DNA from: Anaerolineae bacterium
GTDB taxonomy: Bacteria > Chloroflexota > Anaerolineae > JBHIEC01
Assembly (NCBI GenBank): GCA_046760425.1
Contig: JBHIEC010000001.1
Location: 325-64,324, forward strand
Reading direction: 5' to 3'
Length of the DNA stretch: 64,000 nt
Notes under the pieces: model-generated
What the model was told of the DNA's origin: nothing
The model's input: only the letters and a program-made list of their open reading frames with translations
Database searches by the model: none
Translations under genes and position numbers: made by a program
Shown here: one piece after another, positions 1 to 64,000 of the stretch
How positions within the stretch are numbered: position 1 is the first letter of the stretch
Layout: each line of letters starts with the position of its first letter

Positions 1-322
1 TGCGCACCGCCCGGCCCACGCCCCCGAAGGCGTGCTGGCAGGTCAGGATCCGGGCGCCCTGGGCCAGGATGGCCTGCCGGTTCTCCTCCGTCAATTCCTG
101 TTCGTTAGGCTCGCGGAAGCCGGTGGAGTGGGTGACGACAACTAGATTGTACCCCTGAAACAGCTCCGCCGCCCTGCGCCCCGTCTCCCCAGAGGTTGAA
201 GCCACCACAATCTGCCGGATGCCCAGCTCCTCGGCCCGCTGCCTGGCGAGCTGAAGGGTGCGCTCCGTGTTCCTCCTCCCCTCCTTCTCAAAGTAGACGG
301 TTTGCCCCACGATCTCTGGCAT
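1..322 (-). CDS. Partial CDS (5' end of gene inside window, 3' end beyond position 1); resembles a pyruvate kinase C-terminal-like alpha/beta domain protein
   Basis: ATG at complement 320-322. Reading frame continues to the window edge. Translation roughly MPEIVGQTVYFEKEG...ARILTCQHAFGG. No ORF-track entry because it is truncated. Confidence 0.4.
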   Translation of the reverse strand, partial: MPEIVGQTVYFEKEGRRNTERTLQLARQRAEELGIRQIVVASTSGETGRRAAELFQGYNLVVVTHSTGFREPNEQELTEENRQAILAQGARILTCQHAFGGVGRAVR

Positions 323-394
323 CTTCGTCCTCCTCTTAGCGGGTAATCTCCTTCCTGAGAGTTGGTGATGGAATGCAGGACTCCAGGCCATAGA

Positions 395-460
395 GCGCCG
401 CATAAATGACGGCGCCTGGCTAGGCCTGGGGAGCCAGGCGGCGTGCTTTCAGCCGCCGCC
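395..460. repeat. Copy A of a three-hairpin intergenic repeat family (copies also at 20744-20806 and 36276-36342)
   Basis: GCGCCGcataaatgaCGGCGC, then CCTGGCT..AGCCAGG, then GGCGGCgtgctttcaGCCGCC. The copies differ by compensatory stem changes (GCGCCG/CGGCGC here, GCACCG/CGGTGC in copy C). Confidence 0.6.
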
Positions 461-470
461 TTTGCTCCTC

Positions 471-1814
471 TCAGCGGTTAGTAACGTAAGGAATGGTCTG
501 AGGCCCCTCAGGCAGGACGCAGATGGTTGCTTCGGGGCCGTACTGGTCCATCAGTTGGGCCAGAGTCTCCTCGATGCTGTGGCAAGGGATGAGCAGGGCA
601 TCCCTGATCTCCTGATCGGAGAGATAGGACGTCTTGAGGTAGACGTCGGCCTTGAGCTGGATCTGGGCCTGGACCTGGGCCTCCCACTGGTCCTGCATCA
701 GGAAGCCGGGCGAGTGGATGATCTCCAGGAGCTCCCGGGGGCTGTCGGCCATGTGGAGGATGTTTTTGTATTGCCCGTGGTCGGGGATACCATCCCAGCA
801 CTCGGCGGCGGCGATGATGCTCCCGCCCTCCCTGACGATCTGGGCGGCGGCCGACATGCCTTTCACCGTCTGATAGAGGTTGAGGTCCAGGGGGTACCCG
901 GAGTTGGTGGTGATCACGATGTCGAAGGGGGCGGGCACGGGGGCCATGGCCGTGCTCCTCACGAACTCCACCCCCGCCCGATGGGCCTGCCAGACGTCGC
1001 CAGCGAAGACGCCTGTGATCTCCCTGTGTTTGTTGAGGGTCACGTTAAGCAGGAAGGTCGGCTCCGTCCTGGCCGCCACCTCGCGGATCTCCTCCCAGAT
1101 AGGATTGCCCTCCGTCACGCCCCAGGTAGCCCTGGGATGTCCGATCATCCTGGCATCGTGGTTGCCCAGGATGGCTCCTTCGTCGGCCAGGCCCGGGAGC
1201 ACCGCCTTGGGCCCGCCACTGAAGCCGGCGAAGAAGTGGGGCTCGATGAAGCCAGTCAGGATCTTAACTGAAGCCTCCATATACTCCCGGTTCAGGCTCA
1301 CCCGATGGCCGAAGCTGGTCTGACCCTTGAACGTGCTCACCCGTCCCGAGCCCTTCTCGAACCCGTGCGGCGCGACAGACGGGTGAGCACGTTCAACCAC
1401 AGGCACCAACCGGTCCTGGTCCCAGGCGTCGTGCTGCACCACCCGATAGCCCTCCAGGATGTCCGGCCCCAGCATCCCTGCCAGCTCCTCCTGGGTGTTG
1501 GGACGGTGAGTGCCCAGGGCGTTGATGAGCACGATGTTCTCCCGGGGGACGTGGTCCAGTTGGGCCAGGAGAACGGGCAGCACCCGGTGGTTGGGCATGG
1601 GGCGGGTGAGGTCGCTGAAGACCACGGCCACCGTGTCCTGGGGCCTGACCAGGTCGCGCAGGGGTGGCGTGCCCAGGGGGGCGCTCAGAGCCGCCTCGAT
1701 GGCCGCCGCTTCGTCGGGCAGACCCGCCGCGAACTTCGGCTCCAGCACGGTGACGTTCTTATCGGGCAGCTCAACCCATAACCCTTCTTTGCCATAAGCC
1801 AGCTTAACCCTCAT
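471..1814 (-). CDS. larA: Nickel-dependent lactate racemase LarA family protein (DUF2088)
   Basis: 447 aa ORF with LarA-family length and composition. Recognised by overall similarity only. Confidence 0.65.
   Translation of the reverse strand: MRVKLAYGKEGLWVELPDKNVTVLEPKFAAGLPDEAAAIEAALSAPLGTPPLRDLVRPQDTVAVVFSDLTRPMPNHRVLPVLLAQLDHVPRENIVLINALGTHRPNTQEELAGMLGPDILEGYRVVQHDAWDQDRLVPVVERAHPSVAPHGFEKGSGRVSTFKGQTSFGHRVSLNREYMEASVKILTGFIEPHFFAGFSGGPKAVLPGLADEGAILGNHDARMIGHPRATWGVTEGNPIWEEIREVAARTEPTFLLNVTLNKHREITGVFAGDVWQAHRAGVEFVRSTAMAPVPAPFDIVITTNSGYPLDLNLYQTVKGMSAAAQIVREGGSIIAAAECWDGIPDHGQYKNILHMADSPRELLEIIHSPGFLMQDQWEAQVQAQIQLKADVYLKTSYLSDQEIRDALLIPCHSIEETLAQLMDQYGPEATICVLPEGPQTIPYVTNR
1327..1395. 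repeat. Perfect 19-bp inverted repeat with a 31-bp spacer, lying in frame inside larA
   Basis: TTGAACGTGCTCACCCGTC ... GACGGGTGAGCACGTTCAA. Encodes roughly ERAHPSVAPHGFEKGSGRVST inside the LarA ORF. Confidence 0.7.
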
Positions 1815-2042
1815 CTCCCTTGTCTCCTCTCCAGCTTAAGGCCCTCCTCCCTGGCCACAGCCATTAACTCCTTGGCCACGTCTTGTCGCAGGGCGAAGAG
1901 CAGGTTCATGACCCCCACCAGTTGCTCGTAGCGCCACCAGTCGCAGGTGTGCCCCGCCCGTGGCCCCTCGGGCTCAGGAAGCTGACTTCATCGAATGGTT
2001 GGGCCTATACGAGATCAAGCTCAAGCGCGAGCATAAATATGA

Positions 2043-2498
2043 CTAATCCGGCACTATTTCCCAAAAACCTATCTGTCCCTGCAACCGCTGGATCTCCTCG
2101 TCCGGCAGGCGGACACAGATGCCTTGAGCCTCCGCAGCCACGGTACCATCTTCCAGCCGGATCTCCCCCCGCGCCTGCATGATGCGACCGCGCAGGCGGG
2201 TCGCCTCCCCCACCAGGGTCAAGGGCTGACCGATGGGCACGGGGTGGCGGAACTTCACCTCCATCTTGGCCGTCACCATCCACAGCTCGCGGCCGATGGC
2301 CACCCGCCCCATGATCTCATCCAGCAGCGCCGTGACCAGGCCGCCGTGCATCACCTCCGGGTAGCCCTGATGCTCCTCCCTGGGGGTGAAATGGGCTATA
2401 ACCTGCCCCTGCTCGTTCTCGTAGAAAAAGAGCTTGAGCCCGATGGGGTTCTCCATCCCACACACGAAGCACATGCGGGAGTTAGGTTGCTTACGCAT
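2043..2498 (-). CDS. PaaI-family (hotdog-fold) thioesterase
   Basis: Translation MRKQPNSRMCFVCGMENPIGLKLFF...HGGLVTALLDEIMG. A GGAGGTG ribosome-binding site sits 7 nt before the ATG at 2498. The ORF-track start at 2522 is an upstream alternative start. Confidence 0.7.
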   Translation of the reverse strand: MRKQPNSRMCFVCGMENPIGLKLFFYENEQGQVIAHFTPREEHQGYPEVMHGGLVTALLDEIMGRVAIGRELWMVTAKMEVKFRHPVPIGQPLTLVGEATRLRGRIMQARGEIRLEDGTVAAEAQGICVRLPDEEIQRLQGQIGFWEIVPD

Positions 2499-2796
2499 GG
2501 ATCGCCACCTCCAGAAGCCCACGCTGTAAGGCGTGGGAGAGTCACAGCATGGCCAGGAAAACAGCTACTTTTCCCTTTCCTGGGCTAGCTGTGAGAGTCC
2601 CCTTCGCAAGCGCTCGCAGCCCAATCACTATGACCCTGTGTTGGGTTCGAGCCCTGACAAGCGGTCACGCGCTCGCTGGTCTCATGGCCAGCTTTTTACC
2701 CAGACCCGCGTGATCGCTTGTCAGAGGACGCCACTTTGCAGTGAAAAGGGGCCTGCGGGTAAACTGTCCGGCAGCTAGCCCCTCGCCAGGGGCGAG

Positions 2797-3210
2797 TCAT
2801 TCCCCCAGCACCTTGATGATCATGCGCTTGCGGCGCTGGCCGTCGAACTCGGCATAGAAGATGCGCTGCCAGGGGCCCAGATCCAGGCGCCCGTTGGTAA
2901 TGGGCACGATCACCTGGTGATGGATAAGCAGCGATTTCAGGTGGGCATCGCCGTTGTCCTCGCCGGTGCGATGGTGGCGGTAGTCGGATCGGTAAGGGGC
3001 CAGCCCTTCCAGCCACTCCCAGACATCCTGATGGAGCCCCGGCTCGTTGTCGTTGACGAAGACGCCAGCCGTGATATGCATAGCCGAGACCAGGACGAGC
3101 CCCTCTCGCACGCCGCTCTCCTGCACCGCCTGCTCCACGTCGCGGGTGATGTGGATCAGTTCCCGTCGCTGTCGGGTGTTGAAGGTCAGGTATTTGGTGT
3201 GGGACTTCAT
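2797..3210 (-). CDS. YjbQ/UPF0047 family secondary thiamine-phosphate synthase-like protein
   Basis: 137 aa. [25 protein letters not shown] is typical of the YjbQ family. Confidence 0.7.
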
Positions 3211-3222
3211 CGTTTCCTCCGT

Positions 3223-4587
3223 TCATTTCCCCACGCAGAAATGGCTGAAGATGGCCTCCAAGAGATCCCCGCTCACGGTCTCGCCGGTGATCTCCCCCAG
3301 GGCGTTGACCGCCGCCGTCAGGTCAATGGCGATGAAATCGGCGGGCAGCCCTCGTCCGTGGGCCTCCTGGGCCGATGCGACGTGCTCCAGGGCCCGCTGC
3401 AGGAGGACCTTGTGGCGCGGGTTGCTGACCAGAGGTTCGTCCGAGGCCACCACCCGCCCGGAGAAGACCGCCTCCACCATGGCCTCCTCCAGCGTCTCTA
3501 ACCCCTCCCCCGTCAACGCCGAGATGCGCACCCGGGGCGCATCGGGCAGGAGATCGAGGGAGGTCAGGGCCTGGGGCAGATCGGTCTTGTTGATCACCAG
3601 GATGGCTGACCGCTGGCCCACCAGCCCCGCGATCTCCCGGTCGGCCTCGGTCAGAGGCTCGCTCCCATCCACGACCAGGAGGGCCAGGTCGGCCCGGCGC
3701 AGAGCCTCCCGGCTGCGTTCCACCCCCAGCCGCTCCACCAGATCCTCGGTGGCGGCGATGCCGGCCGTGTCCACCAGCACCAAAGGGACGCCCCGCAGGT
3801 TCATCGTCTCCTCCAGGGTGTCGCGGGTGGTGCCGGGGAGGGGGGTGACGATGGCCCGCTCGGTTCGCAGCAGTGCGTTGAGCAGTGTGGACTTGCCCAC
3901 GTTGGGCCGCCCCACGATGGCCGCCCGTATCCCCTGCCGATAGATGATCCCCTGATCGGCGTGGGCCAGCAACCCCTCGATCCGGGCCCGAGCCCGCCCC
4001 AGAGCGGGGGCGATGTCCTGCGGCGGGACTTCGTCCTCGGGGAAGTCAATGGTGGCCTCCAGATAGGCCAGCACGTCCACCAGTTGGGCGCGCACGGCCT
4101 GCACCTCCTGGGACAGACGACCGCCCAACTGGTCAACGGCCACCCGCAGGCCGGCCTCTGTTTTGGCCTGGACGATGTCCAGGACGGCCTCAGCCTGGGC
4201 CAGATCGAGGCGGCCGTTGAGGAAGGCGCGGACGGTGAACTCGCCTGGGCTGGCCAGGCGGGCGCCGTGGCGCAGGGTCAGCTCCAGGATGCGTCGCAGG
4301 GGCACGATGCCGCCGTGGGCGTTGATCTCCACCACGTCCTGGCGGGTGTAGGTGTAAGGAGCCCGCATATAGGACACCAGCACCTCGTCCACAGCCTCGC
4401 CACTGGCCGGGTCTACGATGTGGCCGTAGTAGAGGTGGCGGGAAGCCAGGACACCATCGCCCCTCACACCCCGAAAGAGCTGGCGCAAGATGGGCAGCGC
4501 CTCCCTCCCGCTGAGGCGCACGATGCCGATCCCCCCTTCGCCAAGGGGGGTAGAGATGGCAGCAATGGTATCGTCCAGGCTGTACAT
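3223..4587 (-). CDS. mnmE: tRNA modification GTPase MnmE (TrmE)
   Basis: 454 aa. G-domain motifs GRPNVGKST, DTAG and NKTD. Ends with the C-terminal CxGK motif (FCVGK). Confidence 0.9.
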   Translation of the reverse strand: MYSLDDTIAAISTPLGEGGIGIVRLSGREALPILRQLFRGVRGDGVLASRHLYYGHIVDPASGEAVDEVLVSYMRAPYTYTRQDVVEINAHGGIVPLRRILELTLRHGARLASPGEFTVRAFLNGRLDLAQAEAVLDIVQAKTEAGLRVAVDQLGGRLSQEVQAVRAQLVDVLAYLEATIDFPEDEVPPQDIAPALGRARARIEGLLAHADQGIIYRQGIRAAIVGRPNVGKSTLLNALLRTERAIVTPLPGTTRDTLEETMNLRGVPLVLVDTAGIAATEDLVERLGVERSREALRRADLALLVVDGSEPLTEADREIAGLVGQRSAILVINKTDLPQALTSLDLLPDAPRVRISALTGEGLETLEEAMVEAVFSGRVVASDEPLVSNPRHKVLLQRALEHVASAQEAHGRGLPADFIAIDLTAAVNALGEITGETVSGDLLEAIFSHFCVGK

Positions 4588-4868
4588 CCCCGCTCTCCTG
4601 GTTCTATGTTCGCTGTGGAGGGGCGTCCGCGCCCCGTCCTAGGTCTTTACACCGAAGCCGGGCCAGGGACGCCCCTTGATAGCACCACCAGGTTCCCCGC
4701 CTGAACGGGTACTTCTGATCTGCCCTAATTGTACCAGCAACGGCGGCCAAAGGCAACAGGAACCTTTGGCCCACCTTTTACGTCTACCATGGCAGAACTC
4801 AAGGAGGAAGTGCGGGCCAAGGCCATCGAGATCCAATAGGCCCGAGCGAAGCGAAAAGGTCATGGAGA

Positions 4869-5141
4869 TCAGGGTTTTCCGAGCCCCTCATCGTGCTCGC
4901 CGATGTTGCGCAGGAGGCAGATGTCATCTTCGATCTGAAAAGTCATGCGGCAGGAGCAGGTCACCCGGGCCTCCCAGATATCCCGCGTCCCCCTGATCCG
5001 CTTGACTCGCAGGCTGGGGTGACGCAGGTTTTGCAGCAGCAGCCGGAGGGCCTTCCTGGCCCCTTCCCGGTTCTCCGGGGTCAGCTTTCTATAGGCTCTC
5101 TTGAACCGTTCCGTGCGGGCAATCTTCACCTTGTCACGCAT
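4869..5141 (-). CDS. Type II toxin, RelE/ParE family
   Basis: 90 aa with RelE/ParE-like composition (...RIRGTRDIWEARVTCSCRMTFQIEDDICLLRNIGEHDE). Overlaps the upstream antitoxin by 8 bp. Confidence 0.65.
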   Translation of the reverse strand: MRDKVKIARTERFKRAYRKLTPENREGARKALRLLLQNLRHPSLRVKRIRGTRDIWEARVTCSCRMTFQIEDDICLLRNIGEHDEGLGKP

Positions 5142-5409
5142 CTAGGTCGGCGATCAACTCCTCGGCGCTCTCGAAGGCCCGCACCCGGCCGGCGCGGATG
5201 TCTTCGTCCGCCTCCCGCTCGGCGGCCTGCCATTCTTCGGTCCAGAAGTAGGCCTGGCTCTTGTCCACCAGTCGTTTGGGGGTCAGCACTACCTTGTCGT
5301 CCACCACGGTCACCTCAACGTAGTCGCCCTCCTGGATGTTGGCCGCTCGACGGACGGCGGCGGGGATCGTGATCTGGCCACTGCGGGTTACTTTGACCAA
5401 ACTTGCCAT
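5134..5409 (-). CDS. AbrB/MazE/SpoVT-family antitoxin
   Basis: 91 aa. N-terminal swapped-hairpin motif (VKVTRSGQITIPAAVRRAANIQEGDYVEVTV). Coupled to the RelE/ParE toxin immediately downstream. Confidence 0.7.
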   Translation of the reverse strand: MASLVKVTRSGQITIPAAVRRAANIQEGDYVEVTVVDDKVVLTPKRLVDKSQAYFWTEEWQAAEREADEDIRAGRVRAFESAEELIADLDA

Positions 5410-5423
5410 GGGTCTCCTCCGGG

Positions 5424-5458
5424 TTTAGTAATTTAGTAATTTGCGATATTATTATACC
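5424..5458. promoter_or_regulatory. Candidate operator/promoter of the AbrB-RelE toxin-antitoxin operon
   Basis: TTAGTAAT TTAGTAAT direct repeat. An AT-rich ATAATAAT (-10-like, minus strand) lies immediately upstream of the antitoxin start. Confidence 0.35.
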
Positions 5459-5639
5459 CCCCTGGCTTCATCTGTCAACTCGTCTTTCGAGGTCTATCCG
5501 CCACGATAGGCCTTTTTGGTGAGGGGGGCCTTGATCGATGTGCATTTTGGAGGTTTTTGGTGTATACTTGGTGGGGAGTAAGTAGAGGAGTGCTGGAGTC
5601 CCTGGGCTGGACGTTGGGAGTCCATGCAGAGCCGCAAGT

Positions 5640-5683
5640 GTTTGACGGTCAAACAGTAAGACCCAGCTGTTCGACAGTCGAAC
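5640..5683. promoter_or_regulatory. Two similar perfect 15-bp palindromes (candidate dimeric-regulator sites)
   Basis: GTTTGACgGTCAAAC at 5640-5654 and GTTCGACaGTCGAAC at 5669-5683. Confidence 0.3.
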
Positions 5684-5758
5684 CCTCTTGGACAAGGGCA
5701 GGGTCCCGAGCCACCCCGGCAGGTCAAGGTGTTCCTGCAAGGGACACGTTTGAAGGAG

Positions 5759-6085
5759 CTACTTGCTGCGGTACCGCTGTTGAAGCAGAGTCAGATCCTC
5801 GCGCAGCTCCTTCAGGCCGTACTGGGCCACCGTGCCTCGCTGGCGTAACTCGTCCAGGATGTCGTAGATAGAAACGCCTGCCATCTCGGCCGCTCGCTCT
5901 TTGGTGATTTTACCCTGTTCGTACAGGCGCAGGGCATGGGCCAGGCGCCAGCGATGAACGCCCTCGGTTAAGAGCTTTCGAGCCACCGAGGTTCGATCCA
6001 TCTGCTCTTCGGCAGCGATGCGCTCCAGCTCTTTTATAAGGCTCTCAGGGATTCGGATGTTTAGTTGACGGGTTGCTTCAGCCAT
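5759..6085 (-). CDS. UPF0175 family (ribbon-helix-helix-like) antitoxin
   Basis: 108 aa, LNIRIPESLIKELERIAAEE...GKITKERAAEMAGVSIYDILDEL. Overlaps the DUF3368 gene by 8 bp. Confidence 0.65.
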   Translation of the reverse strand: MAEATRQLNIRIPESLIKELERIAAEEQMDRTSVARKLLTEGVHRWRLAHALRLYEQGKITKERAAEMAGVSIYDILDELRQRGTVAQYGLKELREDLTLLQQRYRSK

Positions 6086-6635
6086 TTTTACCCTCCCGTT
6101 CGCGTTGGATGGCCTCAGCCGCCGCTTTCAGGGCGTTGAGGATGGCTAGGTCAGTGTTCATGGCGACGGCGATGCGGTCCAGGAGATCAATGCACTTTTC
6201 GTAGGGGATCTCGCCTTGGATGTAGCCCTCCAGGGGAAAAACCTGCAGGATGGTATAGGTGATGTTGTGGGCCCTAGCCAGGGCGCGCCCCTTACGCTCC
6301 TCGATGATCAGGCGGGTCCCCATCTCCCTGGCGTAGGCCAGGGCTTCACACTCTCCCATGCCCAAGGCCCCGCTGGTGTGAAGATCTCGGGCAAAGCGCC
6401 TCTGTTCTTGGGTTAAGGTCACAACCTGGACCAGCCCGGCCTGCATGGCCGCCTCGATCACCAGGGCATCGTCTTTCCCGCGTTGTTTTCCGGCTCTGAC
6501 CGCCTCCTGAAAGACGGCCGGAGGAATACCCAGCAGCCCATAGGCCTGGTGCAGGGTACCGATCTCCTGAAGCTTGGCGATGATGATCAGTGAAGAGGCA
6601 TCGAGGACGGCCCCTATGGCTCGGCTCCTTTCCAT
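6078..6635 (-). CDS. DUF3368 domain (PIN-like) protein, toxin partner of UPF0175
   Basis: Translation MERSRAIGAVLDASSLIIIAKL... is the typical DUF3368 N-terminus. The ORF-track start at 6665 is likely an N-terminal over-extension. Confidence 0.6.
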   Translation of the reverse strand: MERSRAIGAVLDASSLIIIAKLQEIGTLHQAYGLLGIPPAVFQEAVRAGKQRGKDDALVIEAAMQAGLVQVVTLTQEQRRFARDLHTSGALGMGECEALAYAREMGTRLIIEERKGRALARAHNITYTILQVFPLEGYIQGEIPYEKCIDLLDRIAVAMNTDLAILNALKAAAEAIQREREGKNG

Positions 6636-6907
6636 GTCGCTCTCGTTGATAGCATGAGATAGCAAATCCTAATACCATTATACCCGAAGGCGGGGAAATC
6701 GTCAAGGCCAATTTCGTGTGGTCTCCCTGTTGAGAGTTGGCGTGGTCTAATGCGTTGTGGGAGGCACTCCTCAGCCGAAGTCCTCACGGCCGAAACCTAC
6801 GGGAGGCTACCTGGGGGTGCAGAAGAGCAAATCCTGCCTCGGCCATCGCTGAACTGAAGGAGATGTCGCCGAGGTAGAGAATGTAAAAGAAAGGACGATA
6901 TCGAACC

Positions 6908-7429
6908 ATGGAAATATTGCTTGGAGCAACTCTGATCTTTCTGGCCCGGCTGGTTAACGTGGCCATGGCCACGGTGCGCACGTTGCTCAGCATGCGGGGA
7001 CAGAAGTATCTGTCAGCGGCCATCGGCTTCTTCGAGGCCCTGATCTTCCTGCTGGCCATCAGCCAGGTGCTGCAGAACATCGGCAACATCTGGAACCTGC
7101 TGGGCTACTGCGGCGGCTTCGCCGCTGGCACCCTGGTAGGGATGGACATCGAAGAGAGGCTGGCTCTGGGCTATGTCATCGTGCGCGTCGTGGCCCGGCA
7201 CAATGGCCATGAGATCACCCAGGCCCTGCGTCAGGCTGGCTACGGGGTGACCGAATCCATCGGGAGGGGGCTGACTGGCAGGGTGCGCATCATTGAGACG
7301 GTGGTCAAACGCAAGGACACCGCAGCGGTCACGGATCTGATCAGCTACGTTGATGAGGCGGCCTTCATCACCGTCGAGGATGCCAGCCGAGTCCAGCGGG
7401 GCTACATCCAGCCCAGGCAGCGGACGTAG
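6908..7429 (+). CDS. DUF2179/UPF0316-like membrane protein
   Basis: 173 aa. Hydrophobic N-terminal half followed by a soluble C-terminal domain. Weak family assignment. Confidence 0.45.
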
Positions 7430-7449
7430 GCGAATGAAAAAGGCGTTCA

Positions 7450-7480
7450 CCCTTGCGAAGGTTCCGAACCTTCGCAAGGG
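7450..7480. repeat. Palindromic repeat family CCTTGCGAAGGTT..AACCTTCGCAAGG, copy a
   Basis: CCCTTGCGAAGGTTCCGAACCTTCGCAAGGG is a perfect palindrome. Related copies lie at 36404-36435 and 48478-48554. Confidence 0.7.
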
Positions 7481-7550
7481 TTGCCCAAGCTTGTTTCGAA
7501 AGAGAATCCGTGCTATAATTTGGCTGCACAGTGACGAAAGGAGGGGAGGG

Positions 7551-7742
7551 ATGCCATTGAACCTGGGCCCATTCGAGTTGATCATCATCTTGGTGATCGT
7601 CATCATCGTCTTCGGCGTGGGCCGCCTGCCCGAGGTCGGAGGGGCCATCGGCAAGGGCCTGCGGGAGTTCCGCCGCGCCTCGGCCGGGCTGGACGAGGCC
7701 GAAGAGGGGAAGGCTGAGGAGGAGGGGAAGAAGGAGACCTAG
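7551..7742 (+). CDS. tatA: Twin-arginine translocase subunit TatA/E
   Basis: [58 protein letters not shown] ribosome-binding site. GCTATAAT -10-like box at about 7511-7518. Confidence 0.85.
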
Positions 7743-8665
7743 GGGTTCCGGCCGAAGCCGCTGCCCAGTTCCTGCAAGACCTGATGTAGATCCTGCGGCA
7801 ACTCAGCCGTAAGTTCGATGGGCTGGCCGCTGGAGGGTAGGCGGAAGCCCAGCTTCCAGGCGTGGAGGAATTGGCGCCCTAGGCCAAGGCGCTGCCTGCG
7901 GAAGCCGTAGACGGGGTCGCCGACCAGGGGATGGCCCAGAGAGGCGAAGTGGACGCGAACCTGATGGGTGCGCCCCGTCAAGGGATGGGCCTCGACCAGG
8001 GTGTACTCCCCCAGGTACTCCAACACGCGATACTCGGTCCTGGCCTCTCGACCGCCCCGGGCGGTTACGGCCATGCGCTTGCGCTGACGGGGGTGCCGCC
8101 CGATGGGCGCCTCGATCAGACCTCGCTTCGGTTCCAGCCGCCCCTCGACCAAAGCCAGGTAAACTTTCTTAACGTGCCGCCCTTTGAACTGCTGCTGCAG
8201 GCTCTGCTGGGCGGCATCGTTCTTGGCCACGATGATCAGGCCCGAGGTGTCCTTGTCCAGGCGATGGACGATACCCGGACGCAGGGTGCCGTTGATACCC
8301 CCCAGATCCGGGCAGTGAGCCAGGATGGCGTTGACCAGGGTGCCTCTGCGGTGGCCGTGGGAGGGATGGACCACCAGCCCCGACGGCTTGTTGACCACGA
8401 TCAGATCCTCGTCCTCGTAGACCACGTCCAGGGGGATGGCCTCGGGCTCCAGCTCCATCGCCTCCGGCGGCGGTACCTGCACCACGATCTCGTCGCCAGT
8501 CTCGACGCGGTAGCTGGCCTTGATCGCCCTGCCGTCTACCGTGACCCGCCCCTCCCTGATCAGCCTCTGGATCAAGGAGCGGGAGAGGTCGGGCACCACC
8601 TGGGCGACGTACTTGTCCACCCGTTCCCCGGGCTCAGTGGCGCGCAGTTGAATCACTCGTTCCAT
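7739..8665 (-). CDS. RluA/RluD-family 23S rRNA pseudouridine synthase
   Basis: S4 domain followed by the catalytic [10 protein letters not shown] motif. Start taken as MERVIQL. Confidence 0.8.
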
Positions 8666-8746
8666 AGACTTGCTCCACAAAAAACAACGCCCGAGGCTGA
8701 CCAGCCCTCGGCGCGTTCGACATACACCTCTCTCCCCCTGATCCTC

Positions 8747-9262
8747 TCAACTCCCTCCCATCTCCTCTTGAGCAGCAGGCTCCTCATCCCTCACCCCCTC
8801 TTTTTCTCGCAGCAGATAATAAGCCAGGACAGCCACACCGATCACGATGGCGCTGTCGGCCAGGTTGAACACGGGCCAGACCTTGAAATCAATGAAATCA
8901 ACCACATAACCGTAGTGCAGACGATCCAGGAGATTGCCCAGGGCCCCTCCTAACTGCAGGCCCAGGCTGGCCCTCACCAGCCACCGATCGGTGGGCAGGT
9001 AGCGATAGTAAGCCACGATGGCCACCACCACGACGACGGCGATGACGACGAAGAGAGTACCCTGATCGGGGAACAGGCCGAAGGCCGCCCCCGAGTTCAC
9101 CACGTGGGTGACGCTGAACAATCCTCTCAGCAAAGGGACAGGGTTCCAGGACTCGCCCACCTTTAGATAACGCAGGACCAGATACTTGCTGACCTGGTCA
9201 GCGGCGAAAACGGACAAAGCTATCCCCGCCAGGAGGACCCTATCCCATCTCTCTCTGGTCAA
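8747..9262 (-). CDS. lspA: Lipoprotein signal peptidase (signal peptidase II)
   Basis: 171 aa with four transmembrane segments. NSGAAFG and FNLAD motifs. Confidence 0.85.
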   Translation of the reverse strand: MTRERWDRVLLAGIALSVFAADQVSKYLVLRYLKVGESWNPVPLLRGLFSVTHVVNSGAAFGLFPDQGTLFVVIAVVVVVAIVAYYRYLPTDRWLVRASLGLQLGGALGNLLDRLHYGYVVDFIDFKVWPVFNLADSAIVIGVAVLAYYLLREKEGVRDEEPAAQEEMGGS

Positions 9263-9287
9263 GATCTAACCTCGTGGACCACAGGTC

Positions 9288-9626
9288 TTATCTTCTCTCG
9301 CGGTGCTGCTGACAGTCGAAGCACAGGGTGGCATAGGGCAAGGCGCGCAGGCGGGCCGGGTCGATCTGCTCCCCACACTGCTCGCAGATCCCGTAGGTGC
9401 CCTCTTCGAAGCGGCGCAGGGCCTCCTCCACCTGCTCCAGCATCCGCTCCAGGTTGCGGCGCAGGGCCAGGCTCTTGGTCTGCTCAAAGACCTCGGTGGC
9501 GTCATCAGCCATATGGTTACCGTAGCCCGCGTGCTCCTCACCCAGGATCCCTTGCTGGCGGATCTCCTTCATCAGCCGCTCGCGCTCGCCCTCCAGATAC
9601 ACCTTCGTGGACTCCATCGTCGCCAT
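9288..9626 (-). CDS. DksA/TraR family C4-type zinc-finger protein
   Basis: C-terminal CEQCGEQI...CFDCQ four-cysteine zinc finger after a coiled-coil region. Confidence 0.7.
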   Translation of the reverse strand: MATMESTKVYLEGERERLMKEIRQQGILGEEHAGYGNHMADDATEVFEQTKSLALRRNLERMLEQVEEALRRFEEGTYGICEQCGEQIDPARLRALPYATLCFDCQQHRERR

Positions 9627-9717
9627 CTCCGCTCAACCCCTTTCTAGATCGCTCACTGCACGGTCGGGGCTGTGAGCGCCCCTATTTTACCTGAAAATGA
9701 GCCCTAAGGCAAATCCA

Positions 9718-12700
9718 TCAGCCCTCCTTCCTGCGCACGCCCAGGGTGATCCCCTGTCCCTCGATCTCGAAGGACCGGATGTGGGCTTCGGGCGGTGGCT
9801 CTTTGGCCACCAGATCTGTGGTCAGGGTCTCGCCTCTGATGTACTCGCCGTACTCGGCCATGACCTGGGCCAAAGCTCCCTCGGCCTGGTAGTAGGTGGT
9901 GATATGATCCTCGATGCGGAAGCCGGCCTTCTTGCGCATGATCTGGATGCGCCGCACCAGATCCCGGGCCAACCCCTCCCGCCGGAGGTCCTCGGTGATG
10001 GCCGTGGCCACCCCCACCAGGTAGCCGCCCTCTTCGGCCACGGCGTAGCCTTCCTTTTCCATCATCTCCACCTGCAGCTCCTCGGGCAGCAGTTCGATGA
10101 CTTGGTCGTCAACGGTGACCTCGACCGTCTGGCCGGCCTGGATCTGCTTGGCCAACAGGCTGGCGTCCAGAGCGGTGACGGCCGACTGGATCTGGGGCAA
10201 CAGGGCTCCGAATTTGGGCCCCAGGAGGGCCGGGATCGGCCGCACGCGATGCTCCACTATCTCCCCTTCGTCCTCGATGAAGCGCAGGGCCTTGACGTTC
10301 AGTTCGTCCAGCAGTTGGTCGGCCAGGGGTTCCAGGCCAGCTTGCTCCTCCGCCGAGCGCACCTTGATGAGGGCCTGGGACAGGGGCTGCCGCAGCTTGA
10401 TACCGGCTTTGTTGCGGGCAGCGTGGCCCAGGCTGGCCAGCCGCATGGCTAACCGCATGTCGGCCATCAGATCCTCGTCAATAAGGGATTCATCGGCTAC
10501 GGGGAAGTGGGAAAGATGCACGCTTTCGGGAGCAGAACTATCCACCGACGAGACCAGGTTGCGGTACATCTCCTCGGCCACAAAGGGGGTGAAGGGCGCC
10601 AGGAGCTTGCTCAGGGTGACCAGGCACTCGTAGAGGGTGGCGTAGGCAGCGTTCTTATCTTCGTCCACTTCCCCCCGACTGAAGTCGGGAGCTGGGCGCC
10701 AGAAGCGACGTCGGCTACGACGCACGTACCAGTTGGACAGGTCCTCCACGAAGTCCTGGATGGGCCGGGCGGCGCCGGTGACGTCGTAGTTGGCCAGGCC
10801 CGTGTCCACACGTTGGATCAGGGTGTGAAGCTCGCTCAGGACCCAACGATCGAGGGAACTAAGGGAACTGAAGGAACTCAGGGAACTCCCTTCAGTTCCT
10901 TGTGGGGGTGTCCAGCCGTCAATGTTCGCATAGGTCACGAAGAAGGCGTAGGTGTTCCACAGGGTGAGCATGAACTTGCGCACCACCTCCCCCACCAGCT
11001 CGACAGAGAAGCGGCGGTCATTGCCTGGCGGCGTGGCGGTGTAGAGGTACCAGCGCAGGGCATCGGCGCCGTGGATGTTCAGCACCGACCAGGGGTCAAC
11101 CACATTGCCCCGCGACTTGGACATCTTCTCCCCTTCGGCGTCCAGGATCAGTCCCAGGCAGACGCAGTTCAGGTAGCAGGGCTCGTCGAAGAGGAGGGTG
11201 GAGATGGCGTGCAGGCTGTAGAACCAGCCCCGCGTCTGGTCCACGGCCTCGCAGATGAAGTCGGCGGGGAACTGCTCGCGGAAGAGCTCCTGGTTCTCGA
11301 AGGGATAGTGCCACTGGGCCACAGGCATGGCTCCGGAGTCGAACCAGCAATCAATGACCTCGGGCACGCGGCGCATGGTTCCGCCGCAGCCCTCGCAGGG
11401 CCACGTGACGCGGTCCACGTAGGGGCGGTGGAGGTCCAGCCGTCCTAAGTCCGAAGTCCTACGTCCTGACCCTTCATTGATTTTGGACTTTGGACTTTGG
11501 ACTTTGGACTTCAGTTCCTCGATGCTCCCGATGCACTCCTGGTGGCGGCAGTTTTCACACTCCCAGATGGGCAGGGGCGTGCCCCAGTAGCGCTCCCGGC
11601 CCAGGGCCCAGTCCACGTTGTTGGCCAGCCAGTTGCCGAAGCGTCCCTCCTTGATGTGCTCCGGGTACCAGTTGATCTTCTCGTTGTTAGCCACCAGCCG
11701 ATCCTTGAGCCGTGTGGTCTCGATGTACCAGGTGGTCTTGGCGTAGTAGAGGAGGGGCGTGTCGCAGCGCCAGCAGAAGGGGTAGACGTGACGGTAGGTC
11801 CCCACTTTGTACATCAACCCCCGCCCCTTCAGCTCCTCGATGATCAGGGGATCGGCGTCCTTGACGAACAAGCCCCGCCAGGGGGTGACGGCATCAATGA
11901 AGGCCCCCTTGGGGTCCACGGTCTGCAGGATGGGCAGGTCGTACTCCTTGCCCATCTCCAGGTCCTCGGCGCCAAAGGCGGGGGCCATGTGCACCACCCC
12001 CGTGCCCTCCTTGGTGGTCACGAAGTCGGCGGCCACGACGTAGTAGGCCCCCTTGTCCACGGGCAGGAAGGTGTAGAGGGGCTGGTAATGCGTGCCCACC
12101 AGCTCTTTGCCCTTGAGGGTCCTGACCACCCGGTACTCGCCCCGCAGCGCTTCCTCCATGAGGGCTCGGGCCAGGATCAACTGCTCTCCCTCCTGCTCCA
12201 CAACGACGTAAGCCACCTCGGGGTGGACGGCCAGGGCCACGTTGCCGGGCAGGGTCCAGGGAGTGGTGGTCCAGACGAGAAAGTAGGTCCCGGGCTCGTC
12301 TCGCAGGGGGAATTTGACATAGACCGATGGGTCGTCGGTCTCGCGCATCGCGCCCGGGTAGTGCTGCTCGTGGGAGGAGAGCGGTGTGCCGCAGCGGGGG
12401 CAGTAGGGCACCACCTTGTAGCTCTGGTAGATCAGGTCTCGGTCCCAAAGCTGTTTGAGGATCCACCACACGGATTCGATGTACTCGTTGGTGAGGGTGA
12501 CGTAGGGATGCTCCATGTCAATCCAGAAGGCGATGCGATCCGTCATCCGCTCCCACTCCTCGACATAGCGGAAGACGCTCTCCCTGCACTTCTGGTTAAA
12601 CTCGGCGATGCCATACTCTTCGATCTCCCGCTTGCTGGAGAGGTCCAACTCCTTTTCGATCTCCAGCTCCACGGGGAGGCCATGGGTGTCCCAACCCGCG

Positions 12701-12945
12701 CGGCGGTCTACCAGATAACCGCGCATGGTTTTGTAGCGCGGAAACAGGTCCTTTACGGCCCGGGCCCAAACATGATGCAGGCCTGGGAGCCCATTGGCAG
12801 TCGGTGGCCCCTCATAAAACACGTAGCGCGGCGCACCCTCGCGAATGGCCAGACTTTTAGCGAAGATCTGGTTCTCCTTCCAGAACTTCAAGATTTGTTC
12901 TTCCATTGCTGGAAAGTTGACCCTGCTATCAACGTCGTTGAACAT
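9718..12945 (-). CDS. ileS: Isoleucyl-tRNA synthetase
   Basis: 1075 aa. Class I KMSKS motif and zinc-binding cysteine clusters. GGAGGG ribosome-binding site before the ATG at 12945. Contains two in-frame repeat insertions (see repeat features). Confidence 0.95.
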   Translation of the reverse strand: MFNDVDSRVNFPAMEEQILKFWKENQIFAKSLAIREGAPRYVFYEGPPTANGLPGLHHVWARAVKDLFPRYKTMRGYLVDRRAGWDTHGLPVELEIEKELDLSSKREIEEYGIAEFNQKCRESVFRYVEEWERMTDRIAFWIDMEHPYVTLTNEYIESVWWILKQLWDRDLIYQSYKVVPYCPRCGTPLSSHEQHYPGAMRETDDPSVYVKFPLRDEPGTYFLVWTTTPWTLPGNVALAVHPEVAYVVVEQEGEQLILARALMEEALRGEYRVVRTLKGKELVGTHYQPLYTFLPVDKGAYYVVAADFVTTKEGTGVVHMAPAFGAEDLEMGKEYDLPILQTVDPKGAFIDAVTPWRGLFVKDADPLIIEELKGRGLMYKVGTYRHVYPFCWRCDTPLLYYAKTTWYIETTRLKDRLVANNEKINWYPEHIKEGRFGNWLANNVDWALGRERYWGTPLPIWECENCRHQECIGSIEELKSKVQSPKSKINEGSGRRTSDLGRLDLHRPYVDRVTWPCEGCGGTMRRVPEVIDCWFDSGAMPVAQWHYPFENQELFREQFPADFICEAVDQTRGWFYSLHAISTLLFDEPCYLNCVCLGLILDAEGEKMSKSRGNVVDPWSVLNIHGADALRWYLYTATPPGNDRRFSVELVGEVVRKFMLTLWNTYAFFVTYANIDGWTPPQGTEGSSLSSFSSLSSLDRWVLSELHTLIQRVDTGLANYDVTGAARPIQDFVEDLSNWYVRRSRRRFWRPAPDFSRGEVDEDKNAAYATLYECLVTLSKLLAPFTPFVAEEMYRNLVSSVDSSAPESVHLSHFPVADESLIDEDLMADMRLAMRLASLGHAARNKAGIKLRQPLSQALIKVRSAEEQAGLEPLADQLLDELNVKALRFIEDEGEIVEHRVRPIPALLGPKFGALLPQIQSAVTALDASLLAKQIQAGQTVEVTVDDQVIELLPEELQVEMMEKEGYAVAEEGGYLVGVATAITEDLRREGLARDLVRRIQIMRKKAGFRIEDHITTYYQAEGALAQVMAEYGEYIRGETLTTDLVAKEPPPEAHIRSFEIEGQGITLGVRRKEG
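10864..10899. repeat. In-frame hairpin insertion in ileS
   Basis: GGAACTGAAGG aactcagggaactc CCTTCAGTTCC. Encodes GTEGSSLSSFSSLSSL in the minus-strand frame. Confidence 0.6.
11443..11514. repeat. GTCCAAAGTCC-type terminal-inverted-repeat element inserted in frame in ileS, including a 7-bp tandem GGACTTT x4
   Basis: ...GGACTTCGGACTTAGGAC on one end and GTCCAAAGTCCAAAGTCCAAAGTCCAAAATC on the other. Encodes ELKSKVQSPKSKINEGSGRRTSDLG. Related copies are in hypE and hypF. Confidence 0.7.
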
Positions 12946-13212
12946 GGACGTTCCCTCCTAACGGCAGTGGATTATCGGCTACTGCTTTATCTATCTGAGA
13001 GCATTCGACAATAATGCCAGGCCTCGCAAGCGTGCTTCGGGCCTGTGGTACGAGCCCCCTCTCAGCTCCCGCGCAGGAGCACGCTTGCGACTGTCACACA
13101 ACGGATGTAAAACGGATAAGCGGATAGATCCTTGGTGGGCACATCCGTTTATCCGCTTGCATCCGATGTGTGACCGTCCCCTGTCAAATTACCGAAGCTA
13201 TCTATCTCCGTT

Positions 13213-13959
13213 TCATTCGGTTGAAACCGCCTTTAGCCAAATATCGAAACTCCGCTCCGCCTCCTCGGCCACCAAAGTGACGAAGGGCTTTTTCTCTTCC
13301 CCATTGGCTAGGGCAAGGGCCTCGTAGTATTGGGGCCTCCTCTCCATGCGAATTATCGCCGGAGGATATCCCTCACGCATCAATATCAAATTCATCAGTA
13401 ACCGCGCTGTGCGGCCGTTGCCATCAACGAAGGGATGGATATGCGCCAGACGGAAATGGGCCAGCGCTGCCCGCTCCACGGGATGCAAACCTGCCGCCTC
13501 GTTTGAGTTCAACCAGCCCACCAGTTCTCGCATCAGAGATGGGACGGCGATAGCCTCCGGTGGAACGTAGGTAGTCCCTGTTATGCGCACCTGGACGCTC
13601 CGATAGCACCCTGCATTTTCATCGTCAATAGTGCGCAGGATGAGGGCGTGGATCTGGCGGATATTGTGTTCGGTTATAGGCTCCTCCCTTTTAGCCAGGG
13701 CCTCAACGAAATCAATGGCGTGCTTGTGGTTGATGGCCTCCAGGTGTTCCCGCAGGGATTTCCCACCCACGGTCAGCCCGTCAAGGAGGACCAACCGGGT
13801 TTCGGCCAACGTCAGGGTGTTGCCCTCGATGGCGTTAGAGTGGTAGGTCCACTCCACGTCGAAATACTCCTTGAGCTTGGCGACGATGCCGGCCGGCAAG
13901 GGTCTCGCCGCGTCCAACTGCGCTTTCTTTTCATCAAGACGAGCGAGTATCTCTTCCAT
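13213..13959 (-). CDS. Fic/DOC family protein (AMPylation-type)
   Basis: Canonical Fic motif HPFVDGNGRTARLL. Confidence 0.85.
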   Translation of the reverse strand: MEEILARLDEKKAQLDAARPLPAGIVAKLKEYFDVEWTYHSNAIEGNTLTLAETRLVLLDGLTVGGKSLREHLEAINHKHAIDFVEALAKREEPITEHNIRQIHALILRTIDDENAGCYRSVQVRITGTTYVPPEAIAVPSLMRELVGWLNSNEAAGLHPVERAALAHFRLAHIHPFVDGNGRTARLLMNLILMREGYPPAIIRMERRPQYYEALALANGEEKKPFVTLVAEEAERSFDIWLKAVSTE

Positions 13960-14670
13960 CTACCCCTCCAGCGCGATCCACAGCCTCTTGTTGATCCGCC
14001 CCTTGCTCTTGTAGTCCACGATCTTGATGGGGCCCACCTCGCTGGTGTTGGCCACGTGGGTGCCGCCGTCGGCCTGGAGGTCCAGCCCCACGATCTCCAC
14101 GGTGCGCACCTCTTTGATGGACGGGGGCAGGAGATTGATCTTGGTGCGGATGAGATCGGGAATCTGAAAAGCCTCCTCCCGGGGCAGGATGGCGATCTTG
14201 ACGGGGCGGGCGGCGGCCACCTCGGCGTTGATCTTCTCCTCGATCTCGTCCACCAACTCCCGCCCCATCCGCTCGAACTCGAAGTCCATGCGAGCTCGGA
14301 GAGGTTCCATGTTGCCCCCGGTGACCTGGGCGCCGTAGTCCCGCCAGATGACGCCGCACAGGATGTGCAACGCCGTGTGGGTACGCATCAGGGCGTAGCG
14401 GCGCTCCCAGTCGAGGACTCCGCCCACCCGGGTCCCGACCGAAGGCGGCTCCCGATCTAGGATGTGAAGCACGTCCGCCCCTTTCTTGCGAACCTTCGTC
14501 ACCTGAAACCTCCGGTCATTGGCCACGAGATGGCCCAGGTCGTGGGGCTGCCCCCCGCCGCCAGGGTAGAAGGCCGTACGGTCCAGAACAACGGCGTTGC
14601 CCTCCACGGCCATGACTATGGCCTCAAACTGGCGCAGGTAGCTGTCGGTCAGGTACAGTAATTCGGTCAT
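13960..14670 (-). CDS. Alanyl-tRNA editing protein AlaX-M-like (Ser/Gly-tRNA(Ala) deacylase)
   Basis: HTALHILCGV zinc motif with a second HxxxH motif. ATG start at MTELLYL is preceded by GGAGCAAGG. Confidence 0.7.
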   Translation of the reverse strand: MTELLYLTDSYLRQFEAIVMAVEGNAVVLDRTAFYPGGGGQPHDLGHLVANDRRFQVTKVRKKGADVLHILDREPPSVGTRVGGVLDWERRYALMRTHTALHILCGVIWRDYGAQVTGGNMEPLRARMDFEFERMGRELVDEIEEKINAEVAAARPVKIAILPREEAFQIPDLIRTKINLLPPSIKEVRTVEIVGLDLQADGGTHVANTSEVGPIKIVDYKSKGRINKRLWIALEG

Positions 14671-15140
14671 CGGACCTTGCTCCACATGTAGTCTAGGTAA
14701 TCCTCAAAGCCCATGGCCCGCCAGAAGGCCTGGGAGGCAGGGTTACGATGGGCAACGTTCAGTTGGATGACGGACAGGCCCTGATCCTTAAACCACTCCC
14801 GTAACGCTTCATAGAGACGCCGTCCGATACCCTGTCGACGCCACTCCGGCGCGACGCAGATGTCCGACACGTGGCCGTAGGCCCGCAGGCGGAAGATGGG
14901 CGGATTGTCCGCCACCCGGCCGGCGATGTAGCCCACGATGTGCCCTTCCACCTCAGCCACCAGGACACAACAGGCTTCGCTCCTCAGCCAGTCAGGGATC
15001 ACCTGGCGCATGTAGTCCACCCCTCGGGGGCCGACCTCCAGGCGAGGGTCCAGAGCGGCGTGGAAACGCATCATCTCTTCCCAGAGAGGGAGTATGTCAT
15101 TGACGTCTTTCAGCCTGGCGCGGCGAACGATGATCTCCAA
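14667..15140 (-). CDS. GNAT family N-acetyltransferase
   Basis: Acetyl-CoA-binding motif RRQGIGRRL. A probable TTG start at 15140 is preceded by AAGAGGGGA. The ORF-track N-terminal extension to 15287 is likely spurious. Confidence 0.6.
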   Translation of the reverse strand: MEIIVRRARLKDVNDILPLWEEMMRFHAALDPRLEVGPRGVDYMRQVIPDWLRSEACCVLVAEVEGHIVGYIAGRVADNPPIFRLRAYGHVSDICVAPEWRRQGIGRRLYEALREWFKDQGLSVIQLNVAHRNPASQAFWRAMGFEDYLDYMWSKVR

Positions 15141-15160
15141 GAATTCCCCTCTTAGCGGAA

Positions 15161-15194
15161 AAGCCCCCGTCCTTAGGGACGGGGGCTTTTCGCC
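15161..15194. terminator. Bidirectional rho-independent terminator
   Basis: AAAAGCCCCCGTCC ttag GGACGGGGGCTTTT. Perfect GC-rich stem flanked by A/T runs on both strands. Confidence 0.7.
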
Positions 15195-15777
15195 ACCCCC
15201 GCGGTACCACCCTATTTGGCATACCGCCCACTCCGTGGGGTACGTGTTCATACCCCCGTCCGTGTAACGGTGGACGAAACCGGCCAAGTCTACTTGCTTC
15301 GCACATTCGTAATCCGTAAACTCGTCACGAATCTACGAATTACGATCTACGAATGTACGAGCTTTCGGTTGGCGGCTCCGGAAGGATTTTCAGCGAGATC
15401 ATCGCGCCCGGCTCGCAGCCATATGTCGGGCTCTCTGTAGCGACTACCCTCGCCTACTCGTTTCCATCATCGCCTTTGGCTCGAATGTGACACTATTATG
15501 ACACAAAACGGCGGATTTGTCAAGGGCAAAAGCAAAGCCAACAGGCCCTCGTGCCTGCTGGCTCCCTTTTTTTCTGAGGCACGCCCCGCTGGGCCGTGTG
15601 CCGGGATGGGTTTTGAACCTGCAAGCGCAGGTGGGTGCCTACCGCCGGTTTTGCCCCCTAGGGGGCAGCCCCTTTAGAGATTGGCCCCTAAATTCAGGTG
15701 TTGGCTCAAAACTCTGTCGCGCATCACGTGCACAGCAGGGCGCCTCGCCTATATCATACCACAAAATGCCAAAAAAA

Positions 15778-17547
15778 TCAAGCGCCGCCCAAATCCAATT
15801 TCAGGTGCAGTTCCGCCAGTTGCTCCTCCGACACGGGGGAGGGGGCCTGGGCCATGAGGTCCATGGCGCTCTGGCTCTTGGGGAAGGCGATCACCTCGCG
15901 GATGTTAGGCTCGCCGGCCAGCAGCATCACCAGGCGGTCAATGCCCGGCGCAATGCCGCCATGGGGCGGCGCCCCGTACTCGAAAGCGTCCAGCATATGC
16001 CCGAACTGAGCCCGGGCCTCCTCCTCCGAGATCCCTAGCAGCCGGAACATCTGCTCCTGAATCTCACGGCGGTGGATCCTGATGCTCCCCCCACCGATCT
16101 CCCAGCCGTTGGCCACGATATCGTAAGCCTTGGCCCGCACGCGGCCAGGGTCCGTCTCCAACAAGGGCAGGTCTTCGTCCCGGGGCGCGGTGAAGGGGTG
16201 GTGGACAGCGTCCCACCGTCCCTCCTCCTCGTTCCACTCCACCAGGGGCGGGTCCACGATCCAGGCGAAAGCCAAAAGGTCGTCATCAATCAGGCCCAGG
16301 CGCCGGGCCACTTCCACCCGCAGCCGCCCCAGAGCCTCGGCCACAACTTTGGATTCCCCGGCCACGATGAGGATCAGATCGCCCATCTCCGCCTCGGTGC
16401 GGGCCACGATACCCTGCAGCTCCCCGTCGGACAGGAACTTGGCCACGGGCGACCGTGGCCCCTCAGCCGTGAGGGCGATGGAAACCAACCCCCTGGCCCC
16501 GTGCTGCCCCACGAACTCCGTCAGTTCATCCAACTGGCGACGGCTGTAGCCAGCGCAGCCGGGGGCCCGCAGCCCCTTGACCTGGCCGTCTTCGGCCACG
16601 ACGGAGCGGAAGACCCTGAACTCGCTCTCTGCCACCAGATCCGAGAGGTCAACCAGAGGCAGGCCAAAGCGCAGGTCGGGTTTGTCGTTGCCATACTTGG
16701 CCATAGACTCCTGATAGGATAGCCGGGGGAAGGGCTTGAAGAGCAGCCGTTTATCAGAGATGGTCTCCACCAGGCTGGTGAACAACTCCTCGGTGATCTG
16801 CAGGACGTCCTCCAGCTCCACGAAGGACATCTCCATGTCCAGTTGAGTGAACTCCGGCTGGCGGTCGGCCCGCAGGTCCTCGTCGCGGAAGCAGCGGGCG
16901 ATCTGGTAGTACCTGTCGAAGCCGGCCACCATCAGGAGCTGCTTGAGCTGCTGGGGGGACTGGGGCAAGGCGTAGAACTTGCCGGGATGGACACGGCTGG
17001 GCACCAGGTAATCCCGCGCCCCCTCGGGGGTGCTCTTGATCAGGATGGGCGTCTCGATCTCCACAAAGCCCCGGGTGTCAAGGAAGTCGCGGATGAACTT
17101 GACCACCCTGTGGCGCAGGAGGATGTTCCTCTGCATGCGCTGGCGGCGCAGGTCCAGGTAGCGGTAGCGCAGCCGAAGGGTCTCATCCACAGCCGACTCC
17201 TGGCTGATGTAAAAGGGCGGCGTTTTGGCCTCGTTGAGCACCTTGGCTTGGTGAACGATGACCTCGACATCGCCAGTGGCTATAGCTGGATTCTCCTGAC
17301 CCGGCGGGCGCTTAGCCACCTCCCCGTGTACCTGCAGGACATATTCGCTGCCCACCCGGGCGGCCACGGCGTGGGCCTCGGGGGAAACCTCCGGATTGAA
17401 GACCACCTGGGTGATTCCCTCCCGATCCCGCAGGTCAATGAAAATCAAACCCCCGTGATCCCGCTGGCGATGCACCCAGCCGGCCAGGGTTACCTCCTGG
17501 CCCACGTGATTGATCCGCAATTCACCGCACGTATGAGTCCTGAGCAC
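15778..17547 (-). CDS. aspS: Aspartyl-tRNA synthetase
   Basis: Class II synthetase with an N-terminal OB-fold. GTG start at [11 protein letters not shown] is preceded by GGGGGAGG. Confidence 0.9.
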
Positions 17548-17655
17548 GATGAACCTCCCCCTTCGTTTAGAGGCAATTATACTATCAGGTCCCCGAAAAG
17601 ACAAACGCAACTCCCCCTTGCCTGCTTGCCCCTTCTGTGCTATACTTCTGCCCCG

Positions 17656-18270
17656 ATGGGCTCGAAAAACGATAAAGAGGTGGGGTCGGGCACGGCATGG
17701 CGAGAGGCCTTAGCCCAGGTGGCGGAGCGGCTGACGGGACTGGACTGGGCCCTGGCCGGCAGCGCCGCCTCGATCTTGCAGGGACTGGCGGTGGAGCCCC
17801 GGGATCTGGACCTCCTGACCGATGCCGAAACGGCCTATCGAATCGCTGCCCGCCTGGACGACGGCGTCACGCTACCTATGGCCTGGCGGGAGAACGAACA
17901 CTACGCTAGCCACTTTGGCCGCTTCGTCCTGGGAGGCACCAAAATTGAGGTCATGGGCGACCTGGAGCTAAGGGGGCGAGGCTGCACCCTTCACCTTCAT
18001 TCCACTTCCCTTATCTGGAAGCGGCTGCGGCCGACGACCTTCCTGGGCCATCGTCTGCGCCTCATCCCCCTGGAGGCCCAATTGGTGGCCAATCTCGTCC
18101 TGGGCAAGGAAGAGCGGGCGCGATGGATGGCCACCCATCTTGGAGAGCGGGGCTACGACGGGGATCTCCTGCGGGAGATCCTGACGGAGGGAGACCTGTC
18201 GTCAGCGATCGTCGAGGAGGTGCGAGGGCTCCTCGGCGGGGACACATCAAAGGCAAGGAGGATGTCATGA
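17656..18270 (+). CDS. Hypothetical protein (possible minimal nucleotidyltransferase fold)
   Basis: Only the last 204 aa of ORF 16843..18270 are credible; its upstream part is antisense to aspS. Start taken at MGSKNDKEV. Confidence 0.4.
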
Positions 18271-18515
18271 GTCACACAACCACGGCAGTTTCTCGGCGGC
18301 GCAAGGGGCAAGCAGCGATCCTTCTCGGCGTGGCAGTTCTGTTCTGCCTCCTGCTGGTGCTCACGGCCTGTGAAGGTGGCCCCACCCCTACGCCGACCCA
18401 ACCCCCTTACCCTCCCCCGGCTACCCCCACACCGACCACTGGGCCCTATCCCCCTCCCCTCCCCACGGAGACGCCCGAGCAGTCCTACCCCGGGCCGACA
18501 CCCACGGCATCGTGA
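18267..18515 (+). CDS. Small proline/threonine-rich lipoprotein
   Basis: Signal peptide with LVLTAC lipobox. AAGGAGG ribosome-binding site. ATGA start/stop overlap with the upstream gene. Confidence 0.55.
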   Translation: MSHTTTAVSRRRKGQAAILLGVAVLFCLLLVLTACEGGPTPTPTQPPYPPPATPTPTTGPYPPPLPTETPEQSYPGPTPTAS

Positions 18516-18906
18516 AGGGGCCGGCCCACATGAGGGTCTGCGTCAACGGGGTGCCCATGCGTTCACGGAATTTGGACCCAATTTTGACCGGATTTGGACC
18601 TTGGTGTGTTATAATGGCCAATGAAATCGGATAAGCCAACGGTGCCCTCCGATTCATTGGGTCCCTCTGGGATCGGTGAACGATAAGGTGTGGGGGGCAA
18701 CTCCCACGCCCGCCAGTGTGCAAAGGAGGCAGCCCAGCTTTGGGTTTGCTTCCTTTTTGGTAGGGCGAGGATGAGGTTATCATCGTCCCACGAGGGACGA
18801 AACTGCGCTTGCTGTAGGGAGGAGGTGATGTGCAGGGCCAAAGCTGTCCATGGTGCATAGAGAGGTTCGGGTGCAAGATCCCTATTTTACTGGAGGAGGT
18901 GCTTGA

Positions 18907-20652
18907 ATGAGCAAGATCCTGCGCGTCAATATGACGGATTTGACAGCCAAGTACGAGGACGTGCCGGAGAAGTACAAGAACATGGGCGGGCGCTGGCTGA
19001 CCTCCAGCATCGTCTGCGACGAGGTGCCACCCTTGGCCCATCCCCTGGGGCCTAACAACAAGGTGGTGCTGGCCCCCGGCATCGTCACCGGCACGGCGGC
19101 CCCCACCAGCGCCCGTGTTTCGGTGGGTGGCAAGTCCCCCCTCACCGGCACCATCAAGGAGACCAACGCTGGCAGCGGCTGGCCCCAGAGCGTGGCCCGC
19201 CTGGGCATCAAGGCCATTGTGGTGGAGGGGCAGCCCCAGGAGAAGGGCAAGTTCTGGCTGCTGAAGGTTGATAAGGATGGGGCGGAGCTTCTTCCCGCCG
19301 ATGAGTGGGTAGGCAAGGGGCTCTACGAGGTCTTCCCCCAGCTCTTCGACAAGTTTGGCAAGAAGGCGAACATCATGGGCATCGGCGTGGCTGGGGAGAT
19401 GCAGATGGCTATGGCTGGGGTGTGCTTCAATGACGAGAAGGGACGCTCAGCCCGCTATGCTGGCCGTGGCGGGATGGGGGCGGTGCTGGGGAGCAAGGGG
19501 CTGAAGTTCATCGTCGTTGACAGCACTGGCGCCCCGGCCGCTATCCCCATGGCTGACAAGCAGCTCTTCGAGCAGGGCCGCAAGAAGCTGACCGAGGCTC
19601 TGCGCACCCACGACATCACCAAACCCAAGGGAGCCCTCAACACCTATGGCACGGCGGTGCTCGTCAACATCATGAACGAGGCTGGGGGCTTCCCCACCCG
19701 TAACTTCTCCAGCGGGCGCTTCGAGGGAGCAGCCAAGATCTCCGGCGAGGCTATCTTCGAGGGGAACAAGGAGCGCCTGGGGAAGGAACTCTACAACCAC
19801 GCCTGCAGCCCCGGCTGCATCATCCAGTGCTCCAATGTCTGGCACAAGCCCGACGGCAGTGAGCACGTCTCCTGCCAGGAGTACGAGTCGGTCTGGGCCC
19901 TGGGTGCCAACTGCGGCATTGACGACCTGGACGTCACCGGCGAGCTGATCTGGCTGTGCAACGACTACGGCGTGGATACCATCGAGGCCGGCGGCACCAT
20001 CGCCGTGGCCATGGAGGCGGGGCTGGCCGAGTTTGGCGACGGGGACAAGGCCATCGAGCTTATGCACGAGATCGGCAAGGGCACCCCTCTGGGCCACGTG
20101 CTGGGCAATGGGGCGGCCGTCACCGGCAAGGTCTTCGGGGTCGTCCGCGTGCCTCACGTCAAGGGGCAGAACATGCCGGCCTACGAGCCGCGGGCGGTTA
20201 AGGGCATCGGCGTGACCTACGCCACCTCCACCATGGGTGCCGACCACACCTCTGGCTACACCATCGCTCCCGAGATCCTCAGCGTGGGTGGCAAGGCCGA
20301 TCCCTTCGCCGTGGAGAAGGGGGAGCTGTCCCGCAACTTCCAGGCAGCCACGGCCTTCATTGATTCCACGGGCCACTGTCTCTTCATCGCCTTCGCCATT
20401 CTGGACATTGCCGAGGGCTTCGAGGGGATGATCGAGGAGTGCAACGGTGTCCTGGGCACCGACTGGACTGGTGATGACGTGACCAACATTGGTCTGGAGA
20501 TTCTGAAGAAGGAGCGGCAGTTCAACGAGGCGGCTGGCTTCACCAAGGCCGATGATCGGGTGCCGGAGTTCATGACCTATGAGAAGCTGCCGCCCCACAA
20601 CACTGTCTGGGACGTGCCGGAGGAGGTGCTGGACAGCGTCTACGCTTTCTAG
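18907..20652 (+). CDS. Aldehyde:ferredoxin oxidoreductase family tungsten enzyme, paralog 1
   Basis: 581 aa. N-terminal MSKILRVNMTD...GGRWLTSSIV is typical of the AOR family. Confidence 0.85.
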   Translation: MSKILRVNMTDLTAKYEDVPEKYKNMGGRWLTSSIVCDEVPPLAHPLGPNNKVVLAPGIVTGTAAPTSARVSVGGKSPLTGTIKETNAGSGWPQSVARLGIKAIVVEGQPQEKGKFWLLKVDKDGAELLPADEWVGKGLYEVFPQLFDKFGKKANIMGIGVAGEMQMAMAGVCFNDEKGRSARYAGRGGMGAVLGSKGLKFIVVDSTGAPAAIPMADKQLFEQGRKKLTEALRTHDITKPKGALNTYGTAVLVNIMNEAGGFPTRNFSSGRFEGAAKISGEAIFEGNKERLGKELYNHACSPGCIIQCSNVWHKPDGSEHVSCQEYESVWALGANCGIDDLDVTGELIWLCNDYGVDTIEAGGTIAVAMEAGLAEFGDGDKAIELMHEIGKGTPLGHVLGNGAAVTGKVFGVVRVPHVKGQNMPAYEPRAVKGIGVTYATSTMGADHTSGYTIAPEILSVGGKADPFAVEKGELSRNFQAATAFIDSTGHCLFIAFAILDIAEGFEGMIEECNGVLGTDWTGDDVTNIGLEILKKERQFNEAAGFTKADDRVPEFMTYEKLPPHNTVWDVPEEVLDSVYAF

Positions 20653-20743
20653 GGCAGCGGTGTGACAAAGAGGGGCTCGGTCATGAGATAGCCGGGCCCT
20701 CTTTGTTTGGTAGTCTCCTTGTTGGGTGTTGATGGCCACAAAG

Positions 20744-20806
20744 GGCGGCGGATAAATCACGCCGCCTGGGTAGAACACGCCCAGGCACCGTCATTCATGC
20801 GGTGCC
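20744..20806. repeat. Copy B (reverse orientation) of the three-hairpin intergenic repeat family
   Basis: Reverse complement reads GGCACCGCATGAATGACGGTGCC TGGGcgtgttctaCCCAGG CGGCGTGATTTATCCGCCGCC. Confidence 0.6.
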
Positions 20807-21244
20807 ATCATTATCAACACCTCTTCACTGGGTCACCAACACGATAGGGGGAGACTACCCTTTGTTTGCGTCACCGCAAATGCGGCAACCCTCAGGCGGC
20901 CTCTTAACCTCGATGTTCTCTTGGAGCGGCTCCCCGAAGACACATGCGCACGCCCTTGCGGAAGATGTTCAGGCTGGCGAGCGCGGGTCCCACCCCGTCG
21001 TGCATTCCCGCGCGATGCGCCGCCGCTCCTCCTCCTGGGCTGCCGTCACCTGGGCCAGTTGTTGGCGCAGGATGGCCAACCGCTCTTCGTGCAGGCGGGC
21101 GTTCTCCAGGGCCGGGGTGGCGCTGTGGGCTGCGGTTTACTTCATGGGTAACCTGAGGACCTGCCAGGCTTGACCTCGCCCTCGTCAAGCGATATAATTC
21201 CAGCACGCCAGGCGGGCGCTCATTCTCAAGGCGAGGAGGGAGGC

Positions 21245-21502
21245 ATGATCGAAGTTCGGCTCTACGGGGTGCTCCGTCACTACGCGGAGAACAAGGAGGT
21301 GACCGGCGAGTCCATCGTCTATGTGCCCCTGGAAGGACAGGACACCGTCCAGGACGTGCTCAAGCGCATCGGCATCGAGCCCCAGGAGGTGAGCAACATC
21401 TTCATCAATGGTACCTACGCGTCCACGGCACTGAAGTCAAGGGTGCAGGATGGTGACCGGCTGGGTGTCTTCCCCAGGAACATGGGGTTGCTTTATATAT
21501 AG
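21245..21502 (+). CDS. MoaD/ThiS-like beta-grasp protein lacking a C-terminal Gly-Gly
   Basis: MIEVRLYG...DGDRLGVFPRNMGLLYI. Same fold signature as MoaD but the terminal GG is replaced by GLLYI. Confidence 0.6.
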   Translation: MIEVRLYGVLRHYAENKEVTGESIVYVPLEGQDTVQDVLKRIGIEPQEVSNIFINGTYASTALKSRVQDGDRLGVFPRNMGLLYI

Positions 21503-21560
21503 CGGAACTCCAGGGATGCTTGCCTTTTGGGGGAAAAGGGGGTCACGCCCGGGGGAGGGG

Positions 21561-21836
21561 ATGGTCGAAGTTCATCTTTATGGCAAACTGCGGCGCTTCG
21601 CTGCGGATCAGGATCCCACCGGCGACTCCGTCGTCTACGTGCCGGCGGAGGAGAGGGATACCATCCAGAATGTGTTGGAGCGCATCGGTGTGCCATTGGA
21701 AGAGGTGGGTGGTAATATCTTCCTCAATGGGGAATACTCAACGCTGGCGAGGGAGGTGAAGGCCGGAGATCGTCTGGGGGTATTCCCGGACGATATGCAA
21801 CTGCTCTATAAGTGGTATTTTCGCAAGATAGGGTAG
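21561..21836 (+). CDS. MoaD/ThiS-like beta-grasp protein lacking a C-terminal Gly-Gly (paralog of 21245..21502)
   Basis: MVEVHLYGKLRRF...AGDRLGVFPDDMQLLYKWYFRKIG. Confidence 0.6.
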   Translation: MVEVHLYGKLRRFAADQDPTGDSVVYVPAEERDTIQNVLERIGVPLEEVGGNIFLNGEYSTLAREVKAGDRLGVFPDDMQLLYKWYFRKIG

Positions 21837-21888
21837 GTGTATCCCCTCACCAGCGGGGCCGTCTGTTTTCCGGCACGAAGCCCGCGAC

Positions 21889-22170
21889 TCATCCTTGACC
21901 GCCGGCCACCGGAGGAAAGATAGAGAGCTCATCGCTCTCCTGCAGGACGGTGTCGAGGCCCTCCCTGAATTTGATGCTGCGCCCCTGGACGAAGACGTTC
22001 ACCGTCCGCCGCAGGTGGCCCTCGTCGTCCAGGATGTGTCCCTCCAGGCCGGGGTGGGCGGCGATGAGCCTGTGAAGCACATCCCGCACGGTGTCCCCCG
22101 CTTCACCCTCGACCTCCACCTCCTTCATCCCCACGATCTGCCTCAGGGTAGCGTAAACCCGCACCTTCAT
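21889..22170 (-). CDS. MoaD family protein ending GG-QG
   Basis: MKVRVYATLRQIVG...SDELSIFPPVAGGQG. Classic MoaD signature (IFPPVxGG) with two extra residues after Gly-Gly. Confidence 0.65.
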   Translation of the reverse strand: MKVRVYATLRQIVGMKEVEVEGEAGDTVRDVLHRLIAAHPGLEGHILDDEGHLRRTVNVFVQGRSIKFREGLDTVLQESDELSIFPPVAGGQG

Positions 22171-22353
22171 GGCTGGTTGAGACCCCCTTCCAACGGAAGT
22201 GTGGCTTCGGCCTGAGCTCAGCCAAACGGCTTTGAGCCAGGCCAATTATACCATCACCCAGCCCAAAAGGCAACAGGGAGTGGCACCAAACTTCATCTTT
22301 CCCCCCATGTGCTATAATCCCACCGCTATGAGCAAAGGGAATGAAGGACACCA

Positions 22354-23535
22354 ATGCGCCTCACCCCTAAGACGGAACTAGACCAGCGTATTGCCAGGCT
22401 CCAGGCCCTGCTGGCTCAGGAGGGTCTCGACGGGGCCCTGCTCCTTCAGCGGGCCGACCTCTTCTACTTCAGCGGCACCATCCAGCAATCCCACCTCTTC
22501 GTGCCCAGCGACGGTACCCCCCTCCTGATGACCCGCAAGAGCTTCAGCCGGGCGCGCCGGGAATCGGCCCTGGAGGCTGTGGTGCCCCTGAGGAGCCTGC
22601 GGGACCTGCCTGGCCTCCTGGCCGGGCATGGCCACGCCGCCCGCCTGGGCATGGAGCTGGACGTGCTGCCGGCCAACCTCTATTTCCGTTACCAGCAACT
22701 TTTCCCCCAGACGGAGTTGGTGGATGTCTCGCCCCTGGTGCGGCAGGTGCGGATGATCAAGTCCCCTTATGAGATCGGCGTCATGCGTGAGGCGGCCCGG
22801 ATCGCGGACACGCTCACCCGCCACGCAGCGCATGTCATCCGGGAGGGGATGACTGAAGTGGAGCTGGCGGGGGAACTGGAGGCCGTGGCGCGGCGGGAGG
22901 GCCATCAAGGGGAGATCTGGATGCGGAATTGGAACCAGGCCGTGTTCTACGGCCACGTGCTGGCGGGCAGGAGCGGGGCGGTGGTCAGCTACCTCGACGC
23001 GCCGCTGGCGGGGATGGGCCTCAGCCCGGCCATGCCCCACGGCCCCAGCCGGCGGCGCATCCAGCGGGGCGAGCCTATCATCGTGGACTACGTAGCTGCC
23101 TGCGACGGCTACCTGGTGGATCAGATGCGGGTCTTTGCCCTGGGGTCTCTATCCGCCAGGTGGGTGGCGGCCTACGAGGCCATGCTGGCCGTCCAGGAGG
23201 CGGTCAGGGAGGCAGCGCGCCCTGGCGCCCTGTGCGCCGACCTCTACGACCTGGCCGTGGCCGAAGCCGCCCAAGGGGGCTACACCGAATCCTTCATGGG
23301 CCACGGCGAGGGGCAGGTGGCCTTCGTGGGCCATGGGGTGGGGATCGAAATTGACGAGCTGCCGGTGCTGGCCAGAGGGGTGGAGATGCCACTGCAGGTG
23401 GGGATGGTTTTCGCCCTGGAGCCCAAGGTGGCCTTCCCGGGCGAGGGGGCCATCGGGATTGAGAACACGTGGCTGGTGACGGAGGCGGGGTTAGAACCGC
23501 TGACGTTCTCCGATGAGAGAATCACCATCCTGTGA
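22354..23535 (+). CDS. M24-family metallopeptidase (Xaa-Pro aminopeptidase/creatinase-like)
   Basis: 393 aa. N-terminal creatinase-like domain followed by a pita-bread catalytic domain (HGVGIEIDE, ALEPKV). Confidence 0.8.
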   Translation: MRLTPKTELDQRIARLQALLAQEGLDGALLLQRADLFYFSGTIQQSHLFVPSDGTPLLMTRKSFSRARRESALEAVVPLRSLRDLPGLLAGHGHAARLGMELDVLPANLYFRYQQLFPQTELVDVSPLVRQVRMIKSPYEIGVMREAARIADTLTRHAAHVIREGMTEVELAGELEAVARREGHQGEIWMRNWNQAVFYGHVLAGRSGAVVSYLDAPLAGMGLSPAMPHGPSRRRIQRGEPIIVDYVAACDGYLVDQMRVFALGSLSARWVAAYEAMLAVQEAVREAARPGALCADLYDLAVAEAAQGGYTESFMGHGEGQVAFVGHGVGIEIDELPVLARGVEMPLQVGMVFALEPKVAFPGEGAIGIENTWLVTEAGLEPLTFSDERITIL

Positions 23536-23870
23536 GGTCTTGCTCTATCTGTATCAGGCCGTTGTCCCCCTGCATAGGCTGGCAGGAAGACCACTTCGTC
23601 CCCCTCCCTGAGCCCCGTCTCCAGGCCCTGCAAAGAGGCCAGTGGATGCCCGTTAACTAGGACGACGATATGGCGCTTGACCTGTCCCGTCTCGGCATCA
23701 AAGAGGGCCTCACGGAAGCCTTGGCCGTATTTGTCCGCCAGCCGATTGAGCAGGGAGCCAACCCTCTCCCTTTCTTCGATCTCCTCCTCCAGGGCAAGGC
23801 TGCCCGACCCTCTTCGCAAGCCAGTCCGCTGGGCCAGGGGAGAATAGATTCTTAGCGATACCTTGGCCAT
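23280..23870 (-). CDS. MoaD-like protein with a long extension after Gly-Gly; the MoaD core is 23565..23870
   Basis: MAKVSLRIYS...GDEVVFLPAYAGG, then QRPDTD... with no stop until 23280. The extension is antisense to the last ~255 bp of the M24 peptidase gene. Confidence 0.45.
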   Translation of the reverse strand: MAKVSLRIYSPLAQRTGLRRGSGSLALEEEIEERERVGSLLNRLADKYGQGFREALFDAETGQVKRHIVVLVNGHPLASLQGLETGLREGDEVVFLPAYAGGQRPDTDRARPHRMVILSSENVSGSNPASVTSHVFSIPMAPSPGKATLGSRAKTIPTCSGISTPLASTGSSSISIPTPWPTKATCPSPWPMKDSV

Positions 23871-23932
23871 AGTAGCTCTCGCCCTCTGGCTTTGCCCGGG
23901 GCGCCACAGCCTGTAGCGCCCCGGGCAACTTT

Positions 23933-25792
23933 CTACGGCCACAGTTCCTGGGCTACGTAGCTCAATCCCAGCTTCTCCAGGGTCTCCGGCAAGGGTTTGC
24001 TCGTCTCCTCGTCCCAGCCCATGTGCTTGTAGTAGTCGCGCACCATCTGGTCATACGAGGGGGCGATGCTCACCCCCTTGGCCGGCCCATCCACCGGCGC
24101 CTGCGCCAGGCGGGGCGAGATGATGTCCTGCTCCGGGGAGAGGCCGTGCCGGACGTTGAAGGCCCGCTGCAGGTTGACGATCCTCCTCCCGACCTCCAGC
24201 GCTTCCTCAGGGGTAAAATCCCAGCCGGTAGCCGCGCTCAGGGTGTCAGTGATGATCTGCAACCTGGCTCCTAGAAGGAACATGCACACCCCCAGCGTAT
24301 CGTTGAACTGGGATTTTGGCGCCCCCTTGCTCAGGCCCTTGGGAACACCCTCCACCGAGAAGGGGGGCAGAGGCTCAGGATAGCCGATGTCCGGGTCGGG
24401 CATCAGGTCTGGCACCAGTCCCTCGAAGGAACCCATATCGGAGACGGATTGGGCGAACAAGATACCCCACATCCCCCGGGGATCATGGGTATGGGGGCCG
24501 ATGCCCTTCTTGGTGTAGACGGCGAAGTTAGGGGCCTCTCCGCCGATCTTCTCGGCGGCCCGCATCACTCCCTCAGCCAGCACGTCGCCGAACCCTTCCC
24601 GGTGGGCGATCTTGTGCAAGAGAGCCTTCACCGCCTCAGGGTCTCCCCAGACAAGCTCCAGCCCATCAAGGTCCTCCTTGGTGATCAGGCCCTTCTCGTA
24701 GCACTCCATGGCCAGGCTGACCACCCAACCGCCCTCCTTGACGTCCATCCCCAGGCGGTCGTTGACGTTGGTGAGCATCACAGCTGCGCCAGGGTCGGTG
24801 ATGCCTACCAGGGAGCTCCAGGCCGCCATGTCCTCGTATTCCGGCTCCTCGCCTTCGAAGCCCTTGTAAGGGCCCTCGGTGACCGTCACTATGTGGCAAT
24901 GGGCCATGGGACAAGCGTAGCAGGGTCGGGGCCTCAGCTTAAAGGTCTGGCGAATGTAGTCGCCGGTGAACTTAGGGTGCTCGGGGAAGAGATTGGTGGT
25001 CAGGTTCCTGACCGGAAGCCAGCCCATCTCCGCTGCGGCGGAGAAATAGCCGAGCGTGCCAAGGGAGTAGACGACGCTGCCCAGGGGCGACTGCTTAGCA
25101 CTCTCGAACCACTCCTTGGCCAGCTCCTTCACCTTCTCTTCATCCTTGATCGGCACCTCCATTTTCCCATGCACGGCGATGGCCTTGAGCTTTTTGGAGC
25201 CCATCACCGCCCCCGGCCCATTGGTGGAAGCGATGTGTCCCTTGTCGCCGCAGATGCCGGCGAACTTGACCAGGTTCTCGCCCGAGGGCCCGATGCAGGC
25301 CACGCTCAGCTTGGGTTCCCCCAGCTCCTCTTTGAGCAGATCCTCAGTCTCGTAGGTATCCTTGCCCACCAGGTGGCTGGCGTCACATAGCTCCGCTGTG
25401 CCGTCGTGGACCCAAAGGTAGACCCACTTGGGCGAAGCGCCCTGGACAACGATGGCATCGTAACCGGCAAAGCGGAGCCGGGCGCCGAAGAAGCCGTTGG
25501 CATGGGTGGCCGTGAGGAGATTGGTCAGGGGTCCCCGCGTCACCACAGCGTAGGTACCGGAGCCCGGTGCCCGGGTGCCACCCAGAGGGCCGCTGGCGAA
25601 GATCAGGCGGTTCTCGGGATCAAAAGGCTCAACACCGGGGGGCACCTCGTCGTAGAGGATCTTGACCCCCAACCCCGTGCCGCCCACAAACTTCCTCAGG
25701 TACTCCGGGTCGAACTGCTCCTCGCTGATTTCCCCCTTGGTCAGGTCCACCCTGAGGATTCTGCCCGTATACTCATCTGCTCTAGCGACCAT
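23933..25792 (-). CDS. Aldehyde:ferredoxin oxidoreductase family tungsten enzyme, paralog 2
   Basis: 619 aa, MVARADEYTGRILRVDLTKGEI.... Confidence 0.85.
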   Translation of the reverse strand: MVARADEYTGRILRVDLTKGEISEEQFDPEYLRKFVGGTGLGVKILYDEVPPGVEPFDPENRLIFASGPLGGTRAPGSGTYAVVTRGPLTNLLTATHANGFFGARLRFAGYDAIVVQGASPKWVYLWVHDGTAELCDASHLVGKDTYETEDLLKEELGEPKLSVACIGPSGENLVKFAGICGDKGHIASTNGPGAVMGSKKLKAIAVHGKMEVPIKDEEKVKELAKEWFESAKQSPLGSVVYSLGTLGYFSAAAEMGWLPVRNLTTNLFPEHPKFTGDYIRQTFKLRPRPCYACPMAHCHIVTVTEGPYKGFEGEEPEYEDMAAWSSLVGITDPGAAVMLTNVNDRLGMDVKEGGWVVSLAMECYEKGLITKEDLDGLELVWGDPEAVKALLHKIAHREGFGDVLAEGVMRAAEKIGGEAPNFAVYTKKGIGPHTHDPRGMWGILFAQSVSDMGSFEGLVPDLMPDPDIGYPEPLPPFSVEGVPKGLSKGAPKSQFNDTLGVCMFLLGARLQIITDTLSAATGWDFTPEEALEVGRRIVNLQRAFNVRHGLSPEQDIISPRLAQAPVDGPAKGVSIAPSYDQMVRDYYKHMGWDEETSKPLPETLEKLGLSYVAQELWP

Positions 25793-25955
25793 TGTTGGTT
25801 ACCTCCTCAGTTCTAAGCTTACTTCCCAAGGTTTCCGTTGTGCTTTTTCAGGCTTGTCCTTCCATCACCTCCCTTCGCGGCCACGGCCCAAGTCTCGTTG
25901 AGCTGCCGGGCTCAAGCACAATAGGAGGGCAGTAGAGCGAGGTCGTCCCCCTCGC

Positions 25956-26369
25956 TCAAGGCAGTTTCCAGCCCCTTTGATGAAGGGGACGCCCGTTGAC
26001 CAGCACCACTACGCCGGGCCAGAACAACCGCCTCTGCGGCTCGAAGATCACCTCCCCGAAACGGCTGCCTCTTCCTGTCTGGGTGCCCCCTGCTGTGGCC
26101 GGGAGAAAGGCGACCTCGTCTCCATCCTGGAGGGGGGCCTTCAGGCCACCGACCAGGCCGGCCTCACGCCCGGCAATGAGCACCCGCACGAAGGGTTTTA
26201 CCTCCCCCTCCTCGGTCAGCAGGTGATCTTTGAAGTCTGGAGCATGGCTGTCAGCCAGCCGTTGCAGCAGGTCGGCCAGGTGGGCCCCCTCGGCCAGTTG
26301 GACCGTTTCCTCTTTAATCCCGGCCAAGCCCCTCAGGTGTCCGAAGAAGCGAGTCTTGACCGTGATCAT
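25956..26369 (-). CDS. MoaD-like protein with a 42-aa extension after Gly-Gly
   Basis: MITVKTRFFGHL...GDEVAFLPATAGG, then TQTGRGSRFGEVIFEPQRRLFWPGVVVLVNGRPLHQRGWKLP. The extension tail resembles the start of another ThiS/MoaD strand (VLVNGRPL). Confidence 0.55.
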   Translation of the reverse strand: MITVKTRFFGHLRGLAGIKEETVQLAEGAHLADLLQRLADSHAPDFKDHLLTEEGEVKPFVRVLIAGREAGLVGGLKAPLQDGDEVAFLPATAGGTQTGRGSRFGEVIFEPQRRLFWPGVVVLVNGRPLHQRGWKLP

Positions 26370-26384
26370 GTCTCCTGACCTTTC

Positions 26385-28256
26385 CTATCCCAGGGCGAAG
26401 CCCAGACCCAGCTCCTCCAGCTTCTCCCGCGTCGGGATGCCCTTCTCGTCCCAGCCCCGGGCCTGGTAGTATTGGGGCAGGAGCTCATCCTCCTCGTACA
26501 CCTGACCCGCCGAAGCGCCATCGGGCAGGGGCTCCTCCACGAAGCGCCGGGGCATCCGATCGGACTCGCCAGTGATCCCCTCCCGCACGTTGAACATACG
26601 CTCCAGGTTGTATATCCGTTCGCCCACCTTCCACATGTAGTTCAGGTCGGCGAACTCCTCGATCCCCGTGGCGGCGGCCAGCAGTTCGGCCTGGATCTCG
26701 GCCATGTTCGGGGCCATGAGGGCTGGGAAGGAGCACAAGAACCCGGTTTCCATCATGGCGGTGAAGTCCTGGTTGGCTTTGGCCAGTTCACCCTTCCCCT
26801 GAGTGGAGAAACGATCCACCCCTTCGGGCATGGGCACGGGGATGGGCATGCCGAGAACCTCTTGGGGCGCGTAGCCGTAGTTGTGGCTGCCACCGATGGT
26901 AGCGGTGCCCAGGTTCAGGCCGTGGGCCTTGGCGCCGCGAGGGTCATAGGCGGGGAGCTCCAGCCCTTTGACATGCATGGCATAGCGCTCTGCTCCTTTG
27001 CCCATCCGCTCCGCCGCCCGCTTCACCCCTTCCGCCAAGAGATCGCCGATCCCCTGGCGGAAAGCGATCAGCCGGATCAGCTCCAGGGCGGCCCCGTAGT
27101 TGCCCCAGGTGAGCTCTAACCCACCGGTATCCTCCATGGTCAGGAGTCCCTTCTCATAGAGCTCGAAGGCGAACCCGATGGCGGCGCCGGTGGAGATGGA
27201 GTCCACCCCCAGTTCGTCGCACAGGCGATCGTACTCCATGGTGTAGTCCCGATCGGCGTAATCAATGTTGCCCGTGGCCGCCCAGATGGTCTCGTACTCG
27301 GGGCCCTTGGTGCGCCAGACACCGCCGAATTTGCCCGGGCCGGAGCGGATGAAGCTGCCGCAGTGGATGGTGCAGGCATAGCACGCCGTCTTGCCCAGGC
27401 GGACCTTGGAGTACTCCTCCCCCTCGATCCTCTCCCAGTTGGTGAGCACGCCCCTCTGGAAGTTTCGGGTGGGGAACATACCCAGGAGGTTAGTGAACTC
27501 GGCGATCTGGGTGCCGGTCCAGGAGAAAGAGGGCACCATAGGCGAGGCCTCATAGGCTTCTACCTGGCGCTTGACCGCCGCCTTAAACCGTTCCGGATGG
27601 GCGATGGTCACTTTGCCTTTCCCCCTGATGGCGATGGCCTTCAGGTTCTTCGCACCCATCACCGCCCCGGCACCGCCCCGGCCGGCCACACCACCGCGTT
27701 CGGTGCCGATCTTGTCGGCCACGACGGCCGCGTAGCGCACCAGGTTTTCGCCGGCGGGGCCGATAGCGATGCCGCGAACCTTCTCGTCCCGGAGGCTCTC
27801 TTTGATGAGCAGATGGGTCAGTTCGGTGGTGTGGCCCCACAGCTTCTCGGCGTCCCCGAACTCTACACCATCTTCGGTGATGGAGATGTACACCGGCTTC
27901 TCAGACTTGCCCTCTACGATGATCATGTCATAGCCAGCGAACCTCATCTCCGAGCCGAAGAAGCCACCGCCCACGGTGCGGGTGTAGCTGTCGGTCAGGG
28001 GGGATTTAGTGATGATCATCCAGCGGGAGTAGGACTGCGCCCCCGTGGCGCTGAGAGGGCCGATGGTGATAATGAGTTTGTTGTCCGGGCCCAGGGGGTC
28101 CGTTCCCGGCTTGACCTCTTGGAACAGATACCGAGCAGCCAACCCCCGAGCCCCGACGAAGTCATGAACCCAGTCTTCCCGCAGTTCCTCCCTTTGGAAC
28201 GTCTGATCCGTTAGGTTCACCCGCAGGAGCCTGTTGGCGTAACCACCTGTTAACAT
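26385..28256 (-). CDS. Aldehyde:ferredoxin oxidoreductase family tungsten enzyme, paralog 3
   Basis: Start at MLTGGYANRLLRVNLTD, preceded by GAGGAGGAG. The ORF-track start at 28286 is ten codons upstream. Confidence 0.8.
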   Translation of the reverse strand: MLTGGYANRLLRVNLTDQTFQREELREDWVHDFVGARGLAARYLFQEVKPGTDPLGPDNKLIITIGPLSATGAQSYSRWMIITKSPLTDSYTRTVGGGFFGSEMRFAGYDMIIVEGKSEKPVYISITEDGVEFGDAEKLWGHTTELTHLLIKESLRDEKVRGIAIGPAGENLVRYAAVVADKIGTERGGVAGRGGAGAVMGAKNLKAIAIRGKGKVTIAHPERFKAAVKRQVEAYEASPMVPSFSWTGTQIAEFTNLLGMFPTRNFQRGVLTNWERIEGEEYSKVRLGKTACYACTIHCGSFIRSGPGKFGGVWRTKGPEYETIWAATGNIDYADRDYTMEYDRLCDELGVDSISTGAAIGFAFELYEKGLLTMEDTGGLELTWGNYGAALELIRLIAFRQGIGDLLAEGVKRAAERMGKGAERYAMHVKGLELPAYDPRGAKAHGLNLGTATIGGSHNYGYAPQEVLGMPIPVPMPEGVDRFSTQGKGELAKANQDFTAMMETGFLCSFPALMAPNMAEIQAELLAAATGIEEFADLNYMWKVGERIYNLERMFNVREGITGESDRMPRRFVEEPLPDGASAGQVYEEDELLPQYYQARGWDEKGIPTREKLEELGLGFALG

Positions 28257-28452
28257 TACACTCTCCTCCTCGTGTATCCATGGCACGCCCTTCGTGCCTT
28301 TTGGTGATTCAAGGACTCTGTTGTTTTTTCTACATCACCTCCTCAAACCCTGTGAGATGAGAAAGCTTTAAGGGGAGCTGGGCACCCCCCGCCACAGTGA
28401 CGATACTATAGGAGACACTTTTATATAGTCTAGCATGCTTTTATCATCCTGT

Positions 28453-28491
28453 CAAAACGATTTTATACGATTTTACACGATTTAGGCGATT
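28453..28491. promoter_or_regulatory. Tandem ACGATTTTA-like repeats in the AOR3/regulator divergent intergenic region (candidate operator)
   Basis: CAAAACGATTTTATACGATTTTACACGATTTAGGCGATT. Confidence 0.4.
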
Positions 28492-28552
28492 GTCTCTTGA
28501 CAAAGTCTTCTTCTTGGGATAAAATTAGGTATCTCAACCAGGAGGAGAGGCG

Positions 28553-30115
28553 ATGGCCGCTAAGAAAAGATTGTTGAGCATGAAGGAAGCTTGTCACTAT
28601 CTCGGGGTGAGCCGAACGACGCTGCTCAATATAGAAGGAGAGGGACTTATCAGTCCCGCCCGAACGCCCGGTGGGCACCGACGTTATTCCATCGAAGAGC
28701 TGGAGCGCGTTCTTAGTCTCAGTCGAGACATCTTCGGGCGAAGACCCAGTCCTCGTGGGCCCGGGGTCAAGTTCAGCCTGCCCCATTTCATCGAGGAGTT
28801 GGCTACCAGCCCTGCCTCGACGGAGCAGATCATGGCCGAAGCCATCAAGCAACTCGTCTGGCTCTTCCAGGGGGATATGGGGGCCATCTTTACTCTGGAC
28901 GACGAAGGGAGCCTACGCCTCCAGGCTTCTTACAGGTTGCCTGATGAACTCATCGAGACGCTGTCTCGTGATTCCAACGAGGGGGTCTCTGCCAGAGTTC
29001 TGGCGACAAAGCAACCTCTGGTCTACAGCGAGGCCGAAAGCGAGATCCCCTTGCCGCCGGGTCAGGCCCAAGGGGTCTGTGTGCCCCTCATCTATCGCGA
29101 TACCGCCATGGGAGTCCTCCATATCATCTCCATGAACCGTTATCAGTTCTTCCCCAGCGAGATCAATGTCCTGTCGGCCATCGCCATCTACCTGGCCAGC
29201 CTCATCGTCAGTTCCCAGTACCTCAGGCAATATCAGCAGCGGCTCGATGAGTTGGCTTTCCTCAATCGCATGTGCGCCGCCATGCAGACCAAGGTTGATC
29301 TCGACCAGGTGCTTGGTACGTTCCTGGAGGAAACCATTGCTATGATGAAAGCAGATACGGGGACCGTTTTGCTTCGTGACCCGGCCAAAGGCGATCTCTA
29401 CGTCAGGGTGACGCGGGGCTTTCCAGAGGAGATGTACCACTTTCGACTGAAGGTGGGGGAGGGGATAGCAGGTTGGGTGGTGGAGCACGGAGAAGTCTGC
29501 ATTAGTCCCGACCTGGCCCATGAGCCACGCCTCTCCCATCGTGGCCGGGACCTGATCAAGGGGATCACCTCCACCATCTGCGTGCCCCTGAAGACCGAGG
29601 AGACTACCATCGGGGCTTTTCATATCAGCACCCGCTCGCCACGCACCTTCAGCCAGGAAGAGGTGCACTTTCTTTCCATCGTTGCCAGCCAGGCAGCGGC
29701 CATTATTCAACGTGCTCAGCTTTACGAGGAGATGGCGGAGCTGGCAAGGAAGGAGCGCCTCCTGCGCAGCTACTTGGAGGATGTGATCGAAAACGCCCCC
29801 ATAGGCATGAAGTTGTTGGACAAGAACCTGACCGTGTTGGCGTGGAATGCGGCTATGGAGAGAATGATCGGTATCAAGCGAGAGGAGATCATAGGCAAGA
29901 ACGAACTAGAAATCATCCCTACTTTGCGGCAAGAGGGGGCGGGGGAGATATTCGCCAGCGTCCTCAGCAGAGGAGAGCCTCATGAGATCAAGGGGTTCCG
30001 TCACATGACGCCAACTGGAGAGGAACGCATTTACAACGTCAAATTCCTGCCCCTCAAGAATAATGAAGAGATCAGCGGGGCAGTGCTTTTCGTTCAGGAC
30101 GTGACCGAGGTCTAG
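28553..30115 (+). CDS. MerR-type HTH / GAF / GAF / PAS transcriptional regulator
   Basis: N-terminal MKEACHYLGVSRTTLLNIEGEGLISP...RRYS (MerR-family helix-turn-helix), two GAF-like blocks and a C-terminal PAS-like block. Confidence 0.7.
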   Translation: MAAKKRLLSMKEACHYLGVSRTTLLNIEGEGLISPARTPGGHRRYSIEELERVLSLSRDIFGRRPSPRGPGVKFSLPHFIEELATSPASTEQIMAEAIKQLVWLFQGDMGAIFTLDDEGSLRLQASYRLPDELIETLSRDSNEGVSARVLATKQPLVYSEAESEIPLPPGQAQGVCVPLIYRDTAMGVLHIISMNRYQFFPSEINVLSAIAIYLASLIVSSQYLRQYQQRLDELAFLNRMCAAMQTKVDLDQVLGTFLEETIAMMKADTGTVLLRDPAKGDLYVRVTRGFPEEMYHFRLKVGEGIAGWVVEHGEVCISPDLAHEPRLSHRGRDLIKGITSTICVPLKTEETTIGAFHISTRSPRTFSQEEVHFLSIVASQAAAIIQRAQLYEEMAELARKERLLRSYLEDVIENAPIGMKLLDKNLTVLAWNAAMERMIGIKREEIIGKNELEIIPTLRQEGAGEIFASVLSRGEPHEIKGFRHMTPTGEERIYNVKFLPLKNNEEISGAVLFVQDVTEV

Positions 30116-30159
30116 AATCAGGATCAAGTAGCCTCCCTGCTTCAAAGAAGAGCGCACAA

Positions 30160-30186
30160 AAGGGCGAGACATATTTTCTCGCCCTT
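30160..30186. terminator. Rho-independent terminator downstream of secA; also follows the regulator gene
   Basis: AAGGGCGAGA catattt TCTCGCCCTT, with TTTTGTG following on the minus strand. Confidence 0.6.
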
Positions 30187-30313
30187 ATACTGCCCTTTCT
30201 TACAGGGCAACCCTATCACAGAGATCTCACCATCCCTCTCAATAACCTTATGAAGACGAATCGCTTCCATAAATCTTTCACCCCCATTTTTGTTAAGGCT
30301 GAAATGTCACCTA

Positions 30314-33300
30314 TCACCGCCGGCGCTTTCGGCCCCGCTTGCGCTTCTTTTTCTTCTTGCTCTTCTTCTCACCCCTGGAGGCGGTAGCCGGCGCGGAGGC
30401 CGTCGCCTGCACCGGAGCTCCCTGAGCCGCACCCCGACGCCCGTGGCAATACTTGTACTTCTTACCGCTGCCACAGGGGCAGGGATCGTTGCGTCCGATC
30501 TTCTGACCCACCTTCACCGGCCGACGTGGCTGCTCCGCCCCGGTGGAGATGGCCCCCCTGCTGGTACGCATCTCCCTCATGGGTCGGGGTTGGGGCTCCC
30601 GCATCACGTCGACGTGATAGATGGTGTGGACGATATCGTGCTCGATGTTGGCTGTGAGGCGCTGGAACATGTCGAAGGCCTCACGCTTGTAGGTGACCAG
30701 CGGGTCCTGCTGCCCATAGGCCCGCAGGCCGATGCCCTCCCGCAGATCGTCCAGGGCCGTCAGGTGGCGGATCCACAGGGTGTCCACCACCCGCAGCATG
30801 ACCAGCCGCTCCAACTGGCGCATGGTCTCGGCCCCCAGACGCTGCTCCTTCTCCTCGTACAGCCTCTCGGCCAGATCCAGCAACTGCTCCGCGATCTCCT
30901 GGGGCCGCAGGCCCTCCCACCGAGTCGTAGTCAGGGTAGGCGGCAGGGGCATAATGGCCCGCGCAGCGGCGTACAGCCCGGCCAGGTCCCACTCGTCCCT
31001 GTAATCGCCCCCCGTGTAGAGGGCCACCAGCTCCCGCAGTTCATCCTGCACCATGCGCATGATGATAGGCTTGAGGGACTCCTGGCTCAGGATCTTGCGC
31101 CGCTGGTCGTAGATGACGTTCCGCTGCTGGTTGATTACGTCGTCGTACTCCAGGAGATGCTTGCGGATGTCGAAGTTGTAGCCCTCCACTTTGACCTGGG
31201 CGCTCTCGATGGACTTGGTGACCAGGTCGTGCTCGATGGGGATGTCCTCATCTACGCCGGCCCATTCCATGAAACCCTTGACCCGCTCCCCACCGAAGCG
31301 GCGCATGAGATCGTCTTCCAGAGAGACGTAGAAGCGGGAGGAGCCCGGGTCGCCCAGTCGCCCCGAGCGGCCCCGTAACTGGTTATCAATGCGCCGCGCC
31401 TCGTGGCGCTCCGTGCCCAGGACGTGCAAGCCACCCAGCTTCAACACCCTATCGTGGTCCCGGCGGCAGAGGGCGGTCATCTCAGCCAGCACCTGGGCCC
31501 AGCGCTCAGGGTACTTGCGGGTAGGGTCTTGGCCCTCCCGCAGCATCTTCACCGCATCGTCCCATTCAGCGGAGTGGATCTGAGTCAGGTCCACGCCCTC
31601 CTTGCGGAGCTGCTCACGGGCCAACCCCTCCGGATCACCACCCAGCTTGATGTCCACGCCTCGGCCCGCCATGTTGGTGGCGATGGTCACGGCCCCGGGG
31701 CGGCCCGCCTGGGCGATGATGAGGGCTTCCTTCTCGTGATGCTTGGCGTTAAGGACCTGGTGGGGGATGCCGCGCCTGCGCAGGAGCTCTGAGAGCATCT
31801 CCGATCTCTCAACAAAGACGGTGCCTACCAGGACCGGGCGTCCCTGCTTGTGGAGTTCCTCGATCTCCCGCACCACGGCCCGGAACTTGGCCGCCTCATT
31901 CTTGTAGACGACGTCGGGCAGGTCCAGCCGCTTGTAGTACCGCACCAGCGGATTGTCAGGCTTCTCATAGGTGGTGATCTCTATGTTGTCCCGACCATCC
32001 AGGACGCCGGCGAAGGTGACTGGGGCGATCTCGTCCAGACGTCGGTGGCAGGTAACCAGGTCGCCGTAGGTGGCCCGGTATTCCACGTTGGTAGGCAGGA
32101 CGACCACGTCCAGGCCGTAGATTTTGTGAAACTCCTCAGCCTCAGTGGCGGCGGTGCCCGTCATGCCGGCCAGCTTCTCATACATGCGGAAGTAGTTCTG
32201 GAAGGTGATGGTGGCCAGGGTCAGGCTCTCCCGCTGAATGGGCACCCCCTCCTTGGCCTCGATGGCCTGGTGCAGCCCCTCGGAGTAGCGACGCCCGTAC
32301 ATCAGGCGGCCCGTAAACTCGTCAACGATGATCACCTGACGATCCTTGACGATGTAGTCGCGATCCCGCTTGTAGAGGACGTGGGCCCGCAGGGCCTGCT
32401 CCAGGTAGGGGGTCAGGTGGTAATTCTGAGGCGAGTAGAGGTTATCGAGGCCCAGCCAGCGTTCCATCTTGCTGATCCCCTCCTCGGTGAGGGTGACGAT
32501 GCGTGCCTTCTCGTCTACCACATAGTCCTCCTCAGCCCGCAGGCGGGGGACCAGGCGGGCGAAGGTGTGGTAGGCCTCGGCGGATTCCTCGGCGGGGCCG
32601 GAGATGATGAGGGGCGTACGGGCCTCGTCAATGAGGATGTTGTCCACCTCGTCCACGATGGCGTAGTGGAGCTCCCGCTGGACGCACTGGGAGAGGTCGA
32701 GGACCATGTTGTCCCGCAGGTAGTCGAAGCCGAACTCATTGTTGGTGCCATAGGTGATGTCGGCCCGATAGGCATCCTGCCGGGGGATGGGCCGCAGATG
32801 CCGGTAGCGATCATCGCTGGCCTGGTAGGTCGGGTCGAAGAGGAAGGCCGGCTGAACGACGCCCTCATCCGTCTGAGACTGGATGACGCCCACGGTGAGT
32901 CCCAGGGCGTGGTAGATAGGGCCCATCCACTGGGTATCGCGCTTGGCCAGGTAGTCGTTGACGGTGACCAGGTGGACCCCCTTGCCCTCCAGGGCGTTGA
33001 GGTACAGGGGCAGGGTGGCGACCAGGGTCTTGCCCTCGCCCGTCTTCATCTCCACCACCTTGCCTTGGTGGAGCATGATGCCACCCACGAGCTGCACATC
33101 GAAGTGGCGCAGCCCGATGGTACGCTTGCTCGCCTCCCGCACGGCGGCGAAGGCCTCGGGCAGGAGGCTGTCCAGAGGCTCGCCAGCGTAGTAACGCCCT
33201 TTGAACTCCGCAGTCTTATCCCGCAGCTCCTCATCGGAGAGTCGCTCGAACTCGGGCTCCAGGGCATTGATCTCCTCCACGATGGGCTGGAGCCGCTCGA

Positions 33301-33352
33301 TCTCCTTGGCGTTGGGATCACCTACAATCTTGGTCAGGATGTTTTTGAACAT
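30314..33352 (-). CDS. secA: Preprotein translocase ATPase SecA with a polybasic C-terminal tail
   Basis: 1012 aa. DEAD-like motor domains. C-terminal zinc motif [14 protein letters not shown] followed by ...[17 protein letters not shown]. Confidence 0.95.
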
Positions 33353-33376
33353 TCAGGTAGCCCTCTTTCAGGCATT

Positions 33377-33652
33377 CTAAATCAGCCCCATCCTTCTGGC
33401 TGTCTTGTAGACCTCATCATCGTTTCTGGAACCTACAAGTAGAACCGTTACCACCCGTGCTGAGTCATCAACGGTGTAAAGAATGCGGTACTCCCCGCTG
33501 TCCACCCGCAGCCCCACACCGATTTTTTTGGAGTCGGGGGGGCGAGGGTCTATAGAAAGGCTGAAGATTTTCCTGGCGATCTGCTTGAAATCCTTTGGCC
33601 AGTAGGGCCCCAGTTCCTTCAGCACACGTTTCTCGATTCGTAGGTCGTACAC
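33377..33652 (-). CDS. Type II toxin, RelE/ParE family
   Basis: 91 aa, ...GEYRILYTVDDSARVVTVLLVGSRND. Confidence 0.6.
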   Translation of the reverse strand: MYDLRIEKRVLKELGPYWPKDFKQIARKIFSLSIDPRPPDSKKIGVGLRVDSGEYRILYTVDDSARVVTVLLVGSRNDDEVYKTARRMGLI

Positions 33653-33673
33653 CTATCATCCCTCCGCCGCCCC

Positions 33674-33976
33674 TCATTCGGCGGAAGCGATCTCCTCCAG
33701 GGTAACGGGGACGCCGCTGGCCTCGCTGTAGTGCGCAAGCATCTCGTCGAAGGTAACAAATTCCGTAGCCGTAGCCAGGGCACGCTCAATGAGCATTCTG
33801 TCCACGGCATCGGCAGCATCAACAAGAAGCTGAAATGCCTCATAGCTCAGCAGGACACCCCGAGGCCGCCCCCTCTGAGTGATGATAAGAGGCTGCTTCT
33901 GCGCATTTGCAAGGGCCTCCTTCACCCTGGTGCGAAGATCGCTCACCGTAAGGATCGGCAAGCTCCTCTGGACCAT
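33674..33976 (-). CDS. Phd/YefM family antitoxin
   Basis: MVQRSLPILTVSDLRTRVKEALANAQKQPLIITQRGRPRGVLLSYEAFQ. The ORF-track start at 34099 is an N-terminal over-extension. Confidence 0.6.
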   Translation of the reverse strand: MVQRSLPILTVSDLRTRVKEALANAQKQPLIITQRGRPRGVLLSYEAFQLLVDAADAVDRMLIERALATATEFVTFDEMLAHYSEASGVPVTLEEIASAE

Positions 33977-34091
33977 CTCCCTTCTCCTTTCTTTGCTTCT
34001 GAAAGTACATCCAGATGTACTTCCCGTTGATATTATACTACAACTTAGCGCGGCTGTCAAATGGGGCTTTCTCCGATCAGCCTCTGCGGCA

Positions 34092-35054
34092 CTACTCATT
34101 GAACATCTCGCCCACGGAAACCCCCTGGTGGATGCGGCGGATCACCTCCCCCAGCAGCGGGCCCACGGAGAGGACGGTCATGTGGGGCAGCATCTTCTCC
34201 GGGGGGATGGGGATGGTGTTGGTGACCACGATCTCCTTCAGCCCGGCGGCCCGCAGACGCTCCACGGCCGGGTCAGAAAAGACGGGATGGGTGGCACAGA
34301 CGTAGATATCCCCAGCGCCCTGGTCCTTGAGGAAGTGGGCCGCTTCCATCACTGTGCCGGCCGTGTCAATCTCGTCGTCGAAGATGATGGCGTTCCTCCC
34401 CCGCACCTCCCCGATCAGGTTCAGGGCCCTGGTCTTGCTACCATCCAGAACCCGGCGTTTCTCGACGATGGCCAGCGGGACGCCCAGCTCCTGGGCGAAG
34501 TTCCTGGCCTTCTTGGAGGCCCCCACATCGGGGGCGATGACCACGGCATCCTCCACGCCCTTCTGGATGAAGTAGTCGCTCAGCATGTGAAAGGCGGTGA
34601 TGTCATCCACGGGGATGGTGAAGAAACCCTGGATCTGGCCGGCGTGCAAATCTATGGTCAGGAAGCGGTCCGCCCCGGCCACGGTGATCAGGTCGGCGAC
34701 GAGCCGGGCCGTGATGGGCACCCGGGGCTGGTCCTTCTTGTCCGTGCGGCCATAGGCGTAGTAGGGCACCACGGCCGTGATGCGTCCCGCCGAATCCCGC
34801 CGCAGGCAATCAATGAAGATCAGCAGCTCCATGATGTTGGTGTTCACCGGGCAACAGGTGGGTTGGATCAGGAAGACATCCTGGGAGCGGACGCTACCGT
34901 GCAGTCGCACAAAGATGTTCTCGTTGGGGAACTGGAAGACATCGGCGCCGCGCAGGGGGACGCCCAGGTAGCGGCAGATCTCCTCGGCCAGGGCCTGGTT
35001 GGCCCTCCCGCTGAACACAGCTAACTCCCCGTACATGCTCCTCATCTCAGTCAT
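34092..35054 (-). CDS. prs: Ribose-phosphate pyrophosphokinase
   Basis: PRPP synthetase motifs (DLHAGQIQGFF, VIAPDVGASKKA). ATG at MTEMRSMYGE is preceded by GAGGGGGAGAGAG. Confidence 0.85.
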   Translation of the reverse strand: MTEMRSMYGELAVFSGRANQALAEEICRYLGVPLRGADVFQFPNENIFVRLHGSVRSQDVFLIQPTCCPVNTNIMELLIFIDCLRRDSAGRITAVVPYYAYGRTDKKDQPRVPITARLVADLITVAGADRFLTIDLHAGQIQGFFTIPVDDITAFHMLSDYFIQKGVEDAVVIAPDVGASKKARNFAQELGVPLAIVEKRRVLDGSKTRALNLIGEVRGRNAIIFDDEIDTAGTVMEAAHFLKDQGAGDIYVCATHPVFSDPAVERLRAAGLKEIVVTNTIPIPPEKMLPHMTVLSVGPLLGEVIRRIHQGVSVGEMFNE

Positions 35055-35065
35055 CTCTCTCCCCC

Positions 35066-35608
35066 TCAATCTCTTGGCTCCTTGACTCGGCTGTTGAACT
35101 CCTGGCGCAGGAGGCCCATGATCAGGTGATCATGATAGCGCCCACCCTGGAACACGGCCTCCCGTTCCGTCCCTTCGAGTATAAAGCCGCACTTCTCGTA
35201 GCAGCGGATGGCCCGCTGGTTGAAGGCCAGGACGTGGAGATAGACGCGGTGGAGGTTCATCTCATTGAAAGCGAAATCCAGCAGGGTCAGGATGGCGTCG
35301 GTGCCATAGCCCTGATCCCAGTAGTCCTTCTCGCCGATGAAGATGCCCAACTCGGCGTGGCTGTTCTTCCAGTCTATCCTGTGCAGGCCGATGTTGCCGA
35401 TGTGCACCCCCTCCCGGGTCTCAATGGCGAAAACCCGGCCGCTCTCGTCCTCCAGTTGCCGCTCGAACCACCGCTCCTCCTCGGCTTTGGAGAGGGGCAT
35501 GTACCGGGCCAGGTAGCGGACTAGCTCCTGATCGTTGAGCCACCGCACGAAGCGGGGGATGTCCTCCCGCTCGATGGCTCGCAGTCTCACCTTTTTCCCC
35601 TGGATCAT
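35066..35608 (-). CDS. GNAT family N-acetyltransferase (RimJ/RimL-like)
   Basis: 180 aa with GNAT-fold motifs (GYGTDAILTLLDFAF). Confidence 0.7.
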   Translation of the reverse strand: MIQGKKVRLRAIEREDIPRFVRWLNDQELVRYLARYMPLSKAEEERWFERQLEDESGRVFAIETREGVHIGNIGLHRIDWKNSHAELGIFIGEKDYWDQGYGTDAILTLLDFAFNEMNLHRVYLHVLAFNQRAIRCYEKCGFILEGTEREAVFQGGRYHDHLIMGLLRQEFNSRVKEPRD

Positions 35609-36249
35609 GGATTCGGCTCCTCCTCGACCTCAGAGTCAAAGCCTTTCTCCTTCAGGTGACAGGTGTCGTTGAGGGCCCTGATGCGGGTTCGATGGCCGTC
35701 CAGTTCGACGATGCTCAGGGAAGCGTTGTCGAACCAGAAGGGCAGGCGCTCACCCAGGTCCAGCCCCAACAGCCCGGCCAGGAAGACGCCGATGGCCCCG
35801 CCGTGGGTGATGACGGCCACCGTCCCATCAGGATGGCCCTTCACGATGTCCGCCATAGCCGCCCTCACCCGCTGAGCGAAGACGGCCCTCCCCTCCTCGC
35901 CGGGTAATGGGATCCAGCGGGTGGTTTCCTGCCAACCCCGATAGATGGCTGGATACCGCTCCTTCACCTCCTCGATGGTCAGGCCCTCCAGCTCGCCGAG
36001 GCCATACTCCCTGAGCCGTTCGTCCACCGTGAGGGGCAGGTTCAGGGTGTGGGCAATGATGCGGGCTGTCTCCAGGGCTCGCTTCAGGGAACTGGTGTAG
36101 AGGGCCGCGATGGGGAGATGAGCCAGGTGCTTGGCCAGCTTCTCCGATTGCCTTCGGCCCCGCTCAGTCAGCGGCGAGTCGGTCCAGCCCTGGATACGCC
36201 CCGCGTCGTTCCACGTGGACTCGCCGTGCCGGATCAGAATGAGCTGCAT
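35605..36249 (-). CDS. Histidine phosphatase (phosphoglycerate mutase) family protein
   Basis: Catalytic RHGES motif in MQLILIRHGESTWN. Confidence 0.75.
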   Translation of the reverse strand: MQLILIRHGESTWNDAGRIQGWTDSPLTERGRRQSEKLAKHLAHLPIAALYTSSLKRALETARIIAHTLNLPLTVDERLREYGLGELEGLTIEEVKERYPAIYRGWQETTRWIPLPGEEGRAVFAQRVRAAMADIVKGHPDGTVAVITHGGAIGVFLAGLLGLDLGERLPFWFDNASLSIVELDGHRTRIRALNDTCHLKEKGFDSEVEEEPNP

Positions 36250-36275
36250 CTCTTCTCTTTGCGTAAGACATATAC

Positions 36276-36342
36276 GGCACCGCATAAATGACGGTGCCTG
36301 GGTCGTTTTTCACCCCCAGGCGGCGTGATTTCATCCGCCGCC
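36276..36342. repeat. Copy C of the three-hairpin intergenic repeat family
   Basis: GGCACCGCATAAATGACGGTGCC TGGGtcgtttttcaccCCCAGG CGGCGTGATTTCATCCGCCGCC. Confidence 0.6.
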
Positions 36343-36400
36343 GACCGCCACTGTAAAAGACGAAGACCTCAACACGAGGTCTCTCGCCATCGAAAGTCCG

Positions 36401-37381
36401 TTAGCCTTGCGAAGGTTCTCGAGCCTTCGCAAGGCTTTCGGGACCCCCACGGGCCTCCTTGCCCAGCAGGGCCTGGGCCGCAGAGTAGGGGTCCATCTGG
36501 CGCTCCACCACGCGCTCCACCAGGGCCTCGATCTCCGTCTGATCAATGCCGGCCAGGAGCCGTCCCATTAACTCGTGGCGCAGGATGTCCATGAGCTCCC
36601 CTCGGGCCCGCTCCCGCTCCCGCTGATGTCGTTGGCCGCTCGTCTCCAGATGGGTGGCATGCTCCTCGATGGCCTCGATCAAGGGCTCCACACCTTCTCC
36701 ACGCAGGGCGATGGTTTTCAGAACAGGTGGTCGCCAGTTCCTCGGCCGGGGGTCCAGATCGAGCATCATCCGCAGGACGGTCACGGCACGATCAGCCCCC
36801 TCCAGGTCGGCCTTGTTGACGGCGAAGATATCGGCGATTTCCAGGATGCCGGCTTTGATAGCCTGGATCTCGTCGCCCAGGCCGGGGGCGGTGACGACGA
36901 TGGTGGTGTGGGCCGCCTCGGCGATCTCCACCTCTGACTGGCCGGCCCCCACCGTCTCCACGAAGATCACCTGGTAGCCTGCCGCGTCCAGCACCTTGAC
37001 GGCGTCGCTGGTGGCCCGGGCCAAGCCTCCCAGGCTGCCCCGCGTGGCCATACTCCTGATGAAGACGCCGGGATCGCCGCTGAGGTCCTGCATGCGTACG
37101 CGGTCGCCCAGGATGGCCCCACCGGAGAAGGGGCTGGTGGGGTCAACGGCCACGATGCCCACCGTCTTCCCCCGTTGACGATAGGCCTTGGTCAGCTCGT
37201 TGACCAGGGTGCTCTTGCCCGTGCCCGAAGCGCCGGTGACGCCCACGATGTGGGCCCGGCCGGTGTGGGGGTAGAGGGCGGCCAGAGCCTGCCGGGCTAC
37301 AGAGCCCTCGTTCTCGGCGAGGGTGATCAGCCGGGCAATGGCCCGACGGTTGCCGGAGAGTACTTGCTCAACTAGGGTCAT
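36401..37381 (-). CDS. meaB: Methylmalonyl-CoA mutase-associated GTPase MeaB/ArgK
   Basis: P-loop GVTGASGTGKST. The palindromic repeat at 36404-36435 supplies its C-terminal residues and stop codon. Confidence 0.8.
   Translation of the reverse strand: MTLVEQVLSGNRRAIARLITLAENEGSVARQALAALYPHTGRAHIVGVTGASGTGKSTLVNELTKAYRQRGKTVGIVAVDPTSPFSGGAILGDRVRMQDLSGDPGVFIRSMATRGSLGGLARATSDAVKVLDAAGYQVIFVETVGAGQSEVEIAEAAHTTIVVTAPGLGDEIQAIKAGILEIADIFAVNKADLEGADRAVTVLRMMLDLDPRPRNWRPPVLKTIALRGEGVEPLIEAIEEHATHLETSGQRHQRERERARGELMDILRHELMGRLLAGIDQTEIEALVERVVERQMDPYSAAQALLGKEARGGPESLAKAREPSQG
36404..36435. repeat. Palindromic repeat family copy b, forming the 3' end of the meaB coding sequence
   Basis: GCCTTGCGAAGGTTCTCGAGCCTTCGCAAGGC. 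Confidence 0.65.
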
Positions 37382-37442
37382 GGTCAGAGTACACAAGTAG
37401 ACAAGTATAAGAGTGCACCAGGAGCATCCCCTGTCTACTTGT

Positions 37443-37868
<426 letters not shown>

Positions 37869-38187
37869 AGCTCCTCTCCTGATTAGGTTACGCCTATATT
37901 ATACAACAAATCGGCGGGATTGGAAAGGGGTTCTAGGCAACAAAAAAGCCCATCCTCTCGCTGAAAGGATAGGGCTGCGGTCTGCTATCCCAGAATCTGA
38001 AAAGTTGTTGTTTGAGGGCCCTTCGCCTCAAGTCATTTTCAGCTAAACTATTCACCCGGCTCGGCCTGGATCCCTTCGGCGGGGCTCAGGACAAGTGTCA
38101 AACCTGTGGTGAGCGTAGCCGAACCATCCGGGCCAAAACGGCGAGATCAGCCCGAATTCGCCTGTTCAGCCGTTGGATCGTTCGACT

Positions 38188-38302
38188 GAGCCTTCGGGCT
38201 GAGGCCCCTTCGTCAGGGCTTCCGCTGAGGCGTCAGCCGAAGCGCTCAGGGCAAGCTCTCAAGGCTTCGCCGTCGAGGCTCAGCCGAACGGCCGAAGGCT
38301 CA
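38188..38302. repeat. Intergenic copy of a ~100-bp palindromic element also embedded in frame in hypF (59692-59779)
   Basis: GAGCCTTCGGGCTGAGGCCCCTTCGTCAGG...GGCAAGCTCTCAAGGCTTCGCCGTCGAGGCTCAGCCGAACGGCCGAAGGCTCA. Its ends form an inverted repeat. Confidence 0.7.
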
Positions 38303-38355
38303 CGACGAAGTCTGGCGATCCGACGGGAGCAGGTGAATAGCCAGCTATCTTCGGT

Positions 38356-39612
38356 CTAGCGGTGGCATATCAGACACGTCTCGCCCCTCCTGCCCCGGTG
38401 GCTGGCCGGATAGGGGCTCAGGCTACCCTGGGCATGGCACAGAAGACAATCGCTCCGCCCCTCCATGGGGTGCTGGATCCGGGGCGCGACGCCCACGGCG
38501 GGGACGATCTCCGCCGTCGGAGTGACCGTTGGCTGCGGGGGAGCTATGGCGGTGGTGCTGGGGCCACCCTGCCAGGATCGCATGAGGGCTAGGAGATCGT
38601 TGATGTCGTCGGTGCTCAACAGGGCGTGGAAGGAGGGCATGGCCTCCCCGCCGTCGCGGATGTAGCGGCCCATGGTCTCATCATCCAGGTTGCCCAGCGT
38701 CTCCACCGAGCGCAGGGCCCGCCCGCCGATCTCTATCTCCCCCTCCAGGCCATGGCAGCCGCTGCATAAGCGGGCGAAGAGCTCCCGCCCCTCGGCAGCG
38801 TCCCCCAGGGCGGCATTGAGCCGTTCCGCGGCCGACGTGCCGGCCACCAACGGTGCTCCCGCCTCCCAGGAGCGGATCAGAGCCACCAGCTCGTCAATCT
38901 GGCCGTCGGTCAGCAGGCCCAACTCGCCCCAAGACAGCATGGGGGAAGCACCCCGCCCGCTGATGATGGCCTGTCGGATGGCTGCATCGTCGTAGCTGGC
39001 CAGGAAGGCCCTGGAGTTGAGGGCTGGCCCCAGCCCACCCTCCCCCTTCTGGCCGTGGCAGCGGGAGCAGATATTGGCGAAGATCTCCTGGCCGCTCAGT
39101 TGAGCGCTGGTCAGGGTCCCATGGCAGGCCAGGCAAACCTCGCTGCTGCGGCCGGCGTGGTCGTCGGGATAGCGGGGTGCCTGGCCGACGCCCAGCTTGT
39201 GGCACATCAGGCAATCCTCGCGACCCTTCAGCTCATGGGGCACCTGGGGAGGCGGTAGGGCCACGCCGACGACGATGGGCCGCGCACCGGCCACGTGGCA
39301 GCGCCGACAGTCCTCATTGGTGCGGCCAGCGTGATCGTGGGGCAGGATAGGCGCCCCCACGGTGCCCTCCAGGTGACACATGAGGCAGTTGTCCCGCCCC
39401 TCCAGATCGTGGGGGATCAGGGGGGGCGGCGCCACAGGGGTAACCGGCGCTGGCCGGGCGATGGCGGCAACGGTCACCGTAGGCTGCTGGAGGAGCGACG
39501 CCTGAAGGGGAGGGGGAGGAGGAGTTGGGGGGCCGGCTCCCTGGCAGCCAGCCAGCAGGGCCGTGGCCGCCAGCAGGAGGAAGCAGAGCAGCAGGACTTT
39601 CGCCCGTTTCAT
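38356..39612 (-). CDS. Multiheme c-type cytochrome lipoprotein (8 CxxCH)
   Basis: LLAGC lipobox. Repeated IPHxLEGRxxCLMCH...HAGRxxxxCxxCH paired-CxxCH modules plus two class-I-like CxxCH segments. Confidence 0.8.
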   Translation of the reverse strand: MKRAKVLLLCFLLLAATALLAGCQGAGPPTPPPPPLQASLLQQPTVTVAAIARPAPVTPVAPPPLIPHDLEGRDNCLMCHLEGTVGAPILPHDHAGRTNEDCRRCHVAGARPIVVGVALPPPQVPHELKGREDCLMCHKLGVGQAPRYPDDHAGRSSEVCLACHGTLTSAQLSGQEIFANICSRCHGQKGEGGLGPALNSRAFLASYDDAAIRQAIISGRGASPMLSWGELGLLTDGQIDELVALIRSWEAGAPLVAGTSAAERLNAALGDAAEGRELFARLCSGCHGLEGEIEIGGRALRSVETLGNLDDETMGRYIRDGGEAMPSFHALLSTDDINDLLALMRSWQGGPSTTAIAPPQPTVTPTAEIVPAVGVAPRIQHPMEGRSDCLLCHAQGSLSPYPASHRGRRGETCLICHR

Positions 39613-39622
39613 AGGATCGCTC

Positions 39623-40969
39623 TTACCTCCCTTCAGCCCGCCGACCGCGTCTGCGGGTCCAGAACACCGCTCCCAGGCCCAGCAGGCCCAACACCACCGC
39701 GCTGCTGGCTACGAGAGCCGGGCGCCGTGGATTGGCCCCACTGGCCTCCTCAGTCTCGGCAGGCACCCGGGCCGGGACGGGCGTCTCGGCCGGAGCCCTG
39801 GCCAGAGCCGTGGGCGCTGGTGTCTCCACCTGGGTCGCCGCCTGCACGGCGGAGGCGCTCAGTGGCAGCCCCAGCACGGCGGCGGCCCACTCGGCCGGCT
39901 TGTCCGTGTGGCAGATGTAGCAGGCGGTGGGCATCACTTCCTGGCCACCGTACTGCATGGTCTTGCGCGGATCGGGGGGCCAGAAGGTGTGGCTGCGGAT
40001 CTGAAAGTCGGTGACAACCAACTGGGAGATGGCGGGCATGTGACAGTCGGTGCAGAACACAGGCACATCCTTCATAAAGGGGATGTGGGCCCCCTGATCC
40101 CGCTTGCTCTCGTGGCAGATGATGCAGCGGTGGTTGCCCACCATGCGGGTCTGGTGGTCCGTCTCCCCTTTGCTGTGGGAGACGTGGCAGAAGATGCAGT
40201 TGACGCTCCGGGCGTGCTCGCCCTTCTGCCAATCCAGGTACTGCATGTGGTGCTTCTTGGCGCTGCCGTCGGGCCAGAAGTCGCCCGGATCAGTGGTGAA
40301 GATGAAGGCCTCGGCCAGGCGGGTGGGGCCGCCGGGCCGGAAGCCGACGGGGAAGGGGTACGTGCCTGACGGGTCGTGGCCCCGGCTGTGGCACTGACCG
40401 CACACCTCAGCCTGGCTCTCGAAGTCCAGGCGGGCCGGGTTGACGATCATAGTGCGGTTGCCCGTCGAGGCCACGTGATCACCGCCCGGCCCGTGACAGG
40501 CCTCACACCACACCCCCATCTCCGACCACTCCCCTGTCCAGGGGTCGTAGCCAGTGGTGTGGCAGCCCGCGCACAGCCTCCTGTAGGGCCGCGCCCGCCA
40601 GTCAGCCGGGTGATAGGGCATCCACTCGCCGGCCACCACATTCCACTCGGCCGGCAGGACGTACAGCTCCCCCTCGATCTCCGTCAGGTAGCGCTGCTTG
40701 TACTGGCCGCCGATGACGTAGCGCACCTCATGGCGGCTAAAAGTTAGGTCTGGATCCCGGGACGTGAAATCACCCAGAATCGCCTCGTCGCTGGCCTCCC
40801 GCAGCATCCGGGGATGCCAGGTCTCCTGGAAGGCAGCGTACTTGGAGGCGTGACATTGGCCGCAGGTTCTGGAGCCCACGTAGTTTGGCCCCTGAGCCCG
40901 GGCCACGGAGGATAGCAGGACGAGAAAGAGAGCAGCTATCAAACCGAGGAGGGCGGTACTACGCCGCAT
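39623..40969 (-). CDS. Multiheme c-type cytochrome (8 CxxCH) with C-terminal membrane anchor
   Basis: Signal peptide. CGQCH, CAGCH, CEACH, CGQCH, CIFCH, CIICH, CTDCH and CYICH motifs. C-terminal transmembrane helix. Confidence 0.8.
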   Translation of the reverse strand: MRRSTALLGLIAALFLVLLSSVARAQGPNYVGSRTCGQCHASKYAAFQETWHPRMLREASDEAILGDFTSRDPDLTFSRHEVRYVIGGQYKQRYLTEIEGELYVLPAEWNVVAGEWMPYHPADWRARPYRRLCAGCHTTGYDPWTGEWSEMGVWCEACHGPGGDHVASTGNRTMIVNPARLDFESQAEVCGQCHSRGHDPSGTYPFPVGFRPGGPTRLAEAFIFTTDPGDFWPDGSAKKHHMQYLDWQKGEHARSVNCIFCHVSHSKGETDHQTRMVGNHRCIICHESKRDQGAHIPFMKDVPVFCTDCHMPAISQLVVTDFQIRSHTFWPPDPRKTMQYGGQEVMPTACYICHTDKPAEWAAAVLGLPLSASAVQAATQVETPAPTALARAPAETPVPARVPAETEEASGANPRRPALVASSAVVLGLLGLGAVFWTRRRGRRAEGR

Positions 40970-40992
40970 AATCTTCTCCTAGCTCTTCCATG

Positions 40993-41652
40993 TTACGCCC
41001 CCTCCTTCAGGTAATATACCTTGGGCTCCGTTCCCAGCTCTTCCAGCAGACGGAAGGCGCGGGGGCTTCGTGCCAGCTTGGAAACCACGCTATCAGGATC
41101 GTCAAGGTCGCCGAAATAGCGGGCGTTAGCAGGGCAGGCCTGGTTGCACGCGGGCACCGGCAGGCGGTGGATGCAGAAGGTGCACTTCTCGACCACCCCC
41201 TTGGGCCGTGGCGTTGGCCCCTCCAGTCGGCCCGGCCCCTCCACCCGCTCCGGATTTATGTAGGCCTCGAGCCCTTCCGGCCACTGGGGGGCGTACCAGT
41301 TAAAGTAGCGGGCGCCGTAGGGGCAGGCCACGGTGCAGTAGCGGCAGCCGATGCAGCGGGCGTAGTTCTGCCGCACGATCCCTTCTTCGTCTTTCCAGGT
41401 GGCCCCTACGGGGCAGACCCGCACGCAGGGCGGGTTGTCGCAATGCATACAGGGCCGGGGGATGAAGCGGGCCTTGACGTGGGGGTACTCCCCCTCCACC
41501 TCGCTCAGAACCTCGTTCCAGAAGATGGCCCGTCCCATCTCGGCCTGTTCCGGCCCCACGAAGGTCACGTTGTTCTCGGCCTGGCAGGCCGCCGTGCAGG
41601 CCTGACAGGCCACGCAGCGGTCGAGATCAATGACCATACCCCAGCGCGGCAT
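40993..41652 (-). CDS. 4Fe-4S ferredoxin-type subunit of a molybdopterin oxidoreductase (PsrB/NrfC/DmsB-like)
   Basis: Four cysteine clusters (CVACQACTAAC, CMHCDNPPCVRVC, CIGCRYCTVAC, CTFC...C). Start at MPRWGMVIDLDRC. Confidence 0.8.
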   Translation of the reverse strand: MPRWGMVIDLDRCVACQACTAACQAENNVTFVGPEQAEMGRAIFWNEVLSEVEGEYPHVKARFIPRPCMHCDNPPCVRVCPVGATWKDEEGIVRQNYARCIGCRYCTVACPYGARYFNWYAPQWPEGLEAYINPERVEGPGRLEGPTPRPKGVVEKCTFCIHRLPVPACNQACPANARYFGDLDDPDSVVSKLARSPRAFRLLEELGTEPKVYYLKEGA

Positions 41653-41663
41653 ATGAGTCCTCC

Positions 41664-44084
41664 TCAGTACCCCTTGTACACCTTCACCCGCGTCGAGAAC
41701 CAGGCCGCCGTGCCCCCTAGCCGATTGTAAGCGTTGATGATCAGCCAGTTGGGGTTGACGCCTCTCCCCTGGGCCCAGCGGCCGTAGGCCCGGTGACCGA
41801 ACTCGAAGGGCATGTTCACCGTGTCCGGCCTGGCGCCCGGATAAAGCTTGACCCGCACTTTGAACCGCTCCCCCAGAGGCGACTCCACCCACACCCAATC
41901 TCCATCGTGGATGCCCAACACCTCGGCCGCCTGGGGGTTGATCTCCAGCCAGCTATCCCACTTCATGTTGACATGCAGGCCGAACTTCTCCGCTAACCAG
42001 GGGCTGTTGGCCCCCCGCCCCTCAGCATGGGCCATGACCTTGAAGGTGTTGAGGTGGAAGGGGTATTCCGCCTCGTCACCGATGTACAGGGGGGGCTCGT
42101 AGTGGGGCAGATACAGCTCGTCGCCCCGGGCCCCCACCTCCAGATCGGCCAGCATGGCCTCCAGTTCCTCGGCTGCCGAGGTGCCCTTATGAGCCGCCTC
42201 CTGCTGGGCCAGGCCCTCCAGGGTCCGCTGCAGATGCTGGGAGTAGAACTCGAAGCGGCCCGAAGGCGTATTGAAGACCCGACCCCACTGCCCGAAGAGA
42301 TAGGGCGGATCGTGCCACACACCCTTGGTGCTGAACTCGTCCCAGAAGTGGGTGAAGGTCGTGGCGCGGATGCTGCCCCGCTCCGCCTGCCACAATCCGC
42401 CTATCCGATAGTGGAGCACCTCCTGGAAGGTGGTCCAGGGGAAAGACTCGGCCATCCCCCCACCCACCCGCCGGGCGATGCGAAGCAGCACGTCGCCCGT
42501 GTTCATGGTGTTGTGGAGCGGCTCCACAGCCGGTTGTCGCAGGCTGACCACGGGGTAGCCCAGGCTGGGATCAACCACGTCGTCCTGCCAGCGCTCCAGG
42601 TAGGTGTGGTCGGGCAGAATGAGATCAGCATGGACACTGCTGTCATCCAGGAAAGGCGAGAAACTGACCACGAAAGGCACTTTCTGGATGGCCTCGTAGA
42701 AGCGGCTCACCTGGGGGGTGGAGAAGAGGGGATTGGTATAGTAAAGGAGGAGGGCCTTGACCGGATAGGGATCTTCGGCCAGGATACTGTCTGGCACCTG
42801 CTGGTAGACGTTCCTGGCCAGGGGATAGCGCCTGGTGCCAGCGTGATCCACGCGGGGCATGGCCAGCCCCTGTTCAGCGACGGCATCGGTGATCACTTCT
42901 GGCCAGGGCATGAAAGGCGGCTCCCGTTGGGTCATCACCCCGCCAGGCACCTCGAAGCTGCCCACCAGGGCGTTCAGGGCCTGGATAGCCATCCAGTTGA
43001 AGAGGCCGTTGGACTGCATGCTGATGCCCCGGCCGCCAGCGGCGATACAGGGCCGCGTGGTGGCGAACTCCTGGGCGATGCGCACGATGGTCTCGGCCGG
43101 CACGCCGGTGATGGCCTCTACCTGGCGCGGCGAGTAGTCCCGCAGCACCAGTGTCCGAAAGCCCATGTGGCTCACGCCGGCCTCATCGGTCCAATCATCG
43201 AAGCCGTGGGTGTACTTGCCCACGAAGTCCTGGTCCCATAGCTCCTCAGCAACGATGACGTGAGCTATACCCAGGGCCAGGGCGCCGTCGGTGCCAGGCT
43301 TGATAGGGATCCACTCGTCGGCCTTAGCGGCGGTGATGGACAGCCGGGGCTCGATCTGGATGAATTTGGCCCGTTTGTTGGGTCGGTCGCGGCGCATGTA
43401 GCCGAAGGCCCGCAACTGGCGGACCGTGGGCCGCGAGGCTTCCAGGAAGGCTCGACCGAAGCTCAGGACGTACATCGTGTTGTCCCAGTCGTAAGCTGAC
43501 TCGGCATGGTGGCCCTGGACGAGGTAATTGGCGATGCGCGTGCCCTCCACGCTCATGCTGCCATGGTTCACGAGGTTGGGCGTGCCATAGGCGCGGCAAA
43601 AGCGCTCGATGAGGCCCTCCATCTGGCCCTGCACCCGACCGGTCAGGAAGACCAGGCTGTGGGGCTGGCCCGCATCGCGGAGGGCCCGTAGTTCATGGGC
43701 CACGGTTTGGATGGCCTCCTCCCAGGTGATGGGCTCCCACTGCCCTGAACCTCGCTGGCCCACCTGGCGCATGGGCCCCTTTATGCGGTCAGGGTCGTAG
43801 AGGACCTGGAGTCCGGCGTTGGCCTTGGGGCAGACCTTGCCCTTGTTGATGGGATGCAGGGGGTTCCCTTCGACCTTTATCGCCCGGCCGTCAACCACGC
43901 GCACCAGGATGCCACACCCGCCGGGGCACTGCAGGCAGACGGTGGGCACCCAACGCTCGTCGTGCTGGGATGGAGCTGCTCCATCCGTCTGGGGCTGGAA
44001 GATAGGGCTCCTTAGCTTGGCCACCGCCACCGTGGCCGTCCCTGCGCCAGCGGCCTTGAGGAAGGTTCGTCGGGTGATTTTCAT
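41664..44084 (-). CDS. Molybdopterin-dependent oxidoreductase catalytic subunit (DMSO-reductase family, PsrA/PhsA/TtrA-like) with Tat signal
   Basis: Twin-arginine signal TRRTFLKAAGAG. N-terminal 4Fe-4S motif CLQCPGGCG...C. 806 aa. Confidence 0.85.
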   Translation of the reverse strand: MKITRRTFLKAAGAGTATVAVAKLRSPIFQPQTDGAAPSQHDERWVPTVCLQCPGGCGILVRVVDGRAIKVEGNPLHPINKGKVCPKANAGLQVLYDPDRIKGPMRQVGQRGSGQWEPITWEEAIQTVAHELRALRDAGQPHSLVFLTGRVQGQMEGLIERFCRAYGTPNLVNHGSMSVEGTRIANYLVQGHHAESAYDWDNTMYVLSFGRAFLEASRPTVRQLRAFGYMRRDRPNKRAKFIQIEPRLSITAAKADEWIPIKPGTDGALALGIAHVIVAEELWDQDFVGKYTHGFDDWTDEAGVSHMGFRTLVLRDYSPRQVEAITGVPAETIVRIAQEFATTRPCIAAGGRGISMQSNGLFNWMAIQALNALVGSFEVPGGVMTQREPPFMPWPEVITDAVAEQGLAMPRVDHAGTRRYPLARNVYQQVPDSILAEDPYPVKALLLYYTNPLFSTPQVSRFYEAIQKVPFVVSFSPFLDDSSVHADLILPDHTYLERWQDDVVDPSLGYPVVSLRQPAVEPLHNTMNTGDVLLRIARRVGGGMAESFPWTTFQEVLHYRIGGLWQAERGSIRATTFTHFWDEFSTKGVWHDPPYLFGQWGRVFNTPSGRFEFYSQHLQRTLEGLAQQEAAHKGTSAAEELEAMLADLEVGARGDELYLPHYEPPLYIGDEAEYPFHLNTFKVMAHAEGRGANSPWLAEKFGLHVNMKWDSWLEINPQAAEVLGIHDGDWVWVESPLGERFKVRVKLYPGARPDTVNMPFEFGHRAYGRWAQGRGVNPNWLIINAYNRLGGTAAWFSTRVKVYKGY

Positions 44085-45370
44085 CTACTCTGCCTCCTGA
44101 CCATCAGCAGGCCGGCGGCTGAGACCAGCCCCAGGGCGACGACCCCCATGGTCATGCCCTGCAACCAGGCCCGTTGCCACGATCTCCGGGCCGACGCCGC
44201 CTGATCCAGAGCGCTCTCGATGTCGGCACAGAGGGCTCTGACCAGATCGGTCTTGGACTTGATCAGTTCGGGCTGTACGGTGTGCTGCACGATCCTGGCC
44301 TCCATCAAGCGTGTCCTCGCCTGCTGGAGTTTCACCTCCTCGGCCGCCGTGGCTAGCCCCGTGCTCTGGGCCTGCCCGATGGCTGCCTCGGCCCTGGCCA
44401 GGCCCTGGGCGGCATCCGTGAGGTCCTGGTAGATGGCGTCCACCTGCTCGCGGATCAGTGTGCCGGCCCCGTGGCAACTGCCGCAGTGTCGGGGCGCGTT
44501 GCCCAGGTACATCTCTGTACTGGCCGGCGGCACGTTATAGCGGCCATGGCAGGACACGCAGCGGGGGACCTCGGGCTTCGTCACCCCGAAGCCGAGGCCG
44601 TGCCCCCCGGTCAGGTAGGCTTCGCGCACTGCGGGATGGCAATCCGCCCCGCAGATGTCAACCACCTCGGTGTAGCCGGGCAGGGAGGCCCCGTGGTTGC
44701 CGTGGCAGGTGGCACAGGTGGGAGCCCGCAGATTGTGTTCCTGCACCAGGGCGATGCCGTGCGCGCTTTCCTTAAACAGGGCGTACTGGTTGGTAGGGAT
44801 GCCGTAGGGTGCCATCAGGTCGGCGTTGGCGTGACACCGGGCGCAGGTGCCTGGCAGATTCACCGGGTAGACCGTGGAGCCCGGATCGTTGGCCTCGCGG
44901 ATGTTGTGGCCGCCGTGGCAATCGTAGCAGGTGGCCACGTTCTCATCCCCCTGGGCCAGCCGTTGGCCGTGCACGCTCTCCTGGCGGTATTGGCGCAGTT
45001 GATCTGTGGGCAGGTTGTATATCCGCATCTTCTCCGCATCGGCGTGGCACGAGCCGCACAGTTCGGGGATATCGGCCCTGCGGGGCACCCCTATAAAGCC
45101 CGCCTGGGGCGACATGGCGGCTGCCATCTCCTGAGCTGTGGGATCGCCGCCGTGGCAATCGGCGCAGCCCACCCCGCGCACAGCGTGAATACTGCCCGCC
45201 CACTCCTCAGCGACAACCTGGTTGCGGCCGCTGAGCGAGGCGTGGCAATAGAAACAGGCGTTCTCGCCCTGGCCAGGAGGGTGAGCCAGGGGTTGAGCTC
45301 CGGCCATGAAAGGTATCATGAAGCTCACGGCCAGAGACAGTATTGCTATCCCTGTTCGCCGCCGAAGCAT
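44081..45370 (-). CDS. Multiheme c-type cytochrome (about 9 CxxCH)
   Basis: ATG at MLRRRTG is preceded by GGAGGAGGTG. Homologous to the C-terminal half of the 51441..53516 cytochrome. Confidence 0.8.
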   Translation of the reverse strand: MLRRRTGIAILSLAVSFMIPFMAGAQPLAHPPGQGENACFYCHASLSGRNQVVAEEWAGSIHAVRGVGCADCHGGDPTAQEMAAAMSPQAGFIGVPRRADIPELCGSCHADAEKMRIYNLPTDQLRQYRQESVHGQRLAQGDENVATCYDCHGGHNIREANDPGSTVYPVNLPGTCARCHANADLMAPYGIPTNQYALFKESAHGIALVQEHNLRAPTCATCHGNHGASLPGYTEVVDICGADCHPAVREAYLTGGHGLGFGVTKPEVPRCVSCHGRYNVPPASTEMYLGNAPRHCGSCHGAGTLIREQVDAIYQDLTDAAQGLARAEAAIGQAQSTGLATAAEEVKLQQARTRLMEARIVQHTVQPELIKSKTDLVRALCADIESALDQAASARRSWQRAWLQGMTMGVVALGLVSAAGLLMVRRQSR

Positions 45371-45404
45371 CGGAATCACCTCCTCCACAACCCCAAAGGC
45401 AGGG

Positions 45405-45600
45405 GCTAAGCCATTCGGATCGCCTCAAGTATCAGAAACCAGGTTTTTTTGTGCCCAAAAGCAGAGAAATTAGGGCTGTTTCAGTCACGTTCCCTGGCCA
45501 GAATCCCACCTTTTCAGAGTGGGAAAAAAACCTGGTTTCTTTGCGAACATGTTCAATCTAATATTGTCAAGATAGTTACGTCGTTCGGATCGCCTCAACC
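45405..45600. repeat. About 160-bp element with a ~20-bp internal inverted repeat, flanked by a 15-bp direct repeat at the 3' end of the response-regulator gene
   Basis: TTCGGATCGCCTCAA at 45408-45422 and again at 45586-45600. Internal AGAAACCAGGTTTTTTTG ... GAAAAAAACCTGGTTTCT. Confidence 0.55.
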
Positions 45601-45917
45601 AGATCTTCCGGGCGGGTAACCGTTCTCTGCTGTCTGGAATAAATGACCAACTCATTGCTCCCCACTTTCAGGCCGATCATCCTCAGCCCCAGGCTCTCCT
45701 GGAATATGCGAGACACACCAGGTATGAGAGGCTCATCTTCGTCGTTCTCATCCACGACGAGGATGTCGGGCTGTAGGACCTTGATTCGCTCCAGGGCCCT
45801 CTGGGCATCGGTATCTATGCCCACCACCTCTATCCCTTCCTCTCCCTGGAGGAGGCTCTCCACCGCCTGGGCGAAGAGGGGGTGTCGGAGAAGGATGAAG
45901 ACCCGGTGATTTTTCAT
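45576..45917 (-). CDS. Stand-alone response-regulator receiver domain protein
   Basis: 113 aa, CheY-like (DILVVDEND). Confidence 0.6.
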   Translation of the reverse strand: MKNHRVFILLRHPLFAQAVESLLQGEEGIEVVGIDTDAQRALERIKVLQPDILVVDENDEDEPLIPGVSRIFQESLGLRMIGLKVGSNELVIYSRQQRTVTRPEDLVEAIRTT

Positions 45918-46163
45918 CTCGCACCACTCACGGGAAAGATACTGGCGACCAAATCCGTTCTGAGAATGCGTCTGGTTCAGTAATGCAGCTCACTCATCGA
46001 GCACCACATTTCCAGACGAGACTCGCCAACGGGGAAATGGGCGGGTTAGGAACAATGCCGCTCCCCCGTCGCGAGTCGCCTTGATGACTTGGCCGTCAAT
46101 CACCACGTTCGAGGCGCCATAGGTACAGTGGCCAGGCGAAGGCTATGCGACAGCACGTCAGAC

Positions 46164-46739
46164 TCAACCGAGCAGTCGCCGGCAGTCCGGGCAGTAACGT
46201 GTGATCACGCTGAGGGTGGGAGCGTACTCATCTCCCAACATGGCTCTTATCCGCCTCAGCATAGCTTCAGGCGCGATGGGGGCACCACAGGCCTCACATC
46301 GCCGATTCCGGTCCCGGTAGAGCGACACCCTTCCCTGCGGCAGGCGCTGAAGGTCTGTGGTCCGCTGCAGGTGCAGCACCCCGTTTTCTGCCTCGGGACA
46401 CCTGGGGAGGCATTGGCCGCAGGCCGTGCACAGGGCAGCATCAAAGGTGAGGGAGATGCCGCCCTCACCCCTTCCCCTCCATCCCCCCTTCCCCTCTCCC
46501 AATTCTGGGAAAAGGGAAGGGGTGAGGGCCAGCGCGCCGGTGGGACAGGCGGCCGCACACATTCCACAACCCGTGCAGCCGTCGGTCACTTCGATCACCC
46601 CGAAGGGGGAGTGGGGATGGGCCAAGGAAAACTCCGCTGCTGCCCCGTAGGCTTCCGCCAGGTGCAGCAACACTTCGACAGCAGCCTTTGGAGCAGAGGT
46701 GCTGGGGTGCGCTGCATTATGATCTGGCAGATTCACCAA
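46164..46739 (-). CDS. 4Fe-4S dicluster ferredoxin-domain protein
   Basis: CTGCGMCAAACP and CTACGQCLPRCP clusters, separated by an in-frame palindromic insertion. Confidence 0.7.
   Translation of the reverse strand: MVNLPDHNAAHPSTSAPKAAVEVLLHLAEAYGAAAEFSLAHPHSPFGVIEVTDGCTGCGMCAAACPTGALALTPSLFPELGEGKGGWRGRGEGGISLTFDAALCTACGQCLPRCPEAENGVLHLQRTTDLQRLPQGRVSLYRDRNRRCEACGAPIAPEAMLRRIRAMLGDEYAPTLSVITRYCPDCRRLLG
46462..46528. repeat. In-frame palindromic insertion in the ferredoxin gene
   Basis: CCCTCACCCCTTCCC ... GGGAAGGGGTGAGGG. Encodes GEGKGGWRGRGEGGISLT between the two iron-sulfur cluster motifs. Confidence 0.6.
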
Positions 46740-46869
46740 TCTCTGTCCCGGGGTGCCCTGATAATCCAGGCCACGAGGCTACCCAGGAACAGCACCCACA
46801 CGGTGATCGCGGAGAGCATAAAGCTTCCGCCCATGCCCGGCACGGTCAGAATTCGGGTCCAGCTCTCCA

Positions 46870-48456
46870 TTAACTCCCTCCCTCACTCGCCCCAGAAGAC
46901 GCCACCGTCTCCGGGAGGTAACTTCGCAAGCGCTCCACCGTGGCCGGGATGGCCTCCGGGGCTTCCTGCACCTCCCAGATGGAGATGATGGGGAAGAGCT
47001 TGACGAAAAGGGCGTAAATCAAGACAAAACCCGCCAAAGCTGCCGCCGTGATGGACCACTCCACCCAGGTGGGACGGTAAATGCCGATGGAATACAGCAG
47101 CATCGGCCGGGTCTCGGTGGGGACGACGATGGTGAAGCGCTCCAGCCACATCCCCAGGTCCACCAGCAGCGAAGCCACCACGGTGCCGGCGATGATGTTG
47201 CGGCGCAGAGCGGGCAGGACCGAGGCGGCGAAGAGGGCCAGCAAGATACCCAGCAGCCACAGGAGCCGCTGCGAAACCGTGGGGGTCAGCGCCAGCCCGA
47301 CCTGAGCAGTGACAGGGGCCGCCTGGCTGAACATCACTATGGCCACGGCCAGGGCAGCCACCCCCGTAGCCAGGGCATACCTGGGCCGGAATGCCGGCAG
47401 TCGCATGCGCCTGGGCGCCGGCAGGTGAGGCAGAAGCAGCACCACAAAGGCCGCCGCCATCGCCGCCACCATCCCCCAGAAGACAATCTGGTATTCCCCC
47501 CTCAGCTTGGTGTTGAAAACGGCCATCTCGTGGGGTACCCCGCCGTAGCCAGTGGTCAGGTACTCGGCGAAGGTGAAGTAAAACCACAGGGCGTTGAAGG
47601 TGATGAGCAGCAGTCCCAGGTAGCGGAAGTGAAGCGGCTTGAGGTAGCCCTCCAGGTGGAAGGCTTTGCGGATGACCGCCATGGCGATGAGGATGGTGGC
47701 AATGCCCGAGTAGATAGCGCCGATGACAAAGTAGGGGCCAAAGATGGTGCTATGCCACATCGGCTGCAGCGTCATACCGAATATCCAGGAAACCACGGTG
47801 TGCACCGAGATGGCGAGGGGGATGATGAGGATGGCCATGATGGTGATGGCTTTCTCCAGGCGGCGCCGTTGTTCGGAGCCGCCGTGCCAGCCCAGGGCCA
47901 GGGTTCGGTAGAGCCACTGCCGCCAGGCTGGAGTCGTTGCGGGCAACTGATCCCGCAGGATAGCCAGATCAGGGATCAGCGGCAGGTAAAGGTACGTGAT
48001 GCTCCCCGTAATGTACATCCCCACTGAGGTGATGTCCCACAGCAGAGGCGACTGGAAGCGGCCGCGTAGGATCAGATTGAGAAGACGGTCTGGCCGGCCC
48101 ATATCGGCGAAGATTTGCGTGAGCGCCAGGGCCAGAGCAAAGACGGTGATGGCCTCGGCCGCGCGGGTGATGGGCCGCCGCCATTCCGCCCCGGCTACTC
48201 GCAGGATGGCGCTGATCAGCGTCCCGGCATGACTGATGCCGATGAAGAAGACAAAGTTGCTAATATACAGGCCCCAATAGATGGGCCGGTTCATCCCTGT
48301 CACGCCCAACCCCTCACGGAGCTGGTGCACCCAGGCGTACAGGCCCCAGGCCACCACTGCCGATAGGGCAGTCACCACCAGCCAGTAACCCAGCCTGGTG
48401 CGCAGGATGGGTGCCAGGAGCAGCGGGTCAACCGCTCTTGTCTCACGTTTGTTCAT
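46870..48456 (-). CDS. NrfD/PsrC-family polytopic membrane subunit (quinone-interacting)
   Basis: About 528 aa, multiple transmembrane helices. Start at MNKRETRA is preceded by GGAGGAGG. Confidence 0.75.
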   Translation of the reverse strand: MNKRETRAVDPLLLAPILRTRLGYWLVVTALSAVVAWGLYAWVHQLREGLGVTGMNRPIYWGLYISNFVFFIGISHAGTLISAILRVAGAEWRRPITRAAEAITVFALALALTQIFADMGRPDRLLNLILRGRFQSPLLWDITSVGMYITGSITYLYLPLIPDLAILRDQLPATTPAWRQWLYRTLALGWHGGSEQRRRLEKAITIMAILIIPLAISVHTVVSWIFGMTLQPMWHSTIFGPYFVIGAIYSGIATILIAMAVIRKAFHLEGYLKPLHFRYLGLLLITFNALWFYFTFAEYLTTGYGGVPHEMAVFNTKLRGEYQIVFWGMVAAMAAAFVVLLLPHLPAPRRMRLPAFRPRYALATGVAALAVAIVMFSQAAPVTAQVGLALTPTVSQRLLWLLGILLALFAASVLPALRRNIIAGTVVASLLVDLGMWLERFTIVVPTETRPMLLYSIGIYRPTWVEWSITAAALAGFVLIYALFVKLFPIISIWEVQEAPEAIPATVERLRSYLPETVASSGASEGGS

Positions 48457-48477
48457 GATCCAACCTCCTCCAAGTAA

Positions 48478-48554
48478 AGCCTTGCGAAGGTTGGCCACAG
48501 CCCCAGGTGCCTGGTTGCGGTCTGCCAAGTCCGAGGAGGAAACCTTCGCAAGGC
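48478..48554. repeat. Palindromic repeat family copy c (long-loop version)
   Basis: AGCCTTGCGAAGGTT ggccacagccccaggtgcctggttgcggtctgccaagtccgaggaggaa AACCTTCGCAAGGCT. Confidence 0.65.
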
Positions 48555-48751
48555 TTCAGCTTGGAAACCGCATAAGTACTTTTAATTATAAACCCCTCTT
48601 TCCCCTACGTCTATGCCCCAATCTGGTCCTTTTGGCGCAAAAAAAGAGCTATCTTTGCGATAGCTCAAAAGGGCTATAAGGGCGGGCTTGAGTCACCCGA
48701 GGGGGCCACATCCTCCCAGAGATAAACCTCCCATATTTCGACCACCCCCCA

Positions 48752-49423
48752 CTAAGTCTCTCGAGAAGGGGCGTGCACCAATCCCTTGCGGACGGCGTAG
48801 ACGGCTGCCTGGACGCGGTTCTCCAGGTGCAGCTTGGCCAGGATGTTGCGCAGATGGTTCTTGACCGTGTTCTCGGTGATGTACAGAGCCTCAGCGATCT
48901 CGGCGTTGGACAACCCCTCAGTTACCAGTTGCAGGACTTCCCGCTCACGATCGGTCAGGGCACTGCCCGGCTCGCCCCCCCGGGGTTGCAGGCGGGTCTG
49001 GCGGGAGAACTCCCGCAGGATCTTGCTGGCCATAAGGCGCGAGATGGGCGCCTCGCCCCGGGAGACGCCCCGCAGCATCTCGAACAGCTCTTCCGGCTCC
49101 AGCTTCTTCAGAAGGTAGCCCTGCGCCCCAGCCTTGATGGCCTCAAAGAGGTCCCGGTCGTCATCGGAGACGGTGAGCATGACGATCTTGACGTAGGGCA
49201 TCTCCTCCATGATCAGCCGCGTGGCCTCCCGCCCATCGCAGACGGGCATCGTGATGTCCATGAGGATCAGATCCGGCATCAGCTCCCGCGCCCGCTCCAG
49301 GGCCTCCAGCCCATCCCCGGCCTCGCCCACCACCTCGAAATCCTCCTGGGCAGCCAGCAGGCTGGCCAATCCCTTGCGGAACAGGATGTGGTCGTCCACC
49401 AGCAACACCCGCATGGCCTCCAT
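48752..49423 (-). CDS. NarL/FixJ-family response regulator (receiver plus LuxR-type HTH)
   Basis: MRVLLVDDH...DILMD receiver domain. C-terminal LTDREREVLQLVTEGLSNAEIA helix-turn-helix. Confidence 0.85.
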   Translation of the reverse strand: MEAMRVLLVDDHILFRKGLASLLAAQEDFEVVGEAGDGLEALERARELMPDLILMDITMPVCDGREATRLIMEEMPYVKIVMLTVSDDDRDLFEAIKAGAQGYLLKKLEPEELFEMLRGVSRGEAPISRLMASKILREFSRQTRLQPRGGEPGSALTDREREVLQLVTEGLSNAEIAEALYITENTVKNHLRNILAKLHLENRVQAAVYAVRKGLVHAPSRET

Positions 49424-49425
49424 GT

Positions 49426-51438
49426 CTACCCCTCTTCCCCCTCCTGGCCCCGGGGGACACGGACGATGACCCTGGTCCCCTTGCCAGGCTGGCTCTCAAT
49501 GGACAGGGCCCCGCCCAGGCTCTCCGCCCGCTCCCTCATGATGGCCAGGCCGAAGTGCCGCCCACCCTTGCGGGCTACGGTGTCGGCATCGAAGCCCCGA
49601 CCGTCGTCCTGGATGACGATCTCCGTCTGGTTCCCATCCAGCTTGAAGGCGACCAGGGCTCGCTGGGCCTGGGCATGCTTCCGTACGTTGGCCAGGGCCT
49701 CCTGCACGATGCGGATGAGCTGGATCTCGTCGGCCGGGGCGAAGTGGGGCTCCACATCGCCATCACGCACCACCAGCTCCGTCTGCAACCCGTGGCGCAG
49801 GCCGAACTCGTGGACGTACTCCCGCAGGGTAGGGATCAGCCCCCGCTCCCGGGAGACGGTGGTCCGCAGGTTGGTGATGGCTTCACGCACGTCGTCGTAG
49901 GACTCGCTGATAACCTCCTCGATCTGCTCCAGGTCCTCCTGAGCCTGGGCCAGCCGGCCGGCGGCCAGGTGCCCTTGGGCCACCTTGAGCTTGAGGTTGA
50001 GATAACCCAGGGCCTGGGCCAGCCCATCGTGCATCTCCCGCCCGATCCGATCCCGCTCCTCCAGCACAGCCAGGTTCTGCACCTCCTGAGATAGCTCCTG
50101 AACCCGCCGCTCCATCCCCTCATACAATTGGGCGTTCTCGATGGCTATGCCCAACTGGTTCCCGATGGCCGTCAGCAGCTCCACGTCATAGGGGCCGAAG
50201 TGGCGGGGCGGTCGGTCGTGGACAGTCAACACCCCCAGGGCGCGATCCTTGGCCCGCAGGGGCACACAGGCCACGGAATGATAGCCCTGGCGCTGACAGG
50301 CCAGGCGGGTGGCGCGGGGGTCGTTGTAGACATCCTGCACCACAATGGTCTCCGCCAGATGGCTGGCCTGGCCGCACAGGCACTGGCCCACCCCGATGGT
50401 GGTCTCCTCCTGGACAAAGTCGGTCGGGGAACCCACGTAGGCGCGCAGCTTCAACCTCTCCCCCCCATCCTCCAGCAGATAGATTTCCCCCGCCTCCATG
50501 TCCATCACCTCCAGCACCTCGGCCAACCCGCGGTCCAGGATCTGGGCCAGGTCCAGGGAGCGGATGGTGGTAGCCGTGATGCGATGCAGGGCGGAGAGCC
50601 GCTCCGTCTGGCGCTGGAGTGCCACGGTGCGTTCCTGGACCTGGCGCTCCAGCCTGGCCTTCTCCTCCAACCCCTGGGCCATGCGGTTGAAGGACTCGGC
50701 CAGCTCGCCAATCTCGTCCCGGCCGCCGACCCTCACCCGGGGTGTGAAGTCGCCCTGACTGAAGCGTTTAATGGGTACCATAAACTCTTCCAGCTTCTTG
50801 AGCACCAGCCGGTTCATGGCGAAGTTGACACCCAGGGCCGCCAGGAGGATGCCGACCAAGGAAAGCAGGATGTTCTGGCGCACATCGGCCGCCAGTTGGG
50901 CATCAATCTCGGCCATGGACAGGTCCGTGATCAGGACACCGTTGATCCTGGTGGCGGGATCGTGGCAGGCGTGGCACTCCTCCGCGTTGGCGATGGGGTT
51001 GACGTTGCGGAAAACCCGCTCGCCGCGTTGGGTGGTGAAGACCACGCTGCGGCTGCGGTCCTGGGGCTCCTCCTGATGACAGATCTGGCAGGTGGGGTCC
51101 TGCCGATCGAGCCTCGTCCCCACTTCCTCTTCCTGCGAGGAGATGCGGATCTCACCCCTCTTGTCGAGCAGAACGAGGTTCTTGACCCCCCTCTGGGTGG
51201 CGATGTCGTCCATGATCTGTCGCGTCTCCGACAGGTCACCGGACAGCATGGCGTAGCGCAGGCTACCCTCGATCACCTCTCCCAGGTTGGTGCTGCTGCG
51301 CTTCATACTGTCCATCAGGAGGTTGCGTTGGCGCACATACTGGAAATAGGTGAAGAACACCATGCTCAGCAGCAGGGGGATGACCACTCCGGCTGTGATC
51401 TTGAAACGCAAGCTGTCGTAGACCCGTTGGGGTCTCAT
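49426..51438 (-). CDS. Sensor histidine kinase with two CxxCH heme-c motifs in the periplasmic domain (HAMP-GAF-HisKA_3-HATPase)
   Basis: TM1, then CQICH and CHACH, then TM2. HAMP domain, GAF domain, H-box MHDGLAQ and ATPase domain. ATGA overlap with the upstream cytochrome gene. Confidence 0.8.
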   Translation of the reverse strand: MRPQRVYDSLRFKITAGVVIPLLLSMVFFTYFQYVRQRNLLMDSMKRSSTNLGEVIEGSLRYAMLSGDLSETRQIMDDIATQRGVKNLVLLDKRGEIRISSQEEEVGTRLDRQDPTCQICHQEEPQDRSRSVVFTTQRGERVFRNVNPIANAEECHACHDPATRINGVLITDLSMAEIDAQLAADVRQNILLSLVGILLAALGVNFAMNRLVLKKLEEFMVPIKRFSQGDFTPRVRVGGRDEIGELAESFNRMAQGLEEKARLERQVQERTVALQRQTERLSALHRITATTIRSLDLAQILDRGLAEVLEVMDMEAGEIYLLEDGGERLKLRAYVGSPTDFVQEETTIGVGQCLCGQASHLAETIVVQDVYNDPRATRLACQRQGYHSVACVPLRAKDRALGVLTVHDRPPRHFGPYDVELLTAIGNQLGIAIENAQLYEGMERRVQELSQEVQNLAVLEERDRIGREMHDGLAQALGYLNLKLKVAQGHLAAGRLAQAQEDLEQIEEVISESYDDVREAITNLRTTVSRERGLIPTLREYVHEFGLRHGLQTELVVRDGDVEPHFAPADEIQLIRIVQEALANVRKHAQAQRALVAFKLDGNQTEIVIQDDGRGFDADTVARKGGRHFGLAIMRERAESLGGALSIESQPGKGTRVIVRVPRGQEGEEG

Positions 51439-51440
51439 GG

Positions 51441-53516
51441 TTAGAATTTCCTGACCCGTTTAAAATAGTCTTCATCCAGTTGCCGCTTGGCATAGTAGAG
51501 CAGGCCACTGATCAGGGCGATGCTGGCCACGGCCACCACCATAGCCTGGCGGCGGAAGACGGTCTCGGCGATGGCCTTCTCGGCCCTGTCCCGCACCTCG
51601 GTGGCGATACTCCTGGCCTCCTCCGTTTTGTTCTCCGCTGTGGCCAACTGGACCGTGTGCTGGGCCGCCCGGGCTATGGTCAGGCTGGTTTTGGCTTCCC
51701 GCAGCCTCTCCTCCTCCACGGTCACGATCAGGCCCCTGGCCGCCGCCCGAGCCACCATGGCCTCCGCCTCCTCCACGGCGCCGGCCGCTCCGGCCAGGGC
51801 CTGATACATGTCAGCCACTATCCCTCCGATAGGAGTGTCGGGGGCGTGGCAGCTACCGCAGTGCCGTGGCTGATCCCCCAGGAACATCTCCTCGCTGGGC
51901 ACCATGACGTCATGGTGGCCATGACAGGTCACGCACTCGGGCATGCCGGGCGCTTTGGCCCCATGCCTGCCCTGCAAGTAGTAGTCCTGAGTGGCCGTGT
52001 GGCATCCCCCACAGACGCTGGCCACCTCTTCAAAGCCAGGAGGCGCGGCGCCGTGAGTCCCATGGCAGGTGGCACAACTGGGCGCCCGCAGGTCCTGCTT
52101 CTTGAGCAGCGCGATACCGTGGACACTTTCTTTATACAATTCGTACTGGTTGGTGGGGATACCATAGGGGCGCATGAACCCCTTGTCCGAGTGGCAAGAG
52201 GCACACAGGCCGGGCACGTTAGTGGGATAGACGCTGGTGGAGGGATCGTTGACCTCCCTGGTGCCGTGGCCATCGTGGCAATCGAAACAGGTGGCCACCC
52301 TCTGGTCTCCCTGGGTCAGGAGCTGGCCGTGCTGGCTTTCCAGGTACTTGGCATACTGGTCAATGGGCAAATCGTACTGGCGCATCAACTCCACCCGGGC
52401 GTGGCAGGAGCCACACAGGCTCGGGATATCGGCCTTAGCGGGCACACCGATGTAGCCGGCCTGAGGCGACATGGCCGCCCCGGCGTCGCTGGCCGCGGGG
52501 TCGCCGCCGTGGCAATCGGGACAGCGGATGCCCCGGCTGGCGTGGATGCTGCCCTGCCAGGCCGTGGTGATCTTCTCGTGTTTGCCTCCCAGGGCCTTGT
52601 GGCAATCCAGGCAAGTGTTCTGCCCGGGGGTGAAGGGGTACTGGATGGGCGTAGGCAAGGGTCGAGGGGGGGTCGTAGGCGTAGGTGTGGGCGTCGGCTG
52701 GGCCATGGCCGCTGGCTGGTGACAGCCCTGGCACGTATCGTTGGTGCGGTCAGCGTGGTCGGCCGGGAACTGCGGGGCACCTCCCACGCCGGTCTCGTGG
52801 CACATACGGCAGTTGTCACGCCCCTCCAGGGAATGGGGGATGGTGGGCGGGCCGGCCTGGGCAGCGGTGGGTTGTGCCGTGGCGATCGGCTGGTGACAGA
52901 ATTGGCATCCCTCGTTGGAGCGGCCGGCGTGATCGGCCGGGAACTGTGGTGCGCCGCCTACGCCGGTCTCATGGCAGCTCAGGCAGAGCTCCCGCCCCGC
53001 CACGGGGTGAGGGATCTGGGGCGGGGCTGCCGGCGAGGTGGGGGTGATAGTAGCCGTCGGTTCCACGGGGGTTGTGGGAGCGGCAACCACGGCCGGCTGG
53101 TGACAGTTCTGGCAGATGTCGTTGGTGCGGCCAGCATGATCTTTGGGCACCTGCGGGGCGCCGCCCACGCCGGCCTCGTGGCAGGCCAGACAGGCATCGC
53201 GCCCCTCCAGGGAGTGGGGAATAGGGGGAGGCACCAGCGGGGGGGTGGTGGCCTCTGGTTCGGGAGTCGCCACGGCCTCGGCGCTCACCCATTTGTGGCA
53301 CAACTGACACACCCGGTCCGTGCGGCCGGCGTGGGTGTCAGGCACCGGGGGCGCGCCGCCCACCCCCGTCTCGTGGCAGGTCAGGCACGCCTGACGCCCC
53401 TCCAGGGGATGGGGGATGGGGGGTTGGGCCAGGGCCAGACCCGGCAAGACGATGAGGACGACGGTCAGCCCCAGGGCCAGGATAGCTATCTCAAATACCA
53501 CAAGCGCTCGCATCAT
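51441..53516 (-). CDS. Large multiheme c-type cytochrome (about 17 CxxCH) with N- and C-terminal membrane anchors
   Basis: Four tandem paired-CxxCH modules (IPHxLEGRxxCLxCH...HAGRxxxxCQxCH), then a nine-motif domain homologous to 44081..45370. Confidence 0.85.
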   Translation of the reverse strand: MMRALVVFEIAILALGLTVVLIVLPGLALAQPPIPHPLEGRQACLTCHETGVGGAPPVPDTHAGRTDRVCQLCHKWVSAEAVATPEPEATTPPLVPPPIPHSLEGRDACLACHEAGVGGAPQVPKDHAGRTNDICQNCHQPAVVAAPTTPVEPTATITPTSPAAPPQIPHPVAGRELCLSCHETGVGGAPQFPADHAGRSNEGCQFCHQPIATAQPTAAQAGPPTIPHSLEGRDNCRMCHETGVGGAPQFPADHADRTNDTCQGCHQPAAMAQPTPTPTPTTPPRPLPTPIQYPFTPGQNTCLDCHKALGGKHEKITTAWQGSIHASRGIRCPDCHGGDPAASDAGAAMSPQAGYIGVPAKADIPSLCGSCHARVELMRQYDLPIDQYAKYLESQHGQLLTQGDQRVATCFDCHDGHGTREVNDPSTSVYPTNVPGLCASCHSDKGFMRPYGIPTNQYELYKESVHGIALLKKQDLRAPSCATCHGTHGAAPPGFEEVASVCGGCHTATQDYYLQGRHGAKAPGMPECVTCHGHHDVMVPSEEMFLGDQPRHCGSCHAPDTPIGGIVADMYQALAGAAGAVEEAEAMVARAAARGLIVTVEEERLREAKTSLTIARAAQHTVQLATAENKTEEARSIATEVRDRAEKAIAETVFRRQAMVVAVASIALISGLLYYAKRQLDEDYFKRVRKF

Positions 53517-53543
53517 AACGACCTCCCTGCAGGGCCGAAAAAA

Positions 53544-53987
53544 TCAGCTATAATACCCCCAGATGGTCAGGATCGTCATGGCCACCACGACGACCAGGCC
53601 GATGGCTATAGCCAGAGGTCTCTTGCGAGGATGAACCTCGGGGTTACGGTCCAGGAAAGGCAAGAGCAACAATATGATGATGCCCACGATGGGCGTCAGG
53701 ATGCCGATGCTGCGCGGCACCAGCTTCAGCAGTTGGTATATGGCCAGGAAGTACCACTCAGGCTTGATGTGGGGAGGCGTGCGGAGGGGATCGGCCTTCT
53801 CCTCCAGGCCAGCCGGGAAGAGGGAGGCCAGGATGATCAGCACGGCCAGCATGATGTACCACATGATGAGTTCGCCGAACAGATAGTTGAGAAAGGGGAT
53901 GGTCTCCGGCTTCTGAGGCTGCGGCGTGAGCAGTTCAGCCCTGGGTGCTTCCGAACGTTCATCGTGCTTCTCAGGTTCAGACAGCAT
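53544..53987 (-). CDS. Cytochrome b6-f subunit IV-like protein (cytochrome b C-terminal domain)
   Basis: PEWYFL motif and three transmembrane helices. Confidence 0.75.
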   Translation of the reverse strand: MLSEPEKHDERSEAPRAELLTPQPQKPETIPFLNYLFGELIMWYIMLAVLIILASLFPAGLEEKADPLRTPPHIKPEWYFLAIYQLLKLVPRSIGILTPIVGIIILLLLPFLDRNPEVHPRKRPLAIAIGLVVVVAMTILTIWGYYS

Positions 53988-53993
53988 GGCTTC

Positions 53994-54695
53994 TCACTCT
54001 CCCTTCTTGATGTGGGTGGCACCGGGCCGCGAGGGGTCAAAGAGCCCCTGCTGGTGGATCATGAACAGATGCGCCAGCAGGAGGACGGTCAGGGTGACGG
54101 GCAGGACCAGGACGTGGATGCCGAAGAAGCGGGTCAGCGTCAGGGCGGTGATATCGGTGCCGGCCCGCAGGAAGCGCAACAGGATGGAACCCACCAGGGG
54201 CACGGCCCCGGCGATCTCGCTGCCCACGGTGGATGCCCAGTAGGCCCGTTGATCCCAGGGCAGGAGGTAGCCGGTGAAGCCGAAGGCCAGGGTCACCGCC
54301 AGGAGCAGGACACCTACCACCCAGGTCATCTCGCGGGGGGGCTTGTAGGCTCCCTGGAAGTAGACCCGCAGCAGGTGCAGGACACAGAAGACGATCATCA
54401 GGTTGGCCGACCAGGAATGGAGGCTGCGAATCAGCCAGCCGAAGTTGACCTGGTTCTGGATGAGCAGGATGCTCTCATAGGCCGCCTCAGGGGTGGGTCG
54501 GTAATAGAGGGCCAGCAGGATGCCGGTGACGCCCTGCACGAAGAAGAAGAAGAGAGTGATCCCGCCCAGGAAGAAGGTCCTGGCCCGGAGGGGCATGGGC
54601 TCGTTGAGCAGATCATTCAGAGGTTTCCGTATGGCCAGGCGCTGGTCGAGCCAGTCCATGACGCGATCACCAAGGGCAGTGAGGTCTAGCATCAA
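53994..54695 (-). CDS. Cytochrome b6-like (cytochrome b N-terminal domain)
   Basis: Four transmembrane helices. Heme-ligating histidines are spaced as in cytochrome b6 (LHSWSANLMIVFCVLHLLRVYF). Confidence 0.8.
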   Translation of the reverse strand: MMLDLTALGDRVMDWLDQRLAIRKPLNDLLNEPMPLRARTFFLGGITLFFFFVQGVTGILLALYYRPTPEAAYESILLIQNQVNFGWLIRSLHSWSANLMIVFCVLHLLRVYFQGAYKPPREMTWVVGVLLLAVTLAFGFTGYLLPWDQRAYWASTVGSEIAGAVPLVGSILLRFLRAGTDITALTLTRFFGIHVLVLPVTLTVLLLAHLFMIHQQGLFDPSRPGATHIKKGE

Positions 54696-55162
54696 GCACC
54701 TCCCACGTAGATGTTCTCCCCCTCGACGAAGACCTCCATCGGAGGCAGGGGGGCTGGCGGCGGGCCGGAGATAACGGCGCCGTTGATAGGGTTAAAGCGG
54801 CCGTCATGGCATGGGCACAGGATGAATTGTCGGGCCTGATCCCATTCCACGATGCAGCCTAGATGGGTGCAGATGGCGGAGAAGGCCCTGATGCCTTGGG
54901 CAGTATTGACCACCACCACCGGCTTGTTCTCCACGGGCACCACCTTGCCCTGGCCCACGGGCAGGTCCTTCGTGGTCCCAACCAGGACCCGTCCCCCACC
55001 GGCCCCAGCCCCCCGCGCCGGGGGCCACAGGTAGCCGATGATGGGCACCAGCACCCCAACCAGGGTGCCCAGGAAAGACAAACCCAGGGCCCAGGTGAGA
55101 AATGTGCGCCGGCTGATGCCTCTGCGTTGGGAACCGCCTGTCAGTTCGTTGCTTGCTGACAC
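54692..55162 (-). CDS. Rieske 2Fe-2S protein with Tat signal
   Basis: RRTFL twin-arginine signal. CTHLGC ... CPCHDGRF motifs. Confidence 0.85.
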   Translation of the reverse strand: MSASNELTGGSQRRGISRRTFLTWALGLSFLGTLVGVLVPIIGYLWPPARGAGAGGGRVLVGTTKDLPVGQGKVVPVENKPVVVVNTAQGIRAFSAICTHLGCIVEWDQARQFILCPCHDGRFNPINGAVISGPPPAPLPPMEVFVEGENIYVGGA

Positions 55163-55411
55163 CTTCTCCTCCTCACAGTGAACATCTCATGCAGGTTTCA
55201 ATCTTACCACACCAGGGTCAAGATGTCAAAAAGCGCTACCAAGACGGCGTTCACGTCGAGGAGAGCGCCCTTTAGAGAGCTTCGAGCTTCAGAACATCCC
55301 CCACGGCACATCGAGGGGCTCTGGCCATCCGCCCTTAGAGCCGAAAACCGTGGCGCAGGCTTTCGAGCCTGCGTGGGCAGCCGCCCCACAATGGGGTTTC
55401 CGGATAGGTTC

Positions 55412-56491
55412 TTAGCAGATCCTGGGCAGCATCTCCCCGGTCAGCATGTCCACCAGGCGCGTCCCACCGATCTCCGTCTGCATCAGGACCCTGCCCGCTG
55501 GCTCCGCCACCACCTGACCAATGGCCACCGCCCCCTGGCCATGGCGGGTCTTGCGCATGGCCGCCAGCACCGCCTCGGCATCCTCGGGGGCTACCATGGC
55601 CACCAGCTTGCCCTCGTTGGCCACGTAGAGGGGATCGTAGCCCAGCATCTCGCAGGCGGCGTGGACGGCGGGCCGCACGGGGATCTTCCCCTCCTCGATG
55701 CGGATGCCCACCTGGGACTGACGGGCGATCTCGTTCAGGGTGGTGGCCAGGCCGCCACGGGTGGGATCGCGCAGGACGTGGATATTGTGGCTGGCCTCCA
55801 GCATGGCCGCCACCAGGCCGTTGAGGGGGGCGATGTCGCTCTCTAGCTCCGTCTCAAAGCCCAACCCTTCCCGCTCGCTGAGGACGGCGATGCCATGGTC
55901 GCCGATGGGGCCGGAGAGGAGCACCACGTCGCCCACCTGGGCCCTGGTGCCGGAGATGTCCACCCCCGGCGGGACGAGGCCCACGCCGGCGGTGCTGATA
56001 AACAGCCCATCGGCTCCGCCCTGCTCCACCACCTTGGTGTCACCAGCCACGATCTGGATTCCCACCTCGGCTGCCGCGGCCCGCATGGACTCCACCACCC
56101 GCCGCAGGATGCCCACCGTCAACCCCTCCTCGATGACGAAGGCTGCCGAGAGGTAGAGGGGGGTGGCGCCGCTCATGGCCAGGTCATTCACCGTGCCGCA
56201 CACGGCCAGCCGTCCGATGTCGCCGCCGGGGAAGAAGAGCGGCTTGACCACGTGGGAGTCGGTGGTGAAAGCCAGGCGAAAGTCCGAGGTCAGGGGTCCA
56301 AAGTTCAAAGTCGAGGGGCCCCGGACTTCAGACTTCGGACTTTGGACTTTGGACATTTCCAGCACCGCCGAGTCGTCCAGGCGAGCCAGGGCGGGGTTAA
56401 CAAAGGGGGGCAGGAAAAGCTTCTCCACCAGCTCATGGCTCATCCTGCCGCCGCTGCCGTGGGCCAGGAGGATCTTGTCCCTATCCCTCAT
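55412..56491 (-). CDS. hypE: Hydrogenase maturation protein HypE, with an in-frame repeat insertion
   Basis: MRDRDKILLAHGSGG...TTDSHVV...LAVCGTVNDLAMSGATPL. The N-terminal region contains an inserted SKVQSPKSEVRGPSTLNFGPLTSDFRL segment. Confidence 0.85.
   Translation of the reverse strand: MRDRDKILLAHGSGGRMSHELVEKLFLPPFVNPALARLDDSAVLEMSKVQSPKSEVRGPSTLNFGPLTSDFRLAFTTDSHVVKPLFFPGGDIGRLAVCGTVNDLAMSGATPLYLSAAFVIEEGLTVGILRRVVESMRAAAAEVGIQIVAGDTKVVEQGGADGLFISTAGVGLVPPGVDISGTRAQVGDVVLLSGPIGDHGIAVLSEREGLGFETELESDIAPLNGLVAAMLEASHNIHVLRDPTRGGLATTLNEIARQSQVGIRIEEGKIPVRPAVHAACEMLGYDPLYVANEGKLVAMVAPEDAEAVLAAMRKTRHGQGAVAIGQVVAEPAGRVLMQTEIGGTRLVDMLTGEMLPRIC
56276..56359. repeat. GTCCAAAGTCC-type palindromic element inserted in frame in hypE
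   Basis: AGTCCGAGGTCAGGGGTCCAAAGTTCAAAGTCGAGGGGCCCCGGACTTCAGACTTCGGACTTTGGACTTTGGAC. Confidence 0.7.
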
Positions 56492-57575
56492 ACACCCCTC
56501 CGTAGTGATAGTAGGCTGCGCAGGCCCCCTCGGCCGAAACCATGCAGGGCCCCATGGGCCGCTCCGGAACGCAGCCTTTGCCGAAGAGAGGGCAATCGAG
56601 GGGCTCAGCCACTCCCCGCAGCACTTCCCCACAACGACAGCCCTTAGGCTCCCGCGTCGGCCCGGGGTCAATGTCGAAAGCCTGCTCGGCGTCGAAGCGG
56701 GCATACTTGGGCCGCAGCTTCAACCCACTCTGGGGAACCACCCCTAACCCCCGCCACGGTGCCTCGCAGATTTCGAAGACGCGGTACATCTGCTCCATGG
56801 CCCACTGGTTGCCTTCGGGCCGCACGCTGCGGCGGTAAGCGATCCCCACCTCGGCCCGCCCCTCCTCCAACTGATCCACCAGCATGGCCACGCCCTGCAG
56901 GATGTCCAGGGGCTGGAAGCCAGCGATGACGCAGGGTATGCCGTAGTCCTGGGGCAGGAACTCCCAGGCTCGGGCGCCGATGACAGTGGTCACGTGGCCT
57001 GGGCCGATGATGCCATTCAGCCGCACCTCACCCGCGTCCAGGATAGCCTTGGTGGCCGGCGGGGTCAGTTTGTGCATAGACAGAAGGTAGTAGTTCTCGA
57101 TCCCCTCCTGCTCCGCCTGCAGGATGGAGGCGGCGATGCCCGGGGCGGTGGTCTCAAAGCCCACCCCCAGGAAGACGACCGCTTTATCCGGATTGTCCCG
57201 GGCGAGGTGTAAGGCGTCCAGAGGGGAGTAGACCATGCGCACGTCGGCCCCCTCCGCTTTGACCTTCTGGAGGCTGCTGCGGCTGGCAGGCACCTTGAAC
57301 ATGTCGCCGAAGGTGGCGATGATCACCCCCGGCTCCCGGGCCAAGGCGATGGCCTTGTCCAGATCGGCGTTGTCCGTGACGCACACGGGGCAGCCAGGGC
57401 CAGACAGCATCTCCACCGTGGGGGGCATCACCTGGCGGATGCCGTAGCGCAGGATGGCCACGGTGTGGCCGCCGCAGAACTCCATGAGGCGGATGGGGCG
57501 GGTGGAGCGACGATGGATGTGCTCGATGAGGCCCTTGGCCAGCGCACCGTTGCGGTACTCGTCTACGTACTTCAT
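56481..57575 (-). CDS. hypD: Hydrogenase maturation protein HypD
   Basis: CGGHT motif, GPGCPVC, C-terminal CxxC...C. Confidence 0.9.
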   Translation of the reverse strand: MKYVDEYRNGALAKGLIEHIHRRSTRPIRLMEFCGGHTVAILRYGIRQVMPPTVEMLSGPGCPVCVTDNADLDKAIALAREPGVIIATFGDMFKVPASRSSLQKVKAEGADVRMVYSPLDALHLARDNPDKAVVFLGVGFETTAPGIAASILQAEQEGIENYYLLSMHKLTPPATKAILDAGEVRLNGIIGPGHVTTVIGARAWEFLPQDYGIPCVIAGFQPLDILQGVAMLVDQLEEGRAEVGIAYRRSVRPEGNQWAMEQMYRVFEICEAPWRGLGVVPQSGLKLRPKYARFDAEQAFDIDPGPTREPKGCRCGEVLRGVAEPLDCPLFGKGCVPERPMGPCMVSAEGACAAYYHYGGVYEG

Positions 57576-57826
57576 GGGGCTCCCACGGCCTCCAGCAAGA
57601 CCTCCTGAGGCAGAGCCTCCGCCAGTTCCTGGAACAGGCGCAGAGTCTCCTGGGCCTCGGCCTCGTCAATGACGCCGATGGCGTAGCCGGTGTGCACCTG
57701 GACGTAATCGCCGACCTGGGCCTCCGGCGTCAGCCACAGGCTGATGCGGCGGCTGATGCCGCCCATGTCCACCTCAGCCTCCAGGCCCTCGATGGATACC
57801 ACCCGAGCGGGTATGGCTAAGCACAT
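57572..57826 (-). CDS. hypC: Hydrogenase maturation protein HypC
   Basis: N-terminal MCLAIP. Confidence 0.85.
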   Translation of the reverse strand: MCLAIPARVVSIEGLEAEVDMGGISRRISLWLTPEAQVGDYVQVHTGYAIGVIDEAEAQETLRLFQELAEALPQEVLLEAVGAP

Positions 57827-57906
57827 TGATTGTTGCCTCCTGGCGACCCTTCTTCGCTCGTGACCAGCTTCAGAAACATGGCTGGCGGGATAATCTTAAC
57901 CCTCCT

Positions 57907-60477
57907 TTAGCCTCGGGCACAGCTGAAATGCCCGATCACCGCCTGCCCCAAAGCAATGCCTCCGTCGTTGGGCGGGACGAGGTGGTGGATGTAGACCTTA
58001 AAGCCCGCTCTCCGTAGCAGCTCCAAGGTCCTGGCCAGAAGGTAGACGTTCTGGAACACGCCACCGCTCAGGGCCACGCGGTTCAGGCCCTCCCGCTCCC
58101 GGATCAGACCGCACACCTCTGACACCATGTGAGCCACGGCGTTGTGAAACCTGGCGGCGATGATCGGCCGTTGGACGTTAGCTCGTAGATCAGCCACGAC
58201 GCCACGGATGACTGGAGCAGGATCCACAATCCATGGCCCATCCTGCATCCCTTCGGCAGCCCTTCGACGGAGCTCAGGGCCCCGCCTGTACCCCCATTCG
58301 TAGGCTTCCTCGACCCCCTCAGCGGCGATCATCTCCAGCTCAATGGCTGCCTGGGCCTCGTAGTTGACCATCTGGCGCAGGCCGATGAGGGCCGAGACGG
58401 CGTCGAAGAGGCGGCCCATGCTCGAGGTCAGGGGGGAATTGAGCCCGGCCTCCATCTGGTGCCAGGCCACCTTCTGCTCCAGCGGATCAAGCCCCTCCAT
58501 GGTGGGGAGATCGAGGTCCAAAGAGCCGTAGGCGTGACGGAGGTGGCTCCAGGCCATGCGGTAGGGCCGCCTGATAGCCGCCTCGCCGCCGGGCAGGGGC
58601 ACGTAGGCCAGGTGAGCAGCACGCCGGAAGTCGGTGTAGTCACAGACCAGGAACTCGCCGCCCCAGATACGACCATCTGCCCCGTAGCCAGTGCCATCGA
58701 AGGCCACGCCGATGACCGGCTCCTCCAACCCCTGCTCGGCCATGCAGGCAGCGATGTGGGCGTGGTGGTGCTGGACCGCGATTTGCGATTTGCGATTTGC
58801 GATTTGCGATTTGGCATACTTGGTGGCCAGGTACTCTGGGTGCATGTCATAGGCGATGATTTCCGGCTCGACGCGAAACAACCGTTTGAAATGCTCGATC
58901 ATGGCCTCGTAGGATACAAGGGTCTCGAAGTTCTCCATATTGCCGATGTGCTGGCTCAGGAAGGCGTAGTTCTCCTTGGTCAGGCAAAAGGTGTTCTTCA
59001 GTTCCGCCCCGCAGGCCAGGATCTGGCGCACCTGGAAGGGGAGGCGCACGGGATAGGGGGCGTAGCCCCGCGAGCGGCGGATGGGCAGCTCCTGTCCCTG
59101 GAAAACGCGCACCACCGAGTCGTCGCAGCGAGCGTGGATGTCCCGATCGTGGAGCAGGAAGTAGTCGGCCAGGCAGGCCAGTCGCTCCAGGGCTTCCCGG
59201 TTGTCGGTGGCGATGGGCTCCTCGGAATAGTTGCCGCTGGTCATCACCAGGGCAAGGAGAGACGAGTCCCTCTCGTCACTCATCACTCGTTCCTCGTTAC
59301 TCAACAGCAAGTAATGGAGCGGCGTGTAGGGCAGCATGACCCCCAGATACTTGTTGCCCGGCGCTACCCACTCCGAGATGGGCGAGTCAGGCCGCTCCCG
59401 GAGCAAGACGATGGGGCGCTCCCGCGACTCCAGCAGCCGGCCTTCCTCCTCGTTGACGTAGCAGTACCTCTTCACCGTCTCCAGGTCGTAGGACATGATG
59501 GCGAAAGGTTTGTCCACCCGCCCCTTGCGCTCTCGCAGCCGTCGCACCGCCTCGTCGTTGGTGGCGTCGCAGGCCAGATGGAAACCTCCGAGACCCTTCA
59601 CGGCCACGATAGCCCCCTGGGTCAGGAGCTGCCGCGCCCTCTCGATAGGATCGTCCGCATAGTCCAAAGTCCCAAGTCCAGAGACTTCGGCGAGCCTTCG
59701 GGCTGAGGCCCCTTCGTCAGGCTCGGGGCAAGCTCTCAAGGCTTCGCCGTCGAGGCTCAGCCGAACGGCCGAAGGCTCAGTCGAGCCGCTCACCGTCGAA
59801 GCCTCGGTCGAGCCGTCCGAAGCCAACAGATTTTGACTTTGGACCTTGGACTTTGGGCTTTGAGCCAACCACACCTTCGGGCCGCACTCTGGACAGGCAT
59901 TCGGTTGGGCGTGAAAACGACGGTCGAGAGGATCATCGTACTCAGCCTGGCAGACAGGGCACATGACGAAGGGGCGCATGGTGGTCTTGGGACGATCGTA
60001 GGGGATGTCCTGGATGATAGTGAAGCGGGGGCCGCAGTTGGTGCAGTTGGTGAAGGGGTAACGGTAGCGCCGATCCCGGGGGTCGAACAGTTCCCGCAGG
60101 CAGTCAGGGCAGGTGCAGATGTCAGGCGAGATGGGCTGGAACCTCCCCTCCTGGGCCACGCTGTGGCGGATCTCGAAGTGGTCGTAGCCGTTGGGGGGGT
60201 GATCGGATGACGTGACCTTCTCGATGCGAGCCAGGGGCGGGGCCTCGGCCTGCAGATCGAACAGGAACCGATCCAGGACCTCGCGCCGGCCCTCGACCTC
60301 AATATCCACGCCCGCTGAGGTGTTGCACACCCAGCCCGTCAGCCCGTATCTGTCGGCCAGTTGGTAGACGAAGGGGCGGAAACCCACCCCCTGCACCACG
60401 CCGGTGACGTGGACCTTTCTCAGGATAAGGTCAGCTCTCTCCGCCAAAGGTGTACCCTCGTCTGCTCCAGCAGCCAT
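57907..60477 (-). CDS. hypF: Carbamoyltransferase HypF, with two in-frame repeat insertions
   Basis: Acylphosphatase domain, two CxxC-x18-CxxC zinc fingers, YrdC-like and Kae1-like domains. About 70 inserted residues lie between the second zinc finger and the YrdC domain; SQIANRKSQIA is inserted further on. Confidence 0.9.
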   Translation of the reverse strand: MAAGADEGTPLAERADLILRKVHVTGVVQGVGFRPFVYQLADRYGLTGWVCNTSAGVDIEVEGRREVLDRFLFDLQAEAPPLARIEKVTSSDHPPNGYDHFEIRHSVAQEGRFQPISPDICTCPDCLRELFDPRDRRYRYPFTNCTNCGPRFTIIQDIPYDRPKTTMRPFVMCPVCQAEYDDPLDRRFHAQPNACPECGPKVWLAQSPKSKVQSQNLLASDGSTEASTVSGSTEPSAVRLSLDGEALRACPEPDEGASARRLAEVSGLGTLDYADDPIERARQLLTQGAIVAVKGLGGFHLACDATNDEAVRRLRERKGRVDKPFAIMSYDLETVKRYCYVNEEEGRLLESRERPIVLLRERPDSPISEWVAPGNKYLGVMLPYTPLHYLLLSNEERVMSDERDSSLLALVMTSGNYSEEPIATDNREALERLACLADYFLLHDRDIHARCDDSVVRVFQGQELPIRRSRGYAPYPVRLPFQVRQILACGAELKNTFCLTKENYAFLSQHIGNMENFETLVSYEAMIEHFKRLFRVEPEIIAYDMHPEYLATKYAKSQIANRKSQIAVQHHHAHIAACMAEQGLEEPVIGVAFDGTGYGADGRIWGGEFLVCDYTDFRRAAHLAYVPLPGGEAAIRRPYRMAWSHLRHAYGSLDLDLPTMEGLDPLEQKVAWHQMEAGLNSPLTSSMGRLFDAVSALIGLRQMVNYEAQAAIELEMIAAEGVEEAYEWGYRRGPELRRRAAEGMQDGPWIVDPAPVIRGVVADLRANVQRPIIAARFHNAVAHMVSEVCGLIREREGLNRVALSGGVFQNVYLLARTLELLRRAGFKVYIHHLVPPNDGGIALGQAVIGHFSCARG
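58778..58812. repeat. 7-bp tandem repeat GCGATTT x5, in frame in hypF
   Basis: Five perfect units. Encodes KSQIANRKSQIA on the minus strand. Confidence 0.75.
59661..59866. repeat. Composite in-frame insertion in hypF: GTCCAAAGTCC-type inverted ends enclosing a copy of the 38188-38302 palindromic element
   Basis: AGTCCAAAGTCCCAAGTCCAGAGACTTCGG...GAGCCTTCGGGCTGAGG...GGCCGAAGGCTCA...GATTTTGACTTTGGACCTTGGACTTTGGGCTTTGAGCC. Confidence 0.7.
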
Positions 60478-60482
60478 GGGGC

Positions 60483-60824
60483 CTACTCCACCTCAATGCT
60501 GTCAACGTAGAACTCTTTGCCTGCCACCACCTCGAAGCTGAGCTGGCCGCAGTCAGGGCAGTGCCAGTCCAGGTCCTGGGGGGTGAAAATGCGCCCACAG
60601 TGATGGCAACGCATCTGGGTGGGGATGCGCTGAAAGGAGAGGGTAGCTCCCTGGGCGATAGTGCCTTCGCTCAAGACATCGAAATAGAACTGTACCGAGT
60701 CATCAATGATGCCGGTCATATCGCCGATGACCAGATTGATCTGGGTGACCCGTCTGGCCTTGGCCTTTTCAGCGTGCTCCAGGACTGTGGCCAATACCCC
60801 CTGGGTGACAGCAAACTCATGCAT
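60483..60824 (-). CDS. hypA: Hydrogenase nickel-insertion protein HypA
   Basis: MHEFA N-terminus. CHHCG...CPDCG zinc site. Confidence 0.85.
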   Translation of the reverse strand: MHEFAVTQGVLATVLEHAEKAKARRVTQINLVIGDMTGIIDDSVQFYFDVLSEGTIAQGATLSFQRIPTQMRCHHCGRIFTPQDLDWHCPDCGQLSFEVVAGKEFYVDSIEVE

Positions 60825-60889
60825 AACACTGTCTCGCTGGGACGTGCAGAATTATAATCCCTACTTCGCGAAAAAGCAAGCCGCCTTTT

Positions 60890-61411
60890 TCAGGCTATCT
60901 CTTTCAGGATCAGCTCCACAACCTTTGGAACCAGGGCTGCGAGCTCAGGGGTGAGCTCCAGGCCCCAGCTCACCTCTTTGGGCTCTACGCCGTAGATGAT
61001 GATCTCTCGGGGCCGGCAGCCCAACTGCTCGGCCATCCCCAGCACATCGAGCAGGTCAATCTGATGCACCGAGGTGATGAACTTGCTCTCGGGCGTGATA
61101 TCCTCGGGGGTGAAGCGATAGACGGCCCCTGGCTCGCTGCCGCCCCTGACGGCGTCAATGACGATGAGGCGGTCGTAGTCCGCGATGTAGTTGAGCAGGT
61201 CCAGGGCAGCCGTCCCCCCGTCCAGCAGGTCCACGTGCGGCGGCAAAGACAGCCCTTCCATGGCCTGCACCAGGTGCACGCCGAAGCCTTCGTCCTGGAG
61301 CAGGATATTGCCCACGCCCAGGATCAACGTACGAGGGGCAGAGGATCGTCCCTCTGCCCCTCTCCTGTTTCCCTTGGCCATGCTTCCTCGCCCAGTGGAT
61401 ACCAGGGACAT
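60890..61411 (-). CDS. Hydrogenase maturation endopeptidase (HyaD/HybD/HupD family)
   Basis: LILGVGNILLQDEGFGVH...IDA. Start is ambiguous between 61411 and 61381. Confidence 0.8.
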   Translation of the reverse strand: MSLVSTGRGSMAKGNRRGAEGRSSAPRTLILGVGNILLQDEGFGVHLVQAMEGLSLPPHVDLLDGGTAALDLLNYIADYDRLIVIDAVRGGSEPGAVYRFTPEDITPESKFITSVHQIDLLDVLGMAEQLGCRPREIIIYGVEPKEVSWGLELTPELAALVPKVVELILKEIA

Positions 61412-61437
61412 CCTTGCCTCCCCAGCCTGATGGCTCC

Positions 61438-62040
61438 CTAGGCCTCTTCGGCGGGGGCCTCGTAGCCGGTGATCATGGCCTTGAGGAGCCTGAGGCCCTC
61501 GGAGAAGACGAGATAGAGGTGGAGCATCAGGAAGTAGATGAAGATCCAGTTGACCAGGTAGTGATAGGCGCGCACGTAGGTCAACCCGCCGGCCAGGTTC
61601 ACCACTGCTGCGAAGAGATCGGGCCAGTACAGGGCGAAGCCTAGAACCCCCTGCACCACGGAGATGACGAACATGCCCAGGTAGGTGAACTTCTGGAGAG
61701 GGTTGTACTTAATGACCTGCGGCTTCTCATCCGTTAGGAAGAGATAGTACCTCAGCCAGGGTCCTATGGTCCTGAAGCTCTCGGCCGTTGGGAACTCATC
61801 TCGCCATTCTCCCGACACCAGCCAATGGTAGGTGTGGAAGGCGCCCACAGCGCAAAAGAGGTACATAAAGATGAAGTGGAGGAAGCGGGCCGTGTTCAGG
61901 CTGCCGAAGAGGTTCCAGCTCGGGCTATGAATCTGGAACCCCGTCAGGATCAGGATAGTGACGTTCAACAGGTGGATCCAATGGCCCGCCCGCTCCAGGA
62001 GGGGGTGCTTCAGGTATCCTTCCAGCTTTGCCTCTGCCAC
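61438..62040 (-). CDS. [NiFe] hydrogenase b-type cytochrome membrane subunit (HyaC/HupC-like)
   Basis: 200 aa, four transmembrane helices with conserved histidines (HWIHLLN, HTYHW, HYLVNW). Confidence 0.75.
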   Translation of the reverse strand: MAEAKLEGYLKHPLLERAGHWIHLLNVTILILTGFQIHSPSWNLFGSLNTARFLHFIFMYLFCAVGAFHTYHWLVSGEWRDEFPTAESFRTIGPWLRYYLFLTDEKPQVIKYNPLQKFTYLGMFVISVVQGVLGFALYWPDLFAAVVNLAGGLTYVRAYHYLVNWIFIYFLMLHLYLVFSEGLRLLKAMITGYEAPAEEA

Positions 62041-62052
62041 GTTCCACCTCCC

Positions 62053-63606
62053 CTACACAACCCTGAACTCGCCCAGGCTGCGTCCCTTGGGCGTGACCAG
62101 GTGGACGGCGCAGGCGATGCAGGGGTCAAAAGCGCGGACGATGCGCACGATCTCAAAGGGGTTCTCCACATCCTTGACCGGCGCGCCTGTCAGAGCCTGC
62201 TCCACTGGCCCCGGCTGATCCCTGTCGTCGCGCGGCGAGTTGTTCCAGGTGCCTGGCACCACGCACTGGTAGTTCTTGATCTTGCCCCCCTCGATGTTGA
62301 TGTAGTGCAACAGGGCTCCTCGCGGCGCCTCCCACAGGCCCAGACCCTCGCTCTTGTCGGGCACCGTGTGATCCACATAGACGGGCTCACCCGGCTTGAG
62401 CTGCAGGAGCCAGTCAACCATGGCGTCGGCTACAAACTTGGTCTCCAGGGCCCGCGCCGCGTGGCGACCCAGGGTGGAGAAGAGGACCGTAGGCGGGGCA
62501 TCGAAATAGGCCAGGGTGTCGTTCACCAGCTTCTGAACCGTCGGCTCGCCGGCCGTGTAGGAGACCAGCATGCGGGCCAGGGGCCCCACCTCGTGGACCT
62601 CCCCGTTGTAGCGCGGCGCCTTCATCCAGGAATAGGCCCCCGCCTTGTGAGGATCAGGGTCTGTCTCGCCCTGGCGGGGATTCAGGCCGGAGCCGGACTT
62701 GTACCAACTGTACTTGACGTCCTCGGTGATTTTAGCGGAGTCGAGGGCCTTGTGAGTCAGGGTTTCGTCCGTCGTGCCCTGCTTGTGCAGCCTGGCCCGC
62801 TGCTCCAGGGGCAGCTTGGTGTCCAGGTCGAACAGCCCATAGGACAGATACTTCTTGCAGCCCACGCCGATTTCGAAGTAGTCGGAATAGACACCGGCCA
62901 CAGCCAGGACATCAGGGATGTAGACGTTGTCAATGAAATCCCGCTGCCGGTTGAGCATCCACAGGAAGTTAGCGATCTTGTCCACAGTGGGCACTTCGGT
63001 GACGCCGCCGGGTACGACGGCCATGTTATGAGGCATGTGGCCACCGAAGATGGCCAGCATCTCCTGAGCCTCGCGACGCATGTCCAGAGCTTTAATGTAA
63101 TGGGACACGGCGGCCCGATCAACCTCAGGCGGCAGGCGGTAGTCGCCTTCGAAACGCGGCACGAAGGGCTGCAGCGCCCCACGCTCGATGAATTTGGCCA
63201 CCGAGCGTAGGCCAGGATCAGGGCCGTCGTAGCCGGCTACATGGGTCACATCCACGTAGTCCAGGGCCGCCAGGTGGTAGAAATGGAGGATGTGGGACTG
63301 GATGTAGTTGGCCCCCTGGATCAGGTTGCGGATGATGCGGCCGTTATCGGGAACCTTCTCCGAGACCCCCAGGGCCTCGTCCAAAGCGAGCGCTGAACTC
63401 AGCGCGTGACACGTCGGTCAGACACCTCATATGCGTTGTGTGAGGCGCTGGGCATCCCGGGGGTCACGGCCCCGCAGGAGGATCTCGAAACCACGGAAGA
63501 GCATCCCCGCCGCCCTAGCCTCCTTGACCTCCCCATTCTCCACCACGCACTCGATCTTCAGGTGGCCCTCGATGCGGGTCATGGGATCTATGGTGATCTT
63601 TGCCAT
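62053..63606 (-). CDS. [NiFe] hydrogenase large subunit with two in-frame TGA codons at the N-terminal Ni-ligating cysteines (candidate Sec-Sec hydrogenase)
   Basis: ATG at complement 63604-63606, preceded by AAGGAGG. Translation MAKITIDPMTRIEGHLKIECVVENGEVKEARAAGMLFRGFEILLRGRDPRDAQRLTQRI-TGA-GV-TGA-PTCHALSSALALDEALGV... continues in frame into ORF 62053..63384. The two TGA codons are at 63427-63429 and 63418-63420 (complement). C-terminal motif DPCIACAVH is followed by a 15-aa extension for the maturation protease. Confidence 0.75.
63390..63405 (-). promoter_or_regulatory. Candidate bacterial SECIS hairpin 12 nt downstream of the second in-frame UGA
   Basis: mRNA GCGCUG AGUU CAGCGC: 6-7-bp GC-rich stem with a G/U-containing apical loop, positioned at the spacing expected for SelB-dependent recoding. 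Confidence 0.45.
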
Positions 63607-63663
63607 TGTCCTTGACCTCCTTGGTGTAGCTTATCGCCCTCTGCCAGACAGGGGACGAGCTAT

Positions 63664-64000
63664 CTACTCCTCAGCACCTTTGCCCAGCCGGCCTCGGGCT
63701 GCAGAACCCACCAGGTGCGCCCCAATGCCCACGGCCGTGGCCGCCGCCAGGCCGATGCCGATCCTATCGGCGTTGGTCCTGACCCCGGGCAGGGTGACGC
63801 CCGAAACCCTAGCACGCAAAGGCGAGACACCGTCCACGAAGATGGGCTCGGTGCAGCCGATGCAGCCGTGGCCACAGCCTACGCACCAACTGACCTTGTT
63901 GTTCCAGCGCCGGGCGGGACAATCGGCGTAGGTCACGGGCCCCTTACAGCCCAGCTCGTAGAGACACCCGGGCTCGCCAAACTGCTTGGCGAAACGGCCC
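63664..64000 (-). CDS. [NiFe] hydrogenase small subunit, C-terminal part (gene continues beyond the window end)
   Basis: GRFAKQFGEPGCLYELGCKGPVTYADCPARRWNNKVSWCVGCGHGCIGCTEP (distal cluster motif), then a hydrophobic C-terminal anchor typical of membrane-bound group 1 enzymes. Confidence 0.8.
   Translation of the reverse strand, partial: GRFAKQFGEPGCLYELGCKGPVTYADCPARRWNNKVSWCVGCGHGCIGCTEPIFVDGVSPLRARVSGVTLPGVRTNADRIGIGLAAATAVGIGAHLVGSAARGRLGKGAEE

Follow-up and report, generated by a model that had tools for sequence, protein, structure and literature searches.

The question raised by this locus is whether the residues encoded beyond the Gly-Gly (GG) of three small beta-grasp proteins form a conserved device or arose by accident. 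The window analysed, a stretch of 64,000 nucleotides from a metagenome-assembled genome (MAG) of an Anaerolineae bacterium, encodes three AOR-family oxidoreductases and five ThiS/MoaD-fold proteins. An earlier reading made from the sequence alone (hereafter the sequence-only reading), from which the numbering AOR1 to AOR3 is taken, had listed the same genes, and profile matches proved this inventory correct. The best explanation of the locus is probably an AOR cluster with beta-grasp partners typical of each subfamily, in which the tails are accidental and near-neutral.

The three oxidoreductases, AOR1 (18,907–20,652, forward strand; 581 aa; a distinct subfamily), AOR2 (23,933–25,792, reverse; 619 aa) and AOR3 (26,385–28,286, reverse; 633 aa from a GTG start, 623 aa in the gene calls of the Logan contigs described below), all display the AFOR_N and AFOR_C domains (E-values from 1e-58 to 1e-127) and match the AOR of Pyrococcus furiosus (1AOR). 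For AOR1 the PDB matches were 9mqx and 1aor, and 80 metagenome orthologs with 66–89% identity could be aligned end to end.

Downstream of AOR1 lie two GG-less Ub-Mut7C-like beta-grasp proteins with 57% identity to each other: S1 (21,245–21,502, forward; 85 aa, C-terminus FPRNMGLLYI) and S2 (21,561–21,836, forward; 91 aa, C-terminus FPDDMQLLYKWYFRKIG). S1 matched the Pfam families Ub-Mut7C (1e-9) and ThiS (1.7e-6), and S2, which ends in KWYFRKIG, matched Ub-Mut7C (8e-13). In Mut7-C RNases, Ub-Mut7C (PF14451) forms the N-terminal, ubiquitin-like domain. Both proteins score above the cut-off of this model and lack GG as the family does; thus GG was not lost here, since the family never has it. 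They differ from Ub-Mut7C in standing alone without an RNase domain and in being tied to AOR1-type genes, and S2 has a conserved C-terminal motif of its own, FPDDMQLLYKWYF. S1 and S2 would be tandem duplicates within a conserved family that accompanies AOR1-type genes. S2 orthologs were found directly downstream of AOR1 orthologs at 42 of 58 informative metagenome loci, and at one related locus (L034) a similar gene ending in LLYI follows AOR1. No paper on a link between Ub-Mut7C-like and AOR1-type genes was found in a literature search. At loci where S2-like genes follow AOR1-type genes, a ThiS-like partner with a GG end is usually present too. This partner is missing here, which is a local sign of decay. 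Another is what remains of a histidine-kinase gene (HisKA_3) with a frameshift, found by six-frame translation beside S1 (20,952–21,106, reverse), within the 590 nt that separate S1 from AOR1. Its two pieces, joined across the frameshift, matched PF07730 with an E-value of 8e-8.

The longest tail is that of S4 (23,280–23,870, reverse), where a MoaD-family core of 102 aa ending in AYAGG (23,565–23,870; ThiS 2.8e-9, TIGR01687 50.5 bits) is followed by 94 aa to give an ORF of 196 aa. The ortholog P0004 has 102 aa with 72.5% identity to the S4 core and stops after GG. Its gene ends in GCA GGA GGA TAG; in the related contig L013 it directly follows an AOR gene whose product shares 85% identity with AOR2, and in L014 it follows a cut piece of an AOR gene. 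S4 has CAA at the position of this TAG. The comparison with relatives showed the origin of the tail: with a sense CAA at the ortholog's stop, S4 runs 94 codons along the antisense strand of a convergent M24 (Xaa-Pro/creatinase-type) peptidase gene (22,354–23,535, forward; Creatinase_N and Peptidase_M24). The tail (23,280–23,564; 94 read-through codons and stop) covers the final 85 codons of the peptidase gene in antisense, an overlap of 255 nt. Its GC content by codon position (0.44/0.67/0.78) is of non-coding type, and neither a Pfam family match nor, in a search of 5.8 billion clusters, a homolog was found for it.

S5 (25,956–26,369, reverse; 137 aa) consists of a SAMP1/MoaD-type carrier of 95 aa ending in ATAGG (26,085–26,369; NCBIfam SAMP1, 64 bits) and 42 further residues. 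In the AlphaFold model residues 1–95 were predicted with confidence (core pLDDT above 90) and residues 99–137 with pLDDT below 50; the best Foldseek match was SAMP1 (3PO0; TM 0.90, rmsd 1.6 Å). The tail corresponds to the first 42 codons of the relic of a second beta-grasp gene (25,912–26,084, reverse), the intact counterpart of which, P0002, encodes a beta-grasp protein of 109 aa and is found in the related contig L004 directly 5' of an AOR gene whose product has 85% identity to AOR2. Residues 48–85 of P0002 (38 aa) are 79% identical to the S5 tail, and the alignment with L004 extends at about 85% DNA identity from the tail across the former stop codon and the intergenic sequence. Compared with L004, the relic has lost its 5' half and a 4-nt TCTG, the latter causing a frameshift, after which the original reading frame runs on, out of register, as far as LLPSYCA and a stop codon. 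Comparison with relatives thus showed the tail to be a fused pseudogene fragment: S5 reads in frame into the 5'-deleted, frameshifted remnant of a neighbouring gene.

S3 (21,889–22,170, reverse; 93 aa), a SAMP1/MoaD-type carrier according to its profile matches (ThiS 9e-17; NCBIfam SAMP1 107 bits versus a cut-off of 60), ends in AGG followed by QG. Its seven nearest homologs (P0153–P0159, 59–78% identical) terminate in FPPVAGG without this extension. The 3' end reads GGC GGT CAA GGA TGA in S3 versus GGC GGC TGA in the related contig L018, with CAA-GGA ahead of the S3 stop; the comparison shows only the absence of the tail from the nearest relatives, and not its origin.

The reality of the extensions was addressed by comparing the Logan assemblies of three separate runs (SRR29324583, SRR29324585 and SRR29324586), which are 99.96% identical to positions 23,488–30,216 of the window. 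All three encode the identical S5 of 137 aa, and, as far as the contigs reach, in none does a stop codon follow the GG of S4. The three proteins with residues past GG noticed in the sequence-only reading (S3 +2, S4 +94, S5 +42) were thus recovered, the tails of S4 and S5 in three assemblies. The same reading had held that homologs ending at GG would refute its view by marking the extensions as artefacts. For S3 and S4 the nearest homologs do stop at GG, which counts against that view, but the extensions of S4 and S5 are real mutations. That the tails are sequencing or assembly errors might be suspected since the source is a MAG, and the two extra residues of S3 rest on one assembly only. Separately assembled runs nevertheless share the S5 ORF and the missing S4 stop, with just 2–3 unrelated SNPs over 6.7 kb, and errors are a very improbable explanation.

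Tails after GG are frequent among relatives. They were found in 37 of 81 members of the S3 family (38 of 82, or 46%, with S3 itself), in 30 of 143 members of the S4 family (21%), and in 3 of 38 AOR1-linked ThiS-like proteins taken as control (8%; S3 family versus control, Fisher p = 2e-5). GG was retained in every tail-bearing relative. In some S3-family members short tails have stayed alike although the sequences diverged (GG-KRSI, GG-KGSI, GG-QKSI), which indicates that not every tail in this family is accidental. The frequency of tails, together with the retention of GG, makes trimming by an unlinked protease possible, in which case a JAMM-type enzyme would be encoded outside the window.

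In QbsE/QbsD the pro-form ends in GG-CF, and in CysO-Mec the carrier is trimmed after GG; in both, as in the Caldiarchaeum Ub precursor with Rpn11, the pro-sequence is conserved. The S3 relative P0211 also terminates in GG-CF. All three systems resemble the present locus in their extra residues after GG, which have to be removed, but there the protease is encoded within the operon of its carrier, whereas the window has neither a linked protease nor a conserved tail. Processing after GG has precedents in HvJAMM1 with SAMP1 (PMC4443979), CsRpn11 with the CsUb precursor of Caldiarchaeum (PMC6043591) and DRJAMM with MoaD-MoaE (PMC8832034). SAMP1 of Haloferax volcanii (PDB 3PO0) is the protein on which the S5 core model superposes, and both S3 and S5 exceed the NCBIfam SAMP1 cut-off; JAMM cleavage after GG is how a GG end of this type is known to be released. 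SAMP1, however, is encoded with a free GG, and no JAMM gene was found in the window. As the sequence-only reading had stated, neither protease nor E1 is present: no JAMM motif was found in window ORFs of at least 80 aa, nor any ThiF homolog in the window. Among 103 fetched loci the JAMM motif was absent and ThiF was present in only four.

The sequence-only reading regarded the tails as purposeful pro-sequences, with one dedicated carrier per AOR and activation gated by a JAMM/MPN protease, or a ubiquitin-like conjugation role. The abundance of tailed relatives with an intact GG, the short tails recurring in one clade of the S3 family and the precedents cited above (PMC4443979, PMC6043591, PMC8832034) would agree with it. 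Yet the nearest orthologs show no conservation of any of the three tails, one tail is a pseudogene fragment and another an antisense read-through, and the JAMM and E1 searches speak against it too, which makes this proposal improbable. Less improbable, though still unlikely, is that S4 and S5 are defunct or decaying genes, their unremoved tails blocking adenylation of the terminal glycine, and that the AOR cofactor is served by S3 or by a canonical MoaD encoded elsewhere. Other decay at the locus (the frameshifted beta-grasp relic, the histidine-kinase relic, the missing ThiS partner), the 255-nt overlap of the S4 tail with a convergent gene, the non-coding composition of this tail and the functional redundancy of the Ubl sulfur carriers of Thermococcus kodakarensis (PMC11323500) are in line with this. 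So is the molybdopterin oxidoreductase also encoded in the window, from which general cofactor-synthesis genes would have to exist elsewhere in the genome. On the other hand, S4 and S5 have undamaged bodies that match their families strongly. It is improbable that random decay would strike the stop codon of each gene first and nothing else, and the S5 core survived up to GG when a deletion joined S5 to the relic.

Recent accidents of the present lineage, namely lost stop codons and fusion to a dead neighbouring gene, would thus remain the preferred origin of the post-GG residues. That all three GG-type genes of the locus lack a free GG with their bodies intact is unlikely as a set of random first lesions of decaying genes, and their joint loss may point to tolerance or perhaps selection; the coincidence is in part one of ascertainment, since the locus was flagged for its tails. 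The three intact gene bodies and the common GG-plus-tail variants among relatives suggest that the tails are close to neutral. This would most likely be because a protease with its gene elsewhere removes the tails, or the short ones at least. Alternatively, S4 and S5 may be crippled yet dispensable, because other carriers are present.

From homology and published context, S3, S4 and S5 may be sulfur carriers, possibly modifiers, serving the AOR pterin cofactor. The linkage of AOR and MoaD genes, mentioned in the sequence-only reading as noted in comparative genomics, is already published (PMC1779556, PMC2948915) and is not new, and a part in making the tungsten cofactor has been proposed for AOR-linked MoaD genes (Iyer, Burroughs and Aravind, 2006; PMC1779556). 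As in the published clusters (PMC1779556; Makarova and Koonin, 2010, PMC2948915), MoaD/ThiS-family genes are here strictly adjacent to AOR genes and apart from the main cofactor operon. Published clusters often contain MoeB, MoaE or MoaA, whereas none of these was found in the window; the present locus also differs in having three paralogous AOR genes, two partners that lack GG, and GG-type ORFs extending past GG. In T. kodakarensis, the gene of the MoaD-family protein UblC (TK1065) is flanked by an AOR gene (TK1066) and a radical SAM gene (TK1064); it contributes to AOR/FOR activity, and the Ubls are redundant (PMC11323500). A MoaD-family gene adjoining an AOR gene is common to both loci, and L004 shows the similar order radical SAM/SPASM, beta-grasp, AOR. 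In contrast to this archaeal system, in which the Ubls end at GG and use an E1 of the same genome, the window is bacterial, no radical SAM gene was found in it, and its GG-type genes encode no free GG.

The proposal of one dedicated extension-bearing protein per AOR paralog did not hold, as S3 and S4 have nearest homologs that stop at GG and the S5 tail is a fused pseudogene fragment. The idea of paralog-specific partner types fared better: synteny fits each AOR type having its own kind of beta-grasp partner. AOR1-type genes are accompanied by Ub-Mut7C-like and ThiS-like genes, AOR2-type genes by S4/P0002-type genes, and S3-type genes adjoin other AORs. The cluster would then consist of three AOR paralogs, each with the partners typical of its own subfamily. 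Upstream of AOR2, a 22-nt block, GGAGGTGATGGAAGGACAAGCC (25,851–25,872, reverse), is identical in L004 by DNA alignment and had no Rfam match. Sigma-70-like promoters, as consensus matches only, are predicted 5' of S1-S2 (TTGACC, 17 nt, TATAAT; 21,170–21,198, forward; 11 of 12 matches) and 5' of S3 (22,245–22,273, reverse; 10 of 12 matches and an extended TG). A regulator with HTH_17, GAF and PAS domains (28,553–30,115, forward; Pfam families of the identical Logan gene), divergent from AOR3, is probably a member of the cluster as well.

The three aldehyde-oxidoreductase-family (AOR) paralogs, AOR1 (18907–20652, + strand), AOR2 (23933–25792, − strand) and AOR3 (26385–28286, − strand), display both the AFOR_N and AFOR_C domains across their full length, far over the Pfam cut-offs, and can be aligned over almost their entire length with 1AOR and further AORs of solved structure. 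The label 'tungsten-type' is drawn from characterized relatives; metal and aldehyde substrate are not readable from sequence. A C-terminal truncation of AOR1, whose Pfam match ends 20 positions early, was ruled out, as 80 orthologs align to residue 579–581. Adjacency of AOR and MoaD genes, as mentioned in the sequence-only reading, has been known since 2006, sometimes together with a MoeB, MoaE or radical SAM gene (PMC1779556, PMC2948915). In T. kodakarensis, a Ubl gene with an adjacent AOR gene has been the subject of genetic work, and the Ubls were redundant (PMC11323500). Compared with the published AOR-MoaD loci, the window is a further, somewhat decayed bacterial example. Less familiar is the subfamily-specific pairing of AOR and beta-grasp genes, above all the trio of AOR1, Ub-Mut7C-like and ThiS-like genes. 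Scanning genome contigs with AOR2 as query retrieved only 8 loci, one of which (1/8) has a MoaD-like gene nearby.

The inventory of three AORs and five MoaD/ThiS-fold proteins was matched in full by Pfam and NCBIfam profiles. S1 (21245–21502, +, 85 aa) and S2 (21561–21836, +, 91 aa) are best matched by Ub-Mut7C (PF14451, 38.6 and 48.5 bits, cut-off 23), followed by ThiS, and a C-terminal Gly-Gly (GG) is absent from both. S3 (21889–22170, −) is recognized by ThiS and SAMP1/MoaD models and ends AGG-QG. S4 (23280–23870, −), downstream of AOR2, consists of a 102-aa core ending AYAGG and a tail of 94 residues, while S5 (25956–26369, −), downstream of AOR3, has a 95-aa core ending ATAGG and a tail of 42 residues. 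The Pfam ThiS E-values of S3, S4 and S5 are 9e-17, 2.8e-9 and 3e-12, and all three scored over the cut-off of NCBIfam SAMP1 or TIGR01687. As previously noticed, GG is not the genetically encoded C-terminus of S3, S4 and S5, and 2, 94 and 42 codons, respectively, come after it. Residues 1–95 of S5 were modelled confidently by AlphaFold and superpose on SAMP1 (3PO0, TM 0.90, Foldseek), with pLDDT below 50 for residues 99–137. The model of S2, built from an alignment with two sequences only, was poor (pLDDT 60). Homology and published work suggest a carrier function for S3, S4 and S5.

The alternative that the extensions are frameshift or assembly artefacts was contradicted by independent assemblies. 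Positions 23488–30216 of the window are covered at 99.96% identity by three Logan contigs, each from a separate run; these contigs encode an identical 137-aa S5 and are devoid of a stop after the GG of S4 as far as they reach. The 2–3 SNPs between these contigs and the window fall outside the sites that create the tails. Exact-sequence look-ups with AOR2, S3 and the M24 peptidase gene located downstream of S4 found no contigs, so that the S3 tail is seen in one assembly. The S4 and S5 extensions are real mutations and not assembly errors.

P0002, an intact beta-grasp protein of 109 aa with the C-terminus LLPPYCA, is the only non-self relative of the S5 tail; its residues 48–85 are 79% identical to residues 6–42 of the tail. 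In the related contig L004, the P0002 gene is flanked by a radical SAM/SPASM gene on one side and by an AOR gene 85% identical to AOR2 on the other, which is the position of the S5 tail in the window. Between L004 and the window, DNA identity is approximately 85% from the tail across the former stop codon and the intergenic stretch, as far as the AOR2 start. The window thus retains a relic of a P0002-type gene, of which the 5' half is absent and which carries a frame-shifting 4-nt deletion; its old frame still reads LETALSEGDDLALLPSYCA, then a stop. From the similarity to P0002, the missing 5' half and the deletion, it follows that the S5 tail is a fused pseudogene fragment.

A profile built from the S4 core and P0002 was searched against 1.84 billion representatives and yielded 1644 relatives. 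P0005 (3741 aa), with 14 matched stretches in this search, was disregarded as a low-complexity repeat match. The closest relative of S4, P0004 (102 aa, 72.5% identical), ends AYAGG directly before the stop codon; in contig L013, its gene directly follows an AOR gene 85% identical to AOR2, and in L014 it follows the fragment of a cut AOR gene. The final codons are GCA GGA GGA TAG in this ortholog versus gca ggg gga CAA cgg in S4, where the reading frame continues through a 29-nt spacer and then, in antisense orientation, across the final 85 codons of the M24 peptidase gene, which is convergent with S4. GC contents at the three codon positions are 0.44/0.67/0.78 in the tail versus 0.70/0.43/0.71 in the core. 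No Pfam family matched the tail, and a word-indexed search with full-length S4 including the tail gave no homolog, though S4 itself was also missed. No terminator was found between S4 and the M24 gene. The M24 peptidase was rejected as the enzyme removing the tail, because the activity of M24 enzymes is directed at N-termini or Xaa-Pro dipeptides and because a weak M24-like gene is near only 2 of 80 AOR1 loci.

The seven nearest homologs of S3 (P0153–P0159, 59–78% identical) all end FPPVAGG, and in two cases the gene is convergent with an adjacent AOR gene. The end codons of S3 are GGC GGT CAA GGA TGA, versus GGC GGC TGA in contig L018. The sequence-only reading had proposed for each AOR an extension-bearing beta-grasp partner, either processed by a JAMM/MPN protease or conjugated. 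As P0153–P0159 and P0004 terminate at GG, purposeful extensions are not upheld for S3 and S4. No close ortholog of the S5 core was found; the tail of S5 is explained by the relic instead.

Across the wider families, GG followed by a tail was detected in 37 of 81 S3-family proteins with S3 left out (38/82, or 46%, with S3), in 30 of 143 S4-family proteins and in 3 of 38 proteins of the AOR1-linked ThiS-like set used as control; the S3 family and the control differ in tail frequency with a Fisher p of 2e-5. The unusually common GG-retaining tails in AOR-linked SAMP1-like families suggest widespread post-GG trimming in these bacteria. Short tails such as GG-KRSI recur inside one S3-family clade. 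Groups with similar tails (P0160–P0171, P0178/P0212/P0225, P0182/P0201 and P0192/P0230) display the forms GG-K[RG]SI, GG-RRSVFME..., helical-looking tails of 37–47 aa and GG-APLTPSHIPSSSPTT, and these shared tails may be genuine pro-sequences. Another member of the family, P0211, ends GG-CF, as does QbsE.

The absence of a JAMM protease and of an E1 enzyme from the window, already stated in the sequence-only reading, held when ORFs of at least 80 aa were checked by motif and homology: none carries a JAMM motif or is similar to ThiF, and neither an E1 (MoeB/ThiF) nor an acceptor such as MoaE was found in the 64-kb window. The JAMM motif was likewise found in none of 103 related loci. Linkage of an E1 gene to AOR, absent from the window, is seen in only four of these loci (L015–L017 and L026), with a ThiF-type gene directly beside AOR (L015, 13473–17313, also L016 and L017; L026, 4642–5406). 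The AOR of L015 is a 745-aa protein with a Tat-like leader, followed by polyferredoxins. In contrast to QbsE/QbsD, CysO/Mec and CsUb/Rpn11, no JAMM/MPN gene is linked to the carrier genes here and the post-GG extension is not conserved among orthologs. In two further loci (L102, 10327–12952; L103, 3770–6395), the genes of an AOR and of a tail-bearing ThiS-like protein are followed by six tandem small ORFs (129–162 aa) with few-base overlaps, for which no Pfam match was obtained.

In contrast to the Ub-Mut7C domain of Mut7-C RNases, S1 and S2 are stand-alone proteins without fusion to a PIN-like RNase. A metagenome scan with AOR1 delivered 80 loci (66–89% identity), 58 of which were informative, with at least 900 nt downstream. 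An S2-like gene directly follows the AOR1 ortholog in 42 of the 58. The encoded proteins share HLYGKLRRFA in their N-terminal part and FPDDMQLLYKWYF close to the C-terminus, followed by a variable tail; all 42 (38 distinct sequences) end M-x-LLY, mostly with KWYF, and GG occurs in none. The S1/S2 family is thus normally devoid of GG. A ThiS-like gene is present in 38 of the 58 loci, with an exact GG end in 35 of the 38, and 30/58 have both genes, often overlapping. The order AOR1-type, Ub-Mut7C-like without GG and ThiS-like ending GG is conserved among the metagenome loci L023–L101 (e.g. L025, 6001–8683). No description of this trio was found in the literature searched. In P0041 (210 aa), a MoaD-like domain that ends GGG is naturally fused, through a Pro/Glu-rich linker, to a second, GG-less beta-grasp domain; hence, pairs of GG-type and GG-less beta-grasp also exist as one polypeptide.

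The AOR1 locus of the window is clearly rearranged. The usual GG-ending ThiS partner is lacking after S2, where the convergent S3 takes its place. S1, which is 57% identical to S2, resembles the LLYI-ending form of L034 and is separated from AOR1 by 590 nt. In this gap lies a frameshifted HisKA_3 histidine-kinase relic (20952–21106, −), the joined pieces of which match PF07730 with an E-value of 8e-8. Near-consensus sigma-70-type promoters are predicted upstream of S1-S2 (21170–21198, +) and of S3 (22245–22273, −), so that transcription of these small genes may not depend on the AOR genes. Downstream of the closest AOR1 ortholog, that of L022, there is no beta-grasp gene, and the next ORF appears transposase-like from its sequence. 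In the closer AOR1 loci (L025, 8712–13159; L029, 8078–12518), the trio precedes three genes that appear aminotransferase-like, large FAD-linked oxidase-like and LarA-like. A LarA-like gene is also present in the window (471–1814, −), 17 kb from AOR1.

Taken together, the tails of S3, S4 and S5 are probably accidental and near-neutral additions to AOR-linked carriers. This interpretation was adopted because the gene bodies are intact and GG-retaining tails are common, yet no protease or E1 is linked in the window. The bodies and GG would be under purifying selection, and trimming after GG by some activity would render the sequence beyond it nearly neutral. The main rival is that S4 and S5 were inactivated as redundant copies. 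The intact bodies of all three genes and the frequency of GG-retaining tails in relatives speak against simple decay, and we regard this rival as possible but unlikely. That the tails are designed pro-protein extensions is very improbable, given the lack of a linked protease or E1 gene in the window and of JAMM motifs in the related loci.

A broader proposal for Anaerolineae and relatives, which we put forward as doubtful, is that AOR-linked SAMP1-like carriers are routinely pro-proteins with GG exposed by an unlinked protease, and that the GG-less Ub-Mut7C-like protein is a non-activatable adaptor or decoy paired with the GG-ending ThiS-like protein encoded next. Pro-protein status would explain the near-neutral loss of stop codons, with 46% of the S3 family tailed and GG kept, and individual AOR paralogs would have their cofactor sulfuration, or conjugation, gated by the protease. 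The AOR1 trio could also bear on cofactor delivery to tungsten enzymes. Under the preferred reading of accidental tails, the post-GG finding is largely explained and a modest residue is left. Extensions of MoaD/ThiS-like proteins after GG can stem from stop-codon loss or from fusion with a dead neighbour, and orthologs need to be compared before a processing or conjugation system is deduced from them in annotation.

Within 18400–28700, no riboswitch or leader was recognized by Rfam, either at gathering score or when E-values up to 1 were admitted; two sub-threshold matches were judged as chance. Upstream of AOR2, a 22-nt block, GGAGGTGATGGAAGGACAAGCC (25851–25872, −), is identical in L004 (about 1113–1134), where it precedes the 85%-identical ortholog, and the leader around it has otherwise diverged. 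This block has no Rfam match and may be a regulatory site. Elsewhere in the window, a T-box leader (15172–15479, −, 94.7 bits) and a 6S RNA (15579–15744, −, 69.3 bits) lie in the interval between the aspartyl-tRNA synthetase gene and a GNAT-like gene (14667–15287); the T-box match extends partly into the latter. Translations judged by eye from 38356–63384 (−) comprise apparent multihaem cytochromes, a NiFe hydrogenase large subunit with HypA/C/D/E/F maturation proteins, Rieske/cytochrome b proteins, and a molybdopterin oxidoreductase with its FeS subunit. The apparent molybdopterin oxidoreductase implies that this organism also depends on a general pterin-cofactor pathway with genes located elsewhere.

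Follow-up and report, generated by a model that had tools for sequence, protein, structure and literature searches.

How bacteria sense the state of a multiheme cytochrome chain is largely unknown territory, and to our knowledge only two single-heme chemoreceptor domains, both from Geobacter, have been studied in depth so far. For these domains, GSU0582 and GSU0935, a redox-linked switch of Met60 has been described, the heme ligands being numbered Cys140, Cys143, His144 and Met60 in GSU0935 (PMC8396549). A 2026 preprint names domains of this type 'sCache_heme' and counts 5,000-20,000 such sequences; it also describes the Tll0287/DUF3365 family, whose domains have one heme c and are joined to kinase, chemoreceptor or c-di-GMP enzyme modules, as rare or absent in Chloroflexota (PMC12889525). 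Sensor domains with two heme-binding motifs were already noted in 2006 and 2013 and are not new here. GSU0591 and GSU0599 (Londer et al. 2006, as quoted in PMC3831638 and PMC8396549), like Adeh_2011 and Adeh_3383 (PMC3831638), were described as homologues of the GSU0582/GSU0935 domain 'with an additional heme-binding motif'. GSU0599 is annotated as a two-component protein; a search of the accessible literature yielded no biochemical characterisation of any of these four proteins.

The gene analysed here lies in a 64-kb stretch of Anaerolineae DNA, the whole of which is referred to below as the window; all features described are on the (-) strand. It occupies positions 49426..51438 and, as judged from the open reading frame and its Pfam domains, encodes a sensor histidine kinase of 670 aa with the order TM1, single-Cache domain with two CxxCH motifs, TM2, HAMP, GAF, HisKA_3 and HATPase_c. 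The N-terminus of the protein is in line with its homologues in the alignment, and three Logan contigs encode the identical protein. TM1, located by a hydropathy scan (residues ~14-34, 51337..51399), is preceded by positively charged residues (R2, R5, R11 and K13), and TM2 is the hydrophobic segment at residues ~189-209 (50812..50874). The HAMP domain (residues 208-259, 50662..50817; PF00672, E 2.9e-13) directly follows TM2, and therefore the sensor loop is placed outside the cytoplasm; the kinase is thus predicted to cross the membrane twice, with its N-terminus inside. Downstream of HAMP are a cytoplasmic GAF domain (residues 296-433, 50140..50553; Pfam GAF, E 1.6e-23), the HisKA_3 dimerisation and phospho-acceptor domain (residues 461-527, 49858..50058; PF07730, E 5.4e-16), and the HATPase_c catalytic domain (residues 570-663, 49450..49731; PF02518, E 4.6e-18). 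The GAF cysteines (Cys353, Cys355, Cys381 and Cys391) are just partially conserved among the GAF-bearing relatives.

By profile and model comparison, the periplasmic loop between the two transmembrane helices (residues ~35-188, ~154 residues, 50875..51336) has the single-Cache (PDC) fold and is a homologue of the heme-c sensor domains in GSU0582 and GSU0935. The single kinase sequence matches the structures 3B47 (E 9e-5) and 3B42 (E 1e-3), and the matches of the family profile are stronger (E 1.6e-9 for 3B42 and 3.7e-9 for 3B47). In the Pfam scan of the kinase, the PF21563 model (Mcp40H-20_sensor) was covered at positions 7-110 of 112 with 26.1 bits (E 1.1e-5), thus missing the gathering threshold of 27 bits by 0.9 bit. 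The AF2 model of the domain (pLDDT 92.9) consists of helix 28-66 and five strands, and by Foldseek its best PDB matches are the Cache domains of WalK (TM 0.75), CitA (0.70) and DctB, and 3B42/3B47 (E 1e-6 to 2e-5). A Tll0287-like identity of the domain was rejected: PF11845 gave no match at E <= 0.01, and 5B82 was missing from the matches of the family profile at E <= 1.

The family of heme-based sensors to which the kinase belongs is large and already known, but has hardly been studied. The family profile collected 3,125 representatives of 50%-identity clusters, with two-motif relatives also found in a Deltaproteobacteria MAG and a Deferrimicrobia MAG (L021 and L022). Among other outputs, the sensor is joined to HisKA or HisKA_3 kinases and to GGDEF or HD-GYP domains, and HAMP follows TM2 in 78 of the 82 members scanned. 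Among these 82, PF21563 was matched at E <= 1e-4 in 41 and PF11845 in one; the two-heme branch is therefore under-annotated, Chloroflexota included, and the rarity or absence of heme Cache sensors in published censuses of this phylum is probably explained by existing Pfam models missing the branch. The sequence-only reading, an earlier interpretation of this DNA made without database searches, had spoken of a class known from a handful of Deltaproteobacterial examples; this holds for the few members that have been characterised, but not for the size of the family.

Exactly two CxxCH motifs are present in the kinase, both between TM1 and TM2. Motif 1 (CQICH, residues 117-121, 51076..51090) lies between strands 2 and 3 on a helix (residues 115-121) that is present in the structure models, and motif 2 (CHACH, residues 155-159, 50962..50976) occupies the loop before the last strand. 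Residues C155, C158 and H159 are in register with Cys140, Cys143 and His144 of GSU0935 (CQSCH in 3B42 and 3B47). In the same alignment register, Met64 (51247..51249) of the long N-terminal helix pairs with chain residue 26, which is Met60 of the full-length GSU0935, and is thus the candidate distal axial ligand of heme 2. The protein composition predicts 0.0005 motifs in the loop by chance (probability of at least two, ~1e-7), and two motifs were obtained in none of 40,000 shuffles of the kinase protein. As far as can be judged from the sequence, covalent attachment of two hemes to the sensor domain is very probable.

In the best 154 of the 3,125 representatives, both motifs are 96-99% conserved and form the most conserved columns of the domain (C117 in 150/153, C120 in 151/153 and H121 in 148/154 for motif 1; C155 in 151/152, C158 in 149/153 and H159 in 148/153 for motif 2). 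The two motifs are separated by 36-38 residues in 135 of these 154 representatives (38 in the kinase). Met64 is kept in 146 of 155 sequences (94%), and its loss tracks the loss of motif 2 (3/7 versus 4/138, Fisher p = 0.002). Among the polar or ligand-type residues, near-invariance is confined to those of the heme motifs, Met64, Arg144, Asn151 and Asp172, and the conservation columns of the best 154 of 3,125 contain no conserved distal His or Met for heme 1. Natural variants with one motif exist among the relatives; in one of them (L019), a 12-aa deletion takes out motif 1. The sequence-only reading had placed both motifs between two transmembrane helices, on the periplasmic side, and had suggested checking their conservation in relatives. 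The placement agrees with the above analysis, and neither of the two findings named there as counting against it, a lack of motif conservation in orthologues or a cytoplasmic position of the loop, is seen.

The kinase gene is embedded in a putative six-gene operon. Three adjacent genes at its head encode a Rieske 2Fe-2S subunit (54692..55162; PF00355), the N-terminal part of a split, b6-type cytochrome b (53994..54695; PF00033, E 2.7e-55), and a C-terminal, subunit IV-like part (53544..53987; PF00032 and NCBIfam). Both NCBIfam matches of the cytochrome b are below the cut-off (254.3 bits for the cytochrome b6 subfamily, cut-off 325; 248.8 bits for ExtP, cut-off 290). The next gene (51441..53516) encodes a 17-CxxCH cytochrome c that begins with a signal sequence and is anchored by a C-terminal transmembrane segment; in this protein, four tandem di-heme repeats (repeat families D1/D2) precede a 9-heme domain. 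Beginning 2 nt past the kinase stop codon is the gene for a response regulator of the NarL/FixJ class (REC and GerE HTH domains, 48752..49423; PF00072, E 9e-29, and PF00196, E 9e-22). Its best NCBIfam match is NarL, with 193.6 bits against a cut-off of 250, which indicates membership at the class level only. By position in the REC fold, the acidic pair D10 and D11 is intact and Asp56 is the presumed phospho-acceptor.

The intergenic gaps from the Rieske gene to the regulator gene are 2-27 nt, and these tightly packed genes are probably co-transcribed. A promoter-like site TTGACA-17-TAAGAT with TG (55201..55229), found by consensus match only, lies upstream of the Rieske gene, and a terminator-like hairpin with an 8-bp stem followed by T7 (48646..48666), ~85 nt past the regulator stop, is the likely end of the operon. 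The 17-heme cytochrome upstream of the kinase, the cytochrome bc module and the NarL-type regulator that follows had all been recognised in the sequence-only reading and are retained here. Its ATGA overlap of stop and start codons has to be withdrawn, as the junction of the cytochrome and kinase genes reads TAA-CC-ATG and the supposed ATGA is made up of the start codon and the base that opens codon 2. The junction with the regulator gene reads TAG-AC-ATG, so that the kinase gene has 2-nt gaps on both sides and translational coupling of the overlap type is absent. A search for NarL-type sites upstream of 55162 and 48456, proposed in the same reading, found none: there are no NarL heptamer pairs at the promoters, and no binding site of the regulator was identified within the window.

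A Qrc-like module is adjacent to the operon. A promoter-like site TAGACG-17-TATAAT (48585..48613) lies ahead of the gene for an NrfD/PsrC-type quinone-interacting membrane subunit (46870..48456; Pfam NrfD), which begins with the ATG at 48456 after GGAGGAGG. The module further includes a multiheme cytochrome with eight CxxCH and one CxxxxCH motif (44081..45388), which is paralogous to the C-terminal half of the 17-heme cytochrome; a Tat-exported molybdopterin-oxidoreductase-like subunit of the Arr/Psr/QrcB clade (41664..44084), whose NCBIfam matches are all below cut-off; and a 4Fe-4S subunit detected by Pfam (QrcC/DsrO/ArrB-like, 40993..41898; NCBIfam QrcC 244.5 bits, DsrO 189 bits), with the true start probably near 41660. 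Two more cytochromes c have eight CxxCH motifs each, one with a signal peptide (39623..40969) and the other with two di-heme repeat copies and class-I cytochrome c domains (38356..39612). A hydrogenase is also among the neighbours in the window.

The molybdopterin-like subunit aligns with ArrA (6CZ7) at E 1e-115, but an ArrA identity was rejected, with 422 bits against a cut-off of 1600. Of the residues that we take to define ArrA, namely the Mo-ligand Cys193 and the (R/K)GRY motif, RGRY of ArrA is aligned with TGRV, and the Cys in HSSVCAEAHK with the Ser in HGSMSVEGTR. The position with Ser in place of the Mo-ligand Cys is not conserved among the orthologues, and the active-site segment as a whole varies among them.

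In five Anaerolineae loci, a kinase-regulator pair adjoins the same molybdopterin-like, FeS and NrfD genes. Relatives in five loci have a gene for an ArsR-family regulator that separates the two-component genes from the molybdopterin-like one. The proteins encoded beside the related kinases are 48-60% (molybdopterin-like), 60-65% (4Fe-4S) and 53-65% (NrfD-type) identical to those described here. The kinases of the five syntenic loci are ~44% identical over the sensor and the regulators ~38% identical, being relatives rather than strict orthologues. Orthologues of the 17-heme cytochrome are encoded directly upstream of the kinase in one locus (L024, 64% identity) and inside the Qrc-like module in another (L007, 48%), and an orthologous 16/17-heme cytochrome directly precedes a kinase that is 46% identical to the one considered here (P0009). 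Cytochromes with 5 to 17 CxxCH motifs occur at a distance of <=10 kb in L001, L005, L006, L007, L009, L010 and L015. The conserved partners in other Anaerolineae are the 17-heme cytochrome and the Qrc-like module, not the bc genes.

We propose, with a probability of roughly 0.55, that the kinase is a heme-based periplasmic redox sensor controlling the respiratory gene island. Both CxxCH sites would be given covalent heme c by the cytochrome c maturation system of the cell, which the genome must encode because the same island holds ~42 further heme-c sites. Heme 2 (Cys155, Cys158 and His159) would be placed as in the Geobacter structures, with Met64 as the distal ligand on a helix that runs on into TM1. 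As described for GSU0582 and GSU0935, a change of redox state may flip this heme between two states, high-spin with the Met detached and low-spin with the Met bound, and thereby shift the N-terminal helix. The shift would pass through TM1 and TM2 to HAMP, GAF and HisKA_3 and change the kinase/phosphatase balance toward the NarL-class regulator. Heme 1 (Cys117, Cys120 and His121), on the helix closing the ligand pocket of ordinary Cache domains, could take in or relay electrons, or be a second heme with open coordination, and so couple the sensor to the periplasmic cytochrome pool, for which the probably co-transcribed, membrane-anchored 17-heme cytochrome would be the most obvious partner. The output would be transcription of its own operon and probably also of the adjacent Qrc-like module, a regulon suggested by gene position only. 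A periplasmic heme-c sensor of redox state or a small ligand, set in an electron-transport operon, had been put forward in the sequence-only reading as well; all computational tests are favourable to it, and it is heme attachment and the signal that we infer. The joint proposal that the two-heme branch is a distinct, widespread and uncharacterised sensor class, and that its added heme is an electron-entry relay wiring the kinase heme-to-heme into multiheme cytochromes, is a tentative and rather doubtful one.

The main rival signal to redox is NO or another diatomic gas (CO, O2), which would bind to an open or weak heme, displace Met64 or prevent its ligation, and thereby switch the kinase. Since a conserved distal His or Met is lacking for heme 1, one of the sites may be open, and gas binding would fit such a site as well as redox sensing. 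In the GSU0582 crystal, the heme is high-spin and ligated by His and water (PMC8396549), and the HisKA_3/NarL transmitter class is that of the nitrate and nitrite systems. In the preprint, tight NO binding is reported for sCache_heme domains that are fused to signalling modules, and they are said to behave as NO sensors rather than O2 sensors (PMC12889525). However, the proteins tested there, from Pseudomonas azotoformans and P. putida, are receptors of the Tll0287-like branch, and the kinase does not match the PF11845 model of that branch. Moreover, no gene for NO, nitrite or nitrate metabolism was recognised within the window, where the neighbours are a hydrogenase, the bc-type complex, the Qrc-like complex and multiheme cytochromes, the last being also the recurrent neighbours of the relatives. 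We consider a gas signal possible, though on this evidence unlikely.

The hemes could also be structural or accessory parts of an ordinary Cache chemoreceptor for a small molecule, such as a substrate or product of the nearby respiratory complexes, a metal or an oxyanion. CitA, DcuS, DctB and WalK, whose Cache domains bind ligands, have the same fold, and the ArsR-family regulator seen in five loci of relatives hints at a metal(loid) signal there. However, a heme at motif 1 would be expected to fill the pocket that its helix forms in such receptors, the near-invariant polar or ligand-type residues are limited to those named above, and the occurrence of one sensor with many outputs in many contexts is better matched by a general cue such as redox state than by a single metabolite; this explanation is improbable. 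Less probable still is a thiol-based periplasmic sensor without heme, in which the four cysteines would bind Zn or Fe or pair up as redox-active disulfides. The two CxxC pairs, spaced 38 residues apart, would in principle allow a Cys4 site, but neither such a site nor a disulfide gives a reason for the His after each CxxC to be as conserved as the cysteines (148/154 and 148/153). In addition, motif 2 matches the heme site of the crystal structures residue for residue, and the single-motif natural variants are incompatible with an obligatory four-cysteine site.

The locus provides a clean test case for how the state of such chains is sensed, as it combines the two-heme version of the sensor with a classical kinase-regulator pair, probably co-transcribed with a bc-type complex and a 17-heme cytochrome and with a hydrogenase and a Qrc-like complex nearby. 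If the wiring through a heme relay is true, the signal read by the kinase would be the redox poise of a hydrogen-fed, possibly extracellular, chain in Chloroflexota. Should the hemes be confirmed, this family would be a general module through which kinases and c-di-GMP enzymes receive periplasmic redox or gas signals, and also a candidate part for bioelectronic sensing.

The transmitter and the regulator resemble NarX/NarQ-NarL in the combination of HAMP, HisKA_3 and HATPase_c with REC and GerE and in their best NCBIfam matches. The periplasmic module of NarX is a four-helix, nitrate-binding one, whereas the kinase has a heme Cache domain. The NarQ and NarX matches are confined to the transmitter (residues ~447-666) and do not cover the sensor, and either identity was rejected by score (176.7 bits for NarQ, cut-off 553; 162.6 bits for NarX, cut-off 578). 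The neighbouring module is similar to Qrc (QrcABCD) and alternative complex III, as a matter of context only, in having multiheme cytochrome, molybdopterin-like, FeS and NrfD-type genes; QrcB, QrcC and DsrP/DsrO are among its best matches, all with scores below the family cut-offs, and the molybdopterin-like subunit is by score nearer to ArrA and PhsA than to Qrc. The ExtP-like cytochrome b is reminiscent, again as context only, of the Ext/Cbc-type bc clusters of Geobacter. With the Tll0287/DUF3365 domains (PF11845; 5B82), in which one covalent heme c is bound on an inserted CxxCH element, the sensor shares an extracytoplasmic Cache fold, but it differs in the axial ligands, which in Tll0287 are a Cys and a His. 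GSU0591, GSU0599, Adeh_2011 and Adeh_3383 are likened to the kinase by their published descriptions, which give a second CxxCH in one sensor domain without motif positions. The GSU0582 and GSU0935 domains come from Desulfobacterota rather than Anaerolineae, show a sequence identity of only about 20%, have a chemoreceptor output in place of GAF-HisKA_3, and in their solved form lack a second CxxCH where the kinase has CQICH between strands 2 and 3. At the same time, they are like the kinase domain in their position between two transmembrane helices ahead of HAMP, in the single-Cache/PDC fold, in the CxxCH before the last strand with the signature P-[IL]-x-N-x3-C-x-x-C-H, and in the Met of the N-terminal helix.

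The kinase ORF (49426..51438, minus strand) encodes a protein of 670 amino acids in which CxxCH occurs exactly twice, as CQICH (residues 117-121, nt 51076-51090) and as CHACH (residues 155-159, nt 50962-50976). Hydrophobic segments at approximately 14-34 and 189-209 in the hydropathy profile flank both motifs, in agreement with the sequence-only reading, which had located them between two transmembrane helices (TM1 and TM2). TM2 is followed by HAMP (208-259), GAF (296-433), HisKA_3 (461-527), and HATPase_c (570-663) domains, as detected with Pfam. Since HAMP is cytoplasmic and the kinase N-terminus is positively charged, the 154-residue sensor loop is on the periplasmic side, as had been proposed. 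The number of CxxCH motifs expected in the loop from the kinase composition is 0.0005, and none of 40,000 shuffles contained two. Additional cysteines are observed in the GAF domain (Cys353-x-Cys355, Cys381, and Cys391; residues 353-391, nt 50260-50380). Of 13 relatives with a GAF domain, 6 retain the CxC pair, as do the related kinases of locus L019 and P0001, and these residues may give the kinase an additional thiol or metal input on the cytoplasmic side.

In a single-sequence search, the loop matched the sensor domains of the Geobacter chemoreceptors GSU0582 (PDB 3B47, E 9e-5) and GSU0935 (3B42, E 1e-3). Its score against Pfam family PF21563, the name of which derives from this class of chemoreceptors, is 26.1 bits, narrowly below the 27-bit cut-off. 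A profile constructed from 36 relatives detected 3B42 at E 1.6e-9 and 3B47 at E 3.7e-9. In these alignments C155, C158, and H159 are opposite the CQSCH motif of the Geobacter proteins, and Met64, in the register worked out from the alignments, is opposite Met60 of GSU0935. In the latter protein, Cys140/Cys143/His144 provide heme attachment and the proximal ligand, and Met60 is the distal ligand, which binds upon reduction (PMC8396549). A high-confidence AlphaFold model based on the 36-sequence alignment (pLDDT 92.9, pTM 0.85) comprises five strands, a long helix at the N-terminus, and another helix at the C-terminus that runs to TM2; in the PDB it best matches the Cache/PDC domains of WalK, CitA, KinD, and DctB, together with 3B42 and 3B47.

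A word-indexed protein search retrieved five relatives with the single sequence and one with a profile, hence an exhaustive profile search was used. It identified 3,125 cluster representatives at E <= 1e-3 (230 at E <= 1e-30), far from the handful of examples to which the class had been ascribed. We analyzed conservation in 154 representatives, namely the best 150 of the 3,125 and the first homologues found. Both motifs, spaced by 36-38 residues, are present in 135 of the 154, and the six motif residues are 96-99% conserved in the alignment of 155 sequences (154 and the query), so that the motifs hold up in relatives; Gly167, Met64 (146/155), Asn151, Arg144, and Asp172 come next. Either motif is sporadically lost among family members. 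In particular, a 12-residue deletion in L019, where the regulator is 72% identical to that of the window, takes out motif 1 alone. Loss of Met64 accompanies loss of motif 2 (3/7 versus 4/138, p = 0.002, in a small and non-independent sample), which fits Met64 serving the heme of motif 2 (heme 2). A further conserved His or Met was sought in the 155-sequence alignment and none was found, leaving heme 1 without an obvious distal ligand. Among 82 scanned members, HAMP is found in 78, HATPase_c in 71, HisKA in 42, HisKA_3 in 29, GGDEF in 6, and HD-GYP in 2; PF21563 matches only 41 of the 82 at E <= 1e-4. The genome matches for the family are metagenome-assembled genomes of Anaerolineae, Methylomirabilota, Rokuibacteriota, Zixiibacteriota, Deferrimicrobia, and Deltaproteobacteria.

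The ORF directly upstream of the kinase contains 17 CxxCH motifs and is preceded by Rieske, cytochrome b, and cytochrome b-C/subunit IV genes, and a REC+GerE regulator gene comes after the kinase; this arrangement agrees with the sequence-only reading. Its ATGA overlap of start and stop codons was a misreading, the cytochrome/kinase junction being TAA-CC-ATG (that of kinase and regulator is TAG-AC-ATG); apart from this overlap and the family size, its overall interpretation is sound. Gaps do not exceed 27 nt across the six genes from Rieske through the regulator. On the same strand, promoter-like consensus matches are located at 55229-55201 (TTGACA-17-TAAGAT) and ahead of the NrfD-like gene, and a hairpin followed by a T7 run, resembling a terminator, is located at 48666-48646, approximately 85 nt past the regulator. 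The kinase is identical on three Logan metagenome contigs, with unchanged neighbours. SecA encoded in the window shows 100% identity to a protein from an NCBI metagenome-assembled genome named 'Anaerolineae bacterium'.

The N-terminal half of the 17-heme cytochrome (52693-53432, minus strand) is formed by four tandem repeats of 174-207 nt, each a di-heme unit with consensus IPHxLEGRxxCLxCHxxGVGGAPxxPxDHAGRTNxxCQxCH. Two related copies are found at 39121-39432 in a 418-aa cytochrome (38356-39612, minus strand). The Logan variant L002 of the 17-heme cytochrome has 697 amino acids and 97% identity, a hint that the repeat region is polymorphic from sample to sample.

The surrounding respiratory island lies entirely on the minus strand. 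Its upstream part comprises a NiFe hydrogenase large subunit, its cytochrome b, a maturation protease, and hypA/F/C/D/E, and its downstream part an NrfD-type subunit, a ferredoxin, a receiver-like protein, and an 8/9-heme cytochrome, beyond which are a Tat-exported molybdopterin-like protein, an FeS subunit, and two cytochromes with 8 CxxCH motifs each. The molybdopterin-like protein (41664-44084, minus strand) is nearest to Shewanella ArrA (6CZ7, E 1e-115) and scores well under every NCBIfam cut-off. When aligned to 6CZ7, it has Ser at the Mo-ligand Cys and TGRV at RGRY of ArrA; the Mo-ligand segment is variable, with indels, among orthologues of 48-60% identity. A true arsenate reductase, and with it an arsenic-sensing role, was rejected given this score and the loss of both catalytic positions. 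The molybdopterin-like protein is possibly a subunit of the QrcB/ActB type that lacks the cofactor, and because its partners are QrcC/DsrO-like and DsrP/QrcD-like, the module would be Qrc/ACIII-like rather than a catalytic reductase.

The receiver-like protein (45576-45917, minus strand; 113 aa) has a weak PF00072 match (18 bits) and ILLRHP in place of the acidic pair DD after strand 1; between the ferredoxin and cytochrome genes, it is a possible pseudo-receiver. The ferredoxin ORF (46164-46739, minus strand) contains a hairpin of approximately 70 nt (46460-46530), in frame between two Fe-S cluster motifs, with sub-threshold Rfam miRNA-precursor matches only and a low-complexity translation (PSLFPELGEGKGGWRGRGEGG); the hairpin resembles a palindromic insertion in the coding sequence.

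Five Anaerolineae loci (L001, L005, L006, L007, and L009) combine a two-motif kinase with a NarL-class regulator, an ArsR-family gene, and then the same molybdopterin-like, FeS, and NrfD genes. L001 and L007 also hold a 17-heme cytochrome, 47-48% identical to that of the window, and no Rieske or cytochrome b genes were found in the five. In L024, the kinase P0009 (46% identity, the closest full-length relative among those with neighbouring DNA) is directly downstream of a cytochrome with at least 16 hemes, 64% identical to the 17-heme cytochrome. By hand tally, a cytochrome with at least five CxxCH motifs occurs within 10 kb in 8 of about 14 loci having usable flanks. Since the multiheme cytochrome and the Qrc-like module recur in loci where bc genes are absent, they are the conserved genomic partner, and the bc genes are peculiar to the arrangement in the window genome. 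The ArsR/SmtB-family regulator of these loci (117 aa, HTH_5; L001 3746-4099, with equivalents in the other four) lies between the two-component and molybdopterin-like genes and has DLCVSDI at the classical ELCVCDL; the corresponding place in the window has no ArsR gene.

In the same five loci, two copies of the direct repeat AGGGTTTTCCCC / AGGGTTTTCCC(C), approximately 32 nt apart, precede the ArsR/molybdopterin-like operon (L001 ~3580-3700, L005 ~3420-3500, L006 ~12230-12330, L007 ~6520-6610, L009 ~12200-12290). The proximal copy overlaps or abuts a TAGAC -35 element, with TATAAT 17 nt further downstream, and the repeat is a candidate operator for either of the adjacent regulators, NarL-class or ArsR. 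In the window, AGGGTTTTCCCC is unenriched (13 matches with at most 2 mismatches versus 7.2 expected) and absent from promoters, one match, at 26192, falling in a stretch judged coding by eye; the 18-nt form has no match in the window. Upstream of the Rieske, NrfD, Fer4, REC-like, and cytochrome genes, a scan with the NarL consensus of E. coli (the heptamer TACYYMT, alone and as 7-2-7 pairs), which may not hold for this host, detected isolated single heptamers only. DNA shared between the L019 kinase upstream region and the window promoters amounted to scattered 8-mers and was dismissed as noise. No Moco or other riboswitch was found in Rfam, at gathering or E-value thresholds, upstream of the molybdopterin-like operon. 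Upstream of the 8/9-heme cytochrome (45389-45575, minus strand), the arms of a perfect long-range inverted repeat of 17 nt, AGAAACCAGGTTTTTTT ... AAAAAAACCTGGTTTCT, flank a second hairpin, CCCACT-N7-GGTGGGA; the region has no Rfam match and could serve the Qrc-like operon as a structured leader or in regulation.

Several other repeats and genes were observed in the window. The heptanucleotide GACTTTG (reverse complement CAAAGTC) is repeated in runs within the unrelated genes of IleRS (11479-11523), hypE (56324-56354), and hypF (59835-59865), and the runs in the latter two encode SKVQSPKS-type peptide inserts. A 59-nt repeat has two copies of 98% identity, one (38244-38302) in a stretch with no gene identified that separates methylmalonyl-CoA-mutase-type genes from the last cytochrome gene, and the other (59721-59779) inside hypF, in a segment (residues ~156-283) passed over by the Pfam HypF domains; the repeat may be a small mobile element whose presence in a coding region is tolerated. 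GC-rich palindromic units of approximately 30 nt, ATAGAGCGCCGCATAAATGACGGCGCCTGG and variants (390-464, 20739-20806, and 36272-36302), inverted pairs at two of the three places, are a REP-like or terminator-like repeat family. Three paralogous aldehyde:ferredoxin oxidoreductase genes of the tungstopterin type (18907-20652, plus strand; 23933-25792 and 26385-28286, minus strand) are located within 10 kb, adjoined by a MerR-GAF-PAS regulator (28553-30115). A T-box leader (15172-15479, minus strand; 94.7 bits) lies beside 6S RNA (15579-15744, minus strand; 69.3 bits), both downstream of the aspartyl-tRNA synthetase gene.

We estimate the probability that the kinase is a heme-c sensor at about 0.9. 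A non-heme thiol or metal site is very improbable: the motif histidines are conserved to the same degree as the cysteines, which favours heme attachment over a Cys4 metal site. A role as redox sensor of the respiratory chain is somewhat favoured. Both motifs would be hemylated, and heme 2, by analogy with GSU0582 and GSU0935, would toggle Met64 ligation with redox state. The Met64 switch would shift the helix entering TM1, and the signal would pass via HAMP, GAF, and HisKA_3 to the regulator, which may govern its own operon and the neighbouring module. Heme 1 is predicted to fill the usual Cache pocket, where it would either form a relay to the cytochrome pool or have open coordination.

The main rival, in which the signal is NO or another gas, is possible but doubtful: NO sensing is backed by the 2026 sCache_heme preprint (PMC12889525), and the lack of a distal ligand at heme 1 speaks for a gas, but the genomic context has no N-oxide genes. 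It is unlikely that the loop is a ligand-binding Cache domain with accessory hemes.

According to that preprint, the sCache_heme family is rare or absent in Chloroflexota, and the profile used was PF11845; 'two CXXCH' and 'diheme' are absent from the preprint text. Because PF11845 fits just 1 of the 82 scanned relatives, the two-heme branch was probably under-sampled there. Two-motif members GSU0591, GSU0599, Adeh_2011, and Adeh_3383 receive one sentence each in PMC3831638 and PMC8396549, are credited with an 'additional motif' that may correspond to motif 1, and yielded no characterization in a literature search. PcrS of perchlorate reducers was rejected as a characterized heme kinase, as the CXXCH in its paper belongs to a different protein. 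The sensor domain gives no match to the Tll0287 branch. By fold and by residues it falls in the GSU0582/GSU0935 family, with the Pfam score just missed. Motif 2 is likewise in the loop ahead of the last strand, whereas motif 1 is on a short helix between strands 2 and 3, where the solved proteins have no cysteine. Membership of the transmitter and the regulator in the NarX/NarL class holds at the family level only. The kinase is a new example of a kind already known and poorly studied. Our analysis adds how large and how conserved the two-heme branch is, that it occurs in Anaerolineae, and that it is recurrently linked to a 17-heme cytochrome and a Qrc-like module.

Follow-up and report, generated by a model that had tools for sequence, protein, structure and literature searches.

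Here we identify a [NiFe] hydrogenase large subunit gene of Group-1 type, within a 64,000-nucleotide stretch of an Anaerolineae genome (hereafter the window), that carries in-frame UGA codons at both cysteine positions of its N-terminal L1 motif and a single candidate bacterial SECIS hairpin downstream of the two. The reading we favor, with a probability of roughly two in three, is that both UGA codons are recoded by the SelB/Sec-tRNA(Sec) pathway and that the one hairpin at 63405–63390 serves as SECIS for each of them. The elements of this arrangement, in window coordinates, are:

62053–63606, minus strand: gene for a Group-1 type [NiFe] hydrogenase large subunit; 517 codons followed by a TAG stop, two UGA codons lying in frame
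63430–63432, minus strand: AUA (Ile) codon directly 5′ of UGA1; a rare codon and possible context signal
63427–63429, minus strand: UGA1, first Cys position of the L1 motif RxCGxC; conserved as UGA in 27 other loci
63418–63420, minus strand: UGA2, second Cys position of the L1 motif; also UGA in the CxxU relatives L030, L032, L033 and L034
63390–63405, minus strand: candidate bacterial SECIS GCGCUG-AGUU-CAGCGC, with a 6-bp stem (63405–63400 paired with 63395–63390) and an AGUU tetraloop (63399–63396)

Translation reveals a gene that is otherwise intact, with an L1 motif reading QRI-UGA-GV-UGA-PTCH in which the two in-frame UGA codons are offset by 9 nt and separated by 6 nt; gene callers cut the same interval into ORFs of 59 and 443 amino acids. 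Alignment to the large subunit of the D. vulgaris [NiFeSe] hydrogenase (5jsu_B) matches UGA1 and UGA2 to both cysteines of QRICGVCPTAH, and by homology the first position would provide the terminal Ni ligand and the second the Ni–Fe bridging ligand. The same chain is the nearest solved structure to the window protein (E = 1e-145), the score against NCBIfam model NF033181 for NiFeSe-type large subunits is 727.4 bits (cut-off 600), placing the protein in that family, and the nearest homologues are from Chloroflexota. NuoD-type models return 20–33 bits only. The neighboring genes, with the small subunit upstream and a cytochrome b and a HycI-type protease downstream, make up the operon of a Group 1 membrane-bound uptake hydrogenase:

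63664–64000, minus strand: hydrogenase small-subunit gene, 3′ part, with C-terminal [FeS] Cys motifs and a hydrophobic anchor; runs off the window
61438–62040, minus strand: Ni-hydrogenase b-type cytochrome subunit (Pfam PF01292 on the identical product in L025)
60890–61411, minus strand: endopeptidase for hydrogenase maturation, HycI/HyaD type (the identical product in L025 matches Pfam PF01750)
55412–60824, minus strand: hyp maturation genes HypA (60824–60483), HypF (60477–57907), HypD (57575–56481) and HypE (56704–55412)

The N-terminus of the small subunit lies off the window, and the twin-arginine (Tat) signal of this operon type, SRRNFLK, was read from the full-length small-subunit orthologue of L028. 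Judged by its best family and structure matches together with the operon type, the window gene is a Group-1 uptake hydrogenase and not a Group 4 enzyme. The C-terminal motif of the window protein is DPCIACAVH with Cys codons, leaving the canonical C-terminal Sec position as cysteine, and Cys codons likewise occupy the C-terminal DPCxxC in every UxxU locus whose 3′ end is present.

We examined how UGA is read elsewhere in the window. TGA is the stop codon of 21 of the 51 long ORFs, some of them genes whose codon-position GC is typical, a usage at odds with genome-wide reassignment of UGA under code 4 or 25, and a scan for other genes with in-frame TGA returned only gene junctions or non-coding frames. 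Recoding at the hydrogenase gene is thus local, since TGA is an ordinary stop in the rest of the window. No selA, selB, selD or tRNA-Sec gene lies within the 64 kb, and the Sec trait of the organism is assumed; NCBIfam models detected no Sec machinery among 20 large window proteins, the sole SelD-like match being HypE, and ARAGORN found no tRNA-Sec in the window. The single ARAGORN match, an 84-nt tRNA-Arg(CCG), lies inside an aldehyde:ferredoxin oxidoreductase gene, has mismatched stems and was rejected as a false positive.

The hairpin begins 12 nt past UGA2 and 21 nt past UGA1, the distances given in an earlier note made from the DNA letters alone, and the structure prediction which that note proposed for the region downstream of the UGA codons recovers it in both the MFE and centroid folds. 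In the consensus bSECIS model, an apical loop of 3–9 nt with at least one G in its first two positions, usually followed by G or U, caps an upper stem of 4–16 bp with an energy of −7.5 kcal/mol or lower; the loop lies 16–37 nt from the UGA, and the structure is kept in Sec-type orthologues and lost in Cys-type ones (PMC13188914). The window hairpin has a 4-nt loop (AGUU) with G at position 2 and U next, a 6-bp stem (GCGCUG/CAGCGC) and an energy of −9.3 kcal/mol. Because its loop lies 18 nt from UGA2 and 27 nt from UGA1, both inside the published range, one hairpin qualifies for both codons. The earlier premise that a bacterial SECIS acts at a fixed distance from its UGA holds for E. coli fdhF, at 11 nt (PMC8659212), but not generally, given the 16–37 nt to the loop that the bSECIS model allows (PMC13188914). 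By itself the hairpin stands out only modestly: a G-loop hairpin of equal stability lies at an allowed distance from 4.5% of the 1871 UGA trinucleotides in the window, and the surrounding 101-nt region folds no better than shuffled sequences (z = −0.44). An Rfam scan of the window at gathering thresholds returned a T-box and 6S RNA only and no SECIS family. The hairpin is convincing because of comparative evidence: 27 further loci share this arrangement, covariation accompanies it, and Cys-type relatives do not have it.

These 27 loci with a double UGA at the L1 motif (28 with the window) include Chloroflexota, Nitrospirota and others, fall into at least 9 subfamilies that are 29–57% identical among themselves, and have Group-1 models as the best match of all representatives. 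UGA codons occupy precisely the two metal-ligand positions in every UxxU locus, and open frames flank them on both sides wherever the locus is long enough, with a 3′ break in L003. Downstream hairpins are likewise present in every UxxU locus, with G as the first or second loop nucleotide; this includes L015, where the automatic hairpin scan picked another structure and the tabulated hairpin is GCUUC-CGUGA-GAAGC. The loop contains GU in 27 of the 28 loci (the exception, L008, has GGC) and lies 17–25 nt from UGA2 and 26–34 nt from UGA1, both within the 16–37 nt of the bSECIS model. In most of the other UxxU subfamilies the hairpin stands 5–6 nt further 3′, and the E. coli spacing fits neither UGA there. 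The four CxxU relatives have the hairpin at the identical position, and the CxxC relatives L026 and L031 have none, with best energies of −1.3 and −1.5 kcal/mol, so that the structure is kept in Sec-type relatives and lost in Cys-type ones as expected of a bSECIS. In L035, a related gene with canonical C-terminal Sec, the SECIS upper stem starts 11 nt past the UGA, which suggests that related hydrogenase genes usually have a spacing of 11–12 nt. The codon preceding UGA1 is also shared: ATA accounts for 32 of the 656 Ile codons in window genes and stands directly before UGA1 in 26 of the 28 UxxU loci, and this rare codon may provide a context signal. The idea that it marks UGA1 alone is weakened by L035 and L036, whose Cys-type L1 motif uses ATA too.

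We next analyzed conservation of the hairpin in per-class and centre-anchored alignments. An alignment across all hairpin classes with MAFFT (A1) was discarded as misaligned, because the hairpin centre moves by 1–6 nt between subfamilies. The hairpin sequence is invariant in four UxxU relatives, and the six codons that encode it are identical in all four UxxU genes of the window clade, with about 55–65% of synonymous codons identical in the flanks. The CxxU relatives and L022 maintain the stem through exchanges of C-G for U-A, G-C for A-U and C-G for G-C, and within the window clade three of the six stem pairs have compensatory changes. Among the distal hairpins, all 13 distinct sequences pair at five stem positions, each of which shows 2–4 pair types, and the G-U apex is invariant. 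In alignment A2, 95.8% of cells are paired compared to 81.5% in shuffles, a level reached by 0 of 500 shuffles, and sliding the partner strand leaves at most 46% paired. These results bear directly on the earlier note, which had described two UGA codons 9 nt apart sharing one candidate SECIS and had named two outcomes that would speak against it, namely a hairpin that is missing or shows no covariation in homologous genes, and Cys codons at both positions in the real genome. The single hairpin proves to be the sole conserved downstream structure and is kept through compensatory changes, and both positions are UGA in many independent assemblies.

A mechanism in which one SECIS is used twice would account for this arrangement. 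With UGA1 in the ribosomal A site, the hairpin would lie 21 nt downstream and still be folded, and SelB bound to it would reach the A site over a single-stranded tether 9 nt longer than at UGA2. Once Sec, Gly and Val had been added, the same intact hairpin would stand at the canonical 12 nt from UGA2, and a second SelB·GTP·Sec-tRNA complex could serve that codon. Numbered from the U of UGA2 (nucleotide 1), the window stem-loop occupies nucleotides 16–31 with G23 and U24 in the loop, exactly the phasing of E. coli fdhF, whose stem-loop lies 11 nt from its UGA and spans nucleotides 15–31 with G23/U24 (PMC8659212). Both hairpins sit inside the ORF just 3′ of a UGA; the window hairpin differs in having neither the bulged U17 nor a supported lower stem, and in that a further UGA, with no counterpart in fdhF, stands 9 nt upstream of UGA2. 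UGA1 is probably the less efficient of the two steps, and its decoding may be helped by sequence context in the form of the rare AUA codon and the G-U loop. Evolution likely ran from CxxC to CxxU with a SECIS and then to UxxU with the SECIS position unchanged, UGA1 having most likely been added later to a CxxU gene. Recoding in E. coli reaches roughly 30–40% per UGA (PMC4513850), and at such rates two UGA codons would sharply lower the yield of full-length protein. The spacing between UGA and hairpin is functionally tight in E. coli fdhF, an observation that weighs against a single shared SECIS, and 21 nt at UGA1 may work poorly. We also considered the more specific and rather doubtful proposal that UGA1 is decoded in a distinct long-range SECIS mode, with the hairpin used twice within three codons, from 21–27 nt and then from 12–18 nt, and with the first event needing AUA in the P site and a strict G-U apex that single-Sec genes do not need.

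Comparison with known systems places the window gene beside a recently described class. UXXU-type hydrogenases have been published for Group 4 (Takano 2026, PMC13582414), and our literature search found no published description of UXXU in Group 1. The Group 4 genes likewise have UGA in place of both N-terminal CXXC cysteines and one downstream SECIS-like hairpin whose first or second loop nucleotide is G, features that the window gene shares, and they have CXXU relatives with the same SECIS architecture; use of a single SECIS for both UGA codons was proposed there too (PMC13582414). That study covers only energy-converting, multisubunit Group 4 enzymes and reports C-terminal Sec for Groups 1 and 3, with just three CXXU exceptions (PMC13582414). 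The window gene instead encodes an uptake enzyme of Group 1, which has a cytochrome b and a small subunit anchored in the membrane. The present analysis contributes three observations of its own: the AUA codon as context of UGA1, the G-U apex, and a phasing to UGA2 that is exactly fdhF-like. Canonical Group 1 [NiFeSe] hydrogenases from Desulfovibrio vulgaris Hildenborough and Desulfomicrobium baculatum (PDB 5jsu, 2wpn, 1cc1) share with the window enzyme the NF033181 family, the L1/L2 layout and a role as periplasmic or membrane-bound uptake hydrogenase, but their single Sec replaces the first cysteine of DPCxxC near the C-terminus, where the window gene has cysteine (DPCIAC) and instead two N-terminal UGA codons. 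Other bacterial UxxU selenoproteins include a Prx-like thiol:disulfide oxidoreductase as well as a putative mercuric reductase/metal-binding protein and an FmdB-family protein (PMC13188914, PMC9312934). These also have two Sec codons two codons apart and rely on a nearby intragenic SECIS, but they belong to unrelated families in which the pair forms a redox or metal-binding dithiol/diselenol and not ligands of a NiFe cofactor.

Several alternatives could account for part of these data. One or both UGA codons, most plausibly UGA1, might be read as Cys by tRNA-ReC via SelB or by a near-cognate tRNA-Cys, giving a CxxU enzyme or a Cys/Sec mixture. tRNA-ReC is a selC*-like Cys-tRNA that SelB brings to a SECIS-linked UGA. 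Genes for such tRNAs occur in about 56% of UXXU genomes compared to about 2.3% of other Sec-type genomes, and Takano et al. allow for translation of either UGA into Cys (PMC13582414). The non-canonical distance of UGA1 from the hairpin fits Cys insertion, and the CxxU relatives show that an enzyme with Cys at the first position and UGA at the second is viable; however, no tRNA-ReC-type tRNA lies within the window, a UGC or UGU codon would be cheaper were Cys intended, and retention of UGA1 across at least 9 deeply divergent subfamilies argues that the UGA itself is selected. We therefore hold Cys insertion to be unlikely. Less likely again is that UGA1 acts mainly as a selenium-sensing checkpoint, at which most ribosomes terminate since the SECIS is too far away, and that the double UGA throttles synthesis according to Sec-tRNA supply and does not serve two-Se chemistry. 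Such a role would suit the 21–27 nt spacing, far from the 11 nt of E. coli fdhF, the low per-UGA recoding in E. coli (PMC4513850) and the lack of obvious catalytic gain, given that engineered C76U and C79U variants of E. coli Hyd-1 have 3% and 13% of native activity and poor O2 tolerance (PMC8020662). A checkpoint could sit at any codon, yet the UGA codons stand at exactly the two metal-ligand positions in every locus, and a checkpoint is in any case compatible with dual recoding and not exclusive of it.

A larger or alternative RNA structure spanning the UGA codons, raised in the earlier note as a way to serve both, is not supported and is very unlikely. In the MFE fold of the single sequence, UGA1 is paired to a UCA downstream and UGA2 is left in a loop, but this fold loses one pair in L001 without compensation. 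RNAalifold yields one extra helix only, upstream, between GAUGCCCA, 20–27 nt upstream, and UGAGGUGUC; this helix consists of conserved codons, has no pair changed on both sides and shows no covariation. In the distal subfamilies, UGA2 and the main hairpin are separated by a short helix (CCCA/UGGG or ACCG/CGGU) that the window clade does not have, and a general spacer role of this H1 mini-helix was accordingly rejected for the window. Moreover, a structure containing the UGA codons has to melt once they occupy the A site. A pseudogene, an assembly error or a reassigned genetic code would explain why gene callers report two ORFs and why protein databases hold only fragments, but is effectively refuted: the identical arrangement stands in 27 other independent loci with frames open around the UGA codons (save the 3′ break in L003), both stops fall exactly at Cys-ligand codons, and TGA terminates ordinary long ORFs of the window.

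Dual recoding through one SECIS, our preferred reading, would have consequences for hydrogenase chemistry and for recoding itself. Should both codons be read as Sec, two Se atoms would ligate the Ni, one terminally and one as a bridge, and the C-terminal site that holds Sec in canonical [NiFeSe] enzymes would stay cysteine. Such enzymes, with Se at the terminal and bridging ligand sites of the N-terminal motif and S where Sec canonically sits, would invert the layout of the [NiFeSe] hydrogenases studied so far. That UxxU has been kept by anaerobes in at least 9 divergent subfamilies of Group 1, though the engineered single-Sec variants of Hyd-1 are poor and O2-sensitive (PMC8020662), implies some benefit. 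Group-1 UxxU genes are routinely annotated as fragments of 59 and roughly 445 amino acids, and hydrogenase surveys will consequently undercount or misclassify them. With one mRNA, one hairpin and two UGA codons 9 nt apart, the locus offers an internally controlled test of SECIS reach for which natural CxxU and CxxC sister genes supply the controls. If the long-range mode were true, UxxU hydrogenases of Group 1 would form a natural class that is widespread and has Ni ligated by two Se atoms, and the spacing that bacterial SelB tolerates would be far wider than the E. coli paradigm suggests.

The hydrogenase locus on the minus strand carries the following features:

63606 (ATG) to 62055-62053 (TAG), minus strand: [NiFe] hydrogenase large-subunit ORF of 517 codons, from translation
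63429-63427, minus strand: UGA1, in frame in the large-subunit ORF
63420-63418, minus strand: UGA2, in frame in the large-subunit ORF
63405-63390, minus strand: candidate SECIS hairpin GCGCUG-AGUU-CAGCGC, found in both MFE and centroid folds

A GGAGG ribosome-binding site precedes the ATG at 63606, and the two TGA codons are the sole interruptions of an ORF whose product reads ...DAQRLTQRI-U-GV-U-PTCHALSSALALDEA... and ends in ...FDPCIACAVH.... The protein scores 727 bits against NCBIfam NF033181 (cut-off 600), among solved structures it comes closest to 5jsu_B, the [NiFeSe] hydrogenase of D. vulgaris Hildenborough (E = 1e-145), and when the two are aligned both TGAs coincide exactly with the cysteines of QRICGVCPTAH. 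By sequence, the predicted product is a [NiFe] hydrogenase large subunit with UGA at both N-terminal Ni-binding positions (UxxU), and it differs from the canonical [NiFeSe] enzyme in lacking the defining C-terminal Sec. The gene neighbourhood is that of a Group-1 uptake operon, with the 3′ end of a small-subunit gene upstream and genes for a b-type cytochrome, a HycI-type protease, HypA, HypF, HypD and HypE downstream; a Tat motif, SRRNFLK, is present in the small-subunit orthologue from the related locus L028. An extra Cys codon (UGU, 63409-63411, minus strand) lies three residues after UGA2, giving U-P-T-C-H, and this Cys could be a selenenylsulfide partner; it is common to the window, L001 and L027, and is replaced by Ser in L028 and by Ala or Thr in relatives with Cys at the first position (CxxU) or at both (CxxC).

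TGA is the stop codon of 21 of the window's 51 long ORFs, no in-frame TGA was found in other window genes, and UGA is not reassigned in this genome. A codon-level search for T-Q-R-I-UGA-G-V-UGA-P-x-x-H, with downstream sequence unconstrained and any Ile codon allowed, matched two GTDB genomes, both MAGs (one from Nitrospirota, one from Thermodesulfovibrionales), together with 21 contigs from metagenomes; L001, L027 and L028/L029 came from protein searches aimed at truncated homologues. Both positions are UGA in all of these, which answers the concern that they might be Cys codons in the real genome. The double UGA sits inside a hydrogenase large-subunit frame open on both sides in every locus found, loci that extend to the 3′ end all have Cys-Cys in the C-terminal motif, and the full-length UxxU proteins fall into at least nine subfamilies with mutual identity of only 29-57%, all tested representatives matching Group-1 models best. 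The sole frame break is a frameshift further 3′ in L003 (Thermodesulfovibrionales MAG, CAVZMO010000022.1), about 27 codons past the double UGA, and is probably a long-read error rather than a sign of a pseudogene. Gene callers split the UxxU and CxxU genes of the window (62053-63606, minus strand), L001, L027, L028 and L030 into ORFs of about 59 and 445 aa, and the protein collection contains only fragments of them, so that mis-annotation of UxxU and CxxU hydrogenases is systematic.

The hairpin begins 12 nt past UGA2 and 21 nt past UGA1; coordinates and folding bear out the earlier note, accurate in every detail of position and spacing, and its overall interpretation of two UGAs sharing one candidate SECIS is essentially right. 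Judged alone, the window hairpin rises only modestly beyond chance: an equally stable G-loop hairpin follows 4.5% of all UGA trinucleotides in the window at an allowed distance, and the 101-nt region folds no better than shuffled sequence (z = -0.44). The case is carried by the absence of UGA reassignment, wide recurrence and structural conservation, and not by the single hairpin. Under the consensus bacterial SECIS model (loop 3-9 nt, stem 4-16 bp, G within the first two loop positions, UGA-to-loop spacing 16-37 nt, energy -7.5 kcal/mol or lower; PMC13188914), the window hairpin lies within every limit for both UGAs, with loop AGUU, 6 bp, -9.3 kcal/mol and spacings of 18 nt (UGA2) and 27 nt (UGA1). 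Across the UxxU loci these spacings are 17-25 nt and 26-34 nt, leaving out L015, where the scan had selected the wrong hairpin.

Within the window clade (window, L001, L027 and L028) the 16 nt of the hairpin are invariant and flanking synonymous sites are variable. In the CxxU relatives L030, L032, L033 and L034 the hairpin falls on precisely these codons and reads GCGUUG-GCUG-CAACGC or GCGCUG-GCUU-CAGCGC, and the distant UxxU locus L022 has GACUG-AGUU-CAGUC at this position. RNAalifold on these nine sequences identified compensatory changes in three of six pairs, confirming the hairpin in homologues, a point on which the earlier note had staked its reading. The CxxC relatives L026 and L031 lack it (best candidates -1.5 and -1.3 kcal/mol). 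Other UxxU subfamilies have their hairpin displaced by 5-6 nt in the 3′ direction, with quite different stems; anchored on the loop apex, which is always G-U, five stem positions are paired in all 13 distinct distal hairpins, with 2-4 pair types each. In class A2 (eight sequences) 95.8% of cells are paired versus 81.5% in shuffles, a value reached by 0 of 500 shuffles, and pairing is at most 46% with the partner slid. The distal subfamilies (L002-L024) also show, at nt +11 to +27 relative to UGA1, a 4-8 bp mini-helix that separates UGA2 from the SECIS. It pairs CCCA/UGGG, CCCG/CGGG or ACCG/CGGU, is formed mostly by Pro and Gly codons, includes one A-U to G-C swap and has no counterpart in the window clade.

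If the U of UGA2 is numbered 1, the window stem-loop covers nt 16-31, and G23 and U24 fall in its loop. This agrees with E. coli fdhF, in which G23/U24 are essential and the stem-loop occupies nt 15-31, at a distance of 11 nt from the UGA (PMC8659212). In L035, a related gene with canonical C-terminal Sec, the upper stem lies 11 nt past the UGA with loop CGUGAU, and 11-12 nt appears from sequence to be the usual geometry among these genes. Together these spacings indicate that the hairpin is positioned for UGA2 and that UGA1 is an upstream addition. The hairpin position in CxxU relatives further indicates that the SECIS was not repositioned when UGA1 was gained, as likewise seen in Group 4b by Takano et al. 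(PMC13582414). A larger alternative structure serving both UGAs, raised in the earlier note, is unsupported: an extra RNAalifold helix of GAUGCCCA with UGAGGUGUC has zero covarying pairs, and in L001 a single-sequence fold that joins UGA1 to a downstream UCA is one pair short, with no compensating change.

With UGA1 in the A site, the hairpin 21 nt downstream would not yet have entered the mRNA channel and would keep its fold, and hairpin-bound SelB could deliver Sec-tRNA over a longer single-stranded tether; surplus tether would loop out, while too short a tether could not be compensated. Three translocations on, UGA2 would be served by a second ternary complex, the same intact hairpin now standing at the canonical distance of 12 nt. 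Of the two events, the one at UGA1 is probably less efficient. As recoding measured in E. coli is about 30-40% per UGA (PMC4513850), full-length yield from a double-UGA gene would be low, which may be acceptable or even regulatory. Insertion of Cys instead of Sec at UGA by tRNA-ReC is a possible alternative, and tRNA-ReC is enriched in genomes with UXXU genes (PMC13582414). No selA, selB, selC or selD lies within the 64-kb window.

The Ile codon directly 5′ of UGA1 (63430-63432, minus strand) is AUA in 26 of 28 UxxU loci, against an AUA share of Ile codons of 4.9% in window genes and 0-45% within individual hydrogenase genes; the four CxxU relatives, probably a single clade, use AUU or AUC. 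Because the identical Cys-type loci L035 and L036 also have AUA, this is an enrichment and not a rule, and may reflect a P-site or -1-nucleotide effect on UGA1 decoding. All UxxU loops contain G-U (AGUU, GUU, CGUGA and others) except that of L008 (GGC). The CxxU loops are GCUG or GCUU, differing from UxxU loops such as that of the window (63396-63399, minus strand) by an Ala-to-Ser codon change (GCU to AGU). AUA and the loop G-U suggest context requirements for decoding a distant UGA.

Elsewhere the window contains:

15744-15579, minus strand: 6S RNA, back to back with the T-box leader
15479-15172, minus strand: T-box leader, adjoining the 6S RNA
18907-20652, plus strand; 25792-23933 and 28286-26385, minus strand: three paralogous aldehyde:ferredoxin oxidoreductase-like genes
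38356-53516, minus strand: multihaem c-type cytochrome gene cluster, adjoining the hyp genes
44084-41664, minus strand: ArrA/PhsA-like molybdopterin oxidoreductase gene, in the cytochrome cluster
48528-46870, minus strand: DsrP/NrfD-like membrane subunit gene, in the cytochrome cluster

The 6S RNA and T-box leader lie just downstream of aspS (17610-15778). The only ARAGORN tRNA call, an 84-nt tRNA-Arg(CCG) at 24394-24477, has mismatched stems, lies inside an aldehyde:ferredoxin oxidoreductase-like gene and looks spurious. The cytochrome and oxidoreductase cluster beside the hyp genes suggests H2-driven respiration of some acceptor.

UxxU pairs are known in a few bacterial selenoprotein families, namely Prx-like proteins, a putative mercuric reductase and FmdB (PMC13188914, PMC9312934). 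For hydrogenase large subunits a May 2026 review gives UxxC only, and a September 2026 paper describes CXXU, UXXC and UXXU variants in Group 4 only, terming UXXC and UXXU 'previously unrecognized' and placing Sec in Groups 1 and 3 at the C terminus except in three CXXU sequences (PMC13582414). Full-text literature searches found no report of a Group-1 UxxU. The window gene is not Group 4; it works like the published UXXU set but in a different enzyme group. Together, these data identify the double UGA as a real finding, for which the analogous Group 4 case has only just been published.
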